A stretch of 62,296 bases of DNA, filler included, from Catajapyx aquilonaris (Eukaryota), in NCBI GenBank assembly GCA_000934665.2. It is 3 parts of 3 records of this genome, joined end to end, with 100 filler letters (N's around TTAATTAATTAA, not from the genome) between each part and the next. Parts side by side here need not be neighbours in the genome. Positions count along the whole stretch, not along the records: positions 41,603 to 62,296 come from JYFJ02006213.1; 2 more parts are not named here. The stretch is one strand, 5' to 3'. Below the pieces are notes generated by a model. The model was not told the origin of the DNA. It made no database searches and worked only from the letters and a program-made list of their open reading frames with translations. Both the position numbers and the translations under genes were made by a program. Below, piece by piece: positions 1 to 62,296 of the stretch; position 1 is the stretch's first letter; every line of letters starts with the position of its first letter.

Positions 1-544
1 GTAAGGGTTTTTGAGTTATGCTTCGTCAAAAAAGCGGGACATTTCATTGTTGTTTTCGGTCGTTTGGTCTTACTATAGGGACTATCGTCCCTACAATGAA
101 CTACCTACGTATATGCCAAGGTAGCCTCGATAAGAACGTTCCTTATCGCCATAGCAATGATAAACTTATTTTTTAATTACTCACTGCAAGATGTTCGTTA
201 GAGAATTAGCATTATTTCTGTGTGCAGCAAACAATAAAAATTATTTCCCTAGCTTACAATTTATTGCCTTGTATGGGATCAAAACTTTTCAAGTTCAAGA
301 GTAATATGCAGTGTTCGCTATTTGTCAATAACTAACAAGTAGTACTAGCCCGCGTATTATTATCGTGATCCTAAACAAACCCTGCAAAAATATAGCTTAA
401 AATTTTTATGAACTCCCAGTTGGCAGTCTACAGAAATGAGACTTGCAATGAAGCATATAATGAATCCTCTTACTGTTAGAGCATATTAACTACACGTACA
501 ACTGAAAAATAGTCGTATGTGTTAAGTCAACGGATTTCATGCTC

Positions 545-1549
545 TCACCTGGCCTGCATGGCGTGAGTCCACCTCAAGTGATCCATGATGAATAGGTGCA
601 CCTGTACATGATTTTTGAGAAGGGCCAGAGAGGCGGGTGTGGCTCCATCCTTGTCCTTGGCCTGGGGGTCACTCTTTCCCTCCAACAAGAGGAGACTGGC
701 CACATCCAGATGGCCGGACATGCAGGCCAAGTGCAGTGGGGTGTGGCCAGTGTGGATGGTTCGGATGTCCGAGGAGGCCCCTCTGTCCAGGAGTAGTCTG
801 CACGTCTGGAGAAGACCACTCCTGGCAGACCAGTGGAGGGCTGTCCTTCCCTCCAAGTCTATCGCGTCCACTTCTTCCTGTCCAATCAAGGCCAGAAGGG
901 TCCGACAGATGCCGACCTTCTTGGCCCGACACGCCACCATCAGGGGGATCTCCCCATGTCCGTTCCTTTTGTTCACCTCTTGTTCACCTCTTTCTCCCAA
1001 CAACCTCCGGACTTCCTCTTCCCTTCCCATGGCCGCCATGACGTGAACGTCATCTTGCATGCCCAGCAGGAACCTCACCATCTCCTTCCTGCCCTTCAGG
1101 ACTGCCACCCTCTGAGGGGTCATCTTCTCTTCATTCTTGTCTCCAGGATCTGCCCCCCACTCCAGGAGAAGCCTCCCCACTTGGACGTTCCCAGCCTCCG
1201 CCGCTGTGTGCAGAGGGGTGTCCCCCACCTTGGTCTTGGCCATTGGGTGTGCCCCTTCCTCCAGCAGAAGGCGGCAGACCTGCAGGTGGTTGAACTCTGA
1301 TGCCTCGTGCAGGGCAGTCTTGTCCTGGTGAGTGGAGGCCAGGTTGACCCTTGCCCCCCTCTTGACCAGTTCCTCGCACACTGGAATCCAACCACGTCTG
1401 GAGGCCACCATCAGTGGGGTCACTCCATTCCTGCTTCTGCAGTCCACGTCCGCTCCTCTGTCCAGCAACAACTGGACCAACGTCAGAGACCCATTCTCCG
1501 CCGCGATATGCAAGTCCACAAGGCTGGTGTCTTCTTCTGCCGCCGCCAT
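545..1549 (-). CDS. Ankyrin-repeat protein, ~334 aa, single coding exon
   Basis: Repeated ankyrin motifs (LHIAAENG, TPLMVASRRG, TALHEASEFN, TPLHTAAEAG, TALHWSARSG, TPLHLACMSG). First in-frame ATG at 1549; stop TGA at 545-547. Confidence 0.9.
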   Translation of the reverse strand: MAAAEEDTSLVDLHIAAENGSLTLVQLLLDRGADVDCRSRNGVTPLMVASRRGWIPVCEELVKRGARVNLASTHQDKTALHEASEFNHLQVCRLLLEEGAHPMAKTKVGDTPLHTAAEAGNVQVGRLLLEWGADPGDKNEEKMTPQRVAVLKGRKEMVRFLLGMQDDVHVMAAMGREEEVRRLLGERGEQEVNKRNGHGEIPLMVACRAKKVGICRTLLALIGQEEVDAIDLEGRTALHWSARSGLLQTCRLLLDRGASSDIRTIHTGHTPLHLACMSGHLDVASLLLLEGKSDPQAKDKDGATPASLALLKNHVQVHLFIMDHLRWTHAMQAR

Positions 1550-3383
1550 GATTATATTCTCCACAAAAGTGCAGTGATCAACTAATGTTACAACGTCAAG
1601 CAAACGTCAATATGACGGAATGGTCGGGAAAGTGGTTGTTCCCAGCAGCCATTTCCCAGCAGTCCATCAGACAAAGAGATATTCTGATACCAACCCGAAT
1701 AAACCCCCAATCTGACAAGTCAGGCGAGAAAGAGTGAAGCGCGCTAAGGTGATAACATATCTCACTTCTCCTAGCAACCCAACAGGCTTCGACACCCAGG
1801 CCATCAGGTGATGGTTTCAAGGGTCGTTTTTGTCATCAGATTACGACCCTTTCTCGCAATCAGCCCTTAAATACCATACTCCATCCATTCCTAGTACAGT
1901 ATTTTTGGGAGTATTCATGCAGATTTTTGGACGTTTTTGATTTACATCAGAGAACTGGCATGTACCGTATGCCGAAAGTTTTACGTTAATCCTAACCTGT
2001 ATTATTTTCCGCAATATTTGAAATCCCCCGCCGAGAACAAATAGTAATTCCGTCGTTGCCAAAGTGTCAGGATGTGATCCCGATGTCGATTCATTTGCGA
2101 ACACCGGAGGTCATGTTTCCTTCTGCCGTATTTTTCTCTCTTTCCATCCACAGCGTTTTGCAGTTTCGCTTCGTATTCGTTATTTTGTAGGTAAGCCCAA
2201 CTGTGGCGAATCTTATCACTTCTCCTAGCAACCCATCAGATTGAGACACATGCGGCTGAAACACCGGCATGGTCAGGTGATGGATTCCAAGGTTCGGATT
2301 AGAAGTGCCTGCCGGATAAGGGCAGATGATGTACTTTTCATCAGATAACGATCCTGTTCATTACGTTTCCCTGATCTTTGCAATGCCAGGTCACGGGCCA
2401 GGTGCATCCTTCTTATTTTTAACATACCGCCGATACTTATTTTAAAGAGCAACTTTATTTTACAGGTTAATAAACAATATCTGCTAAGTACAGTGGATTG
2501 TTAAGAATGTTAACATTAACCCGGAAGTAGCATCAGTTTTCCCTTTGCAACATCTGAAATAATAATCATATGCTTCATTATGAATTTAATGCTTAATCCA
2601 CAGTACAAATGAAGCCCTGAAAAATTCAGAGAGGTCAGAGGTCAAAATGCAGAGTTGCATTTGGCTGATTTCGAGATAAGAGGATTTGAAGATTTAAAAA
2701 AGACAATGTACATTGTACAGTAATCCTCGTTGACAGCCCTCAGCGATAATCCGGAACCCACACCCGGCCAAATTGTCACGGTTAGGACCAGGAATGCATC
2801 AGGGTTAGTATAGAGGAGTATGGCTGCAAGAGAATCTCCGAGGTGGCCAGTTAGCCAGCGACTTATTGGATGATATAATTATGTCTGGGGAAGACCCATA
2901 TCATAATAAGTTCATAACATCACATTCAGATGGCAAAAAATAAATACTGTCTAAATATATGAATCAAGGGTCTCCGATGCATAGACTTGTGACCATGCTT
3001 GTGACGCTTCAATCATATCGACAATATGCATGCGCGATGATATGGCTTCTCTCCTATGCACGTGACGCTTCATGAAAAATCGCGGGAGAAATGCTTTTAA
3101 AATGTGCACCGTTTCAGCTGGTTCTGAACCATGCCTTCAGCTGTGCCTGAACATTGTCCAGGAGTGGAGAGCACTTCAGCAGGATCAGCTTCAGCATGTT
3201 CAGGCTACCGAATACCTATACATTAATAATGTATAAAGGTACATGTATTATAATAAATGTCAATCTCGCACTTATTCCAAACGTGCATGAGAATCGAGGG
3301 AATATAATTATGTGGGTATGTAAAAGTTGTTTCATGTTCAAGACAATTCTATGCATTATCTCAAAAGAATGTCTATAAACCAA

Positions 3384-6066
3384 TTACATTTTAGTATGAT
3401 CGCGCTCATACGAGTAGTGTCCTTTGGGATTGTCAGTACACATCATGCTGTCGCTGGCGTAACTGGTGCTGGTTGACATTTGAATGGCCGTGTCCGACAG
3501 CTTTCCAGTTCGGTCAGTCTCATTTCGTGCCCGTTTTAGTGCCCATCCGAGGCACCAGCTGTTCCTGGACAAGAAGAGCTCCTTGAAGGTGCGCCTAAAC
3601 TCCCTGCTCATGGCGCAGTACAGGAGGAAGTTGACCGCACTGTTGAGCAGGATCATTGTCTCCAGCAGCCTCTGCATGTAGGTGTAGCACAGGGCGAAGG
3701 ACCGGGAGCGCCAGATGACCACCACCAGCACCAGCACCCCCTGAGGAAACTCGGTCAGCAGGAAGAGGACCAGGACGGACATCACTATCCAGGTGGTGCG
3801 CTCCATCTGGCTCTCGAAGGGAGACCTTTGACCTTTGACCCGCCTCCTCCTTCTCTTGGCCTCCACCAGTGCCCACACCAGCCTCAGGGTCAGGAAGGTC
3901 AAGGCCACGCAGGGAACCAGCTTGACCACCACACCCAGAAGCCAGTAGTTGACCTCCTGGGTATGGCTGATTTCTCCAGCTGACTCGCTTTTCCTGGAGT
4001 TCATGAACACGGCCAGGTAATACCTGCTGTACTCATCCACTCTGTAGATGATGTACGAAGGGATGTGCACCAGTGTCACGCAGATGTACACGCTGACCAC
4101 TGTCCACTTGGCCCTTCTCTGGTTGCACCACCCTTTGCTCCTGTGGGGCCAGCACACCATCAAGTACTGCCACACTGCCAGGGTCACTGTCAGCCAGATG
4201 GACACAGCGTGCATCACCTGAGTAATAATGGTTCTGTATATTACAACTTTATAAAGCAATCGCAACAACCGGTCATTATTGTTGTGTTTTACCTATTGTG
4301 TAACTGCAATTTAGATAACTACTTGTATTATCTGTAATATTAAAATCGTATTCGTGTTGTATGTGTTATGATTGGTCCGCCGCATATTGTTACCGCGACT
4401 CTTTCTGTTGGCCCGTGTTCAGCGCATGCGCAATGGGTGAAGGACCCATTCAGTTGCATGTTGACCGCCGGCGGGTGAAGGTCGGTGTTCGTCTCTCCCG
4501 TCACCTCGACCCTTTCCCCTTCTCCACCCACACCTACTTTCAAACTGCGCACCCTTACGGAGGTGGGAGGGGGAAGGGAGAGGAGTATGACGCTATTGGT
4601 TGTTGGGTGGGCATCATGAACTACCAAATCATCACCGCGTGACGCAGGCCTAGAAAAAATCGAAGCGAGTGGTTTTATAAGCCTGCTCCGTAGAAAAATG
4701 CAAGCGAATGAGGATTTTTTAAGTAAGTTATACATCAAATTGGGTCTGGGCGTCTGTTTGTCCGCGGTGAGTCATCAGTAATGTGCGAAGAGGGAGGGTG
4801 AGCCATCTATGCTAGAGAGCTGGTACTACGTCCACTGTCCCCATCCTATGTGCCATGTTCCGTACCTTATGCAGAGAATAGTGAGCTATCCAAAACTCAG
4901 TTCCGGTGAAGCCATCCGAGAGTCCCTTGAGTCCGTAGAGGAATGGAAAGCGACTCGTGACCTGTATGGCGACGAAAGGCACGTAGGCCAACATGACTGC
5001 CATGTCCGATACGGCCAGTCCCACCAGGATGATGGTCGTAGGGGACACCATCCGTCTCCTGGTGAGGACCAGGACGCAGAGGACGCTCAAGACGCACCCT
5101 AAGACGCAGATGGTCAGAGTGAGCCCAGGGTGGACGTGGGACGTGAAGTACAACATGGACTGCTTGAACTCTCTCGAACAATACGTGTGCTCCACCTCTG
5201 GCATGCTCGTCGTACACCCGGCGTGTTCCGTCATGTAGTACGTCCCGTTTGTGTCACACTCCTTCGTCTCTACTTCCGCCCTGTACACGCCTGTCTCCGT
5301 CATTCCGCTGTTGCCCATGTAGGTTGTATTCTCTACACCTGTTGTACAGGAAGTAATTAGTGTGGTGTCCATTTTGGTGTCAATTTCTACAAAAAAATAG
5401 TATAGAACGGTTCTGTCCGTCCGTCTGTCTGTGGACAGGTATCAGGGCCTAAACCGCAAGAGATATCCACAAACGGTTTTCGGATTCGGCATACCCTAAA
5501 CAGGTTACATGGTCAACTTCCGGTGACATGTCACTTCCGGTTTTCCGGGTTCACTCTATCAGCTACGGTCAAGTCTACAGGTGGGCAACGATTAAGCATA
5601 TGGAAAGCAGAAAACGTTGTGTATCCTTTGTTAATTGTATGTGATTGTTGTTCAGTTGGAATTTCCTTACCAATGATAAAAAAGTATACTCGAATCACTC
5701 TCGTGTGATTTGCCACTCTTGTTCTGTAAGATGTTCATAAAGTAGTACGCGCTATGCTGGTAAAGGGGCATGTGACCATTCTTCTGCATTGGACATACCT
5801 CTGGTGATATAGGTGGAGTTCGTGGTCGTGCCGACATATTCCGTATGCTCCGTGTCGTCCGACTCGTAGTCCACGTAGTATCCCCAAGCTTCATAAATCC
5901 AGTCTTCGTAATAATTTGGGGAGTCGTTGTTATTCTTCCCCGGAGGAGGAGGAGGAGGAACTGGTGGTGGAGGAGGAGGAGGAAGAAAAGGAAGAAAAGG
6001 CGGAAGTGGTGGTGAAGGAGGAGTATGCCGTTGTGTAGGAGTCGCAATAGTGCTTGTTATAGCCAT
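3384..6066 (-). CDS. DmsR/myosuppressin-receptor-like class A GPCR (copy A). Exons 6066-5799 (Pro-rich, less certain), 5386-4866, 4217-3384; minimal model starts at ATG 5372
   Basis: Motifs VLTRRRMVSPT..LAVSD, HAVSIWLTVTLAVWQY, LFLLTEFPQG, LLNSAVNFLLYCAMSREFR. Phase-0 intron at 4218-4865 (AAG|GTACGG..CAG|GTG). A phase-1 intron at 5387-5798 joins the Pro-rich exon in frame. Confidence 0.85.
4330..4815 (+). mobile_element. Non-autonomous repeat (possibly Helitron-like) in the GPCR-A intron; right boundary approximate
   Basis: Begins TATCTGTAATATTAAAATC; the following ~100 bp resembles 19815-19930. It expands this intron to 648 nt versus 59-87 nt in paralogues. Confidence 0.45.
5405..5580 (-). 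mobile_element. Fragment of a DINE-1/Helentron-like interspersed repeat
   Basis: Reverse-complement match to 35302-35473, including a GTCC/GTCT microsatellite core. Confidence 0.6.
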
Positions 6067-6611
6067 CTGCAACGGGAAACATGTAGCCAAGAACATTAAT
6101 TGGTTAATATTAGTATGCATCTCAGAAGAACAAGTCCGGTACACTTCTTGGTCTGCTGTAGCACTATTATTAGAAATAATATTCGAACAGCGTAACAACC
6201 TGTAATAACTACTGTTCATGCGGGTACATAACGTGGACTAGGTAGGCCTACTTACCTCGTACGTTCTCAGCAAGTACTCGGCACTAAACACGCTTCTTAT
6301 CCTTGCACATCTCCCCGACTGCAGTAGTTAGGCCCTATTAGTGAATGTAAGGGATTGGTACCGTACAAGCCACGCAAGAAACTGCGTCAACAAGGGATGG
6401 GCAGACCCAACACTTCCTCATACATCAAGGTGCTTGTCTCCCTCTCTCTGTAGGTCATCAAAGGTGAGACCTCCATCTTGACCATCACGTCCTCACAACT
6501 TCATGTGCAAGAGCTATACTGGTTTTTTCAAGGTCGACTACGTACAGAAAAGTTCTATTAAAAATATAATATTAAAGGCATGCATGATTGATGATGATAA
6601 TGTTTATTAGT

Positions 6612-6612
<1 letters not shown>

Positions 6613-6687
<75 letters not shown>
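6613..6687. repeat. (TTA)n microsatellite
   Basis: About 25 perfect TTA units. Confidence 0.95.
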
Positions 6688-6892
6688 GTAAACTTGCCCA
6701 TGCTCCAAATAATTCACGCACATGTTCGTTCAAATTGACTGACATATACAAACCATTGTTTAAAAGCAGTTGCATAATGGTGTCAGAACAATATTGTCCA
6801 TCGGAGTGTGTAAAGTGACATATCCGACAAGTTGCTTCCAAAAGTACAGAATAATAACTTGGTTACTTTGCATCACCTGCTACCCAACAGTA

Positions 6893-8178
6893 TTATAGGC
6901 TAGCGTTGTGCATATTATCTGAATGGACTAACCTGACTGCTAGAGCGGGTTCTTCGCGATCGTCTTTTGAGTGTCCGGGTGAGTGGTCACCTGAAATGTC
7001 ACTGGGATCACTAGTGGTGGGGCATATTTCTGGTTGTGTCCCGACACTTCCAGCGTCATTTTGTTTATTGGATTCCGTCATTGGGCAGGTGAAGCACTTA
7101 TTGCCACACACTCCTTCTGGAACGAACGTGTCTTTGAAGGTGTTTCTAAAATCCTTGCTCATCGAGCAGTACAGGAGGAAGTTGACAGAGCTGTTCAACA
7201 GAACTATGGTGTCCAGAAGCCTCGAAATGTAAAGGTAGCAGCTGTGGAAGTAGTTGTAGCCCCAGATTGTGACGAGCAGAGTGACTATTCCTCCTGGAAA
7301 CTCGGCGACCAAAAAGACGAAGAGCACAACAACCACCATCCTTGTGGTCCTGTCCATCCGGCTGTCAACCTCGACATTACTGTCCACTGGCCAGTTCCTG
7401 TTACCCATCAGAAACTTCCTGATCTTCTTTGCTTGGAAGAGTGCCCAGACCAGCCTCAGAGTCAGGAGGGTCAGGAGGATGCAGGGGACCAGCTTGACCA
7501 GCACTCCAAGGATGAAGTAGCTGACCAGAATGCTCAAGTCAAGCCCACCGATGGTGACATTAACCATCGACCTCCTCAAGTCCATTTCGTAGTAAGATCC
7601 GCGCGTGCCCACCTCGTAGATGAAGTAGATAGGGATGTGCACCAGTGTCACGCATATGTACACGCTGACCACTGTCCACTTGGCCCTGGTCTGGCTGCAC
7701 CACTCTTTACACCTGCTGGCCCAACACACAACGAGGTATCGCCACACAGCTAGGGTCACGGTCAGCCAGATGGACACGGCGTGCATCACCTGAAAGGGAA
7801 AACTGTAGCAACCGGTCTTTACTTATATCATGAGAACAGCACTAAAACCTTGTTCCAAACGACGTCGATGATCGTGTACGCAGTCACGGAGAAAGATGGG
7901 GATATTCCTTTCAGCCCATACTCTTCCTTGTCACCAGACCATTCCTGCAAGGCGGCGAAAGAGAGATAGACCATCAGCACCAGAAGGTCCGACACGGCCA
8001 GTCCCACCAGGATGGTGCTGGTGGGGGACACCATCCTCTTCTTGGACAGGACGACTATGCAGAGGATGTTGGACACGGAGCCCAATATGCACAAGACAAT
8101 GGCCAGGTGAGGATGGACAAGTCCAGTGAACTTGTTCATAATTAGAATGAAATCACTGCTGCACAAATCGTACCCCAT
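6893..8178 (-). CDS. DmsR-like GPCR (copy B); exons 8178-7849, 7789-6893
   Basis: Same family motifs (HAVSIWLTVTLAVWRY, RTTRMVVVVLFVFLVAEFPGG, NSSVNFLLYC). 59-nt phase-0 intron at the conserved position. The MGYDLC start aligns with MRYEYC of copy D. Confidence 0.88.
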
Positions 8179-8837
8179 ACCGTACTCTTGTTGCCCTGTA
8201 TAGTCCTCAAACGACAATCTTTCACCCAACCCCAGCCTGCAACTAGTGATGAAATGACAAAAAAAAAGTGCGTGTTTTACTTCGTAAGTGTAATTTGCCT
8301 ATCAGGATATCAATATTGTCATAAACCGGATGCTAATCAGGGACAAACAATGGGATGGACATGAAGCCTCGTCATGGCTGTATATAGACTGACAGATTTC
8401 GTAACAAAGGACTCGTCGTATTTTAAAATGCGGAAACAGCACTAATTATTAGAAGTAATAATTAAACCTTCAATTGGCACTCCACTGAGACGGGTTTTAA
8501 GCACAGATGAAGCGACCCCCAATGGCGTCATTTACGTATGACGAATTATCTCGCGAATTATGGTTGGTCTGCGACGAATATTAATATTAATAATCTCAAT
8601 ATTATTCATATTAATGACAGGCATATTTTTACACGAAGCGAAGACTGGGTAAAAATGTACTGCATTTTTTTTAAATCATGCAATAAATTTATGAGGGTAG
8701 GCAAGTTGCGCTGTGTGAAGGACGCGACTCTTACGTGACATGCATTTCGTCACTTGCACAAGGTTGGTCTGGCTGGTGAAGGCGACGGAGCTCAGTGCAC
8801 GTCCAGACGCGTCTCCAGAGGGACTCTTCTTCCTAAA

Positions 8838-10029
8838 ATGGACCTGTGCAGACATGGCTTGACCTATGAGGAGTATTCCTACTGCAGTCCAAGACTCAGG
8901 TCATGGTTGGAAGTGTTTGTGACTGACCACAACCCTTGGATATCACTGGTGCTGTGCGTCTTCGGCTGTGTCTCCAACCTCCTCTGCATCTTGGTGCTGA
9001 CCAGGCGGAGGATGCTGACCTCCACTGGAACCATACTGACCGGACTGGCCATCTCTGACCTCTTGGTCCTGGCCTCCTCCCTGCCACTCTTCGCCATGCA
9101 GCTGAATGAAAGTGACAACTATGCATTGTATGCGGCGTCTAAATCATACTCGCCAGCTGCATACGCGGTTGTCGCTTACATCTTCTTCAAGGTAATGTTC
9201 CCTCATAGTCTCACATAGTCTGAGGAATATTATTTGGCTCTTTTTACCACCTCTGTAGGTCATGCATGTTGTGTCAGCCTGGCTGACCTTGACCCTGGCT
9301 GTTTGGCAGTACATGCTGGTGTTCTGGCCCATTCCGAGCAAACAATGGTGCACCCCGAAGAGGGCCAAAGTGACGGTGGTGGCAGTGTACGTGTGCATAG
9401 TTCTGCTGCATACCCACTTCTATTACGGCTATGAAGTGGACAAGCAGCAAGACTATTACATTCCGGGCATGCGGAACCGGTTCATAGACGAAGAGACGGG
9501 GGGACTGGACTTCACGTATGTGGCTGACCTCTGGGTGACTGGCGTGTTGGCTACCCTGGTCCCTTGCATCGCGGTCACCTTCCTGGCTGGGAGGCTGGTC
9601 TGGACCGCGGTCGAATCGCGGTGGATCAGACGTGATGGTGTCGCACCGGACCAGACTTGGCTGGTGGTGTCCGTCCTGTTAGCATTCCTGGCGACTGGTC
9701 TTCCTGATGGCGTCGCCTCTCTTCTGTTGGCACTCTGGGGGCCCTGCTTCTCATTTGAATGCGCTCATCTGACCAAACTTCTGGAGACGATCGTCCTTCT
9801 GAACTGCGCCGTACACTTTGTGCTGTACTGCGCCACGAGCTTCGAGTTCAGGCAGACCTTGAAGGAACTCTGGAGTGCCAAGAAGGACTGCTTGTCCTGT
9901 CTACGAACCGCGATCGGAACGCGGCACCAGGCCGTGACTTCAGACGCGGCCATTCACATGACAGACAACGCGGTTTATGACAGAGAGCCGCCACAAGTCA
10001 AAGAGAAAAACACCCATCGGACAAAATAA
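8838..10029 (+). CDS. DmsR-like GPCR (copy C, divergent); exons 8838-9191, 9259-10029; ~374 aa
   Basis: Motifs VLTRRRMLTSTGTILTGLAISD, HVVSAWLTLTLAVWQY, LLNCAVHFVLYC. 67-nt GT-AG intron at the same position. Confidence 0.85.
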
Positions 10030-10079
10030 TCATGATTAACCAACTGTTATTGATTATAATTTGTACAGTACATCGAAAG

Positions 10080-10426
10080 CAGGGAGCATATACTGCATAA
10101 GAGGCGCCATTGATTTCCGCGTCTCTCTGTTTGGGGCCGTCGCCAAGGCTGGCGGCCATTTTGAAGTGGGGGCAAAGCCAACGATGTATAAATAGGGTAC
10201 ATGCAAAAATAGGGTCCGCCATCATTGATGGTTTTGGCGGCCATGGCGACTACACGGCAAGAACACGCGCTAATCAAAGATGGCGGACCCTATTTTTGCC
10301 TGTACCCTATTTATACCTCTTTGGCGTTGCCCCCACTTCAAAATGGCCGCCAGCCTTGGCAACGCCCCAAAACAGAGAGACGCGGAAATGGAATGTTTCC
10401 GCCTCTTATGTAGTATATGCTCCCTG
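10080..10426. mobile_element. Foldback/MITE with ~150-bp inverted arms
   Basis: CAGGGAGCATATACTGCATAAGAGGCG... pairs with ...CGCCTCTTATGTAGTATATGCTCCCTG; the arms are near-complementary throughout. Confidence 0.85.
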
Positions 10427-11609
10427 TTGAAAGTGTGTAGATATATTTTAATAAATTTATATTTTTATACTATTTTTGTCGTTATCCTTGTTTTATTATG
10501 TGTAATTTTTACATGGCGAATTTGTATAATAATTATATAGTGTGTGCCGCCATAAAACCGCCAAAATCGCGGGGAATTCAACAAAAAAAATTAATAACAT
10601 AATGTCCAGTTAAATAAATGCAGTATATTGAAGGCCGTCAAATTTTTAGTACGTATCTTTACTATTTTTAGGGTCAGAAACTAATATATAAAATAAGCTA
10701 CGACGCATATAACTTTGCACGACACAATTTGCGTGTACAGTACGGTAGTGTCCAGTTTAATGTTTTGAATTGCGTGTGATGCGATGTGTGACGACACAAA
10801 TGATCATGTACCGGCTCACCTTGACAGGAGTTTTTATCTACTGACTTTGCAACGTGTGGAACAACATTATTTGGCTCTGGAATCATCAAGAATTTCTGCA
10901 ATAATTGAAGGGTATGGGGCAGGGCTGACCCATTTTTCGTTCCTTAACGTCCTGACTAATAATAAATAGACAAACTTGCATTACTTAACAACAATGCGCA
11001 ACAATGCTTCCATTCGGCTTAATATCATCATCCAATATGCAACGTCTATAAGCAAGCTGCTTAATATTACTTCAGTACATTTATGACCTCATCAGATGTG
11101 TTCATGTTCTACCTGATTACCAGCATGATTATATACCAGTAGTAATTTGCAATCACGATGTTTAACGACAAGTAACCAGGCAGCATGTCGGAATATGAGA
11201 AATTAGTGCATAACTTAGCACTAGTTCCGTCGCCAAATTAGTCGTAATGAATTGACAATTGATTCAATACTAATTATTACAAAACGAGGGCTTTATTCTG
11301 TTTAACTTTTCCATTCCTTGTAATTAAACATTTGGGCGTTTTCCAATGATGCGATAATTATACGTCTTATCTGATCCTCACAAAGAGTGTAATAAGTAGG
11401 TAATCGCTCATGAATATGAGCAAGACCAAGTAATGTGATCATGTCTATACACTTTAAAATATTTCCAGTAAGAGTGTTGTCCCCAAAAATATTATAGATG
11501 CAATGAGTCCCCTAATTGCAAAATTGAACATATTCGGACTTTATTTTTGAAAGCTTATAATTGCATCGCTTCTGCTCTCTTCCTTGTTGGCCACTTCCGA
11601 TGGAAATGG

Positions 11610-12332
11610 TCAAGCGCGGAAGATGACCACTAGTCCTGGAACCTCCTCCTGGAACGGAACGATCTCTCCTTCTTGCTGGAGGGCTGTACAATAATGGTTC
11701 ATATTAAATGGATGAAGCATGTACACAGAGTAATAGTGAAGTGTACGTACCCAGGAAGACCTTGAGGATGGCGACATCGTCCAGTGTGTTGAAGAGGCTC
11801 TTCTTCAGGCTCTCCAAGGTGATCTGCTCCGTCTCACCAGTCTCCTGGTCTCTCTCCCATATCTTGTGTATGACCCGCAGCACCATCTCCTTCGCATTTT
11901 GGTCATTCGGAGGAGGAGGAGGAGGTTTCCGGTTGCAGTTGCAAGGCATAGGTGGGGGCCGCCATTGTTGATCGATAGGCCTACATGGTCTGGGCCCTGT
12001 CGGCGCCCTCGACATCGAGAACGTCACTGATGGCAGCGGCAGCGCTATCGGCAGGGGCAGGGGCAGGGGCAGCGACAGCGAGAACATTCTGACCCCCACT
12101 TCAGGTCCTTCTCCTGACTTGTCGTTTGAGGACACGTCGTTATCAGCTAATGAGCTTCCTGTGGAGGTTCAGTCATTTCGTCTTACACAGGACATTCTAA
12201 GCCATTCTTAAGCCATGGCAAAACATAAGAGGAGAGATAAGCATATATTTACATACTGGTCTTCCTTATGAGTTGGGCGCAGTCGTAAGTGGCCAACACC
12301 AGGAGAACAGCGAATGGTATGAGCAGAGACAT
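11610..12332 (-). CDS. Small secreted Pro/Cys-rich protein, copy 1 (185 aa); exons 12332-12257, 12158-11751, 11683-11610
   Basis: Exon 1 encodes signal-peptide-like MSLLIPFAVLLVLATYDCA. Both introns are GT-AG and phase 1, giving an open frame ending ...QEEVPGLVVIFRA*. AATAAA at 11540-11545 (minus strand). The exon structure is conserved in copy 2. Confidence 0.8.
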
Positions 12333-13838
12333 GACTTCCTTTGGGGCTGGCGATGCGGCCTGCTGACGTCTGAACGCCCTTCACTTATGCTCTGCACGAG
12401 AACAGTTGGTATAGTTTAATTGCGTCATGCGTCCGATCAAATAAGTCATATTCCTAGGATTTTTATTGGCCATTTTCAGACCTGAAGAGAATGAGTCGTT
12501 CGTACCATTTAATGGCTGCATAAAAGTTACGGTATTGACCAGAGATACCTTGGATTTAGGAGACGGGTTTCAGAACATCAACAGATAATATGTAATAATT
12601 ATAATTGGTCAGTATTAAACATTAGGCACTTGCCAATGATGTGATAATTAGACGTCTTATCTCATCCTCACGTCTATCACAATATTCGTATAATTTTTTA
12701 TGATTTCGGTGTGTAAATCAGCCAACTTGTGATACTTCAAAATGGCAAGGTCACGAAAGGTCAGCATCACCTCTTTATTTTTTTAATTGAGAATTTCAGC
12801 ATAATAATGATGTAACGAAATTTTTATTTTATGTCAACGAGTTTTTTCTTAAAAAATTAATTGTCACGAAGAAAAATCCAGGAAGCGTTTAAGCTCGAGA
12901 CAAGTTTCGTTTGATGCCGAAACGTTTTTAGTGATTATAAACAAACTCTTGAAAAATACAGAGTAAAATATTTATTATATTATTATTATTATTATTTATG
13001 AAGTGTTTACATACTAGTTTTGCGCACGAGTTCAGCACAGTCGCAAGCACCCAAGAGCAGGAAAAGTGGGAAGCTTATGCGCAGAAACATGTCTTTCCGG
13101 CTCTTCCTTCACGGCCAGACCCGCACTTCACTAGCACTTGAACATTGTAAAAGTGAGAGTTAATTTATGGCCTGATTGCATCATGGCTATGATGGTCAAA
13201 ACGTTCGCGAGATTGATATGGTGCCGCATATTCGCCATTTTCAAGACAGAAAAGAATTAGTCGTTCGCACCGTTTAATGATCCCGTAAAAATCATTGGCG
13301 ATTCATCCAGTAGCTGTTAGCACATTTAACGGCACTAATCTGCTTACTTTTAAGCAGTTAATTTTGCTGCTAGTGAGCTTACATTCACATGTGAAATGCA
13401 AGAAATTTTCTAGCTTCAATACTACAGTAATTACAAAAATAGGGCTTTATTCTGTATATAACATTTTTTCCATAAGGCCACGCGCTGCATCACCTGAGAC
13501 TCTGCTACAACATTAGTGTATAATCCGGCAGGTTGCATAATATAGTAATAGCATCAGAACAATAAACGGTGTCCATCAGAGTGTAAAGTGGAAGCGACAT
13601 ATCCGACCTCCAAATAGCAGCAATTTGGCATAACCTTGGCGTTAAATAATACAACAGGTTCGAGATAACCCATTTATTGAGACAAGCCTGCAGCCAGGCC
13701 ATTTCACGACTTTCGCGCACACCCAGCAGATTCCACTGCCCTCTAGTGAGGAGCGTCACAACACTTTGGCTTGGGTAAAATTAACGGATGGCAGAGGATT
13801 ATGGGAAAGGACAATCAGATGAGACACAGCAGAGTGAT

Positions 13839-15134
13839 CTAAGAGTGAGGGTAGTTCGGACTCGGACAGTGGTGTTGCGGAATCTTGGGGTAGGAACTGC
13901 AGGAACCTCTTCTGTGTTCACCGCGTATCCCGTTGCCACAAGGACTACAGGAAATGGTCACAACGGAAGGCGAGTCTGTCCTTCCAATGGCATTAACATC
14001 TTGTGCGAGAGTCAGCCTTGTTCTAATCCAGGAAGTCCCTCCCTTGGGGACAAATAGTTCTATGAAGGTGTCCCTGAATTCCTTGCTCATCGTGCAGTAG
14101 AGTACAAAGTTGATGGCACTGTTCAGCAGGACAATCACATCCAGAATTCTTGTCACGTAATAGTAGCAGTCGATATAGAATCCGTCGCCATATATCGCAG
14201 ACAGAAGAAGCAGAATTCCCTCCGGACACTCAGTGACTAGGAAGACAAAGAGGACCACCACCACCATTCTTGTAGTCCTCTCCATCTTGCGGTCCACCTC
14301 GGTGGTTGTCCCCATAATTGGACGGATGTTCCCCAATATGTCCCGCCTACTCCTCTTGCCCTGGACCAGCGCCCAGACCAACCTTAAGGTCAGGAAGGTC
14401 AGCAACAGGCACGGAATCAGCTTCACGAAGATGGCCGTGATGCACAAGGCGGCTATGATGGTGACTCCGAATTCCAGGGTGACACCGCTGTATAGTGACC
14501 GGACAATGTCATTTTCGTAATAAGACCCGCGATGTTCCACATGGTACACGTAGTAGAAAGGAGTGTGCATGATGGTGACACTCACATAGACGCTGACCAC
14601 TGTCCACTTGGCCCTGGTCTGACTGCACCACTCTTTACACCTGTTGGGCCAACACACAACGAGGTATCGCCACACTGCCAGGGTCACAGTCAGCCAGATG
14701 GACACGGCGTGTATCACCTGCATACAATACGGAAAGAAGTGCCAAACATGATCTAATTGCTTTTCTATTAATATAGCTAAAAAGCAGTAAGGGCTGCTTC
14801 ATACCTTATTGAAAATGCTGTTGAAGAGAGAGTAGGCAGACAAGGAGTATGACTTGGAGGTGCCACTCAGACCGTACTCCACTTTGTCCCCGATGGCAGC
14901 CTGGATGGCCGCAAAGGGCACGTAGGCCAGCAGCACCAGGATGTCCGAAAGGGCCAGTCCCACCAGGATGATGCTGGTGGGGGACGCCATCCTGGGCCTG
15001 GTCAACACAACGACGCACAGGACGTTGGACACGGAGCCCAATGAGCACATGGCAAGGGCCAGTGGAGGGTGGACCAGACCAGTGAACTTGTCTATCCGGA
15101 GCTTGAAGTCGCCTCCGCAATACTCGTACCTCAT
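13839..15134 (-). CDS. DmsR-like GPCR (copy D); exons 15134-14805, 14717-13839; ~402 aa
   Basis: Family motifs present; 87-nt phase-0 intron; an in-frame stop upstream of ATG 15134 supports the start. Confidence 0.9.
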
Positions 15135-15429
15135 TGTGCTGAGCCAGAATCGGTCGTCTTCTCAGCGAGGCCTGTGACCGGCGATTAAAATGCATCAGAA
15201 CAGCACGAAATATATCCGTATGACTCGAAGTGTGATTGGCTCCTCATACTTGAATAACAATTTGCACACAAAACGAATGAGCACAGTCCGTGAAGAACGG
15301 ACATGCCAATCACGTGTAGCGACAGCGTGACAAATACATCGACGCTTTATTATATTACGCCGCTTTTGAGCATGCTTCCATTATTGTAAGACGGCTTCAT
15401 GTTGAGGCACTTCTGACCGCCATTTGATT

Positions 15430-15855
15430 TGCTCCCACGTCAACTTGCCCACGATATATTGTTCACTCAAATTAACTGATGTGCAGACGCTATCATGTAA
15501 AAATAATTGCATAATGAGAATAGCGTCGGAACAATAAGCTGTGTCTATCGGAGTGAAAAGTGACATATCCCGCCATTTAAATATCAGCCATTTGGCATAA
15601 CCTTGGAGGACTATAATGTCACCTAATATGCACATAATCTCCTGATCCCCCAAGGTCACTGAGCGTCGTGGTCCAATAATACAACAGGTTCGAGACAACA
15701 AATTTATTGAGACCAGCCTGCAGCCAGGCCGTTTCACGACTTTCTCGCACACCAAACAGATTCCACTGCCCTCTAGTGAGGAGCGTCACAACAGTAAGTT
15801 CTAACAAGAACCACTGCTTACTGAAACCACTCACCAATCTTTGCCTTGGGTAAAG
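15430..15855 (-). repeat. Orphan copy of the GPCR 3'-flank/UTR sequence
   Basis: Homologous to 13530-13780 (3' of D), 18640-18850 (3' of E) and 6690-6830 (3' of B), but with no adjacent GPCR CDS. Confidence 0.7.
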
Positions 15856-16487
15856 TAGAAAGTAATGTGCAGGATATAAAATGTTAGTCTTGGTTGTACA
15901 GCACATGCCGTACGTTTACCAAGTAATTAGTACAATGGAAGGAGCCAGTGGAGAAAACAGAAAACTGGACACTTGGTGGTGCCTATGGCTACGCCGGGTG
16001 TGCTAACTGAAACAGAAATGGATTATTGTTAATGAAAATGGAAAGTGATTCGTCCTTAACAAAGGTTGATGATGATTCATATATGCAAAGGTTAATAAAC
16101 CAAACAAAAATAATATAGGACGGCAAGAGTACGAGATACCATCGAAACAATTACAACATGATATGGTGAATTTAGAAAATAGAAAGTGGAGATGAGGTAC
16201 TACAAGTGATTATTATGAGAGAGACCCATTGTCAAATGTCCCATTGTTATCAAATTTTACAAGTTATCTCCCTTCACTACCAGTGTCTTGCATAATTGCA
16301 GTAGTGATAGTACAGTAGTAATTTTTTGGTTAAAGCGTAAGCCATATATATCGTGACTGGAGGCCTCAATTCCTACGAAATACCTTACCAGAGAGAAGAT
16401 TAAGTATCACTAAATTAAAACCAACACAGTGTAGTATATCTGACCATTTAAACACTCGCAAGCTAACACCAGAAGTCAATTTATTAA

Positions 16488-16958
16488 CCCTTAACTACGT
16501 AGGTGGGTGAAACACCTTTAACTACGTAGGTGGAGCCTGAGAGGCTCCAACGGTATATTTAAATTTCTGCTTATCAACTAAATTGTTATATTGGACTTTT
16601 CACATACAGAAAGTGCAGTTCAGATCATTAGGCTTCCGATAACGTAAAAATCACACGCTGAGTCAGCATATTCCGACAGGGAAAAATTCTTAATTAAATG
16701 GTTACATCATGCTTGAGCCGCTCAGTCTTCACCTGCATAGGTAGAGCCAGTATAGAGTCCAGGAGGGACCTGTTCCTCGTTACGAATTTTTTTAAACCAA
16801 ACAATAGGGACTAAAAAAATTTTTCTTTCCTTTTCATGCTTAGGAAGGTTTGTCTGACAAAGTCACGGAAGGACAGGGGAAAATAAAATTCGATAAAAAA
16901 GTTACATGCGTTTAAATAGTGCTTGGAGCCTCTCAGGCTCCACCTACGTAGTTAAGGG
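16488..16958. mobile_element. piggyBac-like MITE
   Basis: TTAA TSDs at 16484-16487 and 16959-16962. TIR CCCTTAACTACGTAGGTGG plus subterminal GGAGCCTGAGAGGCTCCAA palindromes. Confidence 0.9.
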
Positions 16959-17401
16959 TTAAAAGAACCTTCGTCATTATAATTTTGTTAACAAAGGTAT
17001 ATATGGTATATCAGCTGCATAAAAGTTACGGTATTGACCAGAGATCAAGCCAGAGATATACCTTGGATTTAGGAGACTGGTTTCAGAACATCAACAGATA
17101 ATATGCAATTATTATTGGTATTAAACACTTGTCGTTTTCCAATGATGTGATAATTAGACGTCTTATATCATCCTCACAAAAAGACACTCGTATGTAATAA
17201 GTAATCGCTCATGAATATGAGCAAGACTCAAGTAATGTGATCATGTCTACAATATTTCCTGTAAGAGTGGTGTCCCCAAAAATATTAGACGCAATGAATC
17301 CCGTAATTGCAAAATTGAACGTATTCGGACTTTATTTTTTGAAAGCTTATAATTGCATCGCTTCTGCTCTCTTCCTTGTTGGACACTTCCGATGAAAATG
17401 G

Positions 17402-18196
17402 TCAAGCGCGGAAGATGACCACTAGTCCTGGAACCTCCTCCTGGAACGGAACGATCTCTCCTTCTTGCTGGAGGGCTGTACAATAATGGTTCATATTAAA
17501 TGGATGAAGCATGTACACAGAGTAATAGTGAAGTGTACGTACCCAGGAAGACCTTGAGGATGGCTACATCGTCCAGTATGTTGAAGAGGCTCTTCTTCAG
17601 GCTCTCCAAGGTGATCTGCTCCGTCTCGCCAGTCTCCTCGTCTCTCTCCCATATCTTGCGTATGACCCGCAGCACCATCTCCCTCGCATTTTGGTTATTC
17701 GGAGGAGGAGGACGAGGAGGTTCCCGGTAGCAGTGGCAAGGCTTAGGTGGGGGCTGCCATTGTTCTTCGATAGGCTTACATGGTCCGGTTCTCACCGGCT
17801 TCTTGAACACCCTACGCACTGCAAATCAAAAGTGCGTAAAAACACGCAGCCGATGCATAATTGCCCGCATTTATGCACGAGGTAAATAAATTTACACACC
17901 AAAATGGAACAAATGCAGGTGCATGCATGTGTGGAATAAAACTATTCAGGCATTGCTCAGTGCAAAGAGCAGTGTGTGCCGATACCAGCATTCCGTGGTT
18001 AATGGCAGCATCGCATTGTGAGCTTACTGGTAAAACTGAGAGCGGGTTAATAATCGCGTAGCTAGCCAAAACATTTTTCTTGACAAGTGAATTTTTATTA
18101 ATATATAATAAATATTTACATACCCGCCTTCCTTATGAGTAGAGCGTCGCAAGTGACCAACACCAGGAGAACAGCGAATTGTATGCGCAGATACAT
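17402..18196 (-). CDS. Small secreted Pro/Cys-rich protein, copy 2 (140 aa); exons 18196-18124, 17818-17543, 17475-17402
   Basis: Signal-like MYLRIQFAVLLVLVTCDA, then LLIRKAVRRVFKKPVRTGPCKPIEEQWQPPPKPCHC. Phase-1 introns as in copy 1; last exon encodes the same peptide. Confidence 0.82.
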
Positions 18197-18557
18197 GACT
18201 TCGTTTGGGGCAGGCGATGCGGCCTGCTGACGTCTGAAAGCCCTTCACTTACGCTCTGCACGAGAATAGTTGGTACAGTTTAATTGCGTCATGCATCCGA
18301 TCAAATAGTCATATTCCTAGGATGTCTGGATTTTTATTGGCCATTTTCAGACCTGAAGAGAATGAGTCGTTCGTACCATTTTATGGCTGCATAAAAGTTA
18401 CGCTATTGACCAGAGATACCTTGGATTTAGGAGACGGGCTTCAGAACATCAACGGATAATATGCAATTATTGGTATTAAGCATTTGGCGCTTGCCAATGA
18501 CGTGATAAATAGACGTCTTATCTCATCCTCACAAAGAGACACTCGTGTAATAAGTAA

Positions 18558-18645
18558 GTCAGGAAGGTCAGCAACAGGCACGGAACCAACTTGTTTTTAT
18601 GCTGCATGACAACATTGTGAGGGTTGACCTCCTGATGTCATCCTC
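18558..18645 (-). pseudogene. Tiny deleted remnant of a GPCR exon 2
   Basis: 18558-18592 nearly matches GPCR-D 14389-14423 (KLVPCLLLTFLT). The adjacent EDDIRRS resembles ECL2 ENDIVRS/EMDLRRS. Confidence 0.6.
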
Positions 18646-18969
18646 CTGATCCCCCAAGGTCACTGATGGTCGTGGTCCAATAATACAACAGGTTCGAGAC
18701 AACCCATTTATTGAGACCAGCCTGCAGCAAGGCCGCTTCACGACTTTCTCGCGTACCCAACAGATTCCGCTGCTCTCTATAGTGAGGAGCGTCACAACAG
18801 TAAGTTCTAACAAGAACCACTGCTTATTGAAACCCCTTTTGACTTGGGTAAAGTTAATGGGTGGCAGAGGATTATGGGAAAGGACCGATCAGACACAGCA
18901 AAGTGATTTATTTAAGGCGAGGGAAATTTGGACCCCGACGGTGATGGAGTAGGAACTGCACGAACCGTT

Positions 18970-19785
18970 CTAGCCTCTTTTGTGTTCACTGCAGGGCCCG
19001 TTGTCACAAGGACTGCAGGAAATGGTCACAATGGAAGGCGAGTCTGTACTTCCAATTGCACCATCAACATCTTGTGCACGATTCAATCTTTTTCTAATCC
19101 AGGAAGTGCTGGTCCCAAGGGAGTATACTCTCTTGGGAACAAACAGTTGTCTGAAGGTGTCCCTGAATTCCTTGCTCATCGTGCAGTAGAGAACAAAGTT
19201 GATGGCACTGACCAGCAGGACAGTCACATTCAGAATTCTTGTCATGTAATGGTAGCAGTCGTTGAAGTAGCCGAATCCCCTGATGGCGACCAGAAGAGTC
19301 AGAATTCCTCCTGGGAACTCGGCGACCAAAAAGACAAAGAGGACCACCACCACCATCCTTGTGGTCCTCTCCATCTTTCGGTCCACCTCGGTGATGTTCC
19401 TCAATATGTCCCTCCTCCTCCTCTTGGCCTCGACCAGTGTCCAGACCAGCCTCAACGTCAGAATTGCCAGCATCACGCACGGAACCAGCTTCATCAAGAT
19501 GGCCGTTATGTAGAAGGTGGCTATGACTGTGACTCCAAACTCATGGGTGACATCGTTGTTCATTAACGGGGCATAGTAATTTCCGTAATAAGACCCGCGA
19601 GGTTTTATTTGGTAGATATAGTGGTAAGGAGTGTGCAGGATGGCCACAGTGACAAACACGCTGACCACTGTCCACTTGGCCCTGGTCTGGCTGCACCACT
19701 CTTTACACCTGCTGGGCCAACACACAACAAGGTATCGCCACACTGCCAGGGTCACGGTCAGCCAGATGGACACTGCGTGCATCAC
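18970..19785 (-). CDS. DmsR-like GPCR (copy E), exon 2 only (TM3-TM7); exon 1 not in this contig
   Basis: Intact 272-codon exon after acceptor CAG at 19786-19788; very similar to copy D. Confidence 0.8.
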   Translation of the reverse strand: MMHAVSIWLTVTLAVWRYLVVCWPSRCKEWCSQTRAKWTVVSVFVTVAILHTPYHYIYQIKPRGSYYGNYYAPLMNNDVTHEFGVTVIATFYITAILMKLVPCVMLAILTLRLVWTLVEAKRRRRDILRNITEVDRKMERTTRMVVVVLFVFLVAEFPGGILTLLVAIRGFGYFNDCYHYMTRILNVTVLLVSAINFVLYCTMSKEFRDTFRQLFVPKRVYSLGTSTSWIRKRLNRAQDVDGAIGSTDSPSIVTISCSPCDNGPCSEHKRG

Positions 19786-19814
19786 CTGTAGACACGGAAA
19801 GAGAAGTCAAACTT

Positions 19815-19935
19815 TATCTGTAATATTAAAATCCTTCGTTGCATGTATAAGCATTCTGATTGGTCCTGGGCATATTGTTGTTACCGCAACGCTTCCTATT
19901 GGCCTCCGTTCCGCGATGCACAATGGGAGGAATAA
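19815..19935 (+). mobile_element. 5' part of the same repeat family as 4330-4815, in the GPCR-E intron
   Basis: TATCTGTAATATTAAAATC...GATTGGTCC...CATATTGTT...CAATGGG shared with 4330-4437. Confidence 0.5.
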
Positions 19936-20705
19936 CTCCTCAGTAGCTAGCTAACTTCCGTCGAGTTAACAATACGTGTCGCCTCTCTCGTCACATCAAC
20001 CCTTCCTCAGGTTGTTCCATCCACACCTGAACCACACCCGTCCCTCTCTTATAGTGTAGGTACTATTATTGTTGTTGGCCTGTTGGCCAGTTGACAGCTT
20101 TAAATAAGATTTAATAAATAAATAAAAATTCTGTAGATCTGTAGTTTGTCTTCTGGAAAAGTGTGTTACATTTCTTTCTGCCATAAAAATTGACATTTCT
20201 GGTGGCCTTTCTTTGTCTTAGCCATGCACGGATAATCCGCACCTGGATAGTCGGGAATACAGTGTATATGTTAGGTTCAAACCCAGAAAACGGCCATATT
20301 GGGCAAAAAAAACAGCAAGACCGCGGAATGCCCATTTTCAAACCACCCACTCCGCGGAGTGGTCGTTTCAAAACGGCCAGACCCCGAAATGCTCTTTATA
20401 AAAAGGCCAGAACGCTTTCTGGACTAAACTAAAATGTCAGGACGCAAATTTCGTGTCGTGATGGCTACTTCAGTAAGGCCCAAAGCGACGTGTGGCAGTT
20501 TCTTGTTCCCAACTACGCCAAGGACCCTACGGGGTGTCCCACTACTTACTTTACCAAGCATTTTAAAAATAACTTTAAATCCATTGAAGATTTCGAAGGG
20601 ACTTTGGCCATCAAGGCCGGTATCCACGTACGAGATTCTCGCATACGAGGAGCCGCGAGGAGCCAACTGCGCATGCCCAGATACGAGAGAGTTGAAAATT
20701 TGCAA

Positions 20706-20805
20706 NNNNNNNNNNNNNNNNNNNNNNNNNNNNNNNNNNNNNNNNNNNNTTAATTAATTAANNNNNNNNNNNNNNNNNNNNNNNNNNNNNNNNNNNNNNN
20801 NNNNN
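20706..20805. other. Artificial contig-joining spacer
   Basis: 44 N + TTAATTAATTAA (stops in all six frames) + 44 N. Confidence 0.97.
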
Positions 20806-21822
20806 TGTCCTTTTTTATTTGCAGCCACCTGGCGGCATTTTGCCGAAGCACTTGGATTCGGCATCGGCTCGCCAACCTAGATGTGGATAAGGAAATTATG
20901 CCTCCTCCCGCCGAAAATGGTGCTCAGATCTAAATTTGAAAGCAAACCTTATATTAATTTAAATTTTTATCATGTTCTGCATAATCTATTAGCAAATATC
21001 TACGGTTTTACATAGTTTAAATTTCCGGTATGTGTCTGCTACGGTTGGCTAGTTAAAATGTGTGAGCTGGCAACCTTGTTTGGGGAGAAACGATTCCGAA
21101 TCGTCTGTCAGAAGCACGTGAGTTGAAGAAGAGAAGGTTCAGGGCGGTTGTGGGTTCGATTCCTGGAACGTAAAAAAGAAAAGGAATTGATCCCCGGGTC
21201 AAAGGTCAGGTCGGGCCCTGGGTTGAGACTAGGGGCGAGCACCACCGGGCGAGTCTATCGACACATGTGACTCATATCGATACTGGACCGAAGAATATCG
21301 ACGAGGTGTGCAGTCCGGCGTGCAGTCTCTGCACACGTTCGCCTCTTCCGGCCTCGTCTGTCACGACGTCACGAGCTGTTCCCTCTGGCCCACAGGCCCA
21401 GGCCGCATTCCGTAGCTGATTCGACTCCGGATAGAAGCAGAAGCAGGGAAGGCAGTGGCAGTAGTTCGACTTGTCCTGACATTCATAGGAATGGAGCCTT
21501 CCGGCGTTCCGGTATTCGAACGAGGACTAATCCCAAATCACGTGTCCCACGTCCAGGTAAATATGCGGGTGTTAAACGGTGGGCCGGTACTTGAGGATAG
21601 GACCAGCCTTTTGAATACAAGAGAACCGAATCAGATATCATTTGTGGCCCACCCTGCTGATGTAACCCTTTGGGGCCTTACAGTCAATGGCTGGACCGGG
21701 CTGGACAGTCTTTTATGAGTTTTTTATACATGACGCTAAATATCAGGTACATGTTGGAACACATTCAGCGGTGTGCTCTAGAAGCAGCCTGTGCCAAAGG
21801 GGACCCCTCCGCTCTTTACAGT

Positions 21823-21969
21823 AATGTACCGAAAATGAGAGAAAGATCTGACGTCATCATTGTTTCCCTGGAAATACTCTCGCAGAACAATACGAGTAAA
21901 CAGTGTCAACAAAAAGCAACACTGGAAGAAACTATGACGTCAGATCCTTCTCTTGTTTTCCATACATTA
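21823..21969. mobile_element. Short palindromic MITE
   Basis: TAATGTA..AAAATGAGAGAAAGATCTGACGTCAT pairs with ATGACGTCAGATCCTTCTCTTGTTTTCCATACATTA. Confidence 0.65.
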
Positions 21970-21987
21970 GATATACTTAACCCTCAT

Positions 21988-22576
21988 AACCAAAGTAACT
22001 CTTCTTACCCTCCTGAATTTTGAAAATTTTTGGATTTTTGGATTTTTACATTCTGCTTGGCCTATAGTGTTGAGAAAACATCACCTCCGCTGCTGATTTC
22101 CACGTTAGCAGGGTGAAAATACAGCCAAAAGGCGATCTTCCGAAGCCACAACACCTAGCTGTATCCGGTTGCGAGTCGCCGGTCCCGGCTGCCCAGTCGC
22201 CTTTCACCTCGCGTCTGTAGCGCTCTCCGGTGCCGCGAAGGAGAAGGGCCATCTCGCACGCTTTGAAGGCGATTATAACAATGAAGAGCCTTGGAGTCCT
22301 GGCTCTCCATTTTATAATTTGCCTTCGACTTGAAAGCGTGCAAGATGACCCTTCTCCTTCGCGGCACCGGAGAGTGCTACAGACTCGCTGTGAAAGGCGA
22401 CTCGCGACCGGATGCAGGTGTTGTGGCTTCGGAATATTGCCTTTTGGCTGTATTTGCACCCTGCTAACGTGGAAATTAGCGGCGCAGGTGATGTTTTCTC
22501 AGCATTCTAAGCCAAGCAGAATGATAAAATCCAAAAATTCTCAAAATTCAGGAGGGTAAGAAGAGTTACTTTGGTT
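21988..22576. mobile_element. ~590-bp foldback element
   Basis: AACCAAAGTAACTCTTCTTACCCTCCTGAATTTT at both ends in inverted orientation; arms complementary over more than 250 bp. Confidence 0.85.
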
Positions 22577-22606
22577 GTCAGTATGAAACGCAGCCCCCCT
22601 TCACTC

Positions 22607-22968
22607 CCTATACCAGTCCATTGCTACCCCCTTGAACTTCGCTGATCTCCCCCACTGAGGGGGGTTGGCCACTGTTGGCGCTAGAGTCAAGTGCCAGTCC
22701 AGGTGGCACCTTACCTGGCGGGGAAATTCTGAACCATCAGGTTCGACTCCAATTGGCCTGAAAGGCCTCATGATGTGGAGAGCCATGTTGTGGCCCAAGG
22801 AGGCCTTTAAGACTCCAGCCAATCGGAGTCGACCATAATGGTTCAGAATTGCCCCGCTAGGTAAGGTGCCACCTGTCCTGGCGCTTGACTCAAGCGCCGA
22901 CCGTGCCCAATCCCCCTCGGTGGGGGAGATCTGGTAAGCTCACCGGGGTAGCAATGGACTGGTATAGG
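22607..22968. mobile_element. Foldback MITE
   Basis: TIR CCTATACCAGTCCATTGCTACCCC / GGGGTAGCAATGGACTGGTATAGG, with further internal complementarity. Confidence 0.8.
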
Positions 22969-23340
22969 ACCCAACTTCACTGATTTTGACCTTCAATAGA
23001 CTCTGACCTATTGCTTTCCACTAGATGATGTCTATGCCACTAGGTGTTATAATGGTGCCCTATGAGCATCATAAACTGAGAAACTCTAAATGGAGCAATC
23101 ACGCAGATATGCAGTTTTTAGTCTCTCCTGAAAAATTTCACCTCGTTGAGTTGGGCCCTTTGGCAAGTAACGTCTTCAATTATTACATGGGTCATTTTTG
23201 CTTTCTACTCTGCCATTATGCATGTCACTCCATGAATTTGCTGTGGATGATTGGGGTCAGGAAAAAACGCGTTGCTAACTTCAAACGTGGGGTCCTTTTT
23301 TGGACCCCAAGACGACTAGTGAGCATTTTAATGACATTAA

Positions 23341-24101
23341 GGCCCGTATTCATAATGGAATTCTAATGCAGGGTCGGGGTTGAACTCGGGGTTGAGGCGG
23401 AGGATGGTCATCACTTGCTATTTGGTCCAATAGTCAGCTCATTTACAGGCGTATATTTTACAATATACTGCAAAGTTGGGTAACAATAATGGCTAGTGAT
23501 GGGTCTGAGATCAAAAGTGGCCAAGTCTACTGCAGCAATTATATATTTTAATGTCATTGGGTGTTAACAAAAGTTATTAGCTCTTCGTATTAATTACACA
23601 TTTGCGTATATGTAGCAGAGCTATGCGGCAACGTAATTATGGTCGTACAAGATTGTACCAGTGGAAGTTAGTAGCGTAGTTAGCAGTTAGTAGTAAGTTA
23701 GTATAAGTTAGGGTGGAATTTTTGTCGTACTTCTATAGTTACTTGTAACTTAGCAGTAACTAGTAGTATGACGAAAATTCCACCGTTCGAAATTAAATGG
23801 TAAGTTAGTCATCAGTTATTTTCACTCATTTGCCAAGCACAGGGCCGTTTCGTGACCCGCCCGCGTGAGAGTGCTAGCGCCGCGTCCGATACGGTACGGT
23901 ATTGGGTAGTGTGACGTCACGAAATGTATGCCTGTTTCCAAGCCTGGTAAGCCCTGGGGTTGAAACGCAGAGTCGACTCAACCCTGCGGATGTTCGACAT
24001 TATGCATACGGATCGGGCTCAACCCCCGGGTTAACCCCAACCCGCTCTCAACCCGGGGTTCCTCAACCCCGGGTTGAGAATGTGCATTATGAATATGGGC
24101 C
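23341..24101. mobile_element. PIF/Harbinger (Tourist-like) MITE
   Basis: TIR GGCCC(G/A)TATTCATAATG; TAA target-site duplication on both sides. Confidence 0.8.
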
Positions 24102-24391
24102 TAACTCACTTTAAAATTTTTTTTCGTTGCTCATAATATTCTGGTATGAAAGAGTTTATTTGAGGAATGGAGGTGTGGGATTTTTCATTTTGACAGAAAC
24201 TTGCTTCAGAATAGTGATATAAATATACCATGGGGTCCAAAACGGACCCCACGTTTCAAGTTGAGGGTTAAGTGACCACATTTATTTCAAATGATAGCAC
24301 TCTGTGAAGTGTGCAGTGGGCTTGGATGTAACAATTACTGCTTTCCTGTGTGATGCAGTGGCTGTTGGATTGACCTCCATCAAAGTTGCTT

Positions 24392-24541
24392 TGGTATCAA
24401 CGGTTCAAAAAGAATTGTCCCTCGCGTCGACCGGGTAGCCACGCGTCAGGATGAAAGCAACCAGTTAACTGGTTCCTTTCATCCTGACGCATGGCTGCCC
24501 GCTCGACGCGAGGGACAATTCTTTTTGGACTGATGATACCA
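24392..24541. repeat. 150-bp near-perfect palindrome (MITE-like)
   Basis: Hairpin centred on CAGTTAACTG, with arms AAAAAGAATTGTCCCTCGCGTCGA / TCGACGCGAGGGACAATTCTTTTT. Confidence 0.85.
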
Positions 24542-24756
24542 GTGCCTAAGACACAGTTTACATGGTATTGCTATGCAACAAGTAGTTAAGTATGCCATTC
24601 CCTCTTGGATAGCAATTCAGTTGTCTAAATTCACCTTTAGCTTACCAGGAAAGGCACTCACAGACATTTTTTGGACGTTTTAAATATAAGCAAAATATTT
24701 CATTTGGTTCCATAATCGATTCATCATGTGGCTTAATCTTGTTTCAGAATATCACC

Positions 24757-25876
24757 ATGGAGTCTCCAATGGCACGTTTGCACGTCACTGCCCCGTCAAG
24801 CTTTTGTGAGATGCTTCAGGCAGTTGAGGAGGACATCATCATTGTGTGCCGTGACGGACATGTTGCTGCCCACAAGCTGGTCCTCTATGCAATGGTTCCT
24901 TATATACAGTCACTTTTGAAGGAGACACCATCAGCTGATGCAATTTTGTTGCATCAGTTCCGCAAGGTTGTAGTAGAAGCTTGCCTTAGTCTGATTTACA
25001 CTGGGAATCTCAAGCTGAGTGTGAGCCGGTTTGTTGAATTTGAGCAGTTGATTCTGGCTCTAGACTTTAATCCGGATATTCAATGGACTCGGATACCTGC
25101 TGCGGAAACTAGCACTAGTGAAGATGGCCAGAATTTCTTTTCCAGTCCAGATACCACACCTTCTAGTAGTGGAGTAGTTGTGGTAGATTTAGAACCAGAG
25201 AACCAAGACATTAGGTGTGATTCATGTAATATGCAATTTTCTACCGAGGATGAAGCTAAGCATCACATCGAGCAAGTTCATGTGACGTCTAAAGTAATTG
25301 TGTGCAAGTTTTGTAACCAGAAGTTTGTAAGTACGACCAGACTGTTGCCACACGAGAAGAAGTGCCAGGTAAGGAAGCAGCTTAAAAGTCGCAGAGGTCC
25401 TCGGGAACTCCAGAGACTCCACTGCACCTTGAACGTGGAAAAATCCCCACGAAAATCCCAAGAGGCAAGCAATCAAAGAGAGATTNTGCCAGGAAAGGAA
25501 GCAGCTTAAAAGTCGCAGAGGTCCTCGGGAACTCCAGAGACTCCACTGCACCTTGAACGTGGAAAAATCCCCACGAAAATCCCAAGAGGCAAGCAATCAA
25601 AGAGAGAGGCCGACTGGATGTCAGACTTCTCATCGAACAAGTAACCACTCAAATGGGAATTATGTGAGGCAAGGTCAGTTGAATGTGAAGATTGTGAAAT
25701 ATACCTGTCTTATTTGCCAACACAAGTGTAACTCCAAATTGTGTTATAAGAATCATACCAGGATGCATGGCTTTTCCAAGTGTTCCCAATGCAAGAGATA
25801 TGTCAAGGATTTCTCAAAGCACAGATGCAGTTTTCTCACATTGACGAGAACAAGTGACAAGAACAGCACGCATTGA
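24757..25876 (+). CDS. BTB/POZ + C2H2 zinc-finger protein (~331 aa after collapsing a 124-nt duplication)
   Basis: BTB motif DIIIVCRDGHVAAHKLVL. Fingers CDSC..H..H, CKFC..H..C, CLIC..H..H, CSQC..HRC. Splice acceptor TTTCAG just upstream of the ATG. Confidence 0.8.
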
Positions 25877-26502
25877 TGCGTAATGTTTCAAGGATTTTTG
25901 CTTTTTAATAATCAGTTTGGGGGTGGGGAGACATGTAATCAAGTATGTGTGTTAGTAATTCCATCAAGTGTTAGAAAGGATGATCCGAGATAGTTTCCCA
26001 GAAGTCAGTGGCAATGAATACTGAAAAAAAGGAACGTGTGTCTTCATGTTTGTGAGTTAAAATGTGCCCACTGTTTGCATATTACACAATTTTAATTACA
26101 TCCAGGGCCTGAAATAGGCTTGTCACTAGGATAGCATCGATGTAGTGCAACATGTGGGATGAGGCTGGGAAGATTTTTATCAAGTATGTGAACTGTGAGT
26201 TAGTGCTGGTAGGACAAAGCAAGGTATTTCCTATTACTTCGTACCTAATATTTTGTACAATGTCCTTTTCATTTTATACCTCTGCATTCATAAGTAATAT
26301 TGTAAACATGTGCCATAATTATGTGTTGGCAAGGGTTGATGGTGTTGCATATGATCTGATCCTGTAAATGTTGAGCATGAACTTGATTGTGTTGGGTGAT
26401 ACATATCAAGCAATTAACACCACTCTTAATTTAGTTACAGATACCTGAGTTGTTGTTCAGGCTTCTGTAATGCATTAGATGTAGGACAAACGTTGATATA
26501 AG

Positions 26503-27082
26503 TGCAGGCGAGTCTTGATTATCCAGATTCCCATATTTTCCAGACCTCCACTGGCATTTTTTTAAAACCACTATTTACTAGGTTCTGCTATGTGGAGGTG
26601 TGCTGTGAATTTACCTGTCACTTGCACTCATTTTGTATAGCAGCGAGTGATGTAGTCAAGCATTGGGACTTGCACGTGCAGTAGAAACCTGATTATTATT
26701 ATCCAACCTCTGAATATCTGATCATCCCACTATCCTACTTCAGTATAGAACATTCTACTTCAACATCTATGCACATTTTGTGGCTAAAGAAGTGGAGAGA
26801 TTTAGCAGTCAAGGCTAGAATATTGGCTTTAAAACAAAAAAAATATAACAGACTTTTCACGAGCGAGCAATAAATTTACAGTTTTTCATCAAATACTGTA
26901 CTGTAATTATGTATTTTGTGACTTGCATAATAACAACAATGACGACACCAGTTAGTACTTGAAATTTTTTTATATTTCGTGCAAAATAATATTTATTTCA
27001 CTTCCATCCACCTCCACTCCTGGCTTCAGGATTATTTGGACACTTGGGCATGATTAGTGTGGATAATTGAAACTCGCCTGCA
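26503..27082. mobile_element. Tc1/pogo-type MITE
   Basis: Imperfect TIR TGCAGGCGAGTCTTGATTATCCA / TGGATAATTGAAACTCGCCTGCA. Confidence 0.6.
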
Positions 27083-29859
27083 ATTTGAGAGTTTTAGTGT
27101 TAATTTACTGGCTCAAAGCTTGATGCCATGCAATGGCAATGAGGTTGATAATCATGGTAAAAGTTAATCAGCGAAAAAGCCGCATTTTTGTAACTTCAGG
27201 AAATATGTTATATTGGGTTGAAACATTGTATTTTCTATTGTTTTTAGCCGGATTGATTTTTGGAAACCAGATAGTGTACTGCACTAAAGTAGAATCCAGT
27301 CATAATTATCTGAGAGGAAATTTTCATATCACAAAGGTGATTTTTTTTGTTATATTTTTAGTGATCTTAATCTCTTTCTTAATCCTAATGATCCAAGATT
27401 CCATGGGTGACAATTTACATTATAAGTTGTGTGACACAAGATACTCGGAGCTGTACTATCTCTGAACTGTACTATTTGCAAAAGTGTAATATTTTACAAA
27501 ATACAAGAGATGTGTAACTGGTACTAATTATTGCATCTTCAATTTTATCAACACCCTATACTACAGGCAGCCATTATTAATTAATTTGCAGTATATTACC
27601 TCAAATCAAAGGTTGATTAAATTTTTCCAATCCCCGTCAACAAATTTGTCATTTCCACTCCTGCAGTGCGGTTAATAATAATTGAATGGCCCAATAGAAC
27701 AAGGGCAAGAGTGAAAAAAGAGTGGGGGTAGAGAAATATATTTTTAAATTCCTACACTACTTGAGCAGTTGAAATATTATTTTAAATGCCTCCTGTCTGG
27801 CATCATAAATCCAAATTAATTCAGATGTTACGTGTGCAAGAGGAGCTTTTCCTCTTTTCCATATCCTGACTGGTTCCATTTTCAGGGTGTGAGGATTATT
27901 CTCTGTTTGTGCAAGTAAAATCGGGACCAACTGGCGCATCTCATGGACTACTTTAAAAAAAAAAATTGAGTATAGGGCCTGTAACTTGATTCCAATTTAC
28001 ACCGAGCAATGGCAACTGTGAATTGCAGGAAATCTATTGATGACATGCGTGTAAATTTATTTTTCCTTTGCCACAAATGATGTCTCAAAATGGTTGCCAA
28101 TACATACATATGTGTGTTTAAAGGTATTTATTTATTTATTTTAGCCAAAATGGCAAACATCGCTAATATGAACTACGGTACGTTTGTCAAGTCCAAGAAT
28201 TTTTTTTACAAAATCTAAGCAGAATTCATTCCAATTACAACTTCATTATTTGCCTTTAGACTGCCAACCATTCCCGACCATGTAACCAAAATACTTGTAA
28301 TAGGCATATGTGAGCTTGTGACGTCAATGCCAAATGTCAATAGTTTTGGTTACATGTTTTTATAAGAGGGAGCCTCTAACATCACTACTGCCCCACGCCT
28401 CCGACTGGGAGGGTGTCCAGTGTCCACCCATGGTAAAGTAAATTCGGGGTTGCAAGCAAGCTCTTCTGGCCGAATTTTAGGTCAGAAATCGGAAATTTTT
28501 CGAAATGTTAAAGTTCCAGTTACCAAGATGTTATCTTGCAACCATATACATGTTCTGAAAGGCCAAGATGTCTTCTTTCAGGAAGTGAAATCCAGAACAT
28601 CCTATCTTGAATAGAAACCAAACAGCAGCCTTTTTTCGGAACCCTTGCAAACGCTCGTTTTTGCTCGCTGCGGTGAAGAAATGAGTGTAAATCCAAGATG
28701 GTGGCAGATTTTTTAAAAACCAAAATCGGTTTGAGCAGGTCAATATCAAGGTCACCCATAGATGGTGAAAATATTTAAAAAATGTACTAGATGGTCGAGC
28801 ACACCGTCCCATTTCACATGGAATCACCCAAGGACGAATGTGAGGCGAGGACTTTTAAGCGGAACTGGCCCTTCCTATCTTACAGTTTCGGTGCACTTTT
28901 GAGCGGTGCGGCACCTTCTGCCCCGGAACGGGAATTTGAAATGATCACCTGTGATGTTTCGTGTATGACACAGATTTTAGTGTGCACCAGAGATCAGTTT
29001 TTAGTGTGCAGCACAAAGTTTAATGTGCGACGTGACCCTTCCGGGCTTCTGTTGATTTTGCCAGAGAATAATATTTTAATTATAATCTTCCGATAAAGAT
29101 TACACGACTGCTTATAAATTTAAGAAACAACACTCAAAGAATATGGATCAATAATTACAGGCTTGCTTTTTCGCTGTATGATACATGCACTCTTTGTAAT
29201 ACACATTCAAAATTTGATTTATTTCCTCTACTGTATACCTGGCCTTTTTTCAATCCACAAAGAACTGCCATACTCAAGGATTTCTTCAATGTGCCGCCAT
29301 ATTAGATTTTCTCAATCTTTACCTGAATATCATTAGTTTCAACTATACAGATTTCTTTGTGCTGCCTGCTCCAAACTCAATGTCTAGACCGCCTCCTTAC
29401 TGAGATATTGACCCACCTGCTCTTCAGCGATTTTTGCCTAATCGCTCCTTCTGACTTTTAAATAGAATTTGCAGGTATAACTAGCCGTAGAGGCCTTCCC
29501 ACCTGTGGGCAAGAAACCAACAAAGTCCGCCCCCCAGACCTCCTAGAGCCTTCTGACTGCGGTAGAGTTCATTGGGTGGCCTAACTTCCAGGATATTTTA
29601 TACTACCTGCTTGAAGGCAATTTGCGCGGTAATGAGGCGGCCCAGGCACAATCACTCCTCTACATAAAATGAACCTCTGGTGTCTAGGTAGGGGGTGGCA
29701 TAGGTTTGTCGGTGTTGTTCATGAACACCCTGTATATACAGTATATAATATTATAATAGGTTTTGTAGTCATTTCTGACCCTCTTAAATACTAGACCTTT
29801 TCTCTTGGCCCTGGGCAGAGAAGGGATGCAATTCTGCCCGGACATGTCAGGTGAAATGC

Positions 29860-29960
29860 GGAATAAGACCCGACCAAACAGAGGTGACAGGGACGGGATT
29901 TGAACCCTGGACCTCCTGCTTGGCTGGCCAGTAGCGTAGCCACTAGACCACCATGCCCCC
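29860..29960 (-). mobile_element. tRNA-derived SINE head
   Basis: A-box TGGTCTAGTGG and B-box GGTTCAAATCC, followed by non-tRNA sequence. Confidence 0.6.
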
Positions 29961-30084
29961 TGCTGTTTCTAGAATATGGAATATCATGGACTTCATTGGA
30001 AGATGTTATTTGTATAATAATCAAAACTGCAGGCTAAACAGGCAAAATCAAACTCTTACAAAAACTAGAAAGCACCTGCAGGTA

Positions 30085-30243
30085 CAGTGTTGGACATTAA
30101 TCGAGGCATACTGCCAGTGACATTTTCCGAAGTGGCAGAAGAAGGAATCTTGCTCGCCCAGCTTGCAGTATCCTTACCTTCGATTCCTTCTTCTGCCGCT
30201 TCGGAAAATGTCGCTAGCATGCCTCAATTACTGTCCAACACTG
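30085..30243. mobile_element. Tc1-like palindromic MITE
   Basis: TA|CAGTGTTGGACA...TGTCCAACACTG|TA with long complementary arms. Confidence 0.85.
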
Positions 30244-30705
30244 TACAATAGTCAAAAAGATAGGCATGTCCTAAATATTGCTACCTCTGTGCAGGATTTC
30301 AAAAGTGGCATTTCTTTTGTACAGCCTTGTACCCTCCGATCTGATTGGTGGGTCAGGGGCCCTTGCCCTTGGTTCCACCAATCAGATCGCTTAGGGTGTC
30401 TGGTGGGGAGTGGAGGGCTAATCCCCTTTTTGAGGAGTTAGGCTGTACGCAACCCATAGGCTACAAAAGTATTAAAACTACCACAAATCAGATCTATTTT
30501 GATTATGGTTTACCTACATTTCACACCCACATGGTTATTAATCCATGGAATAAGTCAACCTTTATGAGGATAAACAATAAGATCAACATAAAAATTAATG
30601 GTACTGCCCTATGGGACTGGTGCGATTGTAAGATTACTTTAACGGTATGATACATCATATTCTGCACGAGTGCCCATTTATTTCATACTTTGCCAAAATA
30701 ACATA

Positions 30706-31403
30706 CAGGGTGGCTCCGATAAATTGGGACAAATAAACAAGTACCGTAGATAGAAACGTTAAAAAGAGGATATCCTTTTTCATGTGCCCCATCACCTCGG
30801 AAACGGCGATCTTGACTTGTTACTAGGTGTTGTTATGGACATTGTCAACCCCTCTCTCAAGAATGCCACATAATTATGCAGTAGTCAAGGGAGTCGCAGT
30901 TTGGGAAGCTGCGGGATGCAGTGGTACCTTAGATCTCTTCTCCGTGGCATCCGTCAGGAGATGGCCAGTTCTCTTTCACCATCTTGGAGATGATCTTGTG
31001 GTGCAGATCTGGTGCATGCCATTCTCTTTGGACAGGATGCATATGGACTTGCCAGGGTCCTCTCCATCTTCTCAATCTTCTCGACAACTGGGGTGACAAT
31101 CTCCTTGCCTTTCTTGGTGATACAGCGATCGGCATGCATTTTGCATAAGGAAAGAACTCCTCCTGGTTCTCTGCAGCATCAGTTATTTTTTATCCTGTAA
31201 ATCAAACTCTTTTGGGAGCTTGAGAACTCAACTATCTCCTTGGGGGTCCTTTCAGTGCGGACAGCCACGATAGTAGTGGCTCTCTTGTCCTATTGGCTGG
31301 TCATGGTGCAGTTCACAGTGTTGACACATTTTGCAGTCTAACAGTACAAAACCGCCATGGTGTTGTACTGCAAAATGTGTCCTAATTTACAGGTGCCACA
31401 CTG
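30706..31403 (-). mobile_element. Internally deleted, decayed Tc1/mariner-superfamily transposon
   Basis: TA TSD and imperfect TIRs CAGGGTGGCTCC/CAGTGTGGCACC. Frameshifted transposase remnants: HTH-like KRATTIVAVRTERTPKEIVEF..KSLIYRIK, GHLLTDATEKR, and SFPNCDSLDY (cf. SPDLNPLDY). Confidence 0.7.
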
Positions 31404-31559
31404 TATATGACATTCCCACATACCCTCCCAACAAATGCATATTCACTTTCTTATATCTCAAAAAAAGATGTTTAGAAGCTACTGTATTTGTTTTTTTGCC
31501 AATGTTGCCAAACGCATGAGTCTGGGAGTAAAACCTATATTTTACTAACTTTTCTTGCT

Positions 31560-31562
<3 letters not shown>

Positions 31563-31631
<69 letters not shown>

Positions 31632-31885
31632 GATACCTCGTGATAAGCCTTCTTGGGCTTTTTAGGGGATCATCTTTTAATTGACCGACTTTAATCACTG
31701 CCTTTGCTGTGATGGATTTTGATTGCGGGAGGAAACGGGAGAACCCCGAGAAAACCCATGCGAACACAGAGAGAACCTATCGAAACTCTATCCACATATG
31801 TATCCTCTGTCCGATCTGGGAATCGAACTCGGGACCTTCGAGGTGGAAGGCTGCGGCGCTAACCACTCCGCCACCCTGTTGCCCT
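31563..31885 (-). mobile_element. tRNA-derived SINE, family 1, with (ATT)n tail
   Basis: A/B boxes; 15-bp TSD ACTTTTCTTGCTGTA at 31548-31562 and 31886-31900; homologous to 39595-39857. Confidence 0.9.
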
Positions 31886-32249
31886 ACTTTTCTTGCTGTA
31901 CTAACCTCCTTTTTCTGCATGGATGGGTGTCCCCCCATACAGATTTCACATCCGAGCAAGGGGTAACACAATAAAATTTTAAAATAAATAATACAAGTAC
32001 ATGAAAAATTATGACAAAACTATAAAACCTCTGGAAAGGTGTTTCCATTCATCTTCTTCCACAGAGCTCGTGACTAATCCCCTACTACTTGGGGTTACAC
32101 TGTAACTGCTGACCTAGAGCTGCAGCCAAGTAGTTGACACATCTGTGGCTGCAACTTTACCAGTTTCATGAAACATCAACACCACTTTACAAGCATAAGC
32201 CACAAACATCTCCATCCCTAGAGATGAATTTTGTTGGTTCAAACAAGAC

Positions 32250-32366
32250 CTAGGGTGGAATTTTCATCCCACTGCTAGTTACTGCTAACCTTAGCAGTAC
32301 CAGTGTTGGGGGTGGTTACTGATAAGTTAGCAGTAACTAGCAGTGGGACGAAAATTCCACCCCTAG
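32250..32366. mobile_element. Small palindromic MITE (related copy at ~23710-23785)
   Basis: GGGTGGAATTTT...AAAATTCCACCC with complementary arms. Confidence 0.7.
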
Positions 32367-33380
32367 TTTCTTGACAATTTGTTTCCTTATCTAAATGCCT
32401 CACTTGTAAAAATTACTGCCAAGGGGTTCCTCCAAACATAAAGCATTCTCATTTGCGCAGTTGCTTTTACCAGAATTATGACTTTAAGGCACTTTCTAGA
32501 GACAAAGATATCTTTGTGCAATGGAAAAAAATGTTTTTATTATCAAAAGAACAATGTTCAAAAGAAACTAAAGCATAAAATAATGGAAATAAAATGATAC
32601 TTGTAAATCTTCATCTGCATGATTACTATCTCTTGCAATCTCAAAGGAGCACAAAAGAATCCAAATAAAAAAAGATACTGGTACTATCTTCATGCAGATG
32701 TCCATATCTTGCAATCTGAAAGGAGCACAAAATCATGTTTAAATAAAAGGCAGTATATCATGACATTAGACAATATCTATGATGGCAGTGCAAATATGCT
32801 TAGTGCACTCCTCAAACTTATACCTGAACTGCCATTCAAATGTCAACTGTGCCATATTCTTTCTGAATCCCAGATTTCCTGAAGCAGTGCCACATTGTTT
32901 TGATCTGGTTCGGGGAGTTTGGTGGTCATGGCAGAGACTCAATGCTGTTTTATGCCAGCTACGGTGTAGTGGTCTTAGCAGTATGGGAGGACGCTTTGTC
33001 TCAAAACAATGAGGGGTCAGTGTTATAATTCTATAATAATTACCCGTATTTAGCTCATCTTGACAGAATATCTTAGCTCCTTATCACTGAATATAAAGGC
33101 TCTCACCTGTAATACATAAAAGTGGGGTGGGGATGGTGCTACCAAATGAGTCTCACATGATCTGTGTAGTTTATCGCATAAGAATGTTGTCTGTATTGTG
33201 AAAAACGCACCTAAAGTGACCTGCTCAAAATGACCCGGTGGCTCCTTTTTGGGGGCTACCAATGCACCGAATTTCAAGAAAATCAGCGACACCTTGGAAA
33301 GTGTCCCTTTGAGTTCCAGAGGTCATAACTTTTGACCTCGTGGGCATTCGCCTCTTCAGGTAATTTGTGTCAGTGTTTAA

Positions 33381-35116
33381 CCCAGATATGCCGAGTGTGC
33401 CCTATAGGGGACACCTGCACAGTTGTTACATTTTAATTTTTTTGCGCAGGTTCTTCTGCTGCTAAAGAGCTGGCAGTAGTCACGGGGGCTTCAGGAGAGT
33501 CCCAGTTAACGATGCAAGTTCAAACCTGCTCAATATTGCTTCAGATTTTTAAGATACAGGTGTTTGAATTTTAATGCAGGAAATAATGGCTGCACCTCCA
33601 CGTTCCGAAGACGATTAGTAATTAATTATCGAATGTTGATTAGCATTATGAGTCATTTTTTGTTTGTAATACTTAGAAAACTTATGAATGATGATGTCCA
33701 TGTGGAAATATAGGCATATTTTTTACTTTCCTTGTCTGAGGGTGGCATTGAAATCGGGTGTCCCCTGTGAGGGACACTTGGCAAATGCACCACATGTGGA
33801 CCGGCAAGTCAAGTACCGGTACTCTAGGCTACTGTATGCGTGCGGATTTTGTGCGTTTTGTCGAACTGAATTTTTATGAATCCCTATTTTTAAAACGAGA
33901 GTTACCCGGCAACCATCGTAGCTATGGTAACCCACTGCCATGTACAATCAAACATACATGCATGCATACAAACTTTCGCTTTTGGAGACAGTGAAACCTG
34001 TGTATAGCAGAATAGCACGGTGCCCTAAAAATCGTAATTGACAAGTTTCCGCTGAAATCTACGATTTTCCTAGTCTTCCTAGTCCAAACGGGTAAGATTG
34101 GAAGTGAACGCTGCAACGCCGCAAAGCATTGTGGGCAGAGGTGATAGAGAGTGGGGGTAGAAAAAAAGAGTTGTGCTGTTTTTGCGGATCGCGCGCGAAC
34201 CATTTAACGATGTCGGATATAATATAAGGCCTAGTACGGTATATCAGCCGTTTCCACTATATTCGGCACGGTATTTATGTCCTATGCATACGCCCGTTCC
34301 CGGAAAAATTTCGCAATGGACAAGTTTTTGTAACACTCAGGGTAGGCTACGTTATGGACAGGTTTCACTACATATTTATCTAAAGTGAATCCTGTCCACA
34401 ACGGACCCTGTGGATAACGAAAACTTGCCTATTGCGGGTTTTTTCTGGTAACTGGCGTATGGAACGTACACGATTTCCGTGTCGAATATAGCGGAAATTG
34501 TGTAATTTTCATACGCCAGTTACCAGAAAAATTTCTCAATAGGCAAGTTTCCATTATACACAGGGTCCGTTGTGGACAGGTTTCACTGTATATTTATATA
34601 CAGCGAAACCTGTACATATCTGAATAGCACATGACTCTAAAATTCCGCAATGAACACGTTTCCGTTATACCCTCCTGAGACCCGAGAAGCCATTTGTGCA
34701 ATTATTTAGCAATACTTTGGAGGAACCCTCTGTAGTGGAGGTGTAGAAGCCATTTTTCAGAATTTCATATTTTTGTTGCAATCACTTATTGCAAAATTAG
34801 ATGTCCAATATACTGTATAGGACATTGGGTCTTAGATATAACATTCCTTCTCTATATTTTTCAATGAATTAAAAAAAACAACTTATCTTTATTTCAATAC
34901 AGCAGCCTATATCTTACGTTTTCCTTGTACAGTATAGCCATACTAGATGTTACATTTGCTGAGTGTCCCCTATAGGGGACGACCCTTTTCTTACAATATA
35001 CGGTAGCATTCCATAATTTTTTTTATAATTTTTGTTGTGTTTTGGGAACTATTATGAACTAATAAAAACAAACAAAAAACAAAATTTAAACAAAAAAAAT
35101 TTCAGGCATATCTGGG
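33381..35116. mobile_element. piggyBac-like non-autonomous element with nested Tc1/pogo-type MITEs (~33989-34660)
   Basis: TTAA TSDs; TIR CCCAGATATGCC; internal CAGTGAAACCTGT...ACAGGTTTCACTG units. Confidence 0.8.
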
Positions 35117-35299
35117 TTAACGGAGTCCGTAAAGCGCCCATACTCGGCGAGAAAAACATCTTATATGATAAATAAAGGGATCCTTTGCATACTGCTCATT
35201 TCTTGTGTTTATTATAACTAACTTATTAATTAGGCCCCACTGATAAAGTAGAACCCCTATTATCCGTTATGGGACTGGGGCCTTGGTCTCAAACTCTGA

Positions 35300-35690
35300 A
35301 GTAGACTTCTGCAGATAGAGTGAACCCGGAAAACCAGAAGTGGCGGGTCACCGGAAGTTGGCCATGACACCTACTTAGGTCACGTTTAATCCGAATCCAA
35401 AAACCGTTTGCCGCTATCTGTTGCGGTTGAGGCCTTGATACCTGTCAACAGACGGACAGACAGAGCCGTTCTAAAAGACGTTTTTTCGATGATGATAAAA
35501 AGTCTAAAAAGGGAGCAAGAGGATGCACTATATTGAGCTCGCCGGATCTGACGTCACTCATATCTCGAAAATGGCTGCGAAGTGTGGGTTTTTACGTTCA
35601 CCAGCAGTGAATTCTACCCATGTGATTTACCCACCGAGCCATTTTTGTCCAAATCCGTTAGTTGCACGTCATGGTCTTCCCTTGTTAGTA
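35300..35690 (+). mobile_element. DINE-1/Helentron-like repeat
   Basis: GACA/GACG microsatellite core; partial copy in contig 1 at 5405-5580. Confidence 0.55.
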
Positions 35691-36059
35691 GTATGCCTGT
35701 AGTAGTATTACTGCTCTAAGGGGTTGACGGACTGATTATAGTGTGTGCGGCGGGGAGGGGGACGTGGGTCATGAAATGTTGCTATGTACTACTCAATCAG
35801 TAATCACCATTTTTGGTATTTATATTGCAGAAAAACAATTATTTGAAGGCTAAAATCATCTAACCAAAAGATAGTCTTTTTCAATTTTTTTCCCCGAAAA
35901 TTCAACCCTCTTGCGGCAGTGTTAAACTTTATTTTTAAAAAATTTCTCTTAATCTCCATACCATAGAACATCTTTTCCGCATAGGTAGGTTTTGATTAAT
36001 AACATATATTTTTTCTCCATACAAGCGCGATCCACCCTATTGAACCCCAGACTACCTCC

Positions 36060-37258
36060 TTGAAAAAATTCCTCATAACGGGTAAAAGATCACCTAATTA
36101 TCTCCTTCGATTGGAAACAGGCTGGCCTCCATTAAAAATCAAAATTATCCTACTAGCCATTAAATATCTTAGAAGAGTACCGAAGCAGTGGTGGCGGAGG
36201 GGATATGGTATCCGACTGCTAATTGGGAGGCCCTGGGTTCGATCCCCGGGATCGGCAACCCTAACCGTGGTTTTCTGTGGTTTCCCACGGTCCCTCCAGG
36301 TAAATGCCGGGGTTGTTTCCTAAAATAATAGGCCACAGCCACTTCCTTCCGTCCCTATCCTATTCCCAAAGGCGAAGTAAAAATGCAAAGAAAGAGTTCC
36401 AGTCAAAACAAAACTCCCCCCTAAAGAGCCGCCGGCTGATAACGGGGTATGATATTATATTATATTATTATATTAATATCTTAGAAGAGTTTGTAATATG
36501 GAACCATGTAGATTGTAGATTGACCCACAGGGCAATGAAATATCTAACAAATCAAAATAATGCCCCAATTAAATATAACCGGATCGAGCCACTAGAATAC
36601 TAGATAAACTCCTCAATGAATACGGGCAATCAATTAGAAATTTCACAGTGACATTTGACGAAAACTGGTTACAGAAGTATGCAACATTAACACAAACGAT
36701 GCTGGATATCGAAGTAAAATATTATACAGTATTGATTGTCTCAATAAGTCAACTTCTAACCGTTTGAAATCGATATATTATGATATAATTATAGATACTT
36801 CCCCTCTCCATATGTGAGAGCTCCTGTACCATTAAATCTTAGTAGAATGTTGGCATGCCTCAGATTGAATTCCAATTGGATACCATTAGGTAACAAAAGA
36901 AGTCTCCAATCTAATCCTAATGAAAATTGTAATCTTTGTAACCATAAGAATGTTAATGACTGGGTCCATATTCTTAGTGAATGCCCAATGTTTCTGTGAG
37001 GTAGGTTTAAACTACAAAACACATACCACCATTTCAAAGAGGCAATATCTGGCTAATCCTCCACGAGCCTACGCTAGAACAATTGAAGGCAATTTATTAT
37101 TTTATGATGTAACTATAATCTTACTATAATCTGAGGTACTATAATCTTACTATAATCTGAGGTACTATAATCTGTAATCTGTAAATGTACATAAATTGTA
37201 ATGGGTTTGGTCCCTCCCTGTAATGAAACAGAGAGGTAAAATAAATTGATTGATTGAT
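36060..37258 (+). mobile_element. 3' remnant of a non-LTR retrotransposon (LINE), interrupted by a SINE
   Basis: RT C-terminal-like PNYLLRLETGWPPL..IKYLRRV, terminal CCHC knuckle CNLCN..HILSECP, and an AATAAA + (TTGA)n tail. Confidence 0.65.
36179..36474 (+). mobile_element. tRNA-derived SINE, family 2
   Basis: B-box GGTTCGATCCC; 16-bp TSD AATATCTTAGAAGAGT at 36163-36178 and 36475-36490. Confidence 0.88.
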
Positions 37259-37691
37259 GCCAATTATCTTAGTAACTTTGCTGTGAAGACCCGTGACACT
37301 TGCACTCAAAATGATTGCCTAGAACCCCTAAACCATCCCCCAAAGCGAAGGCATATTAAATTGTCGCCCCCTGCCTCTTGTTATGTTGTGTTAATACTAC
37401 ATTTTCTGCTGCACACTCCAGTGAGGGCTCAATATAATTTTCCACCAATAGTACTGCACTCCAGTTGCAGTAGTCCAATAGAGGTGACCTTACTGCATAT
37501 TGTTGCAGATGAGGCATTTTTTACCAGCATTTTTAATAAGTTCCCAGAACTGAGTTGCAGGATGACCATTCGCAGTGATAGACAGGCAGATTGTTTTGCA
37601 TTATGACTAAGTGACCAAGTGAGGAGTTGTCTTATGTGTGTACATCAAATAGTTCCCAGAAAAGGTCTGTCAATTTTTGTCTCTGCACTAT

Positions 37692-38103
37692 TTTTTTATT
37701 TATTTACACCCTTGAGGCCTTCTGGCCTATGTAGGGGGGAGATTTTTCCACCATTTTCTGACTCTCCAGTGCTGGGATAGAGGGGGGGACAGTGGTGCAA
37801 GTGCAATGTCTCATGGTGGAGGACGTGTGCAGTCCCTCAGAGGGCTAGGTTGACAAGACGACCCTCTAGATGAGGGTCAGAGACCTCCCACAAACGCCGC
37901 ACCTCCTCCAGTATGGGACAGGGATAGGAAAGGCAGGAAGCGGCTGTGGCCTACTACTTTAGGAAACAACTCCGGTATTCACCTGGGGTGACCGTGGGAA
38001 ACCACAGAAAACCAAGGTCAGAGTTGCCGGCCTGGGGATTCGATCCCTGGACCTCCCGATTCGCAGCCGGATACCAAATCCCCTCGGCTACTGCTGCTTC
38101 GGT
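37692..38103 (-). mobile_element. tRNA-derived SINE with family-2 head and a different 3' part
   Basis: Head homologous to 36179-36365; TSD GTCTCTGCACTAT on both sides; A-rich tail. Confidence 0.85.
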
Positions 38104-39594
38104 GTCTCTGCACTATCTCTCATTGTTGGAATATTTTTAATGCATTAATAGCATCACACTAGTTTATTACAATGGCCTTAGACAATATGTTGTACACGGC
38201 CAGACAAAATAGCACTCCCTTAAGAATTTTCCAACATGGGTGGCGCGAGTGGAGATAGCCCCTCACGCCACCCTCAGTGGAAAATTCTCAGGACTGCTTT
38301 GTTGTCCAGGTGTGCACTGACTCTCCTAATCAATTCAATTACACAAGAGTAATTCAGGCAACTTTTTTGGTAACTTTTTTGATACTGAGCACTTTAAGTA
38401 ATTGTCATCACATCATTATATACCGTCAGACGGGGTGAACTGGTCCAAAATTTCCGTTTAAGAAGATATAAGTGTGAAGATATTAACCCACAACATACTG
38501 CGTAATTTTTTAATTAGGCGTTGGAGAATGCTGGCCAATAGGGCGAGTATAGAAAAAAAAATTCCGTGCACAATGCTACGTAGGAAAAATTATGACTAAT
38601 TTCCCCATTATAAATGCACTTCTCTGGGCAGGAAAATATTAGAATGGGTTAACCTGGCCATTGCCATCCACATGGGACAACTTGGCCACTCCTTCTAATA
38701 TGTGCTACCCATAGGGGTGGGACCTAACCTTACCAGAAGCATAGAATCTTTGAAATGTGAACTTGGCCACTTGAAGGCGAAGCGGGGGTTAACTTGGCCA
38801 CCTGTTTTTAAACCAAAGAAATGGTGAATTTGATGGTAGATAAGTGGTTCTCGATATTACATGTTATAGGCTATTCATTTTGCAGTAGCCTGCTTCCATG
38901 GAAATGTGATCAACAACAATCAATCATTGTTGATGCAATGGAAACCTGTTGCCATGATAACCCATTGCTAGAGTAATAAGTAAACAAATATTGATTCACT
39001 TGCGGCACTTACTGTTAGTTTTACCCACCTTGCAGGACTACATGGTCACATCTACTGGAGCAAGAAACCTGACCCGATAATCTGTGTAATTGTCCCAAAT
39101 CATAACAGGGGTAGATTGGACTTATACCATATCATCTCCTCATGTCCAAGATACATCATACACATACAGGGTGTAACAAGACCCCATGCAGAAATTTTAA
39201 AGGTGGGTAGGGGACCCCAAAACAAACATTCTTTACCAATGAACCCACCCTCTAAAATAATCACAAATTCACTTAAATCGATATCTGGTTAGTGCCTGTA
39301 GTAGCAGTTATGTAGTTGCTGCTACTCCACAGTAGCGTGGTCATGGTAGTGCTGACAAGTTATTGCCAGTAAAAATGTCAGTAAAATACACAATTCAGTG
39401 TTGCTACTGGAGATAAGAACGCTGTACAATTCCTGGAATAAAGGTGGTGGTGGGTTTCATGTCAGCATTCATTGATTTGTGGTGGTGGCGACCTTTTACA
39501 GTACTGTACTAAATTGTCAACACTACCATGACAACGCTACTGTAGAGGAGCAGCACTGTTACTACCAAAGAGTTCTGCTATTATATAATATAAT

Positions 39595-39857
39595 GGGCCA
39601 CACGGTGGCCAAGTGGTTAGCGCCGCAGCCTTCCACCTCTAAGGTCCCGAGTTCGATCCCCGGGTCGGACGGAGGATACTTATGTGGATAGAGTTTCGAT
39701 GGGTTCTCTCCGTGTTCGCGTCGGTTTTCTCGGGGTTCTCCCGTTTCCTCCCACTATCAAAATCCATCACATTACAGGCAAATGATTAAAGACGGTTATT
39801 CAAGAGATGATCCCTAAGAGGCCCAAGGGGCCTATCACGGGGTATCCATTATTATAA
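39595..39857 (+). mobile_element. tRNA-derived SINE, family 1
   Basis: Homologous to 31563-31885; TATTATATAATA on both flanks. Confidence 0.88.
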
Positions 39858-40084
39858 TATTATATAATACCTAGAGGAGGTACTCCCTATCCTTTTCCAT
39901 TAGACAGGCTGAGGCAGCAGCCATCTTGTTGGAGGTAATATTGTTGTTCTAACAGTTGTCTAGCAACTGGGACAACAACCAATAATGACAACTGGGCGAC
40001 AATTAGCTCAATAATGTCAGGCGTCCGCCATCTTGTTGGAGGTAATATTGTTGCCTGCATTGTTGCCTGCATCACATTTCAGTC

Positions 40085-40719
40085 CGAGTGCCAGGTTATG
40101 GCGTATCGCGTTGTTGTAAGTAAACAACAACGCGATACGCCATAACCTGGCAACAACTGCGCGCCATCTATCAACAAAACAGTCAGCTCGACCAGCGCCT
40201 CCCGCGCGACGCGTCTGAGCGCACCCGTTCCTTGTCTATGAACCCCCTCTAGATGGCGTTTCCGGAAACGGGTTCCTATGTCAAAAATACTTGTCTTGGT
40301 CCCCTCTATTACCCCTGAAAGTCTTTGCAGAGTTACAATAAACACCCTGTATATATATATATATGTATATATATGTATATATACAGGGTGTAAATGAATT
40401 CAATCGACAAACTTGTAGGGGTAATAGAGGGGACCAAGACAAGTATTTTCCGGCCAATTCAAACATCAGCCCATGGATAGCGCTTCCATTGTTGCCACTG
40501 TTTACAAATCGAATGAGTGAGTGCGCAGGCAGAAGAGATCCGTCGCTGGGTCATCCGCGTCACTCACTCAATTAGTAAACAGTGGCAACAATGGAAGCAG
40601 TCTCCATGGGCTGATGTTTGAATTGGCTCGCCGGACGGGGTTGCCAGGTAACGCACTACAACATAAGCAGCTTAGGCCGAATTTGTCAATAGCTGTTCGG
40701 ACAAAAAAGTTGGACCACC

Positions 40720-40754
<35 letters not shown>

Positions 40755-41502
40755 GTTTATTGTAACTCTGCAAAGACTTTCAGGGGTAATAGAGGGGACC
40801 AAGACAAGTATTTTTGACATAGGAACCCGTGTCCGGAAACGCCATCTAGAGGGGGTTCATAGACAAGGAACGGGTGCGCTCAGACGCGTCACGCGGGAGG
40901 CGCTAGTCGAGCTGACTGTTTTGTTGATAGATGGCGCGCAGTTGTTGCCAGGTTATGGCGTATCGCGTTGTTGTTTACTTACAACAACGCGATACACCAT
41001 AACCTGGCAACAACAAATCCGCTGTTGACTATCCGCGCATCTCCGAGGAGGCGTACTTTAGTTGCTAGATGGCTCTGCTGTTGCCAGGTTATAGCACATC
41101 GCATCGGTGTTTACTATCCGAGCGCCATCTGTCAACAAAACAGTCCGCTCGCCTAGCGCCTCCCGCATGAAGCGTCAGAGCGCACCCGTTCCTTGTCTAT
41201 GAACCCCCTCTAGATGGCGTTTCCGGACACAGGTTCCTATGTCAAAAATACTTGTCTTGGTCCCCTCTATTACCCCTGAAAGTCTTTGCAGAGTTACAAT
41301 AAACACCCTGTATATATACAGGGTGGTCCAACTTTTTTGTTCGAACAGCTATTGACAAATTCGGCCTAAGCTGCTTATGTTGTAGTGCGTTACCTGGCAA
41401 CCCTGTCCGGCGGGCCAATTCAAACATCAGCACATGGAGACTGCTTCCATTGTTGCCACTGTTTACTAATTGAGAGAGTGACGCGGATGACCCAGCGAAG
41501 GA
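40085..41502. repeat. Array of Tc1/mariner-type MITEs in alternating orientation separated by (TA)n
   Basis: Repeated CAGGGTG termini and GGGGTAATAGAGGGGACCAAGACAAGTATTTT motifs; 40085-40349 is inverted relative to 40751-41010. Confidence 0.8.
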
Positions 41503-41602
41503 NNNNNNNNNNNNNNNNNNNNNNNNNNNNNNNNNNNNNNNNNNNNTTAATTAATTAANNNNNNNNNNNNNNNNNNNNNNNNNNNNNNNNNNNNNNNNNN
41601 NN
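41503..41602. other. Artificial contig-joining spacer
   Basis: 44 N + TTAATTAATTAA + 44 N. Confidence 0.97.
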
Positions 41603-42939
41603 CTGGCAAACCATCTTCATTGTTTTGGTCTTGTTGGATTCTGCCACTCAATAGAGCACCTGCAACAGCAGCTCCATAAACAACGCATTCCTCCGGTGCG
41701 ATGGACATGTCGAGTTCTGTCCACTCGAAGAAATCCTTCACCATTTCCACTAATTTCGGCATACGCGTCGAACCACCAACCAAGACTATGTGCTGTACTT
41801 GGCTCTTTTCAATGCCGCCCTTCCTTAAAGTGCTTTCCACTATATTTAGCGTGGTAGTGATAGTATCAGCGCATAGATTTTCAAATTCATGTCGAGAAAT
41901 CTGAAACAATATGGTACTTGTAACATATATACTATACAAGTCGACCAAAATGTTGAATAAATAATGATTTACCTTATACGTGTAATCGCAGCTTCCCCAA
42001 ATGTCATTAAACTGTATCGCTGTCTCATTTTGAACTGACAGCATTTTCTTGGAGTTCTCACAGGCTGTGTAGAGCTTTGACATTAGCTCAGGTCCGAACA
42101 TCAACTTGGGCTCAATGTCACGAGGAATCTTTTTCAAACACTTAGACACCAAGAGGTCATCGAAGTTCTTTCCTCCCAGAACGGGATTACTCACACTCAC
42201 AACTAGTTCGGGGTGTAAGTCTTTCATATTCAGCACCGACACTTGAAAACAGTATGTGCCCATGTCATAAACCAGCAAGTGATTTACGTTCCTCAGGTTT
42301 TTTTCAAAGCAGTAAGCAAGCGCAGCAGCAATGCAATCGTCTATGACGTGGAGGTGAGTGACTTCTGCCCATTCAGCTACTTCGCTAGTTGCTTGATTTC
42401 GCTGATTTGCGTTAAAATAGGTGGGCACAGTCATTACAACCCGGGTCACATTGAAACCTAGAAATAACTTGGTATTTTCCAGCAGTCTTTGCAGCAACCA
42501 GGACAGCATGCGTTCAGGATAAAAAGTTCGCGTTTCGTTTCCTTTATCCACAGAAATCTGGGCTTTTCCTTCACAACGTGACACTCTAAACGGCCAGTAA
42601 ATTCTACATGTTGGCTGAAGTGAACAGTCGGTGTCTCTTCCAATCAGTTGCTTCAAGTCGAACACTGTGTTTTTTGGATGGCTTCCCATCTGAAACCAGG
42701 TCGACAGGTCAGAACCACTCGGATTGCTAACAAACATAAAATAAAAATGATCTCACCTGTTCCTTAGCCTTACCACCGACATAAATCATAGTGTCGAAGA
42801 AAGACACACAGCTAGGAACACCACTCCTTTTGGTCCAGCGCTCGGGAATAATTTCGACCTTTCCATCCTTCCACACTGCAATTCTAGATTCGGTTGTTCC
42901 AAGGTCCATACCAACAACTGATGTACTTTCAGAAGCCAT
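41603..42939 (-). CDS. Hsp70-like G1: degenerate NBD, 3' end cut by the contig end; exons 42939-42757, 42689-41973, 41900-41603
   Basis: [28 protein letters not shown]; phase-0 GT-AG introns. Confidence 0.85.
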
Positions 42940-44163
42940 TCCGATGTTTGGGTGTGTCAGGTTGCTGATTACTCTTGAAAAGAATTATTTTGTACGTACA
43001 ACACTAGAAATACGAAGGGAAAGAAAATTTTCATATCTGTTATTGTCAATGTCACCCAAATAACTGTAATATTGTGTGAGTAAAGCCTTGATATGCTGTT
43101 GTCTCTAAATTTGTTACTGCATAATAAATTATATTACAAAGCTTCCATGCAGGATATCTCTGGTGGAACATTTTATTTGACAGTCTGTACATACCCATAT
43201 GTATTATAATACCGGTATATCATATAAAATATATTAGAGCTACAAAGATGCGATGATAATGATTTGGACATACCTATAAATTATTGACACATCCAGACGT
43301 TTTCCGCCACCTGATAAATGTCCTCACAATGAGTCATGAATTCATCTTGGCTGTGTAGGCCGGCGTTATGCACATTAATATTCCGGATCCCACTAAATTC
43401 TCATTTAGAAGTAACAGTATGTTATACTAATAGCTATAAAAGTAATACTCAGGTAAATCATTTCTTACCTTAGGTAATAATAATTTTTCACATTACTTCA
43501 CAATTGTACAGGGAATATCCGAAAGAATGTGCTGCTTCCTTATAGCTTGTTGTCTCTTTTCTTGACTGGTATATGCTACGAGGAGTTCTCTATCGGCATG
43601 CCTTGGAAATAATGCGCATTCGCTTATCGCGACAGAGTTATCTCGTTACTGCGGCAACCAAAAGTGTGCTTTTGTACTGCTGTCAGACCTTGTTTCTTGC
43701 ATTCTAATAGGGGTTAATTTCCTTCACTGTTTCATCCTCTGGCCTATGTCTCTTTGTCAGCATGCCGGAAGAACTGAAGAAATGGAGAACGATTAGAGGT
43801 TCTACTGTTTGGCGCACTATACAGGATGGTCAAGTCGATTTTTTAATATTGAAAAATTACTGTTTATTTAAAAAAAATTAATGTCGCGGTTGACCCTGCA
43901 ATATAATTTGAACTGCACGAGTGCGTTCATGAACTCCAGGTGATACGTAGCATTCAATAAGGTTAGTTAGACGCTCGGTAAATTATATTTCTTCATCAAA
44001 ATATATTCATTCACAATTGTGTACAAACGAAAATGTAACCTCTCTAAAACACTTACGAAACATGCAGTATATTATGAGAACATTGATATAAATCAATTGG
44101 CCAAATATATTCTGCGAATAAAATTGTACAGACATTTACAACAGAACTTTGTGTGACAGGTAA

Positions 44164-45317
44164 TTATTGCGGTTGATTTCTCAACTTATTTTTTAGTGGT
44201 TCGTACATTTTTCTGAACGTGTTCAGTTCAGTCACAAACGTGTCAAGTTCGGCCTCGTCGTTATCCTCTATGAAAACCAGCATATTACAACACGCATCCT
44301 TTGCACTATCTTTCTCTTGGTCCGAAACCTCGTCACAACCGGTTGTTGTTTCCAAAGCACGCTTCAGTTCCAACACATAATTCTCCAGATTTAATTTGGC
44401 GTCGACCCTCTTCTCTAACAACAATTCCTTTTCGTGAAAAAATCTCAGTTCTTCCCGTATTTGCGACATCTCGTTGTCGCTCGCTGAATGTGCCTTGCTG
44501 TTGGTGAATGTGTCTCTTTCTCCAGAAACTTCTTTGATAGCACGAACAAGGAGAATTCCGTTGGGTTTTACTCGGCATGTGACTTCAGCCTTATGGTTAT
44601 CGTTCTTCTTGCGGACAACCACCTATAGAAATAATAAATGGAAGTCAAATATTAGTGTAATTTGCAAACTGGCCAATTATCAATCATAAACGACATGAAT
44701 TGACAATACTTTCCTTAGCCACTACTGGTTGCAAAACTGGACAAGTTTCCTTACTGTGTAAATGACCCAAAATTTAATACCAAACATTGTCTACTTACTG
44801 GTATTGTGACTTCAACACGGCGGCCTTCTGAGCTCTTCCAGTTCCCATTTTTGTTAAATTTTACAGCGGAACTTCTCTCTAAAATTTGCAGCGTGCTTTT
44901 GGTGTGATATAAAAGCAACGATAATGTGTTGTGGGCAGGATCTCTGGTGTCTGGCAATATGTTATGTTGTTCAGTAATCTCCAACTCTGCAGCATGTCCA
45001 GAGATGACCTCTTGGTCATTGGCCACCCGAGAGATGCTTACATTCTTGCCATCAGCCTCGTTTTTGGCATGGGAAGTAGGCCTACTGTCAACACTGGTTT
45101 CTGTGAGAGCTTGTCCCTGCTGCTCTTGATGATGGCCTTGACTGGAGCTTTTTAAGTCATATAATTCTTTATCAGTGGGACAGTACCAGTCCTCCTCCGA
45201 AAGACTCCTCAAACTGGTTAACGTGGCATTCTGGCTGCTGCCATTCTCTTGCTGTGTATTTCTTTCATAGCGGATGAATAAAGACTTAATTCTGGCCCAC
45301 CAGCCATTCCACGCCAT
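44164..45317 (-). CDS. Hsp70-derived G2: no NBD; low-complexity N-terminus, last SBD strands and helical lid; exons 45317(or 45389)-44799, 44622-44164
   Basis: VTCRVKPNGILLVRA, DAKLNLENYVLELKR, CCNMLVFIEDN (cf. Hsp70 AKNxLESY and lid helices); phase-0 intron after VTIP. Confidence 0.7.
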
Positions 45318-46834
45318 TTTAACCTCGCCTTGTGTTCCGTGATTGGAAATGTCAGCAGTTTCCCAGTGGTCCAGGCTCAAGAAGGAAGTCTGAAAAATAG
45401 GCATTTTATTGTCTTGTGGTCATTGAGTCCGGACTTCATTATTTTGGTAGTATAAGGCATTGTAATAAAATGAGTAAGAATATTTTAAAATGAATTTAAA
45501 TCATGAAGTGATTCATTTTATAACGAGAAACATTTAGAGTTTCCTACCTCATCGGGCAGTCCGGATGTGTTTGGAACCTCTTGTCAGTTATTGCTCTCAG
45601 TGTCCTCTTCTGAAAACTAGTCTTTAACAAACATGCCTACCTTTGTTTTCCGAACAACCTCAAAGCACTGATTATGTCACCTCCGTATATGGAATGCTAT
45701 CAGAAACCATTCTCCTTTGCTCTCATTATCTCGTTACCATAGCATTCATGTGTATCTTTGATGTCTGGAAAGTGCCAGAAATAATATATCAACTTTTCGC
45801 ACTGAACTGCGGAAAAACAAATTGCAAGCAATAAGTGAAACCACAATTTTTATGTACTGCGAAGTTGATGCAAATGACATATGACGGCAGCACTGGCTGA
45901 AGTGGGCTAAACAAACCATTGAAGCGGTTTGTTTACATGTGTTGTCACACGAAGACCTTGGGACTTGTATGGTTGCTTTCAAATGGCAATGATTGAAACA
46001 ATTAGCAAGCAAATTTTTAATTATTGTAAAGAACAATAGAAAATTTGAGGCGAAAGTCATTTGCCAAATCAGGTTGTGTTCATGGGAAGAATAAATGCAA
46101 CAATAAGGCATGGTGCAGGGACTGACCGCGTGTGATTGTAGCAGCACAATTTATACACAACTGTCCTTTCCTGTTGGAGAGTATACTGTTCCCTTACATG
46201 CCTAAGTGCTAATGAGACGTATACGTGTGAAAGCTGTAAAAAAACCGAGCATATCATCGATGTGTAATGTTCTTTTAAAAATACGATAAATAACAGTGGG
46301 ATAAGTCGGATATTTTGATAAGAAGGAATTACTTTTAAGTTACTACAAACATTTAAATAGCTAATCATCAGGGGATTGGTATTGAATGCTAAATATAACT
46401 CTCGTTATCAAATGATACTTAGCCCTTTCAACTTTATGCATGCACGGTTTCTATGGCAATAAGATAATGAACCAATGTACTCGTAAAAAGATGGTTGTAT
46501 CAGAATGGCTTTCCTCATCCGAAGCTCCTGGAAGTAACAGGTGATTCTCTGTTGAACACCTTGTGTTATAATCATTATTCTGCCTAACACTTTTGTGTTC
46601 CACTATTGAGGCGTACATTTTTACTATTGAATAATTTGTTTTCACGCATATAATTATTACATCAGAATATTCCGCAGCTGCAGAGCAACCAGTGTGTGCA
46701 AAAAATGACGGAAATGGCACCTGCAAGAAGACCTGTGTTTGGGATGGACCCTGCCACTTGGAATTACGGACATGCTGAGTGTGTGGATAGTTGAACCAAT
46801 TAAGTTCGAAGTAATTAGCAGCGAGCCTGTGACA

Positions 46835-47851
46835 ATGGCCAGTACCAGGCTTCTTCAGAAATATTCCAATGAGAAGAATCAGGAAGTCTGTCTGGCCAGG
46901 AAATTGGACAGTTATGCAGACGCACAGGCCAAAACCACATATCGTCTTGCGGGATCACGTTACTGTGACACCATTACCATCCCAGGAAACAACAAGTCGG
47001 AAAAAGCAGTGAACACTAAGGAAGATGGTAACAAAATCAGCGGTCACAATGGTGCCGCAACACTTTGCAAGGCGGAGGACTTGTCCCAAGGCCATCGAAG
47101 CATCATCAACAGTCGAAGCCTGTTCCTGAAGTTCGGAGAAGGACATTTTCTTATTTGTAATAACAATTTTACGACTCAGTTCAACCGGCAGGTTACTTGC
47201 AAAAAATTGGACGCAAACTGGGCCTCCATCAACATACCTGTGAGTACTGTCTATTTTATTAGTTATAAAAATGATTTGTTATGAAATAACATAGCTTGAT
47301 TAAATAATTAATATCATAATTGCGTCATACAGAAGATCGGTCTGTAGGTGATTTTTCTATTTATTCCCACTTTGACATATTTTCAGAAAGAGACGAATGG
47401 AAGAGCAGGGAATGCTTCCAGTAATATTCGTATGAATGTCATGACCGTCACTGTCGATGCCAACGGGATCTTTCATGCTGAAGCTGCCAAATCATTCAGA
47501 GGGAAACGTTACATTGTCATACCGCAAAAGGCAGACACCCAGAGGAAATCCGAGTTATCAGAGATGACAAAGGAAGCGACGATATACCGCGACCAGGAAG
47601 CAAAGAAGAAGGATGCGGAGGTGGCCAAAGCAAACTTGGAGAAGTACGTGTACAACTTGAAAAGAAAGTTGGAAGCAACAGACAATGGCGACATAATTTC
47701 CGATGACTATACACGACACGTGCAGGATCAGTGCTACAAAATGCTGGACTTTATAGACGAAAACGAAACCGCAGATAAAAACATGTTTGTATCTAAGCTG
47801 AAGGAATTCAGGAGAATGTTTCAACCACTGATGAACAAGTTGGGAAAATAA
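46835..47851 (+). CDS. Hsp70-derived G3: no NBD, lid-only; exons 46835(or 46772)-47239, 47387-47851
   Basis: VTVDANGIFHAEA, AKANLEKYVYNLKR; phase-0 intron after INIP, as in G2 and G7. Confidence 0.72.
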
Positions 47852-48490
47852 TTGGGCTTCATTGTGAAGGTTATTTTACACTGTAGTTTCATGTTGGGAT
47901 TAATAAAAAAATACATGCTGACATTATTACACATTATGTTTTCTGGCATCGTGAAACATTATGACTCTGTTCAGAAATAATTAAAATAATGGCAATATTT
48001 TATCTACTAGTTGACACACATTGTGGTAAGTTACATTACGATTATCATGCATTTAAAATGTGCGCATTCTTGAATAATGTTAATTAGGTACTGCTCGTAG
48101 ATTATGTTTAACTTTTCCATCACGATTAATTAATTACACTTTAGGGTACATTTTATGAAAAACTTCCTGGAGTATGACCTCCGGATTGACTGCACGGAGC
48201 AAACAAAGATAAGTGCTTGGAGAATGACGATAAGTAAGCAATGAAGCCAACTGATCATGATTACCTCTAAGATATACTAGTGCTATCACGTGTATCGGTT
48301 ACTGTGGAAGCGCCTGAAGAGACAGTAAGGTTAGTATGACTAGGGTTATTCAGTATGTCTGCTCCGTACAGTACATACTGTTATAGGTCATCTTTAATGA
48401 CATGTGACTTTTTCATACATTCCCTGGCGTGCGGTGACTGCAGTCGACTGGTAAAGAGGTGACTGACTGATTGACAGTGGAAATAGGAGA

Positions 48491-51412
48491 ATGGCTGGGA
48501 AGACCATTGGGATTGACCTGGGCACCACCAACTCTCGAGTGGCAGTCTGGCACGAAGGTCAGGTGAAGGTCATTCCAAACAAAGAAGGGTATCCAGCTAC
48601 ACCAAGCTATGTCACTTTCAATGACTCGGAAAAACTCGTTGGATCAGCTGCCAGGCATCAGGTGAAAACATACTCAAAACATACTAACTTACATAATTAT
48701 TAAGCATCGAAATCGCCTAATATTACGAGAGTTTTACCTTTGCATAGACCACACTAAATTGCTAAATATATTCATCGATCTGTTCTTGCAGATATTTCTG
48801 AACTTGAAAAAGACAGTGTTTGATTCGAAACGACTGATTGGTCGGACTTACCAAAATGTCTGCAGAGAAAGCGACCAACTCAGGAGGTTCTGGCCATTCC
48901 AAGTGGTCGAAAAGGACGGAAAGGCTGCCATAAAAGTTGGACGCGACACATTAAATGCGGAGTCTGTCGCAGCGATGATTCTGGAACAGCTGAAAGGAAC
49001 AGCTGAAAAGTTTTTGGGTGCGAAGGTAACCGGCGCTGTGGTGACGGTACCGGGCACTTTCAACGACGCCCAGCGACTAGCGACGATCGACGCTGCACGT
49101 GTAGCCGGATTCGAGACTGTCCATCTTATTAACGAGCCAACTGCTGCCGCCTTAGCTTACTCAATTGATAGCAGGAATAAAGAAAAAAGAAACGCCCTTG
49201 TGTACAGCCTTGGAGGAGGGTCATTCGACGCCTCGGTGGTCAAAATGGACGGATTGGACATCCAGGAGTTGTCCACAGCGGGAGATCCCTGCATGGGAGG
49301 AACAGACCTTGACATAGATCTGGTAGAGTTCGTTGTAAGAGAAAACCATGAGCCGTTGAATATTGACACATCCGATATTAAGTCTCTCATGATGATAAAC
49401 CGGGCCTGCGAAAAGGCAAAGAGAACTTTGTCCGCAATTGATGAGGCTTATGTAGCAGTGGACAGTTTCAACGAAGAAAACGATTTATGTATGAAGGTAA
49501 TACTGCCGTCCTTTATTGTCCAGAATTTAGATTCATGTTTTCTACTGCTTTCAGATTACGCGACATCAGTTGGAAAATGTGTGTCAGGACTTTATTCGCC
49601 AAACTGTAGAAAAAGTCGAGGAGGCTCTCAAGAAAGCCAAGATGAGCAAGCAGGACGTCGATCACATTATTCTGGTGGGTGGGTCGACTCTAATTCCTAA
49701 GATACGCCAGGTTGTCCAAGACCTTTTCCCTGGCAAACCGCTTTGTAAAATCGTCGATCCGACTGAAGCAGCTGTGCGTGGGGCTGCCATACAAGCTGCC
49801 ATTATAAGTGGAGAAAATATTGACATCGAGGAGGAGCAAGAGGAGAGGGCAATTCGACCTGAACAGATAGACATGCTGTACTCGTACCACATGCGATACA
49901 GCGAATCTCAAGATGAGAATTCGCAGGCTTCCAATGAAACCGAAAGTCAACCAGGAGACATTCCGCCCATTGGCATCCGTTTGGGTGTCATGTCCTCGCA
50001 AGTAGCCGTCTGGATGAATGGCCATGCTAATATCATATTAAACCGTCATGGAGAAACAAGCACGCCTAATTACGTGGCATTTACTGAACATGAGCGGCTC
50101 ATTGGGGCTCCAGCAAAGGCTCAAGTGAGATACCTCTGCTTTAATGTTTAATGAACATTTCATCATGTCGGTTTTACCTACATTTCAGGTGGAGGTGACT
50201 GCTGAGAATACTGTATACGACATGGCACGTCTGATTGGCCGGCCCTACGACGATCCAGATGTTCTGAGCAACTTGAAGTCCTGGAGTTTCCATGTTGTGA
50301 ACGATGGTGGTAAACCGTCCATTGAAGTCCAGCATCAAGGGGAGAAAAAGCGATTATACCCCGAGCAGATAAGTGCAATGGTCTTGGCCAATTTGAAGGA
50401 GACAGCAGAGACACAGTTGAGGACAAAGGTGATCGATGCAGTGTTGACGGTACCTGCTTACTTCAACGATGCCCAAAGACAGGCGACCAAAGACGCGGGA
50501 CAAATAGCCGGCCTGAACGTACTGCGAATAATAAACGAGCCAACAGCAGCAGTCATTGCTTACGGATTGGAAAACAAGACGGAAGAGATCAACGTTTTGG
50601 TGTATCACCTTGGACGAAGCACTTTTGAGGTCACTGTGATTGGTGTCAAAGATTCGTCGTTCAAGATTAAGTCAACATGTAGTGACACCCACTTGGGAGG
50701 GATAGACTTTGAAAATCGAATTGTGGATTTCTACGTTGATATGTTGAAGAGCAAGCACAACAAGGACATCACAGACAATCGCAAAGCCATGCAACGATTG
50801 AGAGGAGCCTGCGAGGAAGCCCAAGAAACACTCTACCAGAGCAGGGAGGCATATGTGACTGTTCGTAACTTAGGCGACGGAATCGACTTAAACCATGTGG
50901 TATGCCATAAAAATTATTTAGAAATGTTATTGTCATATCAGAATTCATACATGCAACATTTAATATTGCAGATGTCAAGAACGAAATTCGACAGCCTTTG
51001 CCTGGACCCTTTTCAAAAGACGTTGGATTTGGTGCAGCAAGTTCTCTCAGACGCCAATTTAGATGTCAGCAAGATTGACGAGGTCGTTTTGGCGGGCTGT
51101 TGCAGCCGAATTCCGAAAATACAGAGCATGGTGAAGAAGTTCTTCAACGACAAAGAACTCCTAAAGAACATCCGTCCAGAGGAAGCAGTTGTCATCGGAG
51201 CTGCTAAACACGCCGCCATTCTTTACTCCATGCAAGCTCATTATGAGACCGAAGATGAGAACCAACACAAGACCCAATCAGATGCAAATGCATCGCTCAC
51301 GTATCGAATGCAAGATTCTGGACCACAAGATGAGGAAGTCACAAAGGAAGCATCCGAACCGCTGGAAGATCTTCTCCAGTACAGAATATCATCTTTCATA
51401 GACGACGATTAG
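48491..51412 (+). CDS. Hsp70-like G4: two tandem NBDs and an acidic tail, no SBD (~865 aa); exons 48491-48661, 48792-49496, 49555-50124, 50189-50899, 50972-51412
   Basis: All introns GT-AG and phase 0. Exon 3 runs in one frame from the end of NBD1 ([11 protein letters not shown]) into the start of NBD2 ([14 protein letters not shown]). Confidence 0.85.
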
Positions 51413-51584
51413 TTCACTGACACTCTTCAAGTTGGTGATTGTCTCGTAATTTTTCGTGCGGATGTGCAATGCGATAGGCTACTGTTATGTATCAGTTTAA
51501 ATGGAGAGAGTGTAGAGTGTGATTATAATAAAAATTAAGGCGTATGACAAAAGTACAGATTAAAAAGCAGTAAAAATTAACACT

Positions 51585-51897
51585 ATGCAAATTTTCAACA
51601 TTCAAACCCAGCTCTTTACTACTCACCGAACAGAATGAGTTTCATTTTTCATGAAACAGTCAAAATTAAGACAGTGAAACTTCCAAGAGAAATGATCTTG
51701 GTATGCAGCAAAATCCATCCTGAAAAGCGGCATCCTTTTTATGTGGCACTGCACTGGCGAGAATTTTTACACCAGTTCTACAATTTCATCAACAATTTGA
51801 TCAAAACAGGTCCAGATATCAGCACAGGAAAAAATAATGCGCACTTTATCTACCTGTCTTGCATGTCGATTACTACTTTTAATGTCATGGACACCGT
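51585..51897. repeat. Duplicated non-coding block
   Basis: 51585-51755 matches 58612-58762; 51828-51895 matches 62223-62291. Confidence 0.75.
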
Positions 51898-52445
51898 GCA
51901 ATGTTTCCATTTATCATAGATTAGTTATCACGCTACCATCGCAACCAAGACGGTGCCGTGCACTTCTGATTAGATTTGGGCCTCTCCCGCGATATTCACA
52001 ACTGCCTAAAATAGTTATGACTGCAGAAATAATGACAGATATGACAAAAGGATGAGACAATTGATTGGTGATACGAAAAACCTGTAGTCACTTTAACATG
52101 AGACATTATAATTCAAATAAGCCTAAAATGCCACTCTTAACAGCACCGTGCCGAAATTAACACTTTATTAGGAACACACTCACTGGCAACTTATATCAAT
52201 AGCCTATAACATTCATATGGTCGAAATCGACATGTTCTAATTGTGCTGCTACATAACATTGCCCATTAGGCTCGACCAGTCCTTTGCCTTTTTTAAAGTA
52301 CGTTCAGTTTTTTCTCGAGCATTCCTGTGCTAGCCGCTGGGTTATCATCAATCCACTGTAAGACAGTCTTGCACTTATGTGTCAGATTAATACTATCTGT
52401 GCTTTAGGTGTGACCTTTCCAGCACATGTCCCTTTCAGTTCGTTT

Positions 52446-55400
52446 TTAAATAATACAGCATTTTGTTTTAGTTCTTCTGGAATGAGCTTTTCTCTTTTCT
52501 TCCTCCCTAAGTAGCTCTTCTGCTCTCTTCTTCTGTTCAAGCTCCTCATTGGCTAAAAATTGAGCTTTTCTCTTTTCTTCCTTCCTAAGTAGCTCAGCTT
52601 CTCTCTTCTTGTGTTCAAGCTCCTCATTGGCTACAAATTGAGCTTTTCTAATCTTTTCTTCCTCCCTAAGTAACTCTTCTTCTCTCTGCATCTTCTCAAG
52701 CTCCTCTTGGCTGAATCGCGACCTTGCATTCCTTATTATGGTTATGCTATTTCTTTGGCCAAATCTGGCTTCTTCAGCGGTGACATGGAGGATTCCATTC
52801 TTGTCCACTTCAAACGTGACCTGCAACTCAATAAGTGGCCCTCCTGGTTGAGCAGGTACGCATCTCAAGGTAAATTGATCGAGATAATTGTTTTCTCCTA
52901 TCAAGGTGCTTTCTCCTTCATATATCTGAAAAGGAAGATATAAAAATGATCAAAATTTTATTAAACAGTAGCGTATAAATTTTGCAACACTCACACGTAT
53001 ACTAAATTCCTTTCGGCCATCTTGAGTTGTCGTGAATGTGTGTGTATGTATACATGGTATTGTCGTGTTTTTCTTCAGCATTGGAAACATTCTATTCCCA
53101 TCAACCTGTATCCCAAGGGACATGGGGATCACATCCTCCAGCGTCACTTCGTTTATGCGATGATCTTCGTCATCACCGTGAAGAACAGCCGCTTGCACTG
53201 CAGCTCCGATGGCAACAGCTTCTTCTGGACTGACGTTCATACAGAGCTCTCTGTTGGCGAAGAACTTTTTGACCATTTCCTGTATTTTGGGGATGCGAGT
53301 GGAACCTCCAACCAAAACAACGTCGTCAATCTCACTCTTGTCAACCTTGGCTTCCGACAGAGCTTGGCTTACAATATCCATCGTCCTTCGGAAAAGATCC
53401 CCGCACATGTCGTCGAAACGGGATTTTGACAACTGCAAGGTAAGGTATTGCAATATTTAGAAATAGCGACAACAATATTATTTTAACATTTTAATGGCCC
53501 ACCCTGTGCTTCAAGTCCACTCCATCGATAATGTTATCTACAGTGACATATGTCGCAGTATTGTTGGAGAGAACGTGCTTGGCATTTTCACAGGCCACCC
53601 TCAGCCGCTGCATGGCCTTGTGATTTCTCCTGATGTCCATGTTGTGTTTACTCTTCAACATGTCGACATAGAAGTCCACCAGTAGGTTGTCAAAATCTCT
53701 TCCTCCCAAATGAGTGTCGCCGCCGGTTGATCTGACCTTGAAGGTCAGGCCTTTTATGGTCAAAACTGTGACGTCGAAAGTTCCACCTCCGAGGTCGTAT
53801 ACCAGAACATCGGTCTCTTTTTGAGCCTTGTTTTTCAATCCGTACGCAATAGCCGCTGCTGTTGGTTCATTGATAATTTGGAGGACGTTCAGACCAGCGA
53901 TTTTCCCTGCGTCTTTGGTCGCCTGTCTTTGGGCATCGTTGAAGTAGGCAGGGACAGTCACCACTACGTCGGTCACCTTCGTCCGCAGCTGTCTCTCTGC
54001 CGTTTCCTTCAAATTGGCCAGGACCATTGAACTAATTTGCTCAGGGTAAAACAGCTTACACTCTCCCTGGTAATTGATTGAAACTCGAGGTTTACCATCT
54101 CGGTTCACCACAGGGAAACTCCAGCATGATCTGATGTCCTTTTGGATGTCGGGGTCATCGTAAGTGCGACCTATCATGCGTTTGGCATCAAACACAGTGT
54201 TCTCTGGAGCCACCAGAATCTGAAATTTATTTGTAATGTCGCATGTTTGAATTGGATGTAAGAAAAAGTGGACGAACAACTTTTTCATATTTTCTGGAAA
54301 AAATTAATCTGCTTTTGCTCACCTCTTTCTTGGCTGCATCCCCCACCAATCTTTCCAGTTCAGTAAACGATACATAACTCGGGGTAACTCTATATCCATC
54401 CCCGTTGAATAGTATGTCGACCACGCCATCTTTCCACACGGCGATGCAAGAACAAGTGGTGCCCAAATCTATGCCTACTGCTGGTCCTGACGCAATTGGC
54501 TCCTCTTTATGGCCTGACTCAATCTTAACCTGAAACCGTAATGAAAGTAGTGTTTAATTTACTGCCACATTTGATGCAAAATGTTCCAACAAAAAATGTC
54601 TAATAATAATTGTTAAAGAATGAAAAAACTCTTAGGCGAATTTATTTATTTACTCTTCACTCACCTTGTCACTTTGGCCGGTATCGGATCTGTCCTGCTC
54701 TTCTTCGGAGGTGACTTGATCCGCATGTCTTCTCGTTTCCTCTAGTTGCCCTCTTTCGGAAATGACATCGCAATGCAAATTATGACCTAACATATCGGCA
54801 GAAAATCGGTACTGAGACAGGTCAGGTTCCGGCCTGGTAAAATGTTCAGGGCTGACACGTTTGTTGACCTTTTCCTGGACATCCTCTACTGCCTTTGCCT
54901 CTTCTGAAGTGGAAGTTTCTCTGTCCTCCTTTGGCTTGTCTGTCACGTAAAAAGAGGTTGTTAATTATTGTGCAAGGTTTGCAAGATTCTAGTCATGTCA
55001 CCTGTCACTTCCTGTGAGCAGTTTATTCCAGAAGAAGCCTGTTTTTGCGGTTGTGTGCTTTTATTTTCATCTTTTTCACTACGAGGAAAACTAATTGCTT
55101 CTATCCCGGGAGTCAAGAAACCTCCTTTTATTTGAATCCTTTTGTTGAGCACAGCACCAAAAACAGCGGCTCCATACACAACTACTTCCTCTGGTTCTAT
55201 GCACTGGTCCAGCTCTTTTAACTGGAAGTAATCCTTCACCATCTCTCTCAACTTTGGTATTCGTGTCGACCCACCAACCAGGATAACGTGCTCTATTTGA
55301 CTTCTCTCTATTTTGGCCTTCCTTAATGCACGTGACACTACACTCAAAGTCGCATTGAACGTGTCGATACACATTTCTTTAAATTGCCGCCTAGATATCT

Positions 55401-56420
55401 ATGACATTAAGACAAAAGTCACTATAAACCACCAGCAAGAATTATGTATTGGTGTTTACCTTGTAGTTGAAATCATAGTTCTGGCTGAGTTTATCGGCGC
55501 GTATGAAGGCCTCATTTTCTAATGACAGTGTTTTCTTGGCCTCTTCGCAGGCAGGCAGTAGCTTCCAACGTGCTTCCGGATCACCCTTCAAATCTAGCCT
55601 TCTTTTCTGCCAAATCATTCCTAAACAGTGTTTCATAAGAAGTCCATCTAGGTTTCTCCCTCCAAGATTAGGATCACTCTCGCTGCAGACCACCTTTGGG
55701 TTGAGGTCCTTCACATTCAGCAGCGACACTTCGAAGGCATAAGTGCCCAAATCGTAAACCAGGACATTTTCAACGTCCTTCACATTCTTTTTGTAGCAAT
55801 ACCCAATAGCAGCCGCAGTGCAATTGCTAATTACGTGAAGGTTAATTATATTGGCCATTTGTGCAATCTCGCTTGTTGTTTGCTCTTTTTGAGTCTCTTT
55901 GAAGTAACCGGGTACAGTCATTACAGCGTGTGTGACATTATGACCCAGAGAGATTTTTGCGTTTTTCATCATTCTTTCCAGCACAAAGTACATGATGTTT
56001 TCTGGGTAATACCTTTGGTTCTTGATGCCTCTTTCCACACAAATCTGCGCTTTGTCCGGCGGAAGAAAGACTGTAAAAGGCCAATGATGTCTGTTGTTCG
56101 GCGGCAGAGAACCGTCTTTCTGTCTTCCAACCAGACGCTTCACATCAAACACCGTGCTTTTCAGATTCCTGCCCATCTGCAATAAAGAAATTTCAGAATC
56201 ACTTAAAGATACCATTTTGAAAATTCAATCAAACCTGTATTTTGGCAGCTCCTCCAATTAAGATTTCTGAGCCGACAAAGGACACATAACTGGGCGTACA
56301 AAGCTGTCCTTTTGCGGAGTGGTCCGGAATAATATGGACTTCTCCATTTTGGCACACTGCAATTCTGGACTCTGCCGTTCCCAAGTCTATCCCAACAATA
56401 GAATGATTTTCAGAAGCCAT
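52446..56420 (-). CDS. Hsp70-like G5: degenerate NBD, acidic linker, canonical NBD, SBD-beta, charged repeats, CaaX (~1138 aa); exons 56420-56235, 56176-55460, 55398-55002, 54939-54665, 54529-54323, 54219-53503, 53432-52995, 52925-52446
   Basis: Phase-compatible GT-AG introns give one ORF. NBD2 retains [34 protein letters not shown] and GGSTRIPK. Ends TKTKCCII*. Confidence 0.82.
52480..52710 (-). repeat. ~78-81-bp coding tandem repeat (3 copies) of an Hsp70 helix-A/B-like segment
   Basis: [27 protein letters not shown] / [26 protein letters not shown] / [23 protein letters not shown]. Confidence 0.85.
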
Positions 56421-57012
56421 TGTATGGATTCAGGCTTCAGGAGCAATCTCCACAGCTATAGGCCTACTGTGGAGATACAATTTCCACCTTATAATTATCA
56501 CAGATGTATTATCTTATTGGCTTAGCACCAAGATGCCCAACATAGATTAAAATAATCCTATGCTTGATAATAATCACAAACTCCCAATCACACGACAGCA
56601 CCTTATAATCCGGGTGCTAACGGTTTGAACTTTGTATTTTCTGAGAAAAGTATGAAACTCGGTACACTCATTCTTTGGACACTTCTGAGCATATCTAGAC
56701 GTGGGGCCACGATGGCCGACCACGCCGGGGGTCAGCAGGGTTGCCATGTCTATCAGGTGCAGCATCATTTAGGACCTTGCATTCGGTCGCCACAATTAGT
56801 CACTTCTGAACATGTTTGGAAGTGGGGCCACTATGCTATGCTGTGGGTCACACGAGGGGGGTTGCCTTAGACGCAATATTATTCTAACGAGCGTGTCATC
56901 TCCCCCATGCATGTTAAATTGCTGGTTGCCCACCCCTGGAAGATCTGCCATGTATTGCGGGTTGCATACCCCTGATGGATCTTATCACCTGTAGGTATCG
57001 GACTCCGATTTT

Positions 57013-58130
57013 TCACACTACTGGAAATGTTACACGTTTAAAATGGAATATTGCATTCCATTTGTTCAATATTATTTTTTGACAAACCACCGTATACTTA
57101 CAGAGAATATGATTGTGGCCAGGATCGTTACCCTTCGCTATCACTGATCTGGCAGCTTCACGTTCGAAATTATGACTTGACTTTTGACTCATGCTTTTTC
57201 CACTTAGGTCAGGTTTGTCAGGAAGCAGCGGTTTTTGGATGTTTTTCTTTACTTTGTTTTTAATACAAGTGGAAGAACTGCACAGACCAAACTGGTTGGA
57301 CGGTTTATGAGAAACAAATCTGATCATAATTATTGCACTGTCTATATGTCGCCAAGCACACCTTGTACAGCTGCTCCATAGACTGGGTCTCTTCCAAGGT
57401 CTCTTCGCATTGTTCCAGCTCTTTCAAATTGAAGAAATCTTTCACCATATCTCTCAGCTTTGGAATTCGTGAAGATCCACCTACCAGCACCACGTGCCCT
57501 ATATGCCTTATTATTCTATTCCGGTCTTCGAGAGTGCAAGAGCCACTAGATCCAAGGTCCTTCTGATCATGCCAGTGACCATGGCTTCAAAATCTTTTCG
57601 AGGAATCTGTAAGAAACAGAAAAACACGATGGCGTACGTACCTAATTTGCACCAATTGGCATGTATAAAATGTCACCTTGCATTATTTTGCTTGAGTAAT
57701 AGAATACTGTAAATGGATAGCAAAAATGATGTCGCTCAAAATCTTCATTTGCCAATAGATACTTATTGCATAATGCTGGTACATTTTTTATCCAACAATT
57801 TATTTTAGAGAATATTAAGAACACCAGGCTAGTTAGCTCGTGTTTTATATCTTCACCAACTGGTAAAATAAATAAAAAATTGTTTTATGGACTCGATATT
57901 TTTACTTCCCAATTGGCATACCATAGTCGTATCTTGCAAAAGAAGTCGTCGCCGTTGAGAAGACAAGGAACATTTACCGTTGTCTAATTTTGGAGGGAGA
58001 GTGTTTTCTTGGCTCTCTCGCAGACTGGGTAGAGCTTAGACAGTGCTTCGAGGTCATTCCTCAAATCCGTCATACAAGTAGTAGCCTCGTCCAATCAATC
58101 GCTTCACTTCAAACACAGTGTTCACAGAAT
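57013..58130 (-). pseudogene. Hsp70-like pseudogene G6 (decayed paralogue of G7)
   Basis: Fragments NTVFEVKRLIGRG, KLYPVCERAKKTLSLQN*, VLVGGSSRIPKLRDMVKDFF and KPDLSGKSMSQK, with stops, frameshifts and a large NBD deletion; intron homologous to G7 intron 2. Confidence 0.8.
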
Positions 58131-59336
58131 GATGCCTAATGACTGCAGCAATAACACTTGAACTGCCATAACAATTTACTGCCACAAATGAAGACGCGTA
58201 TGTCCCCCAACAATAATAATCATTTCTGTTGACGAGAATCGCGAAGAAAACTTCCCCTCTCCAGTGAAATGCGGTCAATACTTCATTAAATTGTTGCTCC
58301 AAAAATTCAACATGCTCATGATGTCACATTCATCAAGGCTTGATTTACATCGACAGAAAATTCAGGACGCCGTTTTTCTGAGGATGGATTGTTGGAAGGG
58401 TATGACAGAAGAACTGAGACGATGAAAGACAACTTTTACTCAATATAACATTATATATTGGTAGTTTGAATTACCAGAAAATGTCACTCTTGAAAGTATT
58501 TGCTGAAATGATCAGGTTATTTGGAAAACACGTTGCGATCTTTTCCGAAGGATATTGTAAGCCAAGCTATGTCCCTAAAACTTTCTTTGGCCATTGAAAA
58601 TGAGAGAAAATTTTGCAAATTTTCAACATTCAAGCCCAGCTCTTTACTACTCACCGCACATAATGAGTTTCATTTTTCATTAAACAGTCATAATTAAGTG
58701 GAACTTCCAAGATAAATGATCTTGGTATGCAGGAAAATCCATCCTTTTTATGTGGCACTGGCTTAAATTATTACACCATTATGGGAGTTTTACATATTGA
58801 TGAATTTTAATACGACACACTGCTACAGTATGTCCACGTTCTCCAGTTATTATTAGACTAGTGTTTTTTCAAGATGTTATCTGCCCACTTGTGGTTATCA
58901 GTAAATGCACGAGGGCAGCCATTGCAGGTCGTCTAGAGGTCATAGCAACCTTGACTTTCACAATTTATTACATTTGGTGTTGGTAGAAACACTGTCCATC
59001 ATAGTTGTATTATAAGAAATTGGAAAAATTACGGAAATTTACAAATCTGGGATTTAAAAACTTACGGTCATGTGCTTGGTAAGGAACACATCCTGATCTG
59101 CATGTAGCACGGACTCTCTTTAATGTGCAGTACATATATTCTCACCCCAAATGCATATTTTATTGCAATAAACAATTTTACGAAATAAGGTGTTACAATA
59201 ACATCCTTGACAACATCAGTAAGTGAGCATATTTCTTCACTCAAATACGGATCAACAACAGAGCGATTTTTAAGCCCATGTTCTAGTTTTGAGAATTAGT
59301 TAGTGTCAGTACGCAGTGCTGTTTCCATATTGCACG

Positions 59337-62116
59337 TTACTGTTCCAACTTTTTCCGAATTGGTTGAAACCTTTCAGTAAACTGGTCCATAGCATCAAGA
59401 AGAGTGCACATTTGGGCCTGATAGTTTACCTCAAGAAAGTCCAACATTTTATAGCACTCATTCCTCGCCCAATTCTTCTCTTCTTCGGATACTCTGTTGC
59501 CTTCGTACGCTGCTTCAACACTACTCTTGAGTGAATACACGTAGTCCTGCAATTTACACTTGGCCGCTTCTTCATCAGTCGTCATTTCTTCCTTCTTGCG
59601 GAAGAGCAATGCTTCCTTCTTCATTTGTAACAAATCAGCCTGTCTTTCCGCGTCTGTTTTGCATGTCGTATGATGTAGAATTCCGTTGGAGTTAATGCTT
59701 AAAATTACTTCATTCCCACTGACACAACCACTGAATGCAACCACATCCTGAAACTGAATGAAAGACAAGGTTTATTAGTGGGCCTATATGAAAAATTGGT
59801 AATATCGTTGCGTATCATATTATGTTTGAAAAAGTTCGGTACACTTACAGGGACTGTGATTGTGACACGTTTTCCCGCCAACTGCATGGAGCTAGACACC
59901 TCTTTATTCTGTGTAATTATTTGCAAAATTCCTCCACTGTAATTAACACCAACTTGTGTACTAAGCTCGTTCCGTTGATTAACCATCGGTTTGCACGTCT
60001 TGGCTGGCTGCTCTCTTCTTTTGACCTCTTTCTTATTGGACATTTTGTCACTTTTACTTATGCTCGAGCTGACCTGATGATTGTGTAATTCGTGGGATAT
60101 TGGTCGATACGGAGAGGACACGCTCATGTTTCTTCTTACAGTGGGTTGGGTTCTAGGATATATTCCGCCAGTTTCTCCGTGTGTTTTGCCTCCTGTGTTG
60201 TGTATGGCAGTATCTTTCTGTATCATCCCTGCGACGGAGGTTTGTTGGAATATTGTCGCATGAATATTCTGGTCATGGTCATTACCTTTAGTTTTTTCTG
60301 ATCTGGCAGCAGCTTCGAGTTTGCGATTGGGACTTGTCCTTTGAGTCATGTCTTTTCCACTTACATCAGCAGGTTTGGTATTGGGAAGCGGCGGATTTGT
60401 TTCCTTTACCATGTTTTTTAAAGGAAAAGAAGTCCTGTACATACCAATTTGGTTGCCCTGCAAATACGAAACGCCTTTGGTCATCATTGAACTTTTGCCA
60501 ATGGCACCTTCCACAGCTGCTCCATAGACTAGTACATCCTCTGGTTCTATGCACTGGTTCAGCTCGTGCAAGTTGAAGAAATCCTTCACCATTTCTCTTA
60601 GCTTTGGAATCCGTGTAGATCCACCAACCAGGACCACGTGCTCTATTTGGCTTCTTTCTAATCCGGCCTTCGACAGTGCACGTTCCACTAGATCCAAAGT
60701 GACACTGATCACTCCAGTGACAAGTCTTTCAAATTGTTGCCGAGAAATCTGTAGAAATTGTAAAATCATGCTGGAGTACTTAAATTGGCAATGAAATATG
60801 CCTACATATGAAAGATCACACTCATCTGCTTGGGAAAGAAAAGTGATAGTTAGCAAATATTATGATGTTGTCCAATTTTTGCATTTCCAAATTTTTGAAA
60901 AAAATTGATAATGTTGCATAATTCTGTTAATTTTTTCCGAGGTATTTATGAACCATGGAGAAACCAAGCCAGTTAGTTCGTGTGTTATCATTACTGAAAA
61001 TATCCCAAAGTGGTAAGGACATACATTTTTTTGCTTCCCAATTCTTCACCGATTGTATCAGGCATTCGTACCTTGCATGTGAATTTGTAGCCGCTGCGAA
61101 GTCTATGAACTGTTATAGTCGTCTCATTTTGAATGGAGAGTGTTTTTTTGGCTTCCTCGCAAGCTGGATAAAGCTTAATCCGTGCCTGGAGGTCATTACG
61201 CAAATCCAGATTCTGAATTGTCATAATCTCAATTAAACAGTGTGACACCAGACACCTGTCCAATATCTTCCCTCCCAGCATAAGGTCATTTTGGCTTGCG
61301 ATGGTCTCAACATGAAAGTCGGTCACTTTCATCACCGAAGCTTGGAATACGTACGTGCCCATGTCATAGACCAGCACATAGGTCTCGTTCTTCAGGCCCT
61401 TATTGTGACAGTAAGCAAGAGCAGCGGCAGTGCAGCTGTCGATGACTCGAATAAGTCTGATCTTGGCCATGTCTGCCACTTCACTCGTCGCTTGCTCTCT
61501 TTGAAACTCGTTGAAATAAGCTGGAACCGTCATTACTGCTTGGGTCAGACCGAGACGCAAGAATTTCTGTGCGTTACTCAGCATTACTTCTAGCACCTGG
61601 TACATTACACTTTCCGGATGATACGTCCTCTTGCTTCTGCCTATCGTCACTGAAATACGGGCTTTACCGGTAGTGCACGACAGCAATTGAAAAGGCCAGC
61701 CAAAATTTTCGATTGGTGGAATGGATCCGTCGTGTCCTCGACCAATCAGACGTTTCACTTCAAACAAAGTGTTCTTCGGGTTGGTGGACATCTGTGAGAT
61801 GCAAAGAGGTGAAGATAAGCAGTAAATAAATGGCATTATTTTTAAGCCCCATTTCGACCTGTTAGGATGGTTTAAAATATTTAGATTCAATTACGACCAG
61901 CTTATTATTAATTCAGTTATACTGTATACTCACCTGTTGTCTGGCCAAGTCTCCAACGAAGATTTGATTGTCTCTGAAGGAGACATAACTCGGGGTGAAT
62001 TTCTTTCCCGTGTGTGAGTTTGGAATGATCTCGATCTTTCCACCTTTCCACACTGCAATTCTGGACTCGGAAGTACCCAAATCGATCCCAGAAACAGGTA
62101 ACTTCATTAAAGACAT
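59337..62116 (-). CDS. Hsp70-like G7: degenerate NBD, ~190-aa low-complexity insert, lid (~737 aa); exons 62116-61934, 61791-61072, 60748-59849, 59747-59337
   Basis: [49 protein letters not shown]; all introns phase 0 GT-AG. Confidence 0.85.
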
Positions 62117-62296
62117 TTCCGACACTGTTGTGCGTTTCTGTAAAATGTTGCCTTTTCAAGCGAGAAAGAAAAAGGCATGTGATTCTTAAAACATCTAAAA
62201 CATGGCCACGTATTAGCGAAGGAAAAAAAATAATGCGCACTTTGTCTACCTGTCTTGCATGTCGATTACTACTTTTAATGATATGGTCACCATACA

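Follow-up and report, generated by a model that had tools for sequence, protein, structure and literature searches.

The window, i.e., the whole 62,296-nucleotide stretch of Catajapyx aquilonaris DNA analysed here (GCA_000934665.2), contains seven Hsp70-derived loci between positions 41603 and 62116, the number originally predicted for these 20 kb; they were delineated by Pfam PF00012 matches on 17 of 21 ORF pieces and by a tblastn map. The array is exactly one 20.7-kb contig (41603–62296), in which 10 of the 11 other ORFs have no Pfam family and the remaining one has a chance-level match (E 0.042). The left end of this contig is marked by a spacer, of which an identical copy lies at 20706–20805; the spacer is artificial, puts a stop into all six frames and ties separate contigs together. 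The GPCR genes lying upstream have no demonstrated linkage to the Hsp70 cluster. The features of the array are as follows.

41503–41602, no strand: artificial contig joint (44 N, TTAATTAATTAA, 44 N), left end of the Hsp70 contig
41603–42939, minus strand: L1, alpha-type degenerate NBD; exons 42939–42757, 42689–41973, 41900–41603
44164–45404, minus strand: lidA, NBD-less gene, 354 aa; exons 45404–44799, 44622–44164
46772–47851, plus strand: lidB, second NBD-less gene, 310 aa; exons 46772–47239, 47387–47851, splice modelled only
48491–51412, plus strand: P, two-NBD gene, 865 aa, no SBD; exons 48491–48661, 48792–49496, 49555–50124, 50189–50899, 50972–51412
52235–52445, minus strand: remnant of a canonical lid tail (…CKTVLQWIDDNPA…), in two other frames, inside the C2 3′ UTR
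52446–54529, minus strand: C2, NBD, beta-sandwich and lid start; exons 54529–54323, 54219–53503, 53432–52995, 52925–52446
52483–52712, minus strand: 78-nt tandem repeat, 2.9 copies, coding for an E/K/R-rich helix within the C2 lid
54665–54939, minus strand: open 'linker' exon between C1 and C2, carrying DLSQYRFS and an ATG (MLGHNL...)
54961–56420, minus strand: C1, alpha-type degenerate NBD; exons 56420–56235, 56176–55460, 55398 onward
57130–58123, minus strand: pseudogene of G7 type (alpha NBD and insert), 68% DNA identity to G7 over 998 nt
59337–62116, minus strand: G7, 720 aa; exons 62116–61934, 61791–61072, 60748–60286, 60228–59849, 59753–59337

Gene models and their support

Contigs from one public run (X1), which is not recorded as RNA and whose cDNA-like nature is inferred from missing introns, were compared with these models. 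Of the 21 X1 contigs aligned, 14 matched the window with at least 99% likeness; the eight pieces listed from contigs 1–4 carry no other letter, and two single-letter differences are listed for other contigs. Intron-less contigs match lidA, P, C2 and G7 and confirm six GT..AG joints, the X1 cover lying outside 42297–43630 (5′ part of L1), 46966–48966 (lidB and the start of P), 54303–55636 (C1–C2 junction) and 56304–58304 (pseudogene). The array is thus probably transcribed in part, at these four loci and as far as X1 is cDNA-like, rather than silent; silence is what the original prediction had named as counting against it.

L1 has two phase-0 GT..AG introns of 67 and 72 nt, and the contig stops inside it, cutting off the 3′ end after residue 399. 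Since the adjoining spacer is artificial, the 'truncated' NBD of the predicted architecture list is a contig-edge effect and not a demonstrated truncation of the gene, whereas P, as an NBD followed by a degenerate one, and the pseudogene were correctly listed. In P, the exon 49555–50124 is a single open frame of 190 codons which comprises the end of NBD1, the linker and the start of NBD2, so that the fusion lies inside one open exon; the joint 49494/49553 is present in the X1 contigs, and the stop of the gene is crossed by an X1 contig.

The two loci described beforehand as 'lid-only' are indeed devoid of an NBD, but both models have an upstream coding exon and retain the last strands of the beta-sandwich; a disordered N-terminal part and the lid are all that they encode. 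In lidA, the N-terminal part, some 200 aa long, is an orphan with neither a Pfam family nor a usable Atlas match; it is followed by the last beta-hairpin and the helical lid (canonical-Hsp70 HMM match at positions 473–613), and the joint 44620/44797 (cut +2) is present in an X1 contig. The predicted fold of lidB exon 2 is an Hsp70 SBD-alpha lid (mean pLDDT 76; TM 0.83 and rmsd 1.8 Å against PDB 3lof).

In G7, an alpha NBD precedes an insert of some 190 aa, basic and S/T/K-rich, and then a beta-hairpin with the lid, in agreement with the predicted NBD-insert-lid order. Its joints 60227/60285 and 59753/59849 are found in X1 contigs, whose loose ends at 61072 and 61934 fit the exon that follows. 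The pseudogene, also foreseen, carries an in-frame stop, runs through three frames and has lost G7 residues 82–256 (about 175 codons); it provides a control for what decay looks like in the array.

Gene C had been modelled as one 1138-aa chain (degenerate NBD, NBD, SBD, CaaX end). The NBD and SBD of C2 stand, but the join of C1 to C2 is possible and unproven, with no contig across it: C1 ends either at a stop (54961–54963) or by a splice from 55002 to the linker exon, which has a stop 13 nt beyond its donor and no X1 contig match, and the first exon of C2 has no ATG. An in-frame splice route from C1 to C2 was rejected as evidence for the fusion, since the GT/GC..AG routes without a frame break number in the dozens. 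The C2 joints 53432/53503 and 52925/52995 are present in X1 contigs, one contig running through the stop. After the lid start comes the charged repeat and then the terminus KTKCCII, which arose through a frameshift of the lid tail; an X1 contig covers 52235–52925 with zero differences, CCII end included. A CaaX prenylation signal opens with a Cys at −4, followed by two aliphatic residues (−3 and −2) and a last residue of a suitable type, and polybasic sequence frequently precedes it. The C2 end, a possible signal of this type, has a second Cys at −3 instead of an aliphatic residue.

Catalytic residues, divergence and constraint

All NBDs belong to the Hsp70 family, with an actin-fold domain aligning end to end with the profile: PF00012 E-values on the NBD pieces range from 1e-8 to 1e-109, and the canonical-Hsp70 HMM aligns over positions 3–388 in L1, P (twice), C (twice) and G7. 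Each of the six intact NBDs is, as predicted, interrupted by one common pair of phase-0 introns, with middle exons of 717, 705, 711, 717, 717 and 720 nt. These common introns point to descent from one intron-bearing ancestor and to nothing beyond it; the 'modular duplication' first proposed, in the sense of exon shuffling, is not demonstrated.

The catalytic and phosphate-binding set scored was D10, T13, T14, K71, E175, D199, G201–G203, T204 and D206, whose roles are those established in Hsc70 work. The full set is present in C2 only; the five other NBDs lack at least one of these residues (residue table) and by this measure would not be working ATPases. The alpha NBDs (L1, C1 and G7) retain D10, K71, D199 and the adenosine-binding VGGSTRIP motif, and have derived changes in common: P176C, replacement of G202–G203 by T-Y, and loss of E175, T204 and D206. 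They may thus bind nucleotide without hydrolysing it, the loss of hydrolysis being read off residues known from Hsc70. NBD1 of P (gamma type) carries D199S, and in NBD2 (beta type) the ATP site is degenerate, with nearly all ATP contacts gone.

A beta-sandwich is detectable in C2 alone, by the canonical-Hsp70 HMM and by a sub-profile, its N-terminal part being undetected in lidA, lidB, P and G7, four of the five models that run to a stop. Segments of G7, lidA and lidB which by eye resemble the canonical strands of the sandwich core were rejected, the profile scoring them no better than shuffles: against canonical positions 392–478, 28 (G7), 18 (lidA) and 74 (lidB) of 300 shuffles reached the real score, versus none of 300 for the C2 control. 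Judged from its full catalytic set and beta-sandwich, C2 would still be a competent Hsp70. Its interdomain linker reads VTLEDV instead of the canonical LLLLDV, however, so that even C2 may not cycle normally. The prediction that the cluster has no canonical member was nearly right, C2 being intact in catalytic set and sandwich and odd only in its tail.

The paralogues are 31–62% identical overall (alpha–alpha 49–53%, beta–beta 62%). In the seven pairs compared, pN is 0.22–0.41 against a pS of 0.60–0.73, giving pN/pS of 0.35–0.65 with all seven bootstrap intervals below 1; dS is saturated, which makes the strength of selection imprecise. Neutral evolution, the other outcome which the original prediction had held against itself, is thus not what these loci display. 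In the tree, the window tip branches measure 0.32–1.63 changes per site, with a further 1.24 for the alpha stem, compared with a median tip of 0.21 over all 23 rows and 0.04–0.28 for canonical rows, which bears out the fast evolution proposed for the family; the alpha clade has a support of 100/100. The per-domain phylogeny suggested at the outset was run against references of the Hsc70 and BiP types, but because of the long branches it does not separate a cytosolic from an ER origin.

Outside the Hsp70 modules, similarity is marginal or absent. Eight of 500 shuffles reach the real similarity score for the N-terminal parts of lidA and lidB, 21 of 500 for the P tail against the C linker, and 42–471 of 500 for the other pairs of linkers, inserts and tails; shuffle comparison, Pfam and Atlas detected no relatives of the lid-gene N-terminal parts or of the inserts.

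Relatives among Hsp70 proteins

For the alpha and for the beta type alike, every one of the best 60 PDB chains is an Hsp70-family NBD, with HSPA1L, HSPA8 and HSPA1A at the top; ordinary cytosolic Hsc70/Hsp70 are the nearest solved relatives. The original prediction of a neofunctionalised family without a described match stands in part, insofar as no described subfamily is nearer among these 60 chains and the modules evolve fast and under constraint; the decoy and sensor roles it offered as examples are not part of this outcome. Among the matches listed from 1.84 billion representatives, the best identity to an alpha NBD is 40%, and of 150 such matches the first 50 all lack the alpha signature; a word-index search gave 11 matches, the best at 39%. 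For the beta NBD the best database identity is 61%.

In canonical Hsp70/Hsc70 a single chain leads from the NBD through a hydrophobic linker to the beta-sandwich and then the lid, with EEVD at the end. EEVD is absent from all six frames of the contig, and so is [KH]DEL before a stop, both as predicted; together with the sandwich confined to C2, the altered C2 linker and the frameshifted C2 lid tail, this sets the array apart from the canonical cytosolic class. BiP/GRP78 starts with a signal peptide and ends in KDEL/HDEL; the four NBD-bearing models all begin straight at the NBD, without N-terminal extension, 7–10 residues before the GIDLG motif. Hsp110/Grp170, in which the beta-sandwich has a long loop and the lid is extended, is absent from the top 60 PDB chains, and Sse1 appears in the lid fold search at ranks 19–20 with a weak E-value of 0.08. 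HSPA12, HSPA13 (STCH; an NBD only, with signal peptide) and HSPA14-Ssz1 are likewise absent from the 60 best chains. In Hsp110 (Sse1), an exchange factor, and in Ssz1/HSPA14, a subunit of the ribosome-associated complex, the NBD need not hydrolyse ATP and the protein acts as a partner of canonical Hsp70. Their likeness to the window genes is a functional analogy and not one of nearest sequence; G7 moreover differs by the insert between NBD and lid and by its undetected sandwich core.

To our knowledge, the architectures of P, of the lid-only and alpha-insert-lid genes and of the C2 tail have no prior description for Hsp70; the papers listed by a literature search include no account of a two-NBD or NBD-less form. 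Two-NBD proteins from databases were rejected as orthologues: they are scattered over taxa and do not group with the window modules in the tree, and several consist of two entire Hsp70s end to end, a pattern that fused annotations would give. P0125 (1055 aa) and P0128 (1021 aa, Trinorchestia longiramus) have a layout like model C, a very divergent NBD and then NBD-SBD-lid, and are collinear with P and C at 34–45% identity in the better half. Their first NBDs are however only 25–29% identical to C1, they show no specific tree grouping, and they are possibly fused annotations too.

Lineage-specific expansions offer further parallels. The tapeworm one is reportedly documented by Tsai et al. 2013 and Koziol et al. 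2009. In Echinococcus and Taenia, the hsp70-like genes are described, in the portion of the account available, as lineage-specific clustered copies of cytosolic type without the canonical C-terminal motif, mostly without signal peptide, with elevated diversity and of unknown function (PMC4413821). The array is of this kind, being clustered, lineage-specific and of cytosolic type without the C-terminal motif. Its origin is separate, since the two NBDs of a Mesocestoides protein pair together in the tree, apart from the window modules, and the same portion of the account does not include ATPase-dead NBDs with inserts, NBD-less or two-NBD forms (PMC4413821). Highly divergent paralogues on long branches within one lineage are likewise reported for the nematodes Halicephalobus mephisto and Diploscapter, where, as far as the available text goes, the copies are heat-induced and discussed as working chaperones (PMC6872716), whereas most window modules lack catalytic residues. 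For H. mephisto and for oysters, multiplication of the copies for tolerance to heat or other stress has been proposed. Truncated cytosolic Hsp70s of plants (Hsp70T) include variants without the conserved C-terminal motif; they belong to a different kingdom, and dead NBDs, NBD-less and two-NBD forms go unmentioned in the available part of that article (PMC10687569).

Readings of the array

We place at about 0.55 the probability that the array is an old, lineage-restricted non-canonical Hsp70 family, with one working chaperone amid modules that for the most part do not hydrolyse ATP. It would best be read as the same kind of expansion as those of tapeworms and nematodes, with new architectures. 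One intron-bearing cytosolic Hsp70 ancestor would have given rise to copies held under purifying selection, whose domains were lost or recombined. The alpha-insert-lid and lid-only proteins would be unable to clamp clients, as they have no detectable peptide-binding sandwich; by analogy, they would most likely be non-catalytic partners, regulators or scaffolds of working Hsp70s, and P might be a covalent two-NBD version of the Hsp110/Ssz1-like pairing with Hsp70. Few proteins are as conserved as Hsp70, whose NBD-SBD-lid layout on a single chain is regarded as fixed. Here, selection has maintained in one lineage presumably dead NBDs that carry disordered inserts, NBD-less lids, a two-NBD chain and a working copy whose new tail may be lipid-anchored. 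Should they act on the canonical Hsp70 cycle, these proteins would be natural experiments on the parts that suffice for regulation, exchange or targeting, and chaperone research could draw ready-made dominant modulators from them; otherwise they still show how far an Hsp70 gene can drift under constraint.

Less probable, though deserving real weight, is a birth-and-death origin as a tandem cluster of fast turnover, in which only C2, and perhaps G7, is functional, the lid-only, NBD-only and two-NBD forms being transcribed leftovers of unequal crossing-over and of inversion. A true pseudogene does lie within the array, the lid tail of C2 is frameshifted and decaying, lidA and lidB are arranged head to head as after an inversion, and the lid-gene N-terminal parts and the inserts have no detectable relatives. 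Yet lidA and lidB, at 36% identity, keep open frames in both copies with a pN/pS of 0.65 (interval 0.51–0.84), and lidA is spliced in an X1 contig; NBD2 of P has a pN/pS of 0.35 against C2, and the three alpha NBDs keep the same derived residues after about 50% divergence.

A more elaborate proposal, which we hold to be rather unlikely as a whole, is a modular Hsp70 machine working both in trans and in cis. P would be two-headed, its near-intact NBD paired covalently with a nucleotide-blind one and imitating, within one molecule, the NBD pair of Hsp110 and Hsp70. The lid proteins devoid of an NBD and those of alpha-insert-lid type would attach to working Hsp70s by way of the lid or of the short DL[LS]QYR[FI]S peptide. 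C2 would be a membrane-tethered Hsp70, its polybasic CCII end being prenylated and borne on a stiff helix of charged residues.

Multiplication of working chaperones for tolerance to heat or other stress is more doubtful still. Long-branch lineage-specific Hsp70 expansions are on record in the available parts of PMC6872716 and PMC11268181, and C2 has all catalytic residues, but five of the six NBDs have lost at least one of them, four of the five stop-reaching models (lidA, lidB, P and G7) are without a detectable N-terminal part of the beta-sandwich, and EEVD is missing. The whole window contains no perfect three-unit heat-shock element, against about 0.8 expected by chance, a lack which is compatible with heat induction and nonetheless departs from the heat-induced nematode copies; no 8–10-mer is common to at least three of the six upstream regions. 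The array thus does not look like a classical heat-shock dosage cluster. A misassembled repetitive array or wrong models appear very improbable as the source of the odd architectures: the contig is short and ends inside L1, the C1–C2 join is a model only, and two-NBD database proteins, scattered over taxa, in several cases look like fused annotations, but the paralogues are far too different at 31–62% identity for collapse or mis-joining, six junctions are the same in X1 contigs and in the genome, and the P fusion lies inside one exon.

The array and its limits

The seven Hsp70-derived loci on the third contig form a real, ancient, constrained, lineage-restricted and non-canonical Hsp70 family, with one competent Hsp70 module and five impaired ones. 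This kind of array is already known; its architectures and its alpha-type ATPase domain (NBD) are new.

The three contigs are separated by identical spacers (20706-20805 and 41503-41602), in which the twelve bases TTAATTAATTAA lie between two runs of 44 N. Since TTAATTAATTAA provides a stop in all six frames, these spacers are artificial joints between separate contigs, and the Hsp70 cluster (41603-62116) thus corresponds to one whole contig, 41603-62296, of 20,694 bases. Gene order across the spacers carries no meaning and is no sign of linkage between the Hsp70 loci and the window's ankyrin, DMSR-type GPCR or BTB-zinc-finger genes. On the first contig (3384-19806), GPCR genes of DMSR-1/FMRFamide-receptor-like type stand in tandem on both strands; they number at least five, each with two exons. 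For one GPCR exon, the top named matches are arthropod (a tick protein at 44%, then mosquito, termite and mayfly). At 545-1606 (-), a single-exon ORF would encode about 335 aa counted from the first ATG, and by eye it consists of ankyrin-like repeats.

A Pfam scan was run on 21 ORF pieces submitted from the Hsp70 contig, 17 of which matched PF00012; 11 other ORFs of this contig gave no further Pfam families. A tblastn search with P0007, the canonical 655-aa Nematostella Hsp70 used as reference, placed the PF00012 pieces on seven loci, the number originally predicted. Exon models were then derived from GT/GC..AG pairs scored against P0007.

Hsp70-derived loci of the third contig (name, strand, content)
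L1, minus strand: NBD, ended by the contig edge
lidA, minus strand: 354 aa, NBD-less
lidB, plus strand: 310 aa, NBD-less
P, plus strand: 865 aa, NBD-NBD
C, minus strand: up to 1138 aa, NBD-linker-NBD-SBD (substrate-binding domain)
Pseudogene, minus strand: decayed copy of G7 type
G7, minus strand: 720 aa, NBD-insert-lid

Two phase-0 introns are common to every intact NBD, with middle exons of 717, 705, 711, 717, 717 and 720 nt, so that the predicted range of 705-720 nt holds for all six. The predicted lack of EEVD and KDEL was likewise confirmed by a six-frame scan of the contig, where both are absent from every frame, and the NBD-bearing models begin directly at the NBD. This eukaryotic genome has short GT..AG introns. 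Two short non-coding repeats, 51586-51721 with 58614-58745 (91%) and 51803-51895 with 62197-62291 (86%), flank Hsp70 genes (they lie after P, past the pseudogene and before G7); they may be fragments of a small mobile element or recombination scars of the array.

Several architectures had to be corrected. The truncated NBD read at L1 is withdrawn, the gene being cut by the contig end alone. Both loci described as lid-only indeed have no NBD, but each comprises two exons, with an upstream coding exon and the last beta-hairpin. The upstream exons lead to N-terminal parts of about 200 aa (lidA) and 156 aa (lidB), for which no relatives were detected, and the second exons match positions 473-613 of the canonical HMM, i.e. 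the last beta-hairpin and the helical lid. The predicted model of lidB exon 2, whose underlying alignment took in canonical Hsp70s, shows two strands and three helices (mean pLDDT 76, pTM 0.55). The structures that it matches best are both from human HSP70: 4po2, a substrate-binding domain (E 1e-4), and 3lof, a C-terminal lid (TM 0.83 on the target, rmsd 1.8 Å over 80 columns).

In P, one open exon of 190 codons (49555-50124) covers the passage from the first NBD to the second: it holds the end of the former and the beginning of the latter, with about 45 linker codons in between. Because both NBDs meet inside this open exon, the two-NBD reading needs no splice assumption. The situation of C is less direct: its two NBDs and its SBD are present as predicted, but the fusion of the two NBDs is unproven and the C-terminal CaaX signal is putative. 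An ATG is missing from the first exon of the C2 NBD. The stretch between the C1 and C2 NBDs holds an open linker exon (54939-54665), which has an ATG, and removal of a 62-nt intron (from 55002 to 54939) would fuse C1 in frame with it. C1 can also end at a stop of its own (54961), and dozens of other splice routes between C1 and C2 are open too. A 1138-aa C1-C2 fusion is thus possible but unproven, its junction having no contig cover in X1, the public sequencing run with intron-less contigs.

The C2 lid contains a 78-nt repeat (2.9 copies) coding for an E/K/R-rich helix. The remainder of the canonical lid tail (…CKTVLQWIDDNPAASTGMLEKKLN…) sits downstream of the C2 stop in two other frames, hence the KTKCCII end read as CaaX is the frameshift product of a decaying tail. 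It would be a putative prenylation signal. A peptide that was defined as a motif only after it had been noticed, DL[LS]QYR[FI]S, is present both in P, within its disordered C-tail (51377-51391, plus strand), and in the C linker exon (54814-54800, minus strand), the only two sites of QYR[FILV]S in the six frames of the 62-kb window. The tails around it give a marginal alignment (21 of 500 shuffles), and the G7 insert carries SPYRPIS.

Three kinds of ATPase domain

When the six NBDs are aligned with P0007, three kinds can be distinguished, the residues being discussed with the roles that we take from published Hsc70 work. The alpha NBDs (L1, C1 and G7) share 49-53% identity among themselves, and 37-40% with P0007. 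All three retain D10, T13, K71, D199, E268, K271, S275 and VGGSTRIP, have P176C, Y15E and the replacement of G202-G203 by T-Y in common, and lack E175 (D/N/S), T204 (C/A/V) and D206 (Q/E/Q). Mutant structures named D199S and D206S are among the PDB matches. The beta NBDs (C2 and P2, the second NBD of P) share 62% identity, and 51-57% with P0007. C2 has the full catalytic residue set, and P2 shows D10R, T13V, T14M, K71A, D199H, GG to RS, D206E, K271Q, R272E and S275Y, with AGCCS where VGGST is expected. The single gamma NBD (P1, the first of P) is 44% identical to P0007, with D199S and T204S.

The alpha clade (support 100/100) and the beta pair (100/98) were both recovered in the tree. Branch lengths at the window tips range over 0.32-1.63 changes per site. 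Canonical rows (animals, fungi, plants and protists) have tips of 0.04-0.28, and the median tip over all rows is 0.21. Because of the long branches, the family is unplaced within Hsp70. The closest solved structures by sequence are the cytosolic HSPA1L, HSPA8 and HSPA1A for alpha and beta alike.

Relatives and possible role

The alpha middle exon yielded 16,076 matches among 1.84 billion representative proteins, with a best identity of 40% among the matches listed and no alpha signature in the best 50 of the 150 listed. Among 5.8 billion clusters, a word-index search found 11 matches to the alpha NBD (best 39%), and the best beta exon reached 54-61% at most with any protein. In view of these ceilings, the family is unrepresented in public protein sets. 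Top-scoring matches are two-NBD proteins of poppy, carrot, rush, sedge, beetle, amphipod, nematodes, tapeworm and gregarine, several two-NBD database proteins being two complete Hsp70s in tandem. The layout of model C is found in two matches, P0125 (from a run assembly) and P0128 (Trinorchestia), neither of which groups with the window NBD modules.

Judging from their residues, the alpha NBDs would keep the adenosine pocket, but their gamma-phosphate loop would be blocked and the catalytic base missing, so that they would hold or sense nucleotide without turnover. P2 is predicted to bind none. Proteins without the peptide-binding sandwich would not act as foldases. Hsp110 and Ssz1/HSPA14 are partners of working Hsp70s, and by analogy the sandwich-less proteins would most likely be partners or regulators of such Hsp70s; the likeness is functional and does not mean family membership. 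A regulatory-partner role of the array is suggested on this basis.

The literature searched gave nothing relevant on two-NBD or NBD-less Hsp70s. Among described phenomena, the nearest are two: in tapeworms, expansions of atypical hsp70-like genes (PMC4413821), and in H. mephisto and Diploscapter, a divergent, heat-induced Hsp70 expansion (PMC6872716). Other papers deal with an oyster HSP70 expansion (PMC11268181), with the truncated plant Hsp70T (PMC10687569) and, as an overview, with metazoan Hsp70-12, -13 and -14 (PMC12692333).

Selection, transcription and rival readings

One rival reading takes the loci as debris of a birth-and-death array. The predicted pseudogene is indeed one, with an in-frame stop, pieces across three frames and loss of G7 residues 82-256. 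The other copies are old: with a pS of 0.60-0.73, their synonymous sites are almost saturated, and pN is much lower (0.22-0.41). The pN/pS ratio, computed on NBD and lid pairs, is 0.44-0.49 for alpha pairs, 0.35 for P2 versus C2 and 0.54-0.65 for lid pairs. In each of the seven comparisons the bootstrap 95% interval stays below 1, which refutes neutral evolution for these NBD and lid parts. A second rival is an ordinary stress-dosage expansion; no perfect heat-shock element was found in the whole window, where about 0.8 is expected by chance.

A third and unlikely rival, that the array is an artefact, is to be weighed with X1, the single public run matching the stretch, whose kind is not on record as RNA. 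Of the 21 X1 contigs that map to the Hsp70 contig, 14 agree with it at 99% or more. Six intervals are skipped by the X1 contigs, each with GT..AG boundaries on the coding strand.

Joints in X1 contigs (flanking positions, gene)
44620/44797, lidA
49494/49553, P
52925/52995, C2
53432/53503, C2
59753/59849, G7
60227/60285, G7

Five of the six joints agree with the exon models, and the sixth revealed a 57-nt intron in the G7 insert. Short loose ends at 61072 and 61934 each read, on the coding strand, like the opening eight bases of the G7 exon that follows, so that all four G7 introns are supported. Two contigs cross stop codons, that of C2 (52925 to 52235, unspliced) and that of P (51005 to 51542). 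X1 probably comes from cDNA, although its contigs could instead be intron-less DNA copies.

X1 contig depth is 0.8 at 46299-46965, between the head-to-head lidA and lidB, which could represent a lidB 5' exon or a separate transcript. X1 also differs from the genome at two positions of C2 (A>C at 53394 and A>G at 53869), each in one contig and near its end; these differences may be allelic, come from a paralogue or be errors.

Follow-up and report, generated by a model that had tools for sequence, protein, structure and literature searches.

A two-NBD Hsp70-derived gene of Catajapyx aquilonaris with a predicted lipid-anchor signal read from frameshifted lid DNA

What becomes of an Hsp70 that carries two NBDs, has lost its lid and ends in a CaaX box? 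This question is raised by a gene on the minus strand of a 62,296-nucleotide stretch of Catajapyx aquilonaris DNA (the window). A sequence-only reading had described a degenerate NBD, an intact NBD, a lidless end and a CaaX motif, and the gene model confirmed this combination. The model comprises eight exons with GT-AG borders at all seven introns, and the spliced frame encodes 1,138 aa, without internal stop, ending in CCII. The domain order is NBD1 (~1-390), linker (~391-537), NBD2 (~538-918), SBD-beta (~935-1050) and three helix units (1051-1128). All four NBD/SBD exons tested with Pfam exceeded the PF00012 cut-off, placing the protein in the Hsp70 superfamily. The features are as follows:

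56420-56235, 56176-55460, 55398-55002 and 54939-54665, minus strand: exons 1-4 of the gene model.
54529-54323, 54219-53503, 53432-52995 and 52925-52446, minus strand: exons 5-8 of the gene model.
55200..56420 (lower bound approximate), minus strand: NBD1, exons 1-3, predicted pseudo-ATPase.
54480..55200 (bounds approximate), minus strand: linker, comprising the 3' part of exon 3, exon 4 and the start of exon 5.
53170..54480 (bounds approximate), minus strand: NBD2, exons 5-7, catalytic motifs intact.
52713..53170, minus strand: interdomain linker (degenerate, INEVTLEDV) and SBD-beta, with Phe976 in the pocket.
52479..52712, minus strand: three tandem helix units (81, 78 and 75 nt), lid helix A and the start of helix B.
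52446..52478, minus strand: polybasic stretch and CCaX (Cys1135, Cys1136), helix-B DNA in a shifted frame.
52237..52445, minus strand: what is left of the lid, decayed and now 3' UTR, from the remaining helix B as far as the former stop.
52164..52169, minus strand: AATAAA, likely polyadenylation signal, common to the gene and its paralogue.

The gene is real and is transcribed at its 3' part. Contigs from three DNA runs covered the last-exon region (51855-52783) with no differences and no gaps, and one of them extended the match to 53301. A fourth run, X5, came from a different sample and a different study; it was classed as RNA-like solely from its two splice joints, the run search having no RNA run on record. 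A 950-nt X5 contig equalled 52235-52925 joined to 52995-53253 at the predicted last intron, again with no differences, so that the last exon had been predicted correctly. A second X5 contig carried the splice join at 53432/53503, and a 218-nt piece was identical to 55882-56099 in NBD1. X5 cover amounted to 15 of 30 bins, with the linker introns 55002/54939 and 54665/54529 lying outside the covered bins. Since the DNA runs and X5 matched the tail without a difference (four runs, two samples), an assembly error was excluded as the source of the frameshift described below. An 18-nt GT..AG skip that would partly restore the lid was also excluded, being below intron size and absent from X5.

The residues that we take to be catalytic in an Hsp70 NBD (D10, T13, K71, E175, D199, T204, E268, K271 and G339, Hsc70 numbering) were all present in NBD2, as was the GGSTR loop. 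NBD1 retained D10, T13, K71, D199, E268/K271 and the GGSTR loop; its lesions were T14A, Y15E, E175N, G202T, G203Y, T204A and D206E. NBD1 is thus a predicted pseudo-ATPase, and the initial description of a degenerate first and an intact second NBD was borne out. Compared with the paralogue on C6507, dN/dS was 0.50 in NBD1, 0.36 in NBD2 and 1.0 in the linker between them. This linker is polar and acidic, ~147 aa long and open in both paralogues; both of its indels were of 3 nt, and a Pfam search of exon 4 gave no match. A role of NBD1 as a nucleotide-exchange factor of the Hsp110/Sse1 type was not supported: such factors embrace the partner NBD with an Hsp110-type SBD and a long lid, and no SBD or lid stands directly behind NBD1.

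The claim of an intact SBD-beta was right about the fold and wrong about the pocket. Phe976 occupies the position of Hsc70 V438, a natural V438F, and this substitution substantially lowers substrate binding in HSC70. A pattern search recovered the pocket segment of 18 genes among 30 loci, and two of them had Phe at this position. Asp and Thr stood at the two arch positions, and V-T-L-E replaced the four interdomain leucines of Hsc70, two of the four being now polar. From these residues, the peptide pocket is predicted to be blocked. The features of a canonical foldase, namely a hydrophobic interdomain linker, an open Val438 pocket, lid helices A-E and a C-terminal EEVD, were all lacking. In SBD-beta, dN/dS was 0.68.

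The C6507 paralogue has the same eight exons, both NBDs and 87.7% DNA identity, and shares Phe438 and the NBD1 lesions at 175, 202-204 and 206; it has one helix unit, a complete lid and the end VMSQHN*, without a CaaX. A neighbouring locus (49531-50151) holds the end of NBD1, the linker and the start of NBD2 within a single exon. The double NBD is an older trait of this genome's Hsp70 family, and a CaaX was present in one of the 31 distinct Hsp70-type C-termini read from the genome. No orthologue in another species was found with the last exon, which picked up five ordinary, distant Hsp70s from 8,000 longer candidates and no match among 4,628 candidates of similar length, or among the best 150 of 41,349 hits to the NBD2 exon, all at no more than 62% identity. 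The ESM Atlas gave sub-0.9 leads to Hsp70 fragments only.

The three E/K/R-rich helix repeats noticed at the outset were recovered by Tandem Repeats Finder (period 78, 2.9 copies, 87% matches); the units are 58% charged and were predicted as one long helix. The structure model covered the last exon, and its beta part was of low confidence (block pLDDT 43-65) because only half of the SBD-beta domain is encoded there. Amino-acid constraint was absent from the units (dN/dS about 1.0), without synonymous excess. The protein is lidless, as proposed, but the charged repeat is not a foreign replacement of the lid: by alignment it is the lid's own helix A and start of helix B, triplicated. Relative to the paralogue, a net loss of 8 nt put helix B out of its original frame, and the CaaX, as the alignment indicates, is lid helix-B DNA read in another frame. 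The Cys codon was identical in the paralogue's shifted frame, which excludes a new mutation as its source. Lid DNA already contained both the Cys at -4 and the a2 Ile in latent form; the origin of the motif therefore needed little luck. Judging from outgroups, CLIC was probably the end that the frameshift happened to bring to light. The released lid carries 2-nt and 8-nt insertions and one nonsense codon relative to the paralogue, and lies inside the X5 contig cover.

Prenylation was judged from published screens with yeast enzymes and a Ydj1 reporter. In the GGTase-I screen, which took in all 8,000 CXXX ends, CCII scored 0.022 at 37 °C, below the 0.2 line, compared with 0.045 for CVIM and 0.55 for CLIC; it falls in the group of 137 strongly de-enriched ends, which the screen authors termed mainly canonical geranylgeranylated. 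In the FTase heat map, CLIC scored 3.74 (cut-off 3) and CCII 2.62. CCII fits the pattern C-x-[V/I/L]-[L/F/I/M/V], and a second membrane signal is present in the sequence, with four K/R within the seven residues before the CaaX Cys and a second Cys at a1. A CCaX can bear both prenyl and palmitate, as PMC9868626 describes for brain Cdc42 (CCIF). The CaaX box noted at first sight thus scored as a canonical geranylgeranyl type in the yeast screen, and the sequence-only remark that a Cys adjoining the prenyl Cys can be palmitoylated has a precedent in Cdc42. CCII is predicted to be a geranylgeranyl-type, palmitoylatable CCaX and a lipid anchor.

The coding part has been kept open. No frame break was found in its 3,384 nt, against two insertions and a nonsense codon in the ~210 nt of released lid, a rate at which about 32 would be expected (lower 95% bound 3.9). 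Of the indels between the gene and its paralogue, 12 of the 13 in introns break the frame, against 0 of the 2 in exons 1-7; such frame conservation gives indirect support to a single transcript across the two linker introns. On the gene's own branch, pN/pS for NBD2 and SBD was 0.48 (30 non-synonymous, 18 synonymous; p = 0.012 versus neutral), and on that of the intact paralogue 0.56. The tail differed from the paralogue at 10 of 33 nt, compared with 18 of 150 directly behind the stop (Fisher p = 0.014, for a window picked post hoc). The ten differences arose with or after the shift, and in the new frame all were non-synonymous. This pattern by itself had p = 0.06, or p = 0.09 with seven changes at a higher neutral rate, and the absence of any difference on a third codon position had p = 0.017. 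Outgroups assigned seven changes clearly and one probably to this gene's branch. The differences lead toward the basic patch, the CCaX and a geranylgeranyl-type X, and later mutations seem to have sharpened the lipid signal.

We consider it an even call that this is one gene encoding an Hsp70-derived ATPase that acts as a switch or scaffold tethered to the membrane, and not as a folding chaperone. A two-NBD gene was duplicated within an expanded, fast-evolving Hsp70 family. In this copy, the unit of helix A and the start of helix B was triplicated and the net 8-nt loss reframed helix B, which would have ended at once as CLIC*, a farnesyl-type end. Later substitutions added basic residues, the second Cys and the terminal Ile, giving a CCaX; the differences are in the alignment, and selection may have favoured them. 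GGTase-I would prenylate Cys1135, Cys1136 may gain palmitate, and the basic patch would bind acidic lipids. The charged helix, roughly 12-13 nm long, would keep the head away from the membrane; NBD2 would cycle ATP and NBD1 would serve as a non-hydrolysing interaction or regulatory module. Specific partners, in signalling or defence, would be bound; general clients would not be folded, given the pocket Phe, the polar interdomain linker and the loss of lid and EEVD. The fuller proposal, in which a prenyl and palmitoyl anchor born from the lid was tuned by positive selection from farnesyl to geranylgeranyl type and carries a two-NBD signalling or defence switch on a single-helix stalk, without folding activity, is offered tentatively as something we doubt rather than expect.

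Alternatively, the NBDs are what preserves the gene, as in many truncated members of this family, and the CaaX is a frameshift accident, so that prenylation may occur while the anchor is unselected. This neutral account is unlikely in our estimate, though it draws on several observations: the lid already contained CLIC as a latent proto-motif, Cys stood at -4 in 17 of 325 shifted-frame stops from 27 paralogue last exons, truncated and shuffled members are abundant in this genome's Hsp70 family, and at least 10 mismatches occurred in 3 of 123 non-overlapping 33-nt windows, so that the divergence of the tail is not unique. It is opposed by the exclusively amino-acid-changing tail differences, spared third positions and common direction described above. 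Moreover, only 6 of 2,291 distinct ORF ends (at least 40 aa; window and fetched loci) had the motif C-x-[VIL]-[LFIMV], and this gene alone combined it with more than one K/R in the seven preceding residues.

Quite unlikely is a membrane-anchored holdase, a lidless Hsp70 that would bind unfolded membrane-proximal clients, comparable to the way in which farnesylated J-proteins deliver chaperone function to membranes. NBD2 is catalytically intact by sequence, SBD-beta is in frame, and lidless plant Hsp70s have been proposed as holdases (PMC10687569); the altered pocket, arch and interdomain linker, the known effect of V438F and the dN/dS of SBD-beta speak against it. We regard it as very improbable that the locus holds two genes, one encoding NBD1 only and the other a single-NBD CaaX Hsp70 starting at Met483 in exon 4. 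This Met is in frame in both paralogues and NBD-only genes exist in the cluster; however, exon 5 has no Met ahead of the NBD2 start, both paralogues retain the splice sites and the frame, with linker indels in multiples of 3, one frame without a stop runs from exon 3 through intron 3 into exon 4 of the paralogue, and the neighbouring locus joins the end of NBD1, the linker and the start of NBD2 in a single exon. A transcribed pseudogene or assembly artefact, suggested by the several frame breaks at the 3' end, is hardly credible, as every break lies at or behind the new tail, the tail matched exactly in four runs from two samples and the branch pN/pS was 0.48.

The tethered switch or scaffold, the reading we prefer, so far concerns one gene in one species. 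If the protein is lipidated, an Hsp70 can be directly anchored and diverted to non-folding work. The locus shows the state before (in the paralogue), the state after and the discarded lid together, and so offers a clean example, open to testing, of a targeting signal arising from an alternative frame.

In the literature searched, no Hsp70 bearing its own CaaX was found, and prenylation in the Hsp70 system was confined to J-protein co-chaperones. Canonical Hsp70/Hsc70 of the HSPA8 type (PDB 1yuw, 2v7z, 1hpm) is homologous in NBD2 and SBD-beta, and the NBD2 catalytic motifs are kept. In contrast to it, this gene adds an N-terminal predicted pseudo-ATPase NBD, a polar interdomain linker and Phe at V438, has a part-triplicated and frameshifted lid, and ends in CaaX instead of EEVD. 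Three uncharacterised proteins, Trinorchestia KAF2354849.1, Carex XP_078150809.1 and P0024, likewise have two tandem NBDs before one SBD, but they are not closely related, keep the lid and have no CaaX; some of them may be gene-model fusions. Outside the Hsp70s, the tail resembles those of two small GTPases, within the last ten residues only: the dually lipidated brain Cdc42 (PMC9868626) also ends in a CCaX, in which a2 is Ile and X is hydrophobic, with prenyl on the first Cys and palmitate on the second, and K-Ras4B has CVIM and a polybasic stretch. The immune factor ZAP-L (PARP13) joins an inactive enzyme domain to a CaaX by which it is directed to membranes; it has no homology to this gene, and the comparison is an analogy that bears solely on the defence reading. 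A parallel in architecture is a Histomonas meleagridis 'heat shock protein 68' (XP_067771266.1), lidless, with a low-complexity extension in the lid region that ends in a predicted canonical-type CaaX, CIIF. Unlike this gene, it has one NBD and an N/Q/E-rich tail without a basic patch, and comes from a protist; 41 other proteins came up in a search with it, at identities of no more than 44%, and no conserved CaaX-Hsp70 group emerged, and its origin is by all appearances independent. Should the fuller proposal for the Catajapyx gene hold, lipid-anchored lidless Hsp70s, with the Histomonas protein as a second case, would be a type that recurs and has yet to be described.

The Hsp70-derived genes of the window form a cluster from about 41,600 to 62,100. 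The gene ending in a CaaX box (52446..56420) comprises eight minus-strand exons with GT-AG borders at 7/7 introns and an uninterrupted frame of 1,138 codons, and its product ends in [12 protein letters not shown]. At 717 nt, exons 2 and 6 are equally long, and intron positions correspond between the two nucleotide-binding domains (NBDs), so duplication of a genomic segment gave rise to the second NBD. The tail showed 0 differences from contigs of three DNA runs (one sample). In X5, a run from another sample and study, a 950-nt contig spanned 52235-52925 and 52995-53253 with 0 differences and had the last intron spliced out; another contig was spliced at 53432/53503. Because these joints are missing from the DNA runs, X5 was read as RNA, and the last exons of the CaaX gene are expressed. 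A stop in the last exon generally does not lead to nonsense-mediated decay; since the stop falls in the last of the exons seen, decay of this transcript is not expected. The double-NBD Hsp70 with a CaaX end proposed by the sequence-only reading was thus upheld by an open frame and a tail identical in the DNA runs and X5.

Other elements in the window
44164-45419 (-) and 46709-47851 (+): two divergent genes, apparently combining an unrecognised polar region with the final SBD strands and a complete Hsp70 lid; no NBD was seen nearby
48470-51412 (+): second double-NBD gene, without SBD or lid
about 56500-56845: very high-copy element by contig depth (summed depth 4,000-8,200 versus about 50), just upstream of the CaaX gene's start codon
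about 57300-58400 (-): NBD copy disrupted by stops and frame changes, directly upstream of the CaaX gene
about 59300-62098 (-): NBD1-type domain, then a long polar insert ahead of a lid-only end; most of SBD-beta is apparently missing

A search of the species' own genome placed the closest paralogue on contig C6507, with 87.7% identity over 4 kb; it shares the eight-exon layout and both NBDs, and its 1,156-aa product carries a single helix unit and a complete lid. An alternative start at Met483 may leave the NBD2 half of the CaaX gene as a separate gene. Against two genes, splice sites and reading frame are preserved in both paralogues, and the frame is broken by 12/13 intron indels but by 0/2 indels in exons 1-7. 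In the paralogue no stop interrupts the frame between exons 3 and 4, intron 3 included, exon 5 has no Met ahead of NBD2, and exon 49531-50151 of the neighbouring double-NBD gene carries the NBD1 end, linker and NBD2 start together. For these reasons a single gene is favoured from sequence, and because the neighbour's exon holds both NBD edges, tandem NBDs are established in this family independently of splicing.

NBD2 retained the catalytic motifs in comparison with a solved Hsc70 and an Hsc70-like database sequence. NBD1 retained D10, T13, K71, D199, E268/K271 and the adenosine loop and carried E175N, G202T, G203Y, T204A and D206E, all common to the paralogue; E175 and T204 are among the catalytic residues of Hsc70. 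These five substitutions agree with the degenerate first NBD noted earlier, and because of them NBD1 is most likely a pseudo-ATPase. The second NBD and SBD-beta had been called intact, which held for the NBD2 motifs but not for the substrate pocket: position 438 is Phe in the CaaX gene and its paralogue, versus Val or Ile in the other 16/18 genes matched by pattern among 30 loci. The interdomain linker reads V-T-L-E in place of Hsc70's four leucines, and in DnaK such changes uncouple the domains. V438F is the standard substrate-binding mutant of HSC70 (PMC7392334). Charged residues make up 58% of the repeat region, and 39 Glu-Lys/Arg pairs at i,i+3/4 spacing were counted in 77 residues; a single-sequence structure model predicted one 86-residue helix (block pLDDT 94-98 over most), which at the usual helical rise would be about 12-13 nm long. 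The product is an Hsp70 superfamily member that departs from a canonical foldase in three tests: interdomain linker, peptide pocket, and lid with EEVD end.

Alignment showed that the charged repeat consists of lid helix A and the first part of helix B, which occur as three units (81, 78 and 75 nt). Behind the third unit, a net loss of 8 nt relative to the paralogue left the helix-B DNA frame-shifted; its old frame is still [16 protein letters not shown] and its new frame is [10 protein letters not shown]. The lid remainder lies behind the new stop, reaches the old stop at 52237 and contains two insertions (2 nt and 8 nt) as well as a nonsense codon. Since repeat, tail and 3′ UTR remnant all align to the lid, the lid is, by alignment, partly amplified, partly re-read and otherwise released to the 3′ UTR, with no foreign swap. 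The claim that a charged repeat replaced the lid therefore stands in that the repeat is present and the lid gone, but the repeat is the lid's own DNA. The paralogue's DNA in the shifted frame reads RGTGKICLICS, and in most outgroups the present stop codon is apparently older than the frameshift; on these grounds a fresh frameshift probably ended in CLIC directly before the stop. Because the a2 Ile and the -4 Cys would thus have been preset in lid DNA, the origin of the CaaX box appears to be a lucky draw. The last exons of 27 paralogues gave 325 shifted-frame stops, of which 17 have Cys at -4 and 5 have C-x-[VILM]-X.

Both NBDs are under purifying selection. At the rate of the released lid (2 frame-breaking insertions per about 210 nt), the 3,384-nt coding part would be expected to carry ~32 frame breaks, with a lower 95% bound of 3.9; 0 were observed. 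Compared pairwise with the paralogue, NBD1 had a dN/dS of 0.50, NBD2 of 0.36 and SBD-beta of 0.68; the linker and the helix unit came to about 1.0. One outgroup assigned 30 non-synonymous and 18 synonymous changes in the tested NBD2 and SBD exons to the CaaX gene's branch (pN/pS 0.48, p = 0.012 versus neutral), with 28 more placed on neither branch; the intact paralogue's branch gave 0.56, so the CaaX gene is no worse.

The 33-nt tail differed from the paralogue at 10 sites, compared with 18/150 immediately after the stop (Fisher p = 0.014); in the new frame, 10/10 differences are non-synonymous. With 25 of 27 outgroups used for polarity, seven changes fell clearly and one probably on the CaaX gene's branch, one could not be placed, and one was probably the paralogue's. 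Three basic residues were gained and one lost, a1 became Cys and X became Ile. For this 33-nt stretch, chosen post hoc, 3/123 non-overlapping 33-nt segments were equally divergent, the all-non-synonymous pattern alone gave p = 0.06, and branch-wise p ranged from 0.0008 to 0.09 (7-8 changes) with the neutral rate. These 10 sites suggest that changes after the frameshift were directed.

Two further stretches stood out. Near the NBD2 start, 54386-54449 (-) in exon 5 shows up to 14/33 sites changed relative to the paralogue, exceeding the tail's divergence, and is a candidate variable surface. In exon 4, a QYRF motif (about 54790-54815, -) in the otherwise unconstrained linker is retained by the paralogue; similar tyrosine motifs occur in the linker and the tail of the neighbour.

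The pattern C-x-[VIL]-[LFIMV] fits 6/2,291 distinct ORF ends of the window and loci, and 1/6, the CaaX gene alone, has a basic patch. In a yeast GGTase-I screen of 8,000 CXXX ends, those below 0.2 at 37 °C (137/8,000) were mainly canonical geranylgeranylated ends; CCII scored 0.022, K-Ras4B CVIM 0.045 and CLIC 0.55 (PMC11304957). In the matching FTase study with a cut-off of 3, CLIC scored 3.74, above it, and CCII 2.62 (PMC10320760). From these CLIC and CCII scores, yeast data on the motif, the end of the tail appears to have shifted from farnesyl-type to geranylgeranyl-type. In brain Cdc42 the first Cys of CCaX is geranylgeranylated and the second palmitoylated (PMC9868626). On this yeast and mammalian evidence from other proteins, the product has the sequence features of a GGTase-I substrate. 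The suggested prenylation signal thus gained a canonical geranylgeranyl-range score and a basic patch, but the paralogue has no CaaX.

The species' own genome gave at least 46 SBD/lid-like matches, 30 of which were fetched; Cys at -4 occurred in 1/31 distinct C-termini, that of the CaaX gene. Among fetched database proteins it occurred in 5/201, with a canonical-type end in 1/201. In the literature searched, subscription journals and preprint supplements (which may hold a precedent) aside, no Hsp70 with its own CaaX came up by title or abstract start, and neither a prenylated Hsp70 nor tandem nucleotide-binding domains in an Hsp70 were found. PMC10687569 describes plant Hsp70s that lack a lid; its main text, in the passages covered, mentions neither CaaX nor prenyl. 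The expectation that no canonical Hsp70 ends this way agrees with that literature, but a lidless database Hsp70 of Histomonas meleagridis (XP_067771266.1; single NBD, N/Q/E-rich extension) ends in CIIF. A search with that protein found no close relative, and its CaaX end apparently arose independently. The CaaX gene is real, expressed and unusual: one gene in one species.

In the proposed mechanism, Cys1135 would be geranylgeranylated and Cys1136 possibly palmitoylated, and the repeat units would form a helical stalk. NBD2 would cycle ATP with NBD1 as a non-hydrolysing module, and specific partners would be bound instead of general clients. Its work may lie in signalling, defence or stress handling.

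Hsp70s with tandem NBDs are also present among uncharacterised database entries from sedges, rushes, an amphipod, a nematode and others; some of these entries may be fused gene models. In several rushes and sedges (Juncus, Carex, Rhynchospora), annotated Hsp70s have two NBD regions, which suggests either a parallel family in these plants or gene models that were fused repeatedly. An Hsp70 family that is large, clustered, modular and fast-evolving would fit a defence role, for which ZAP-L, combining a dead enzyme domain with a CaaX box (10.1101/2021.06.22.449398), offers an analogy.
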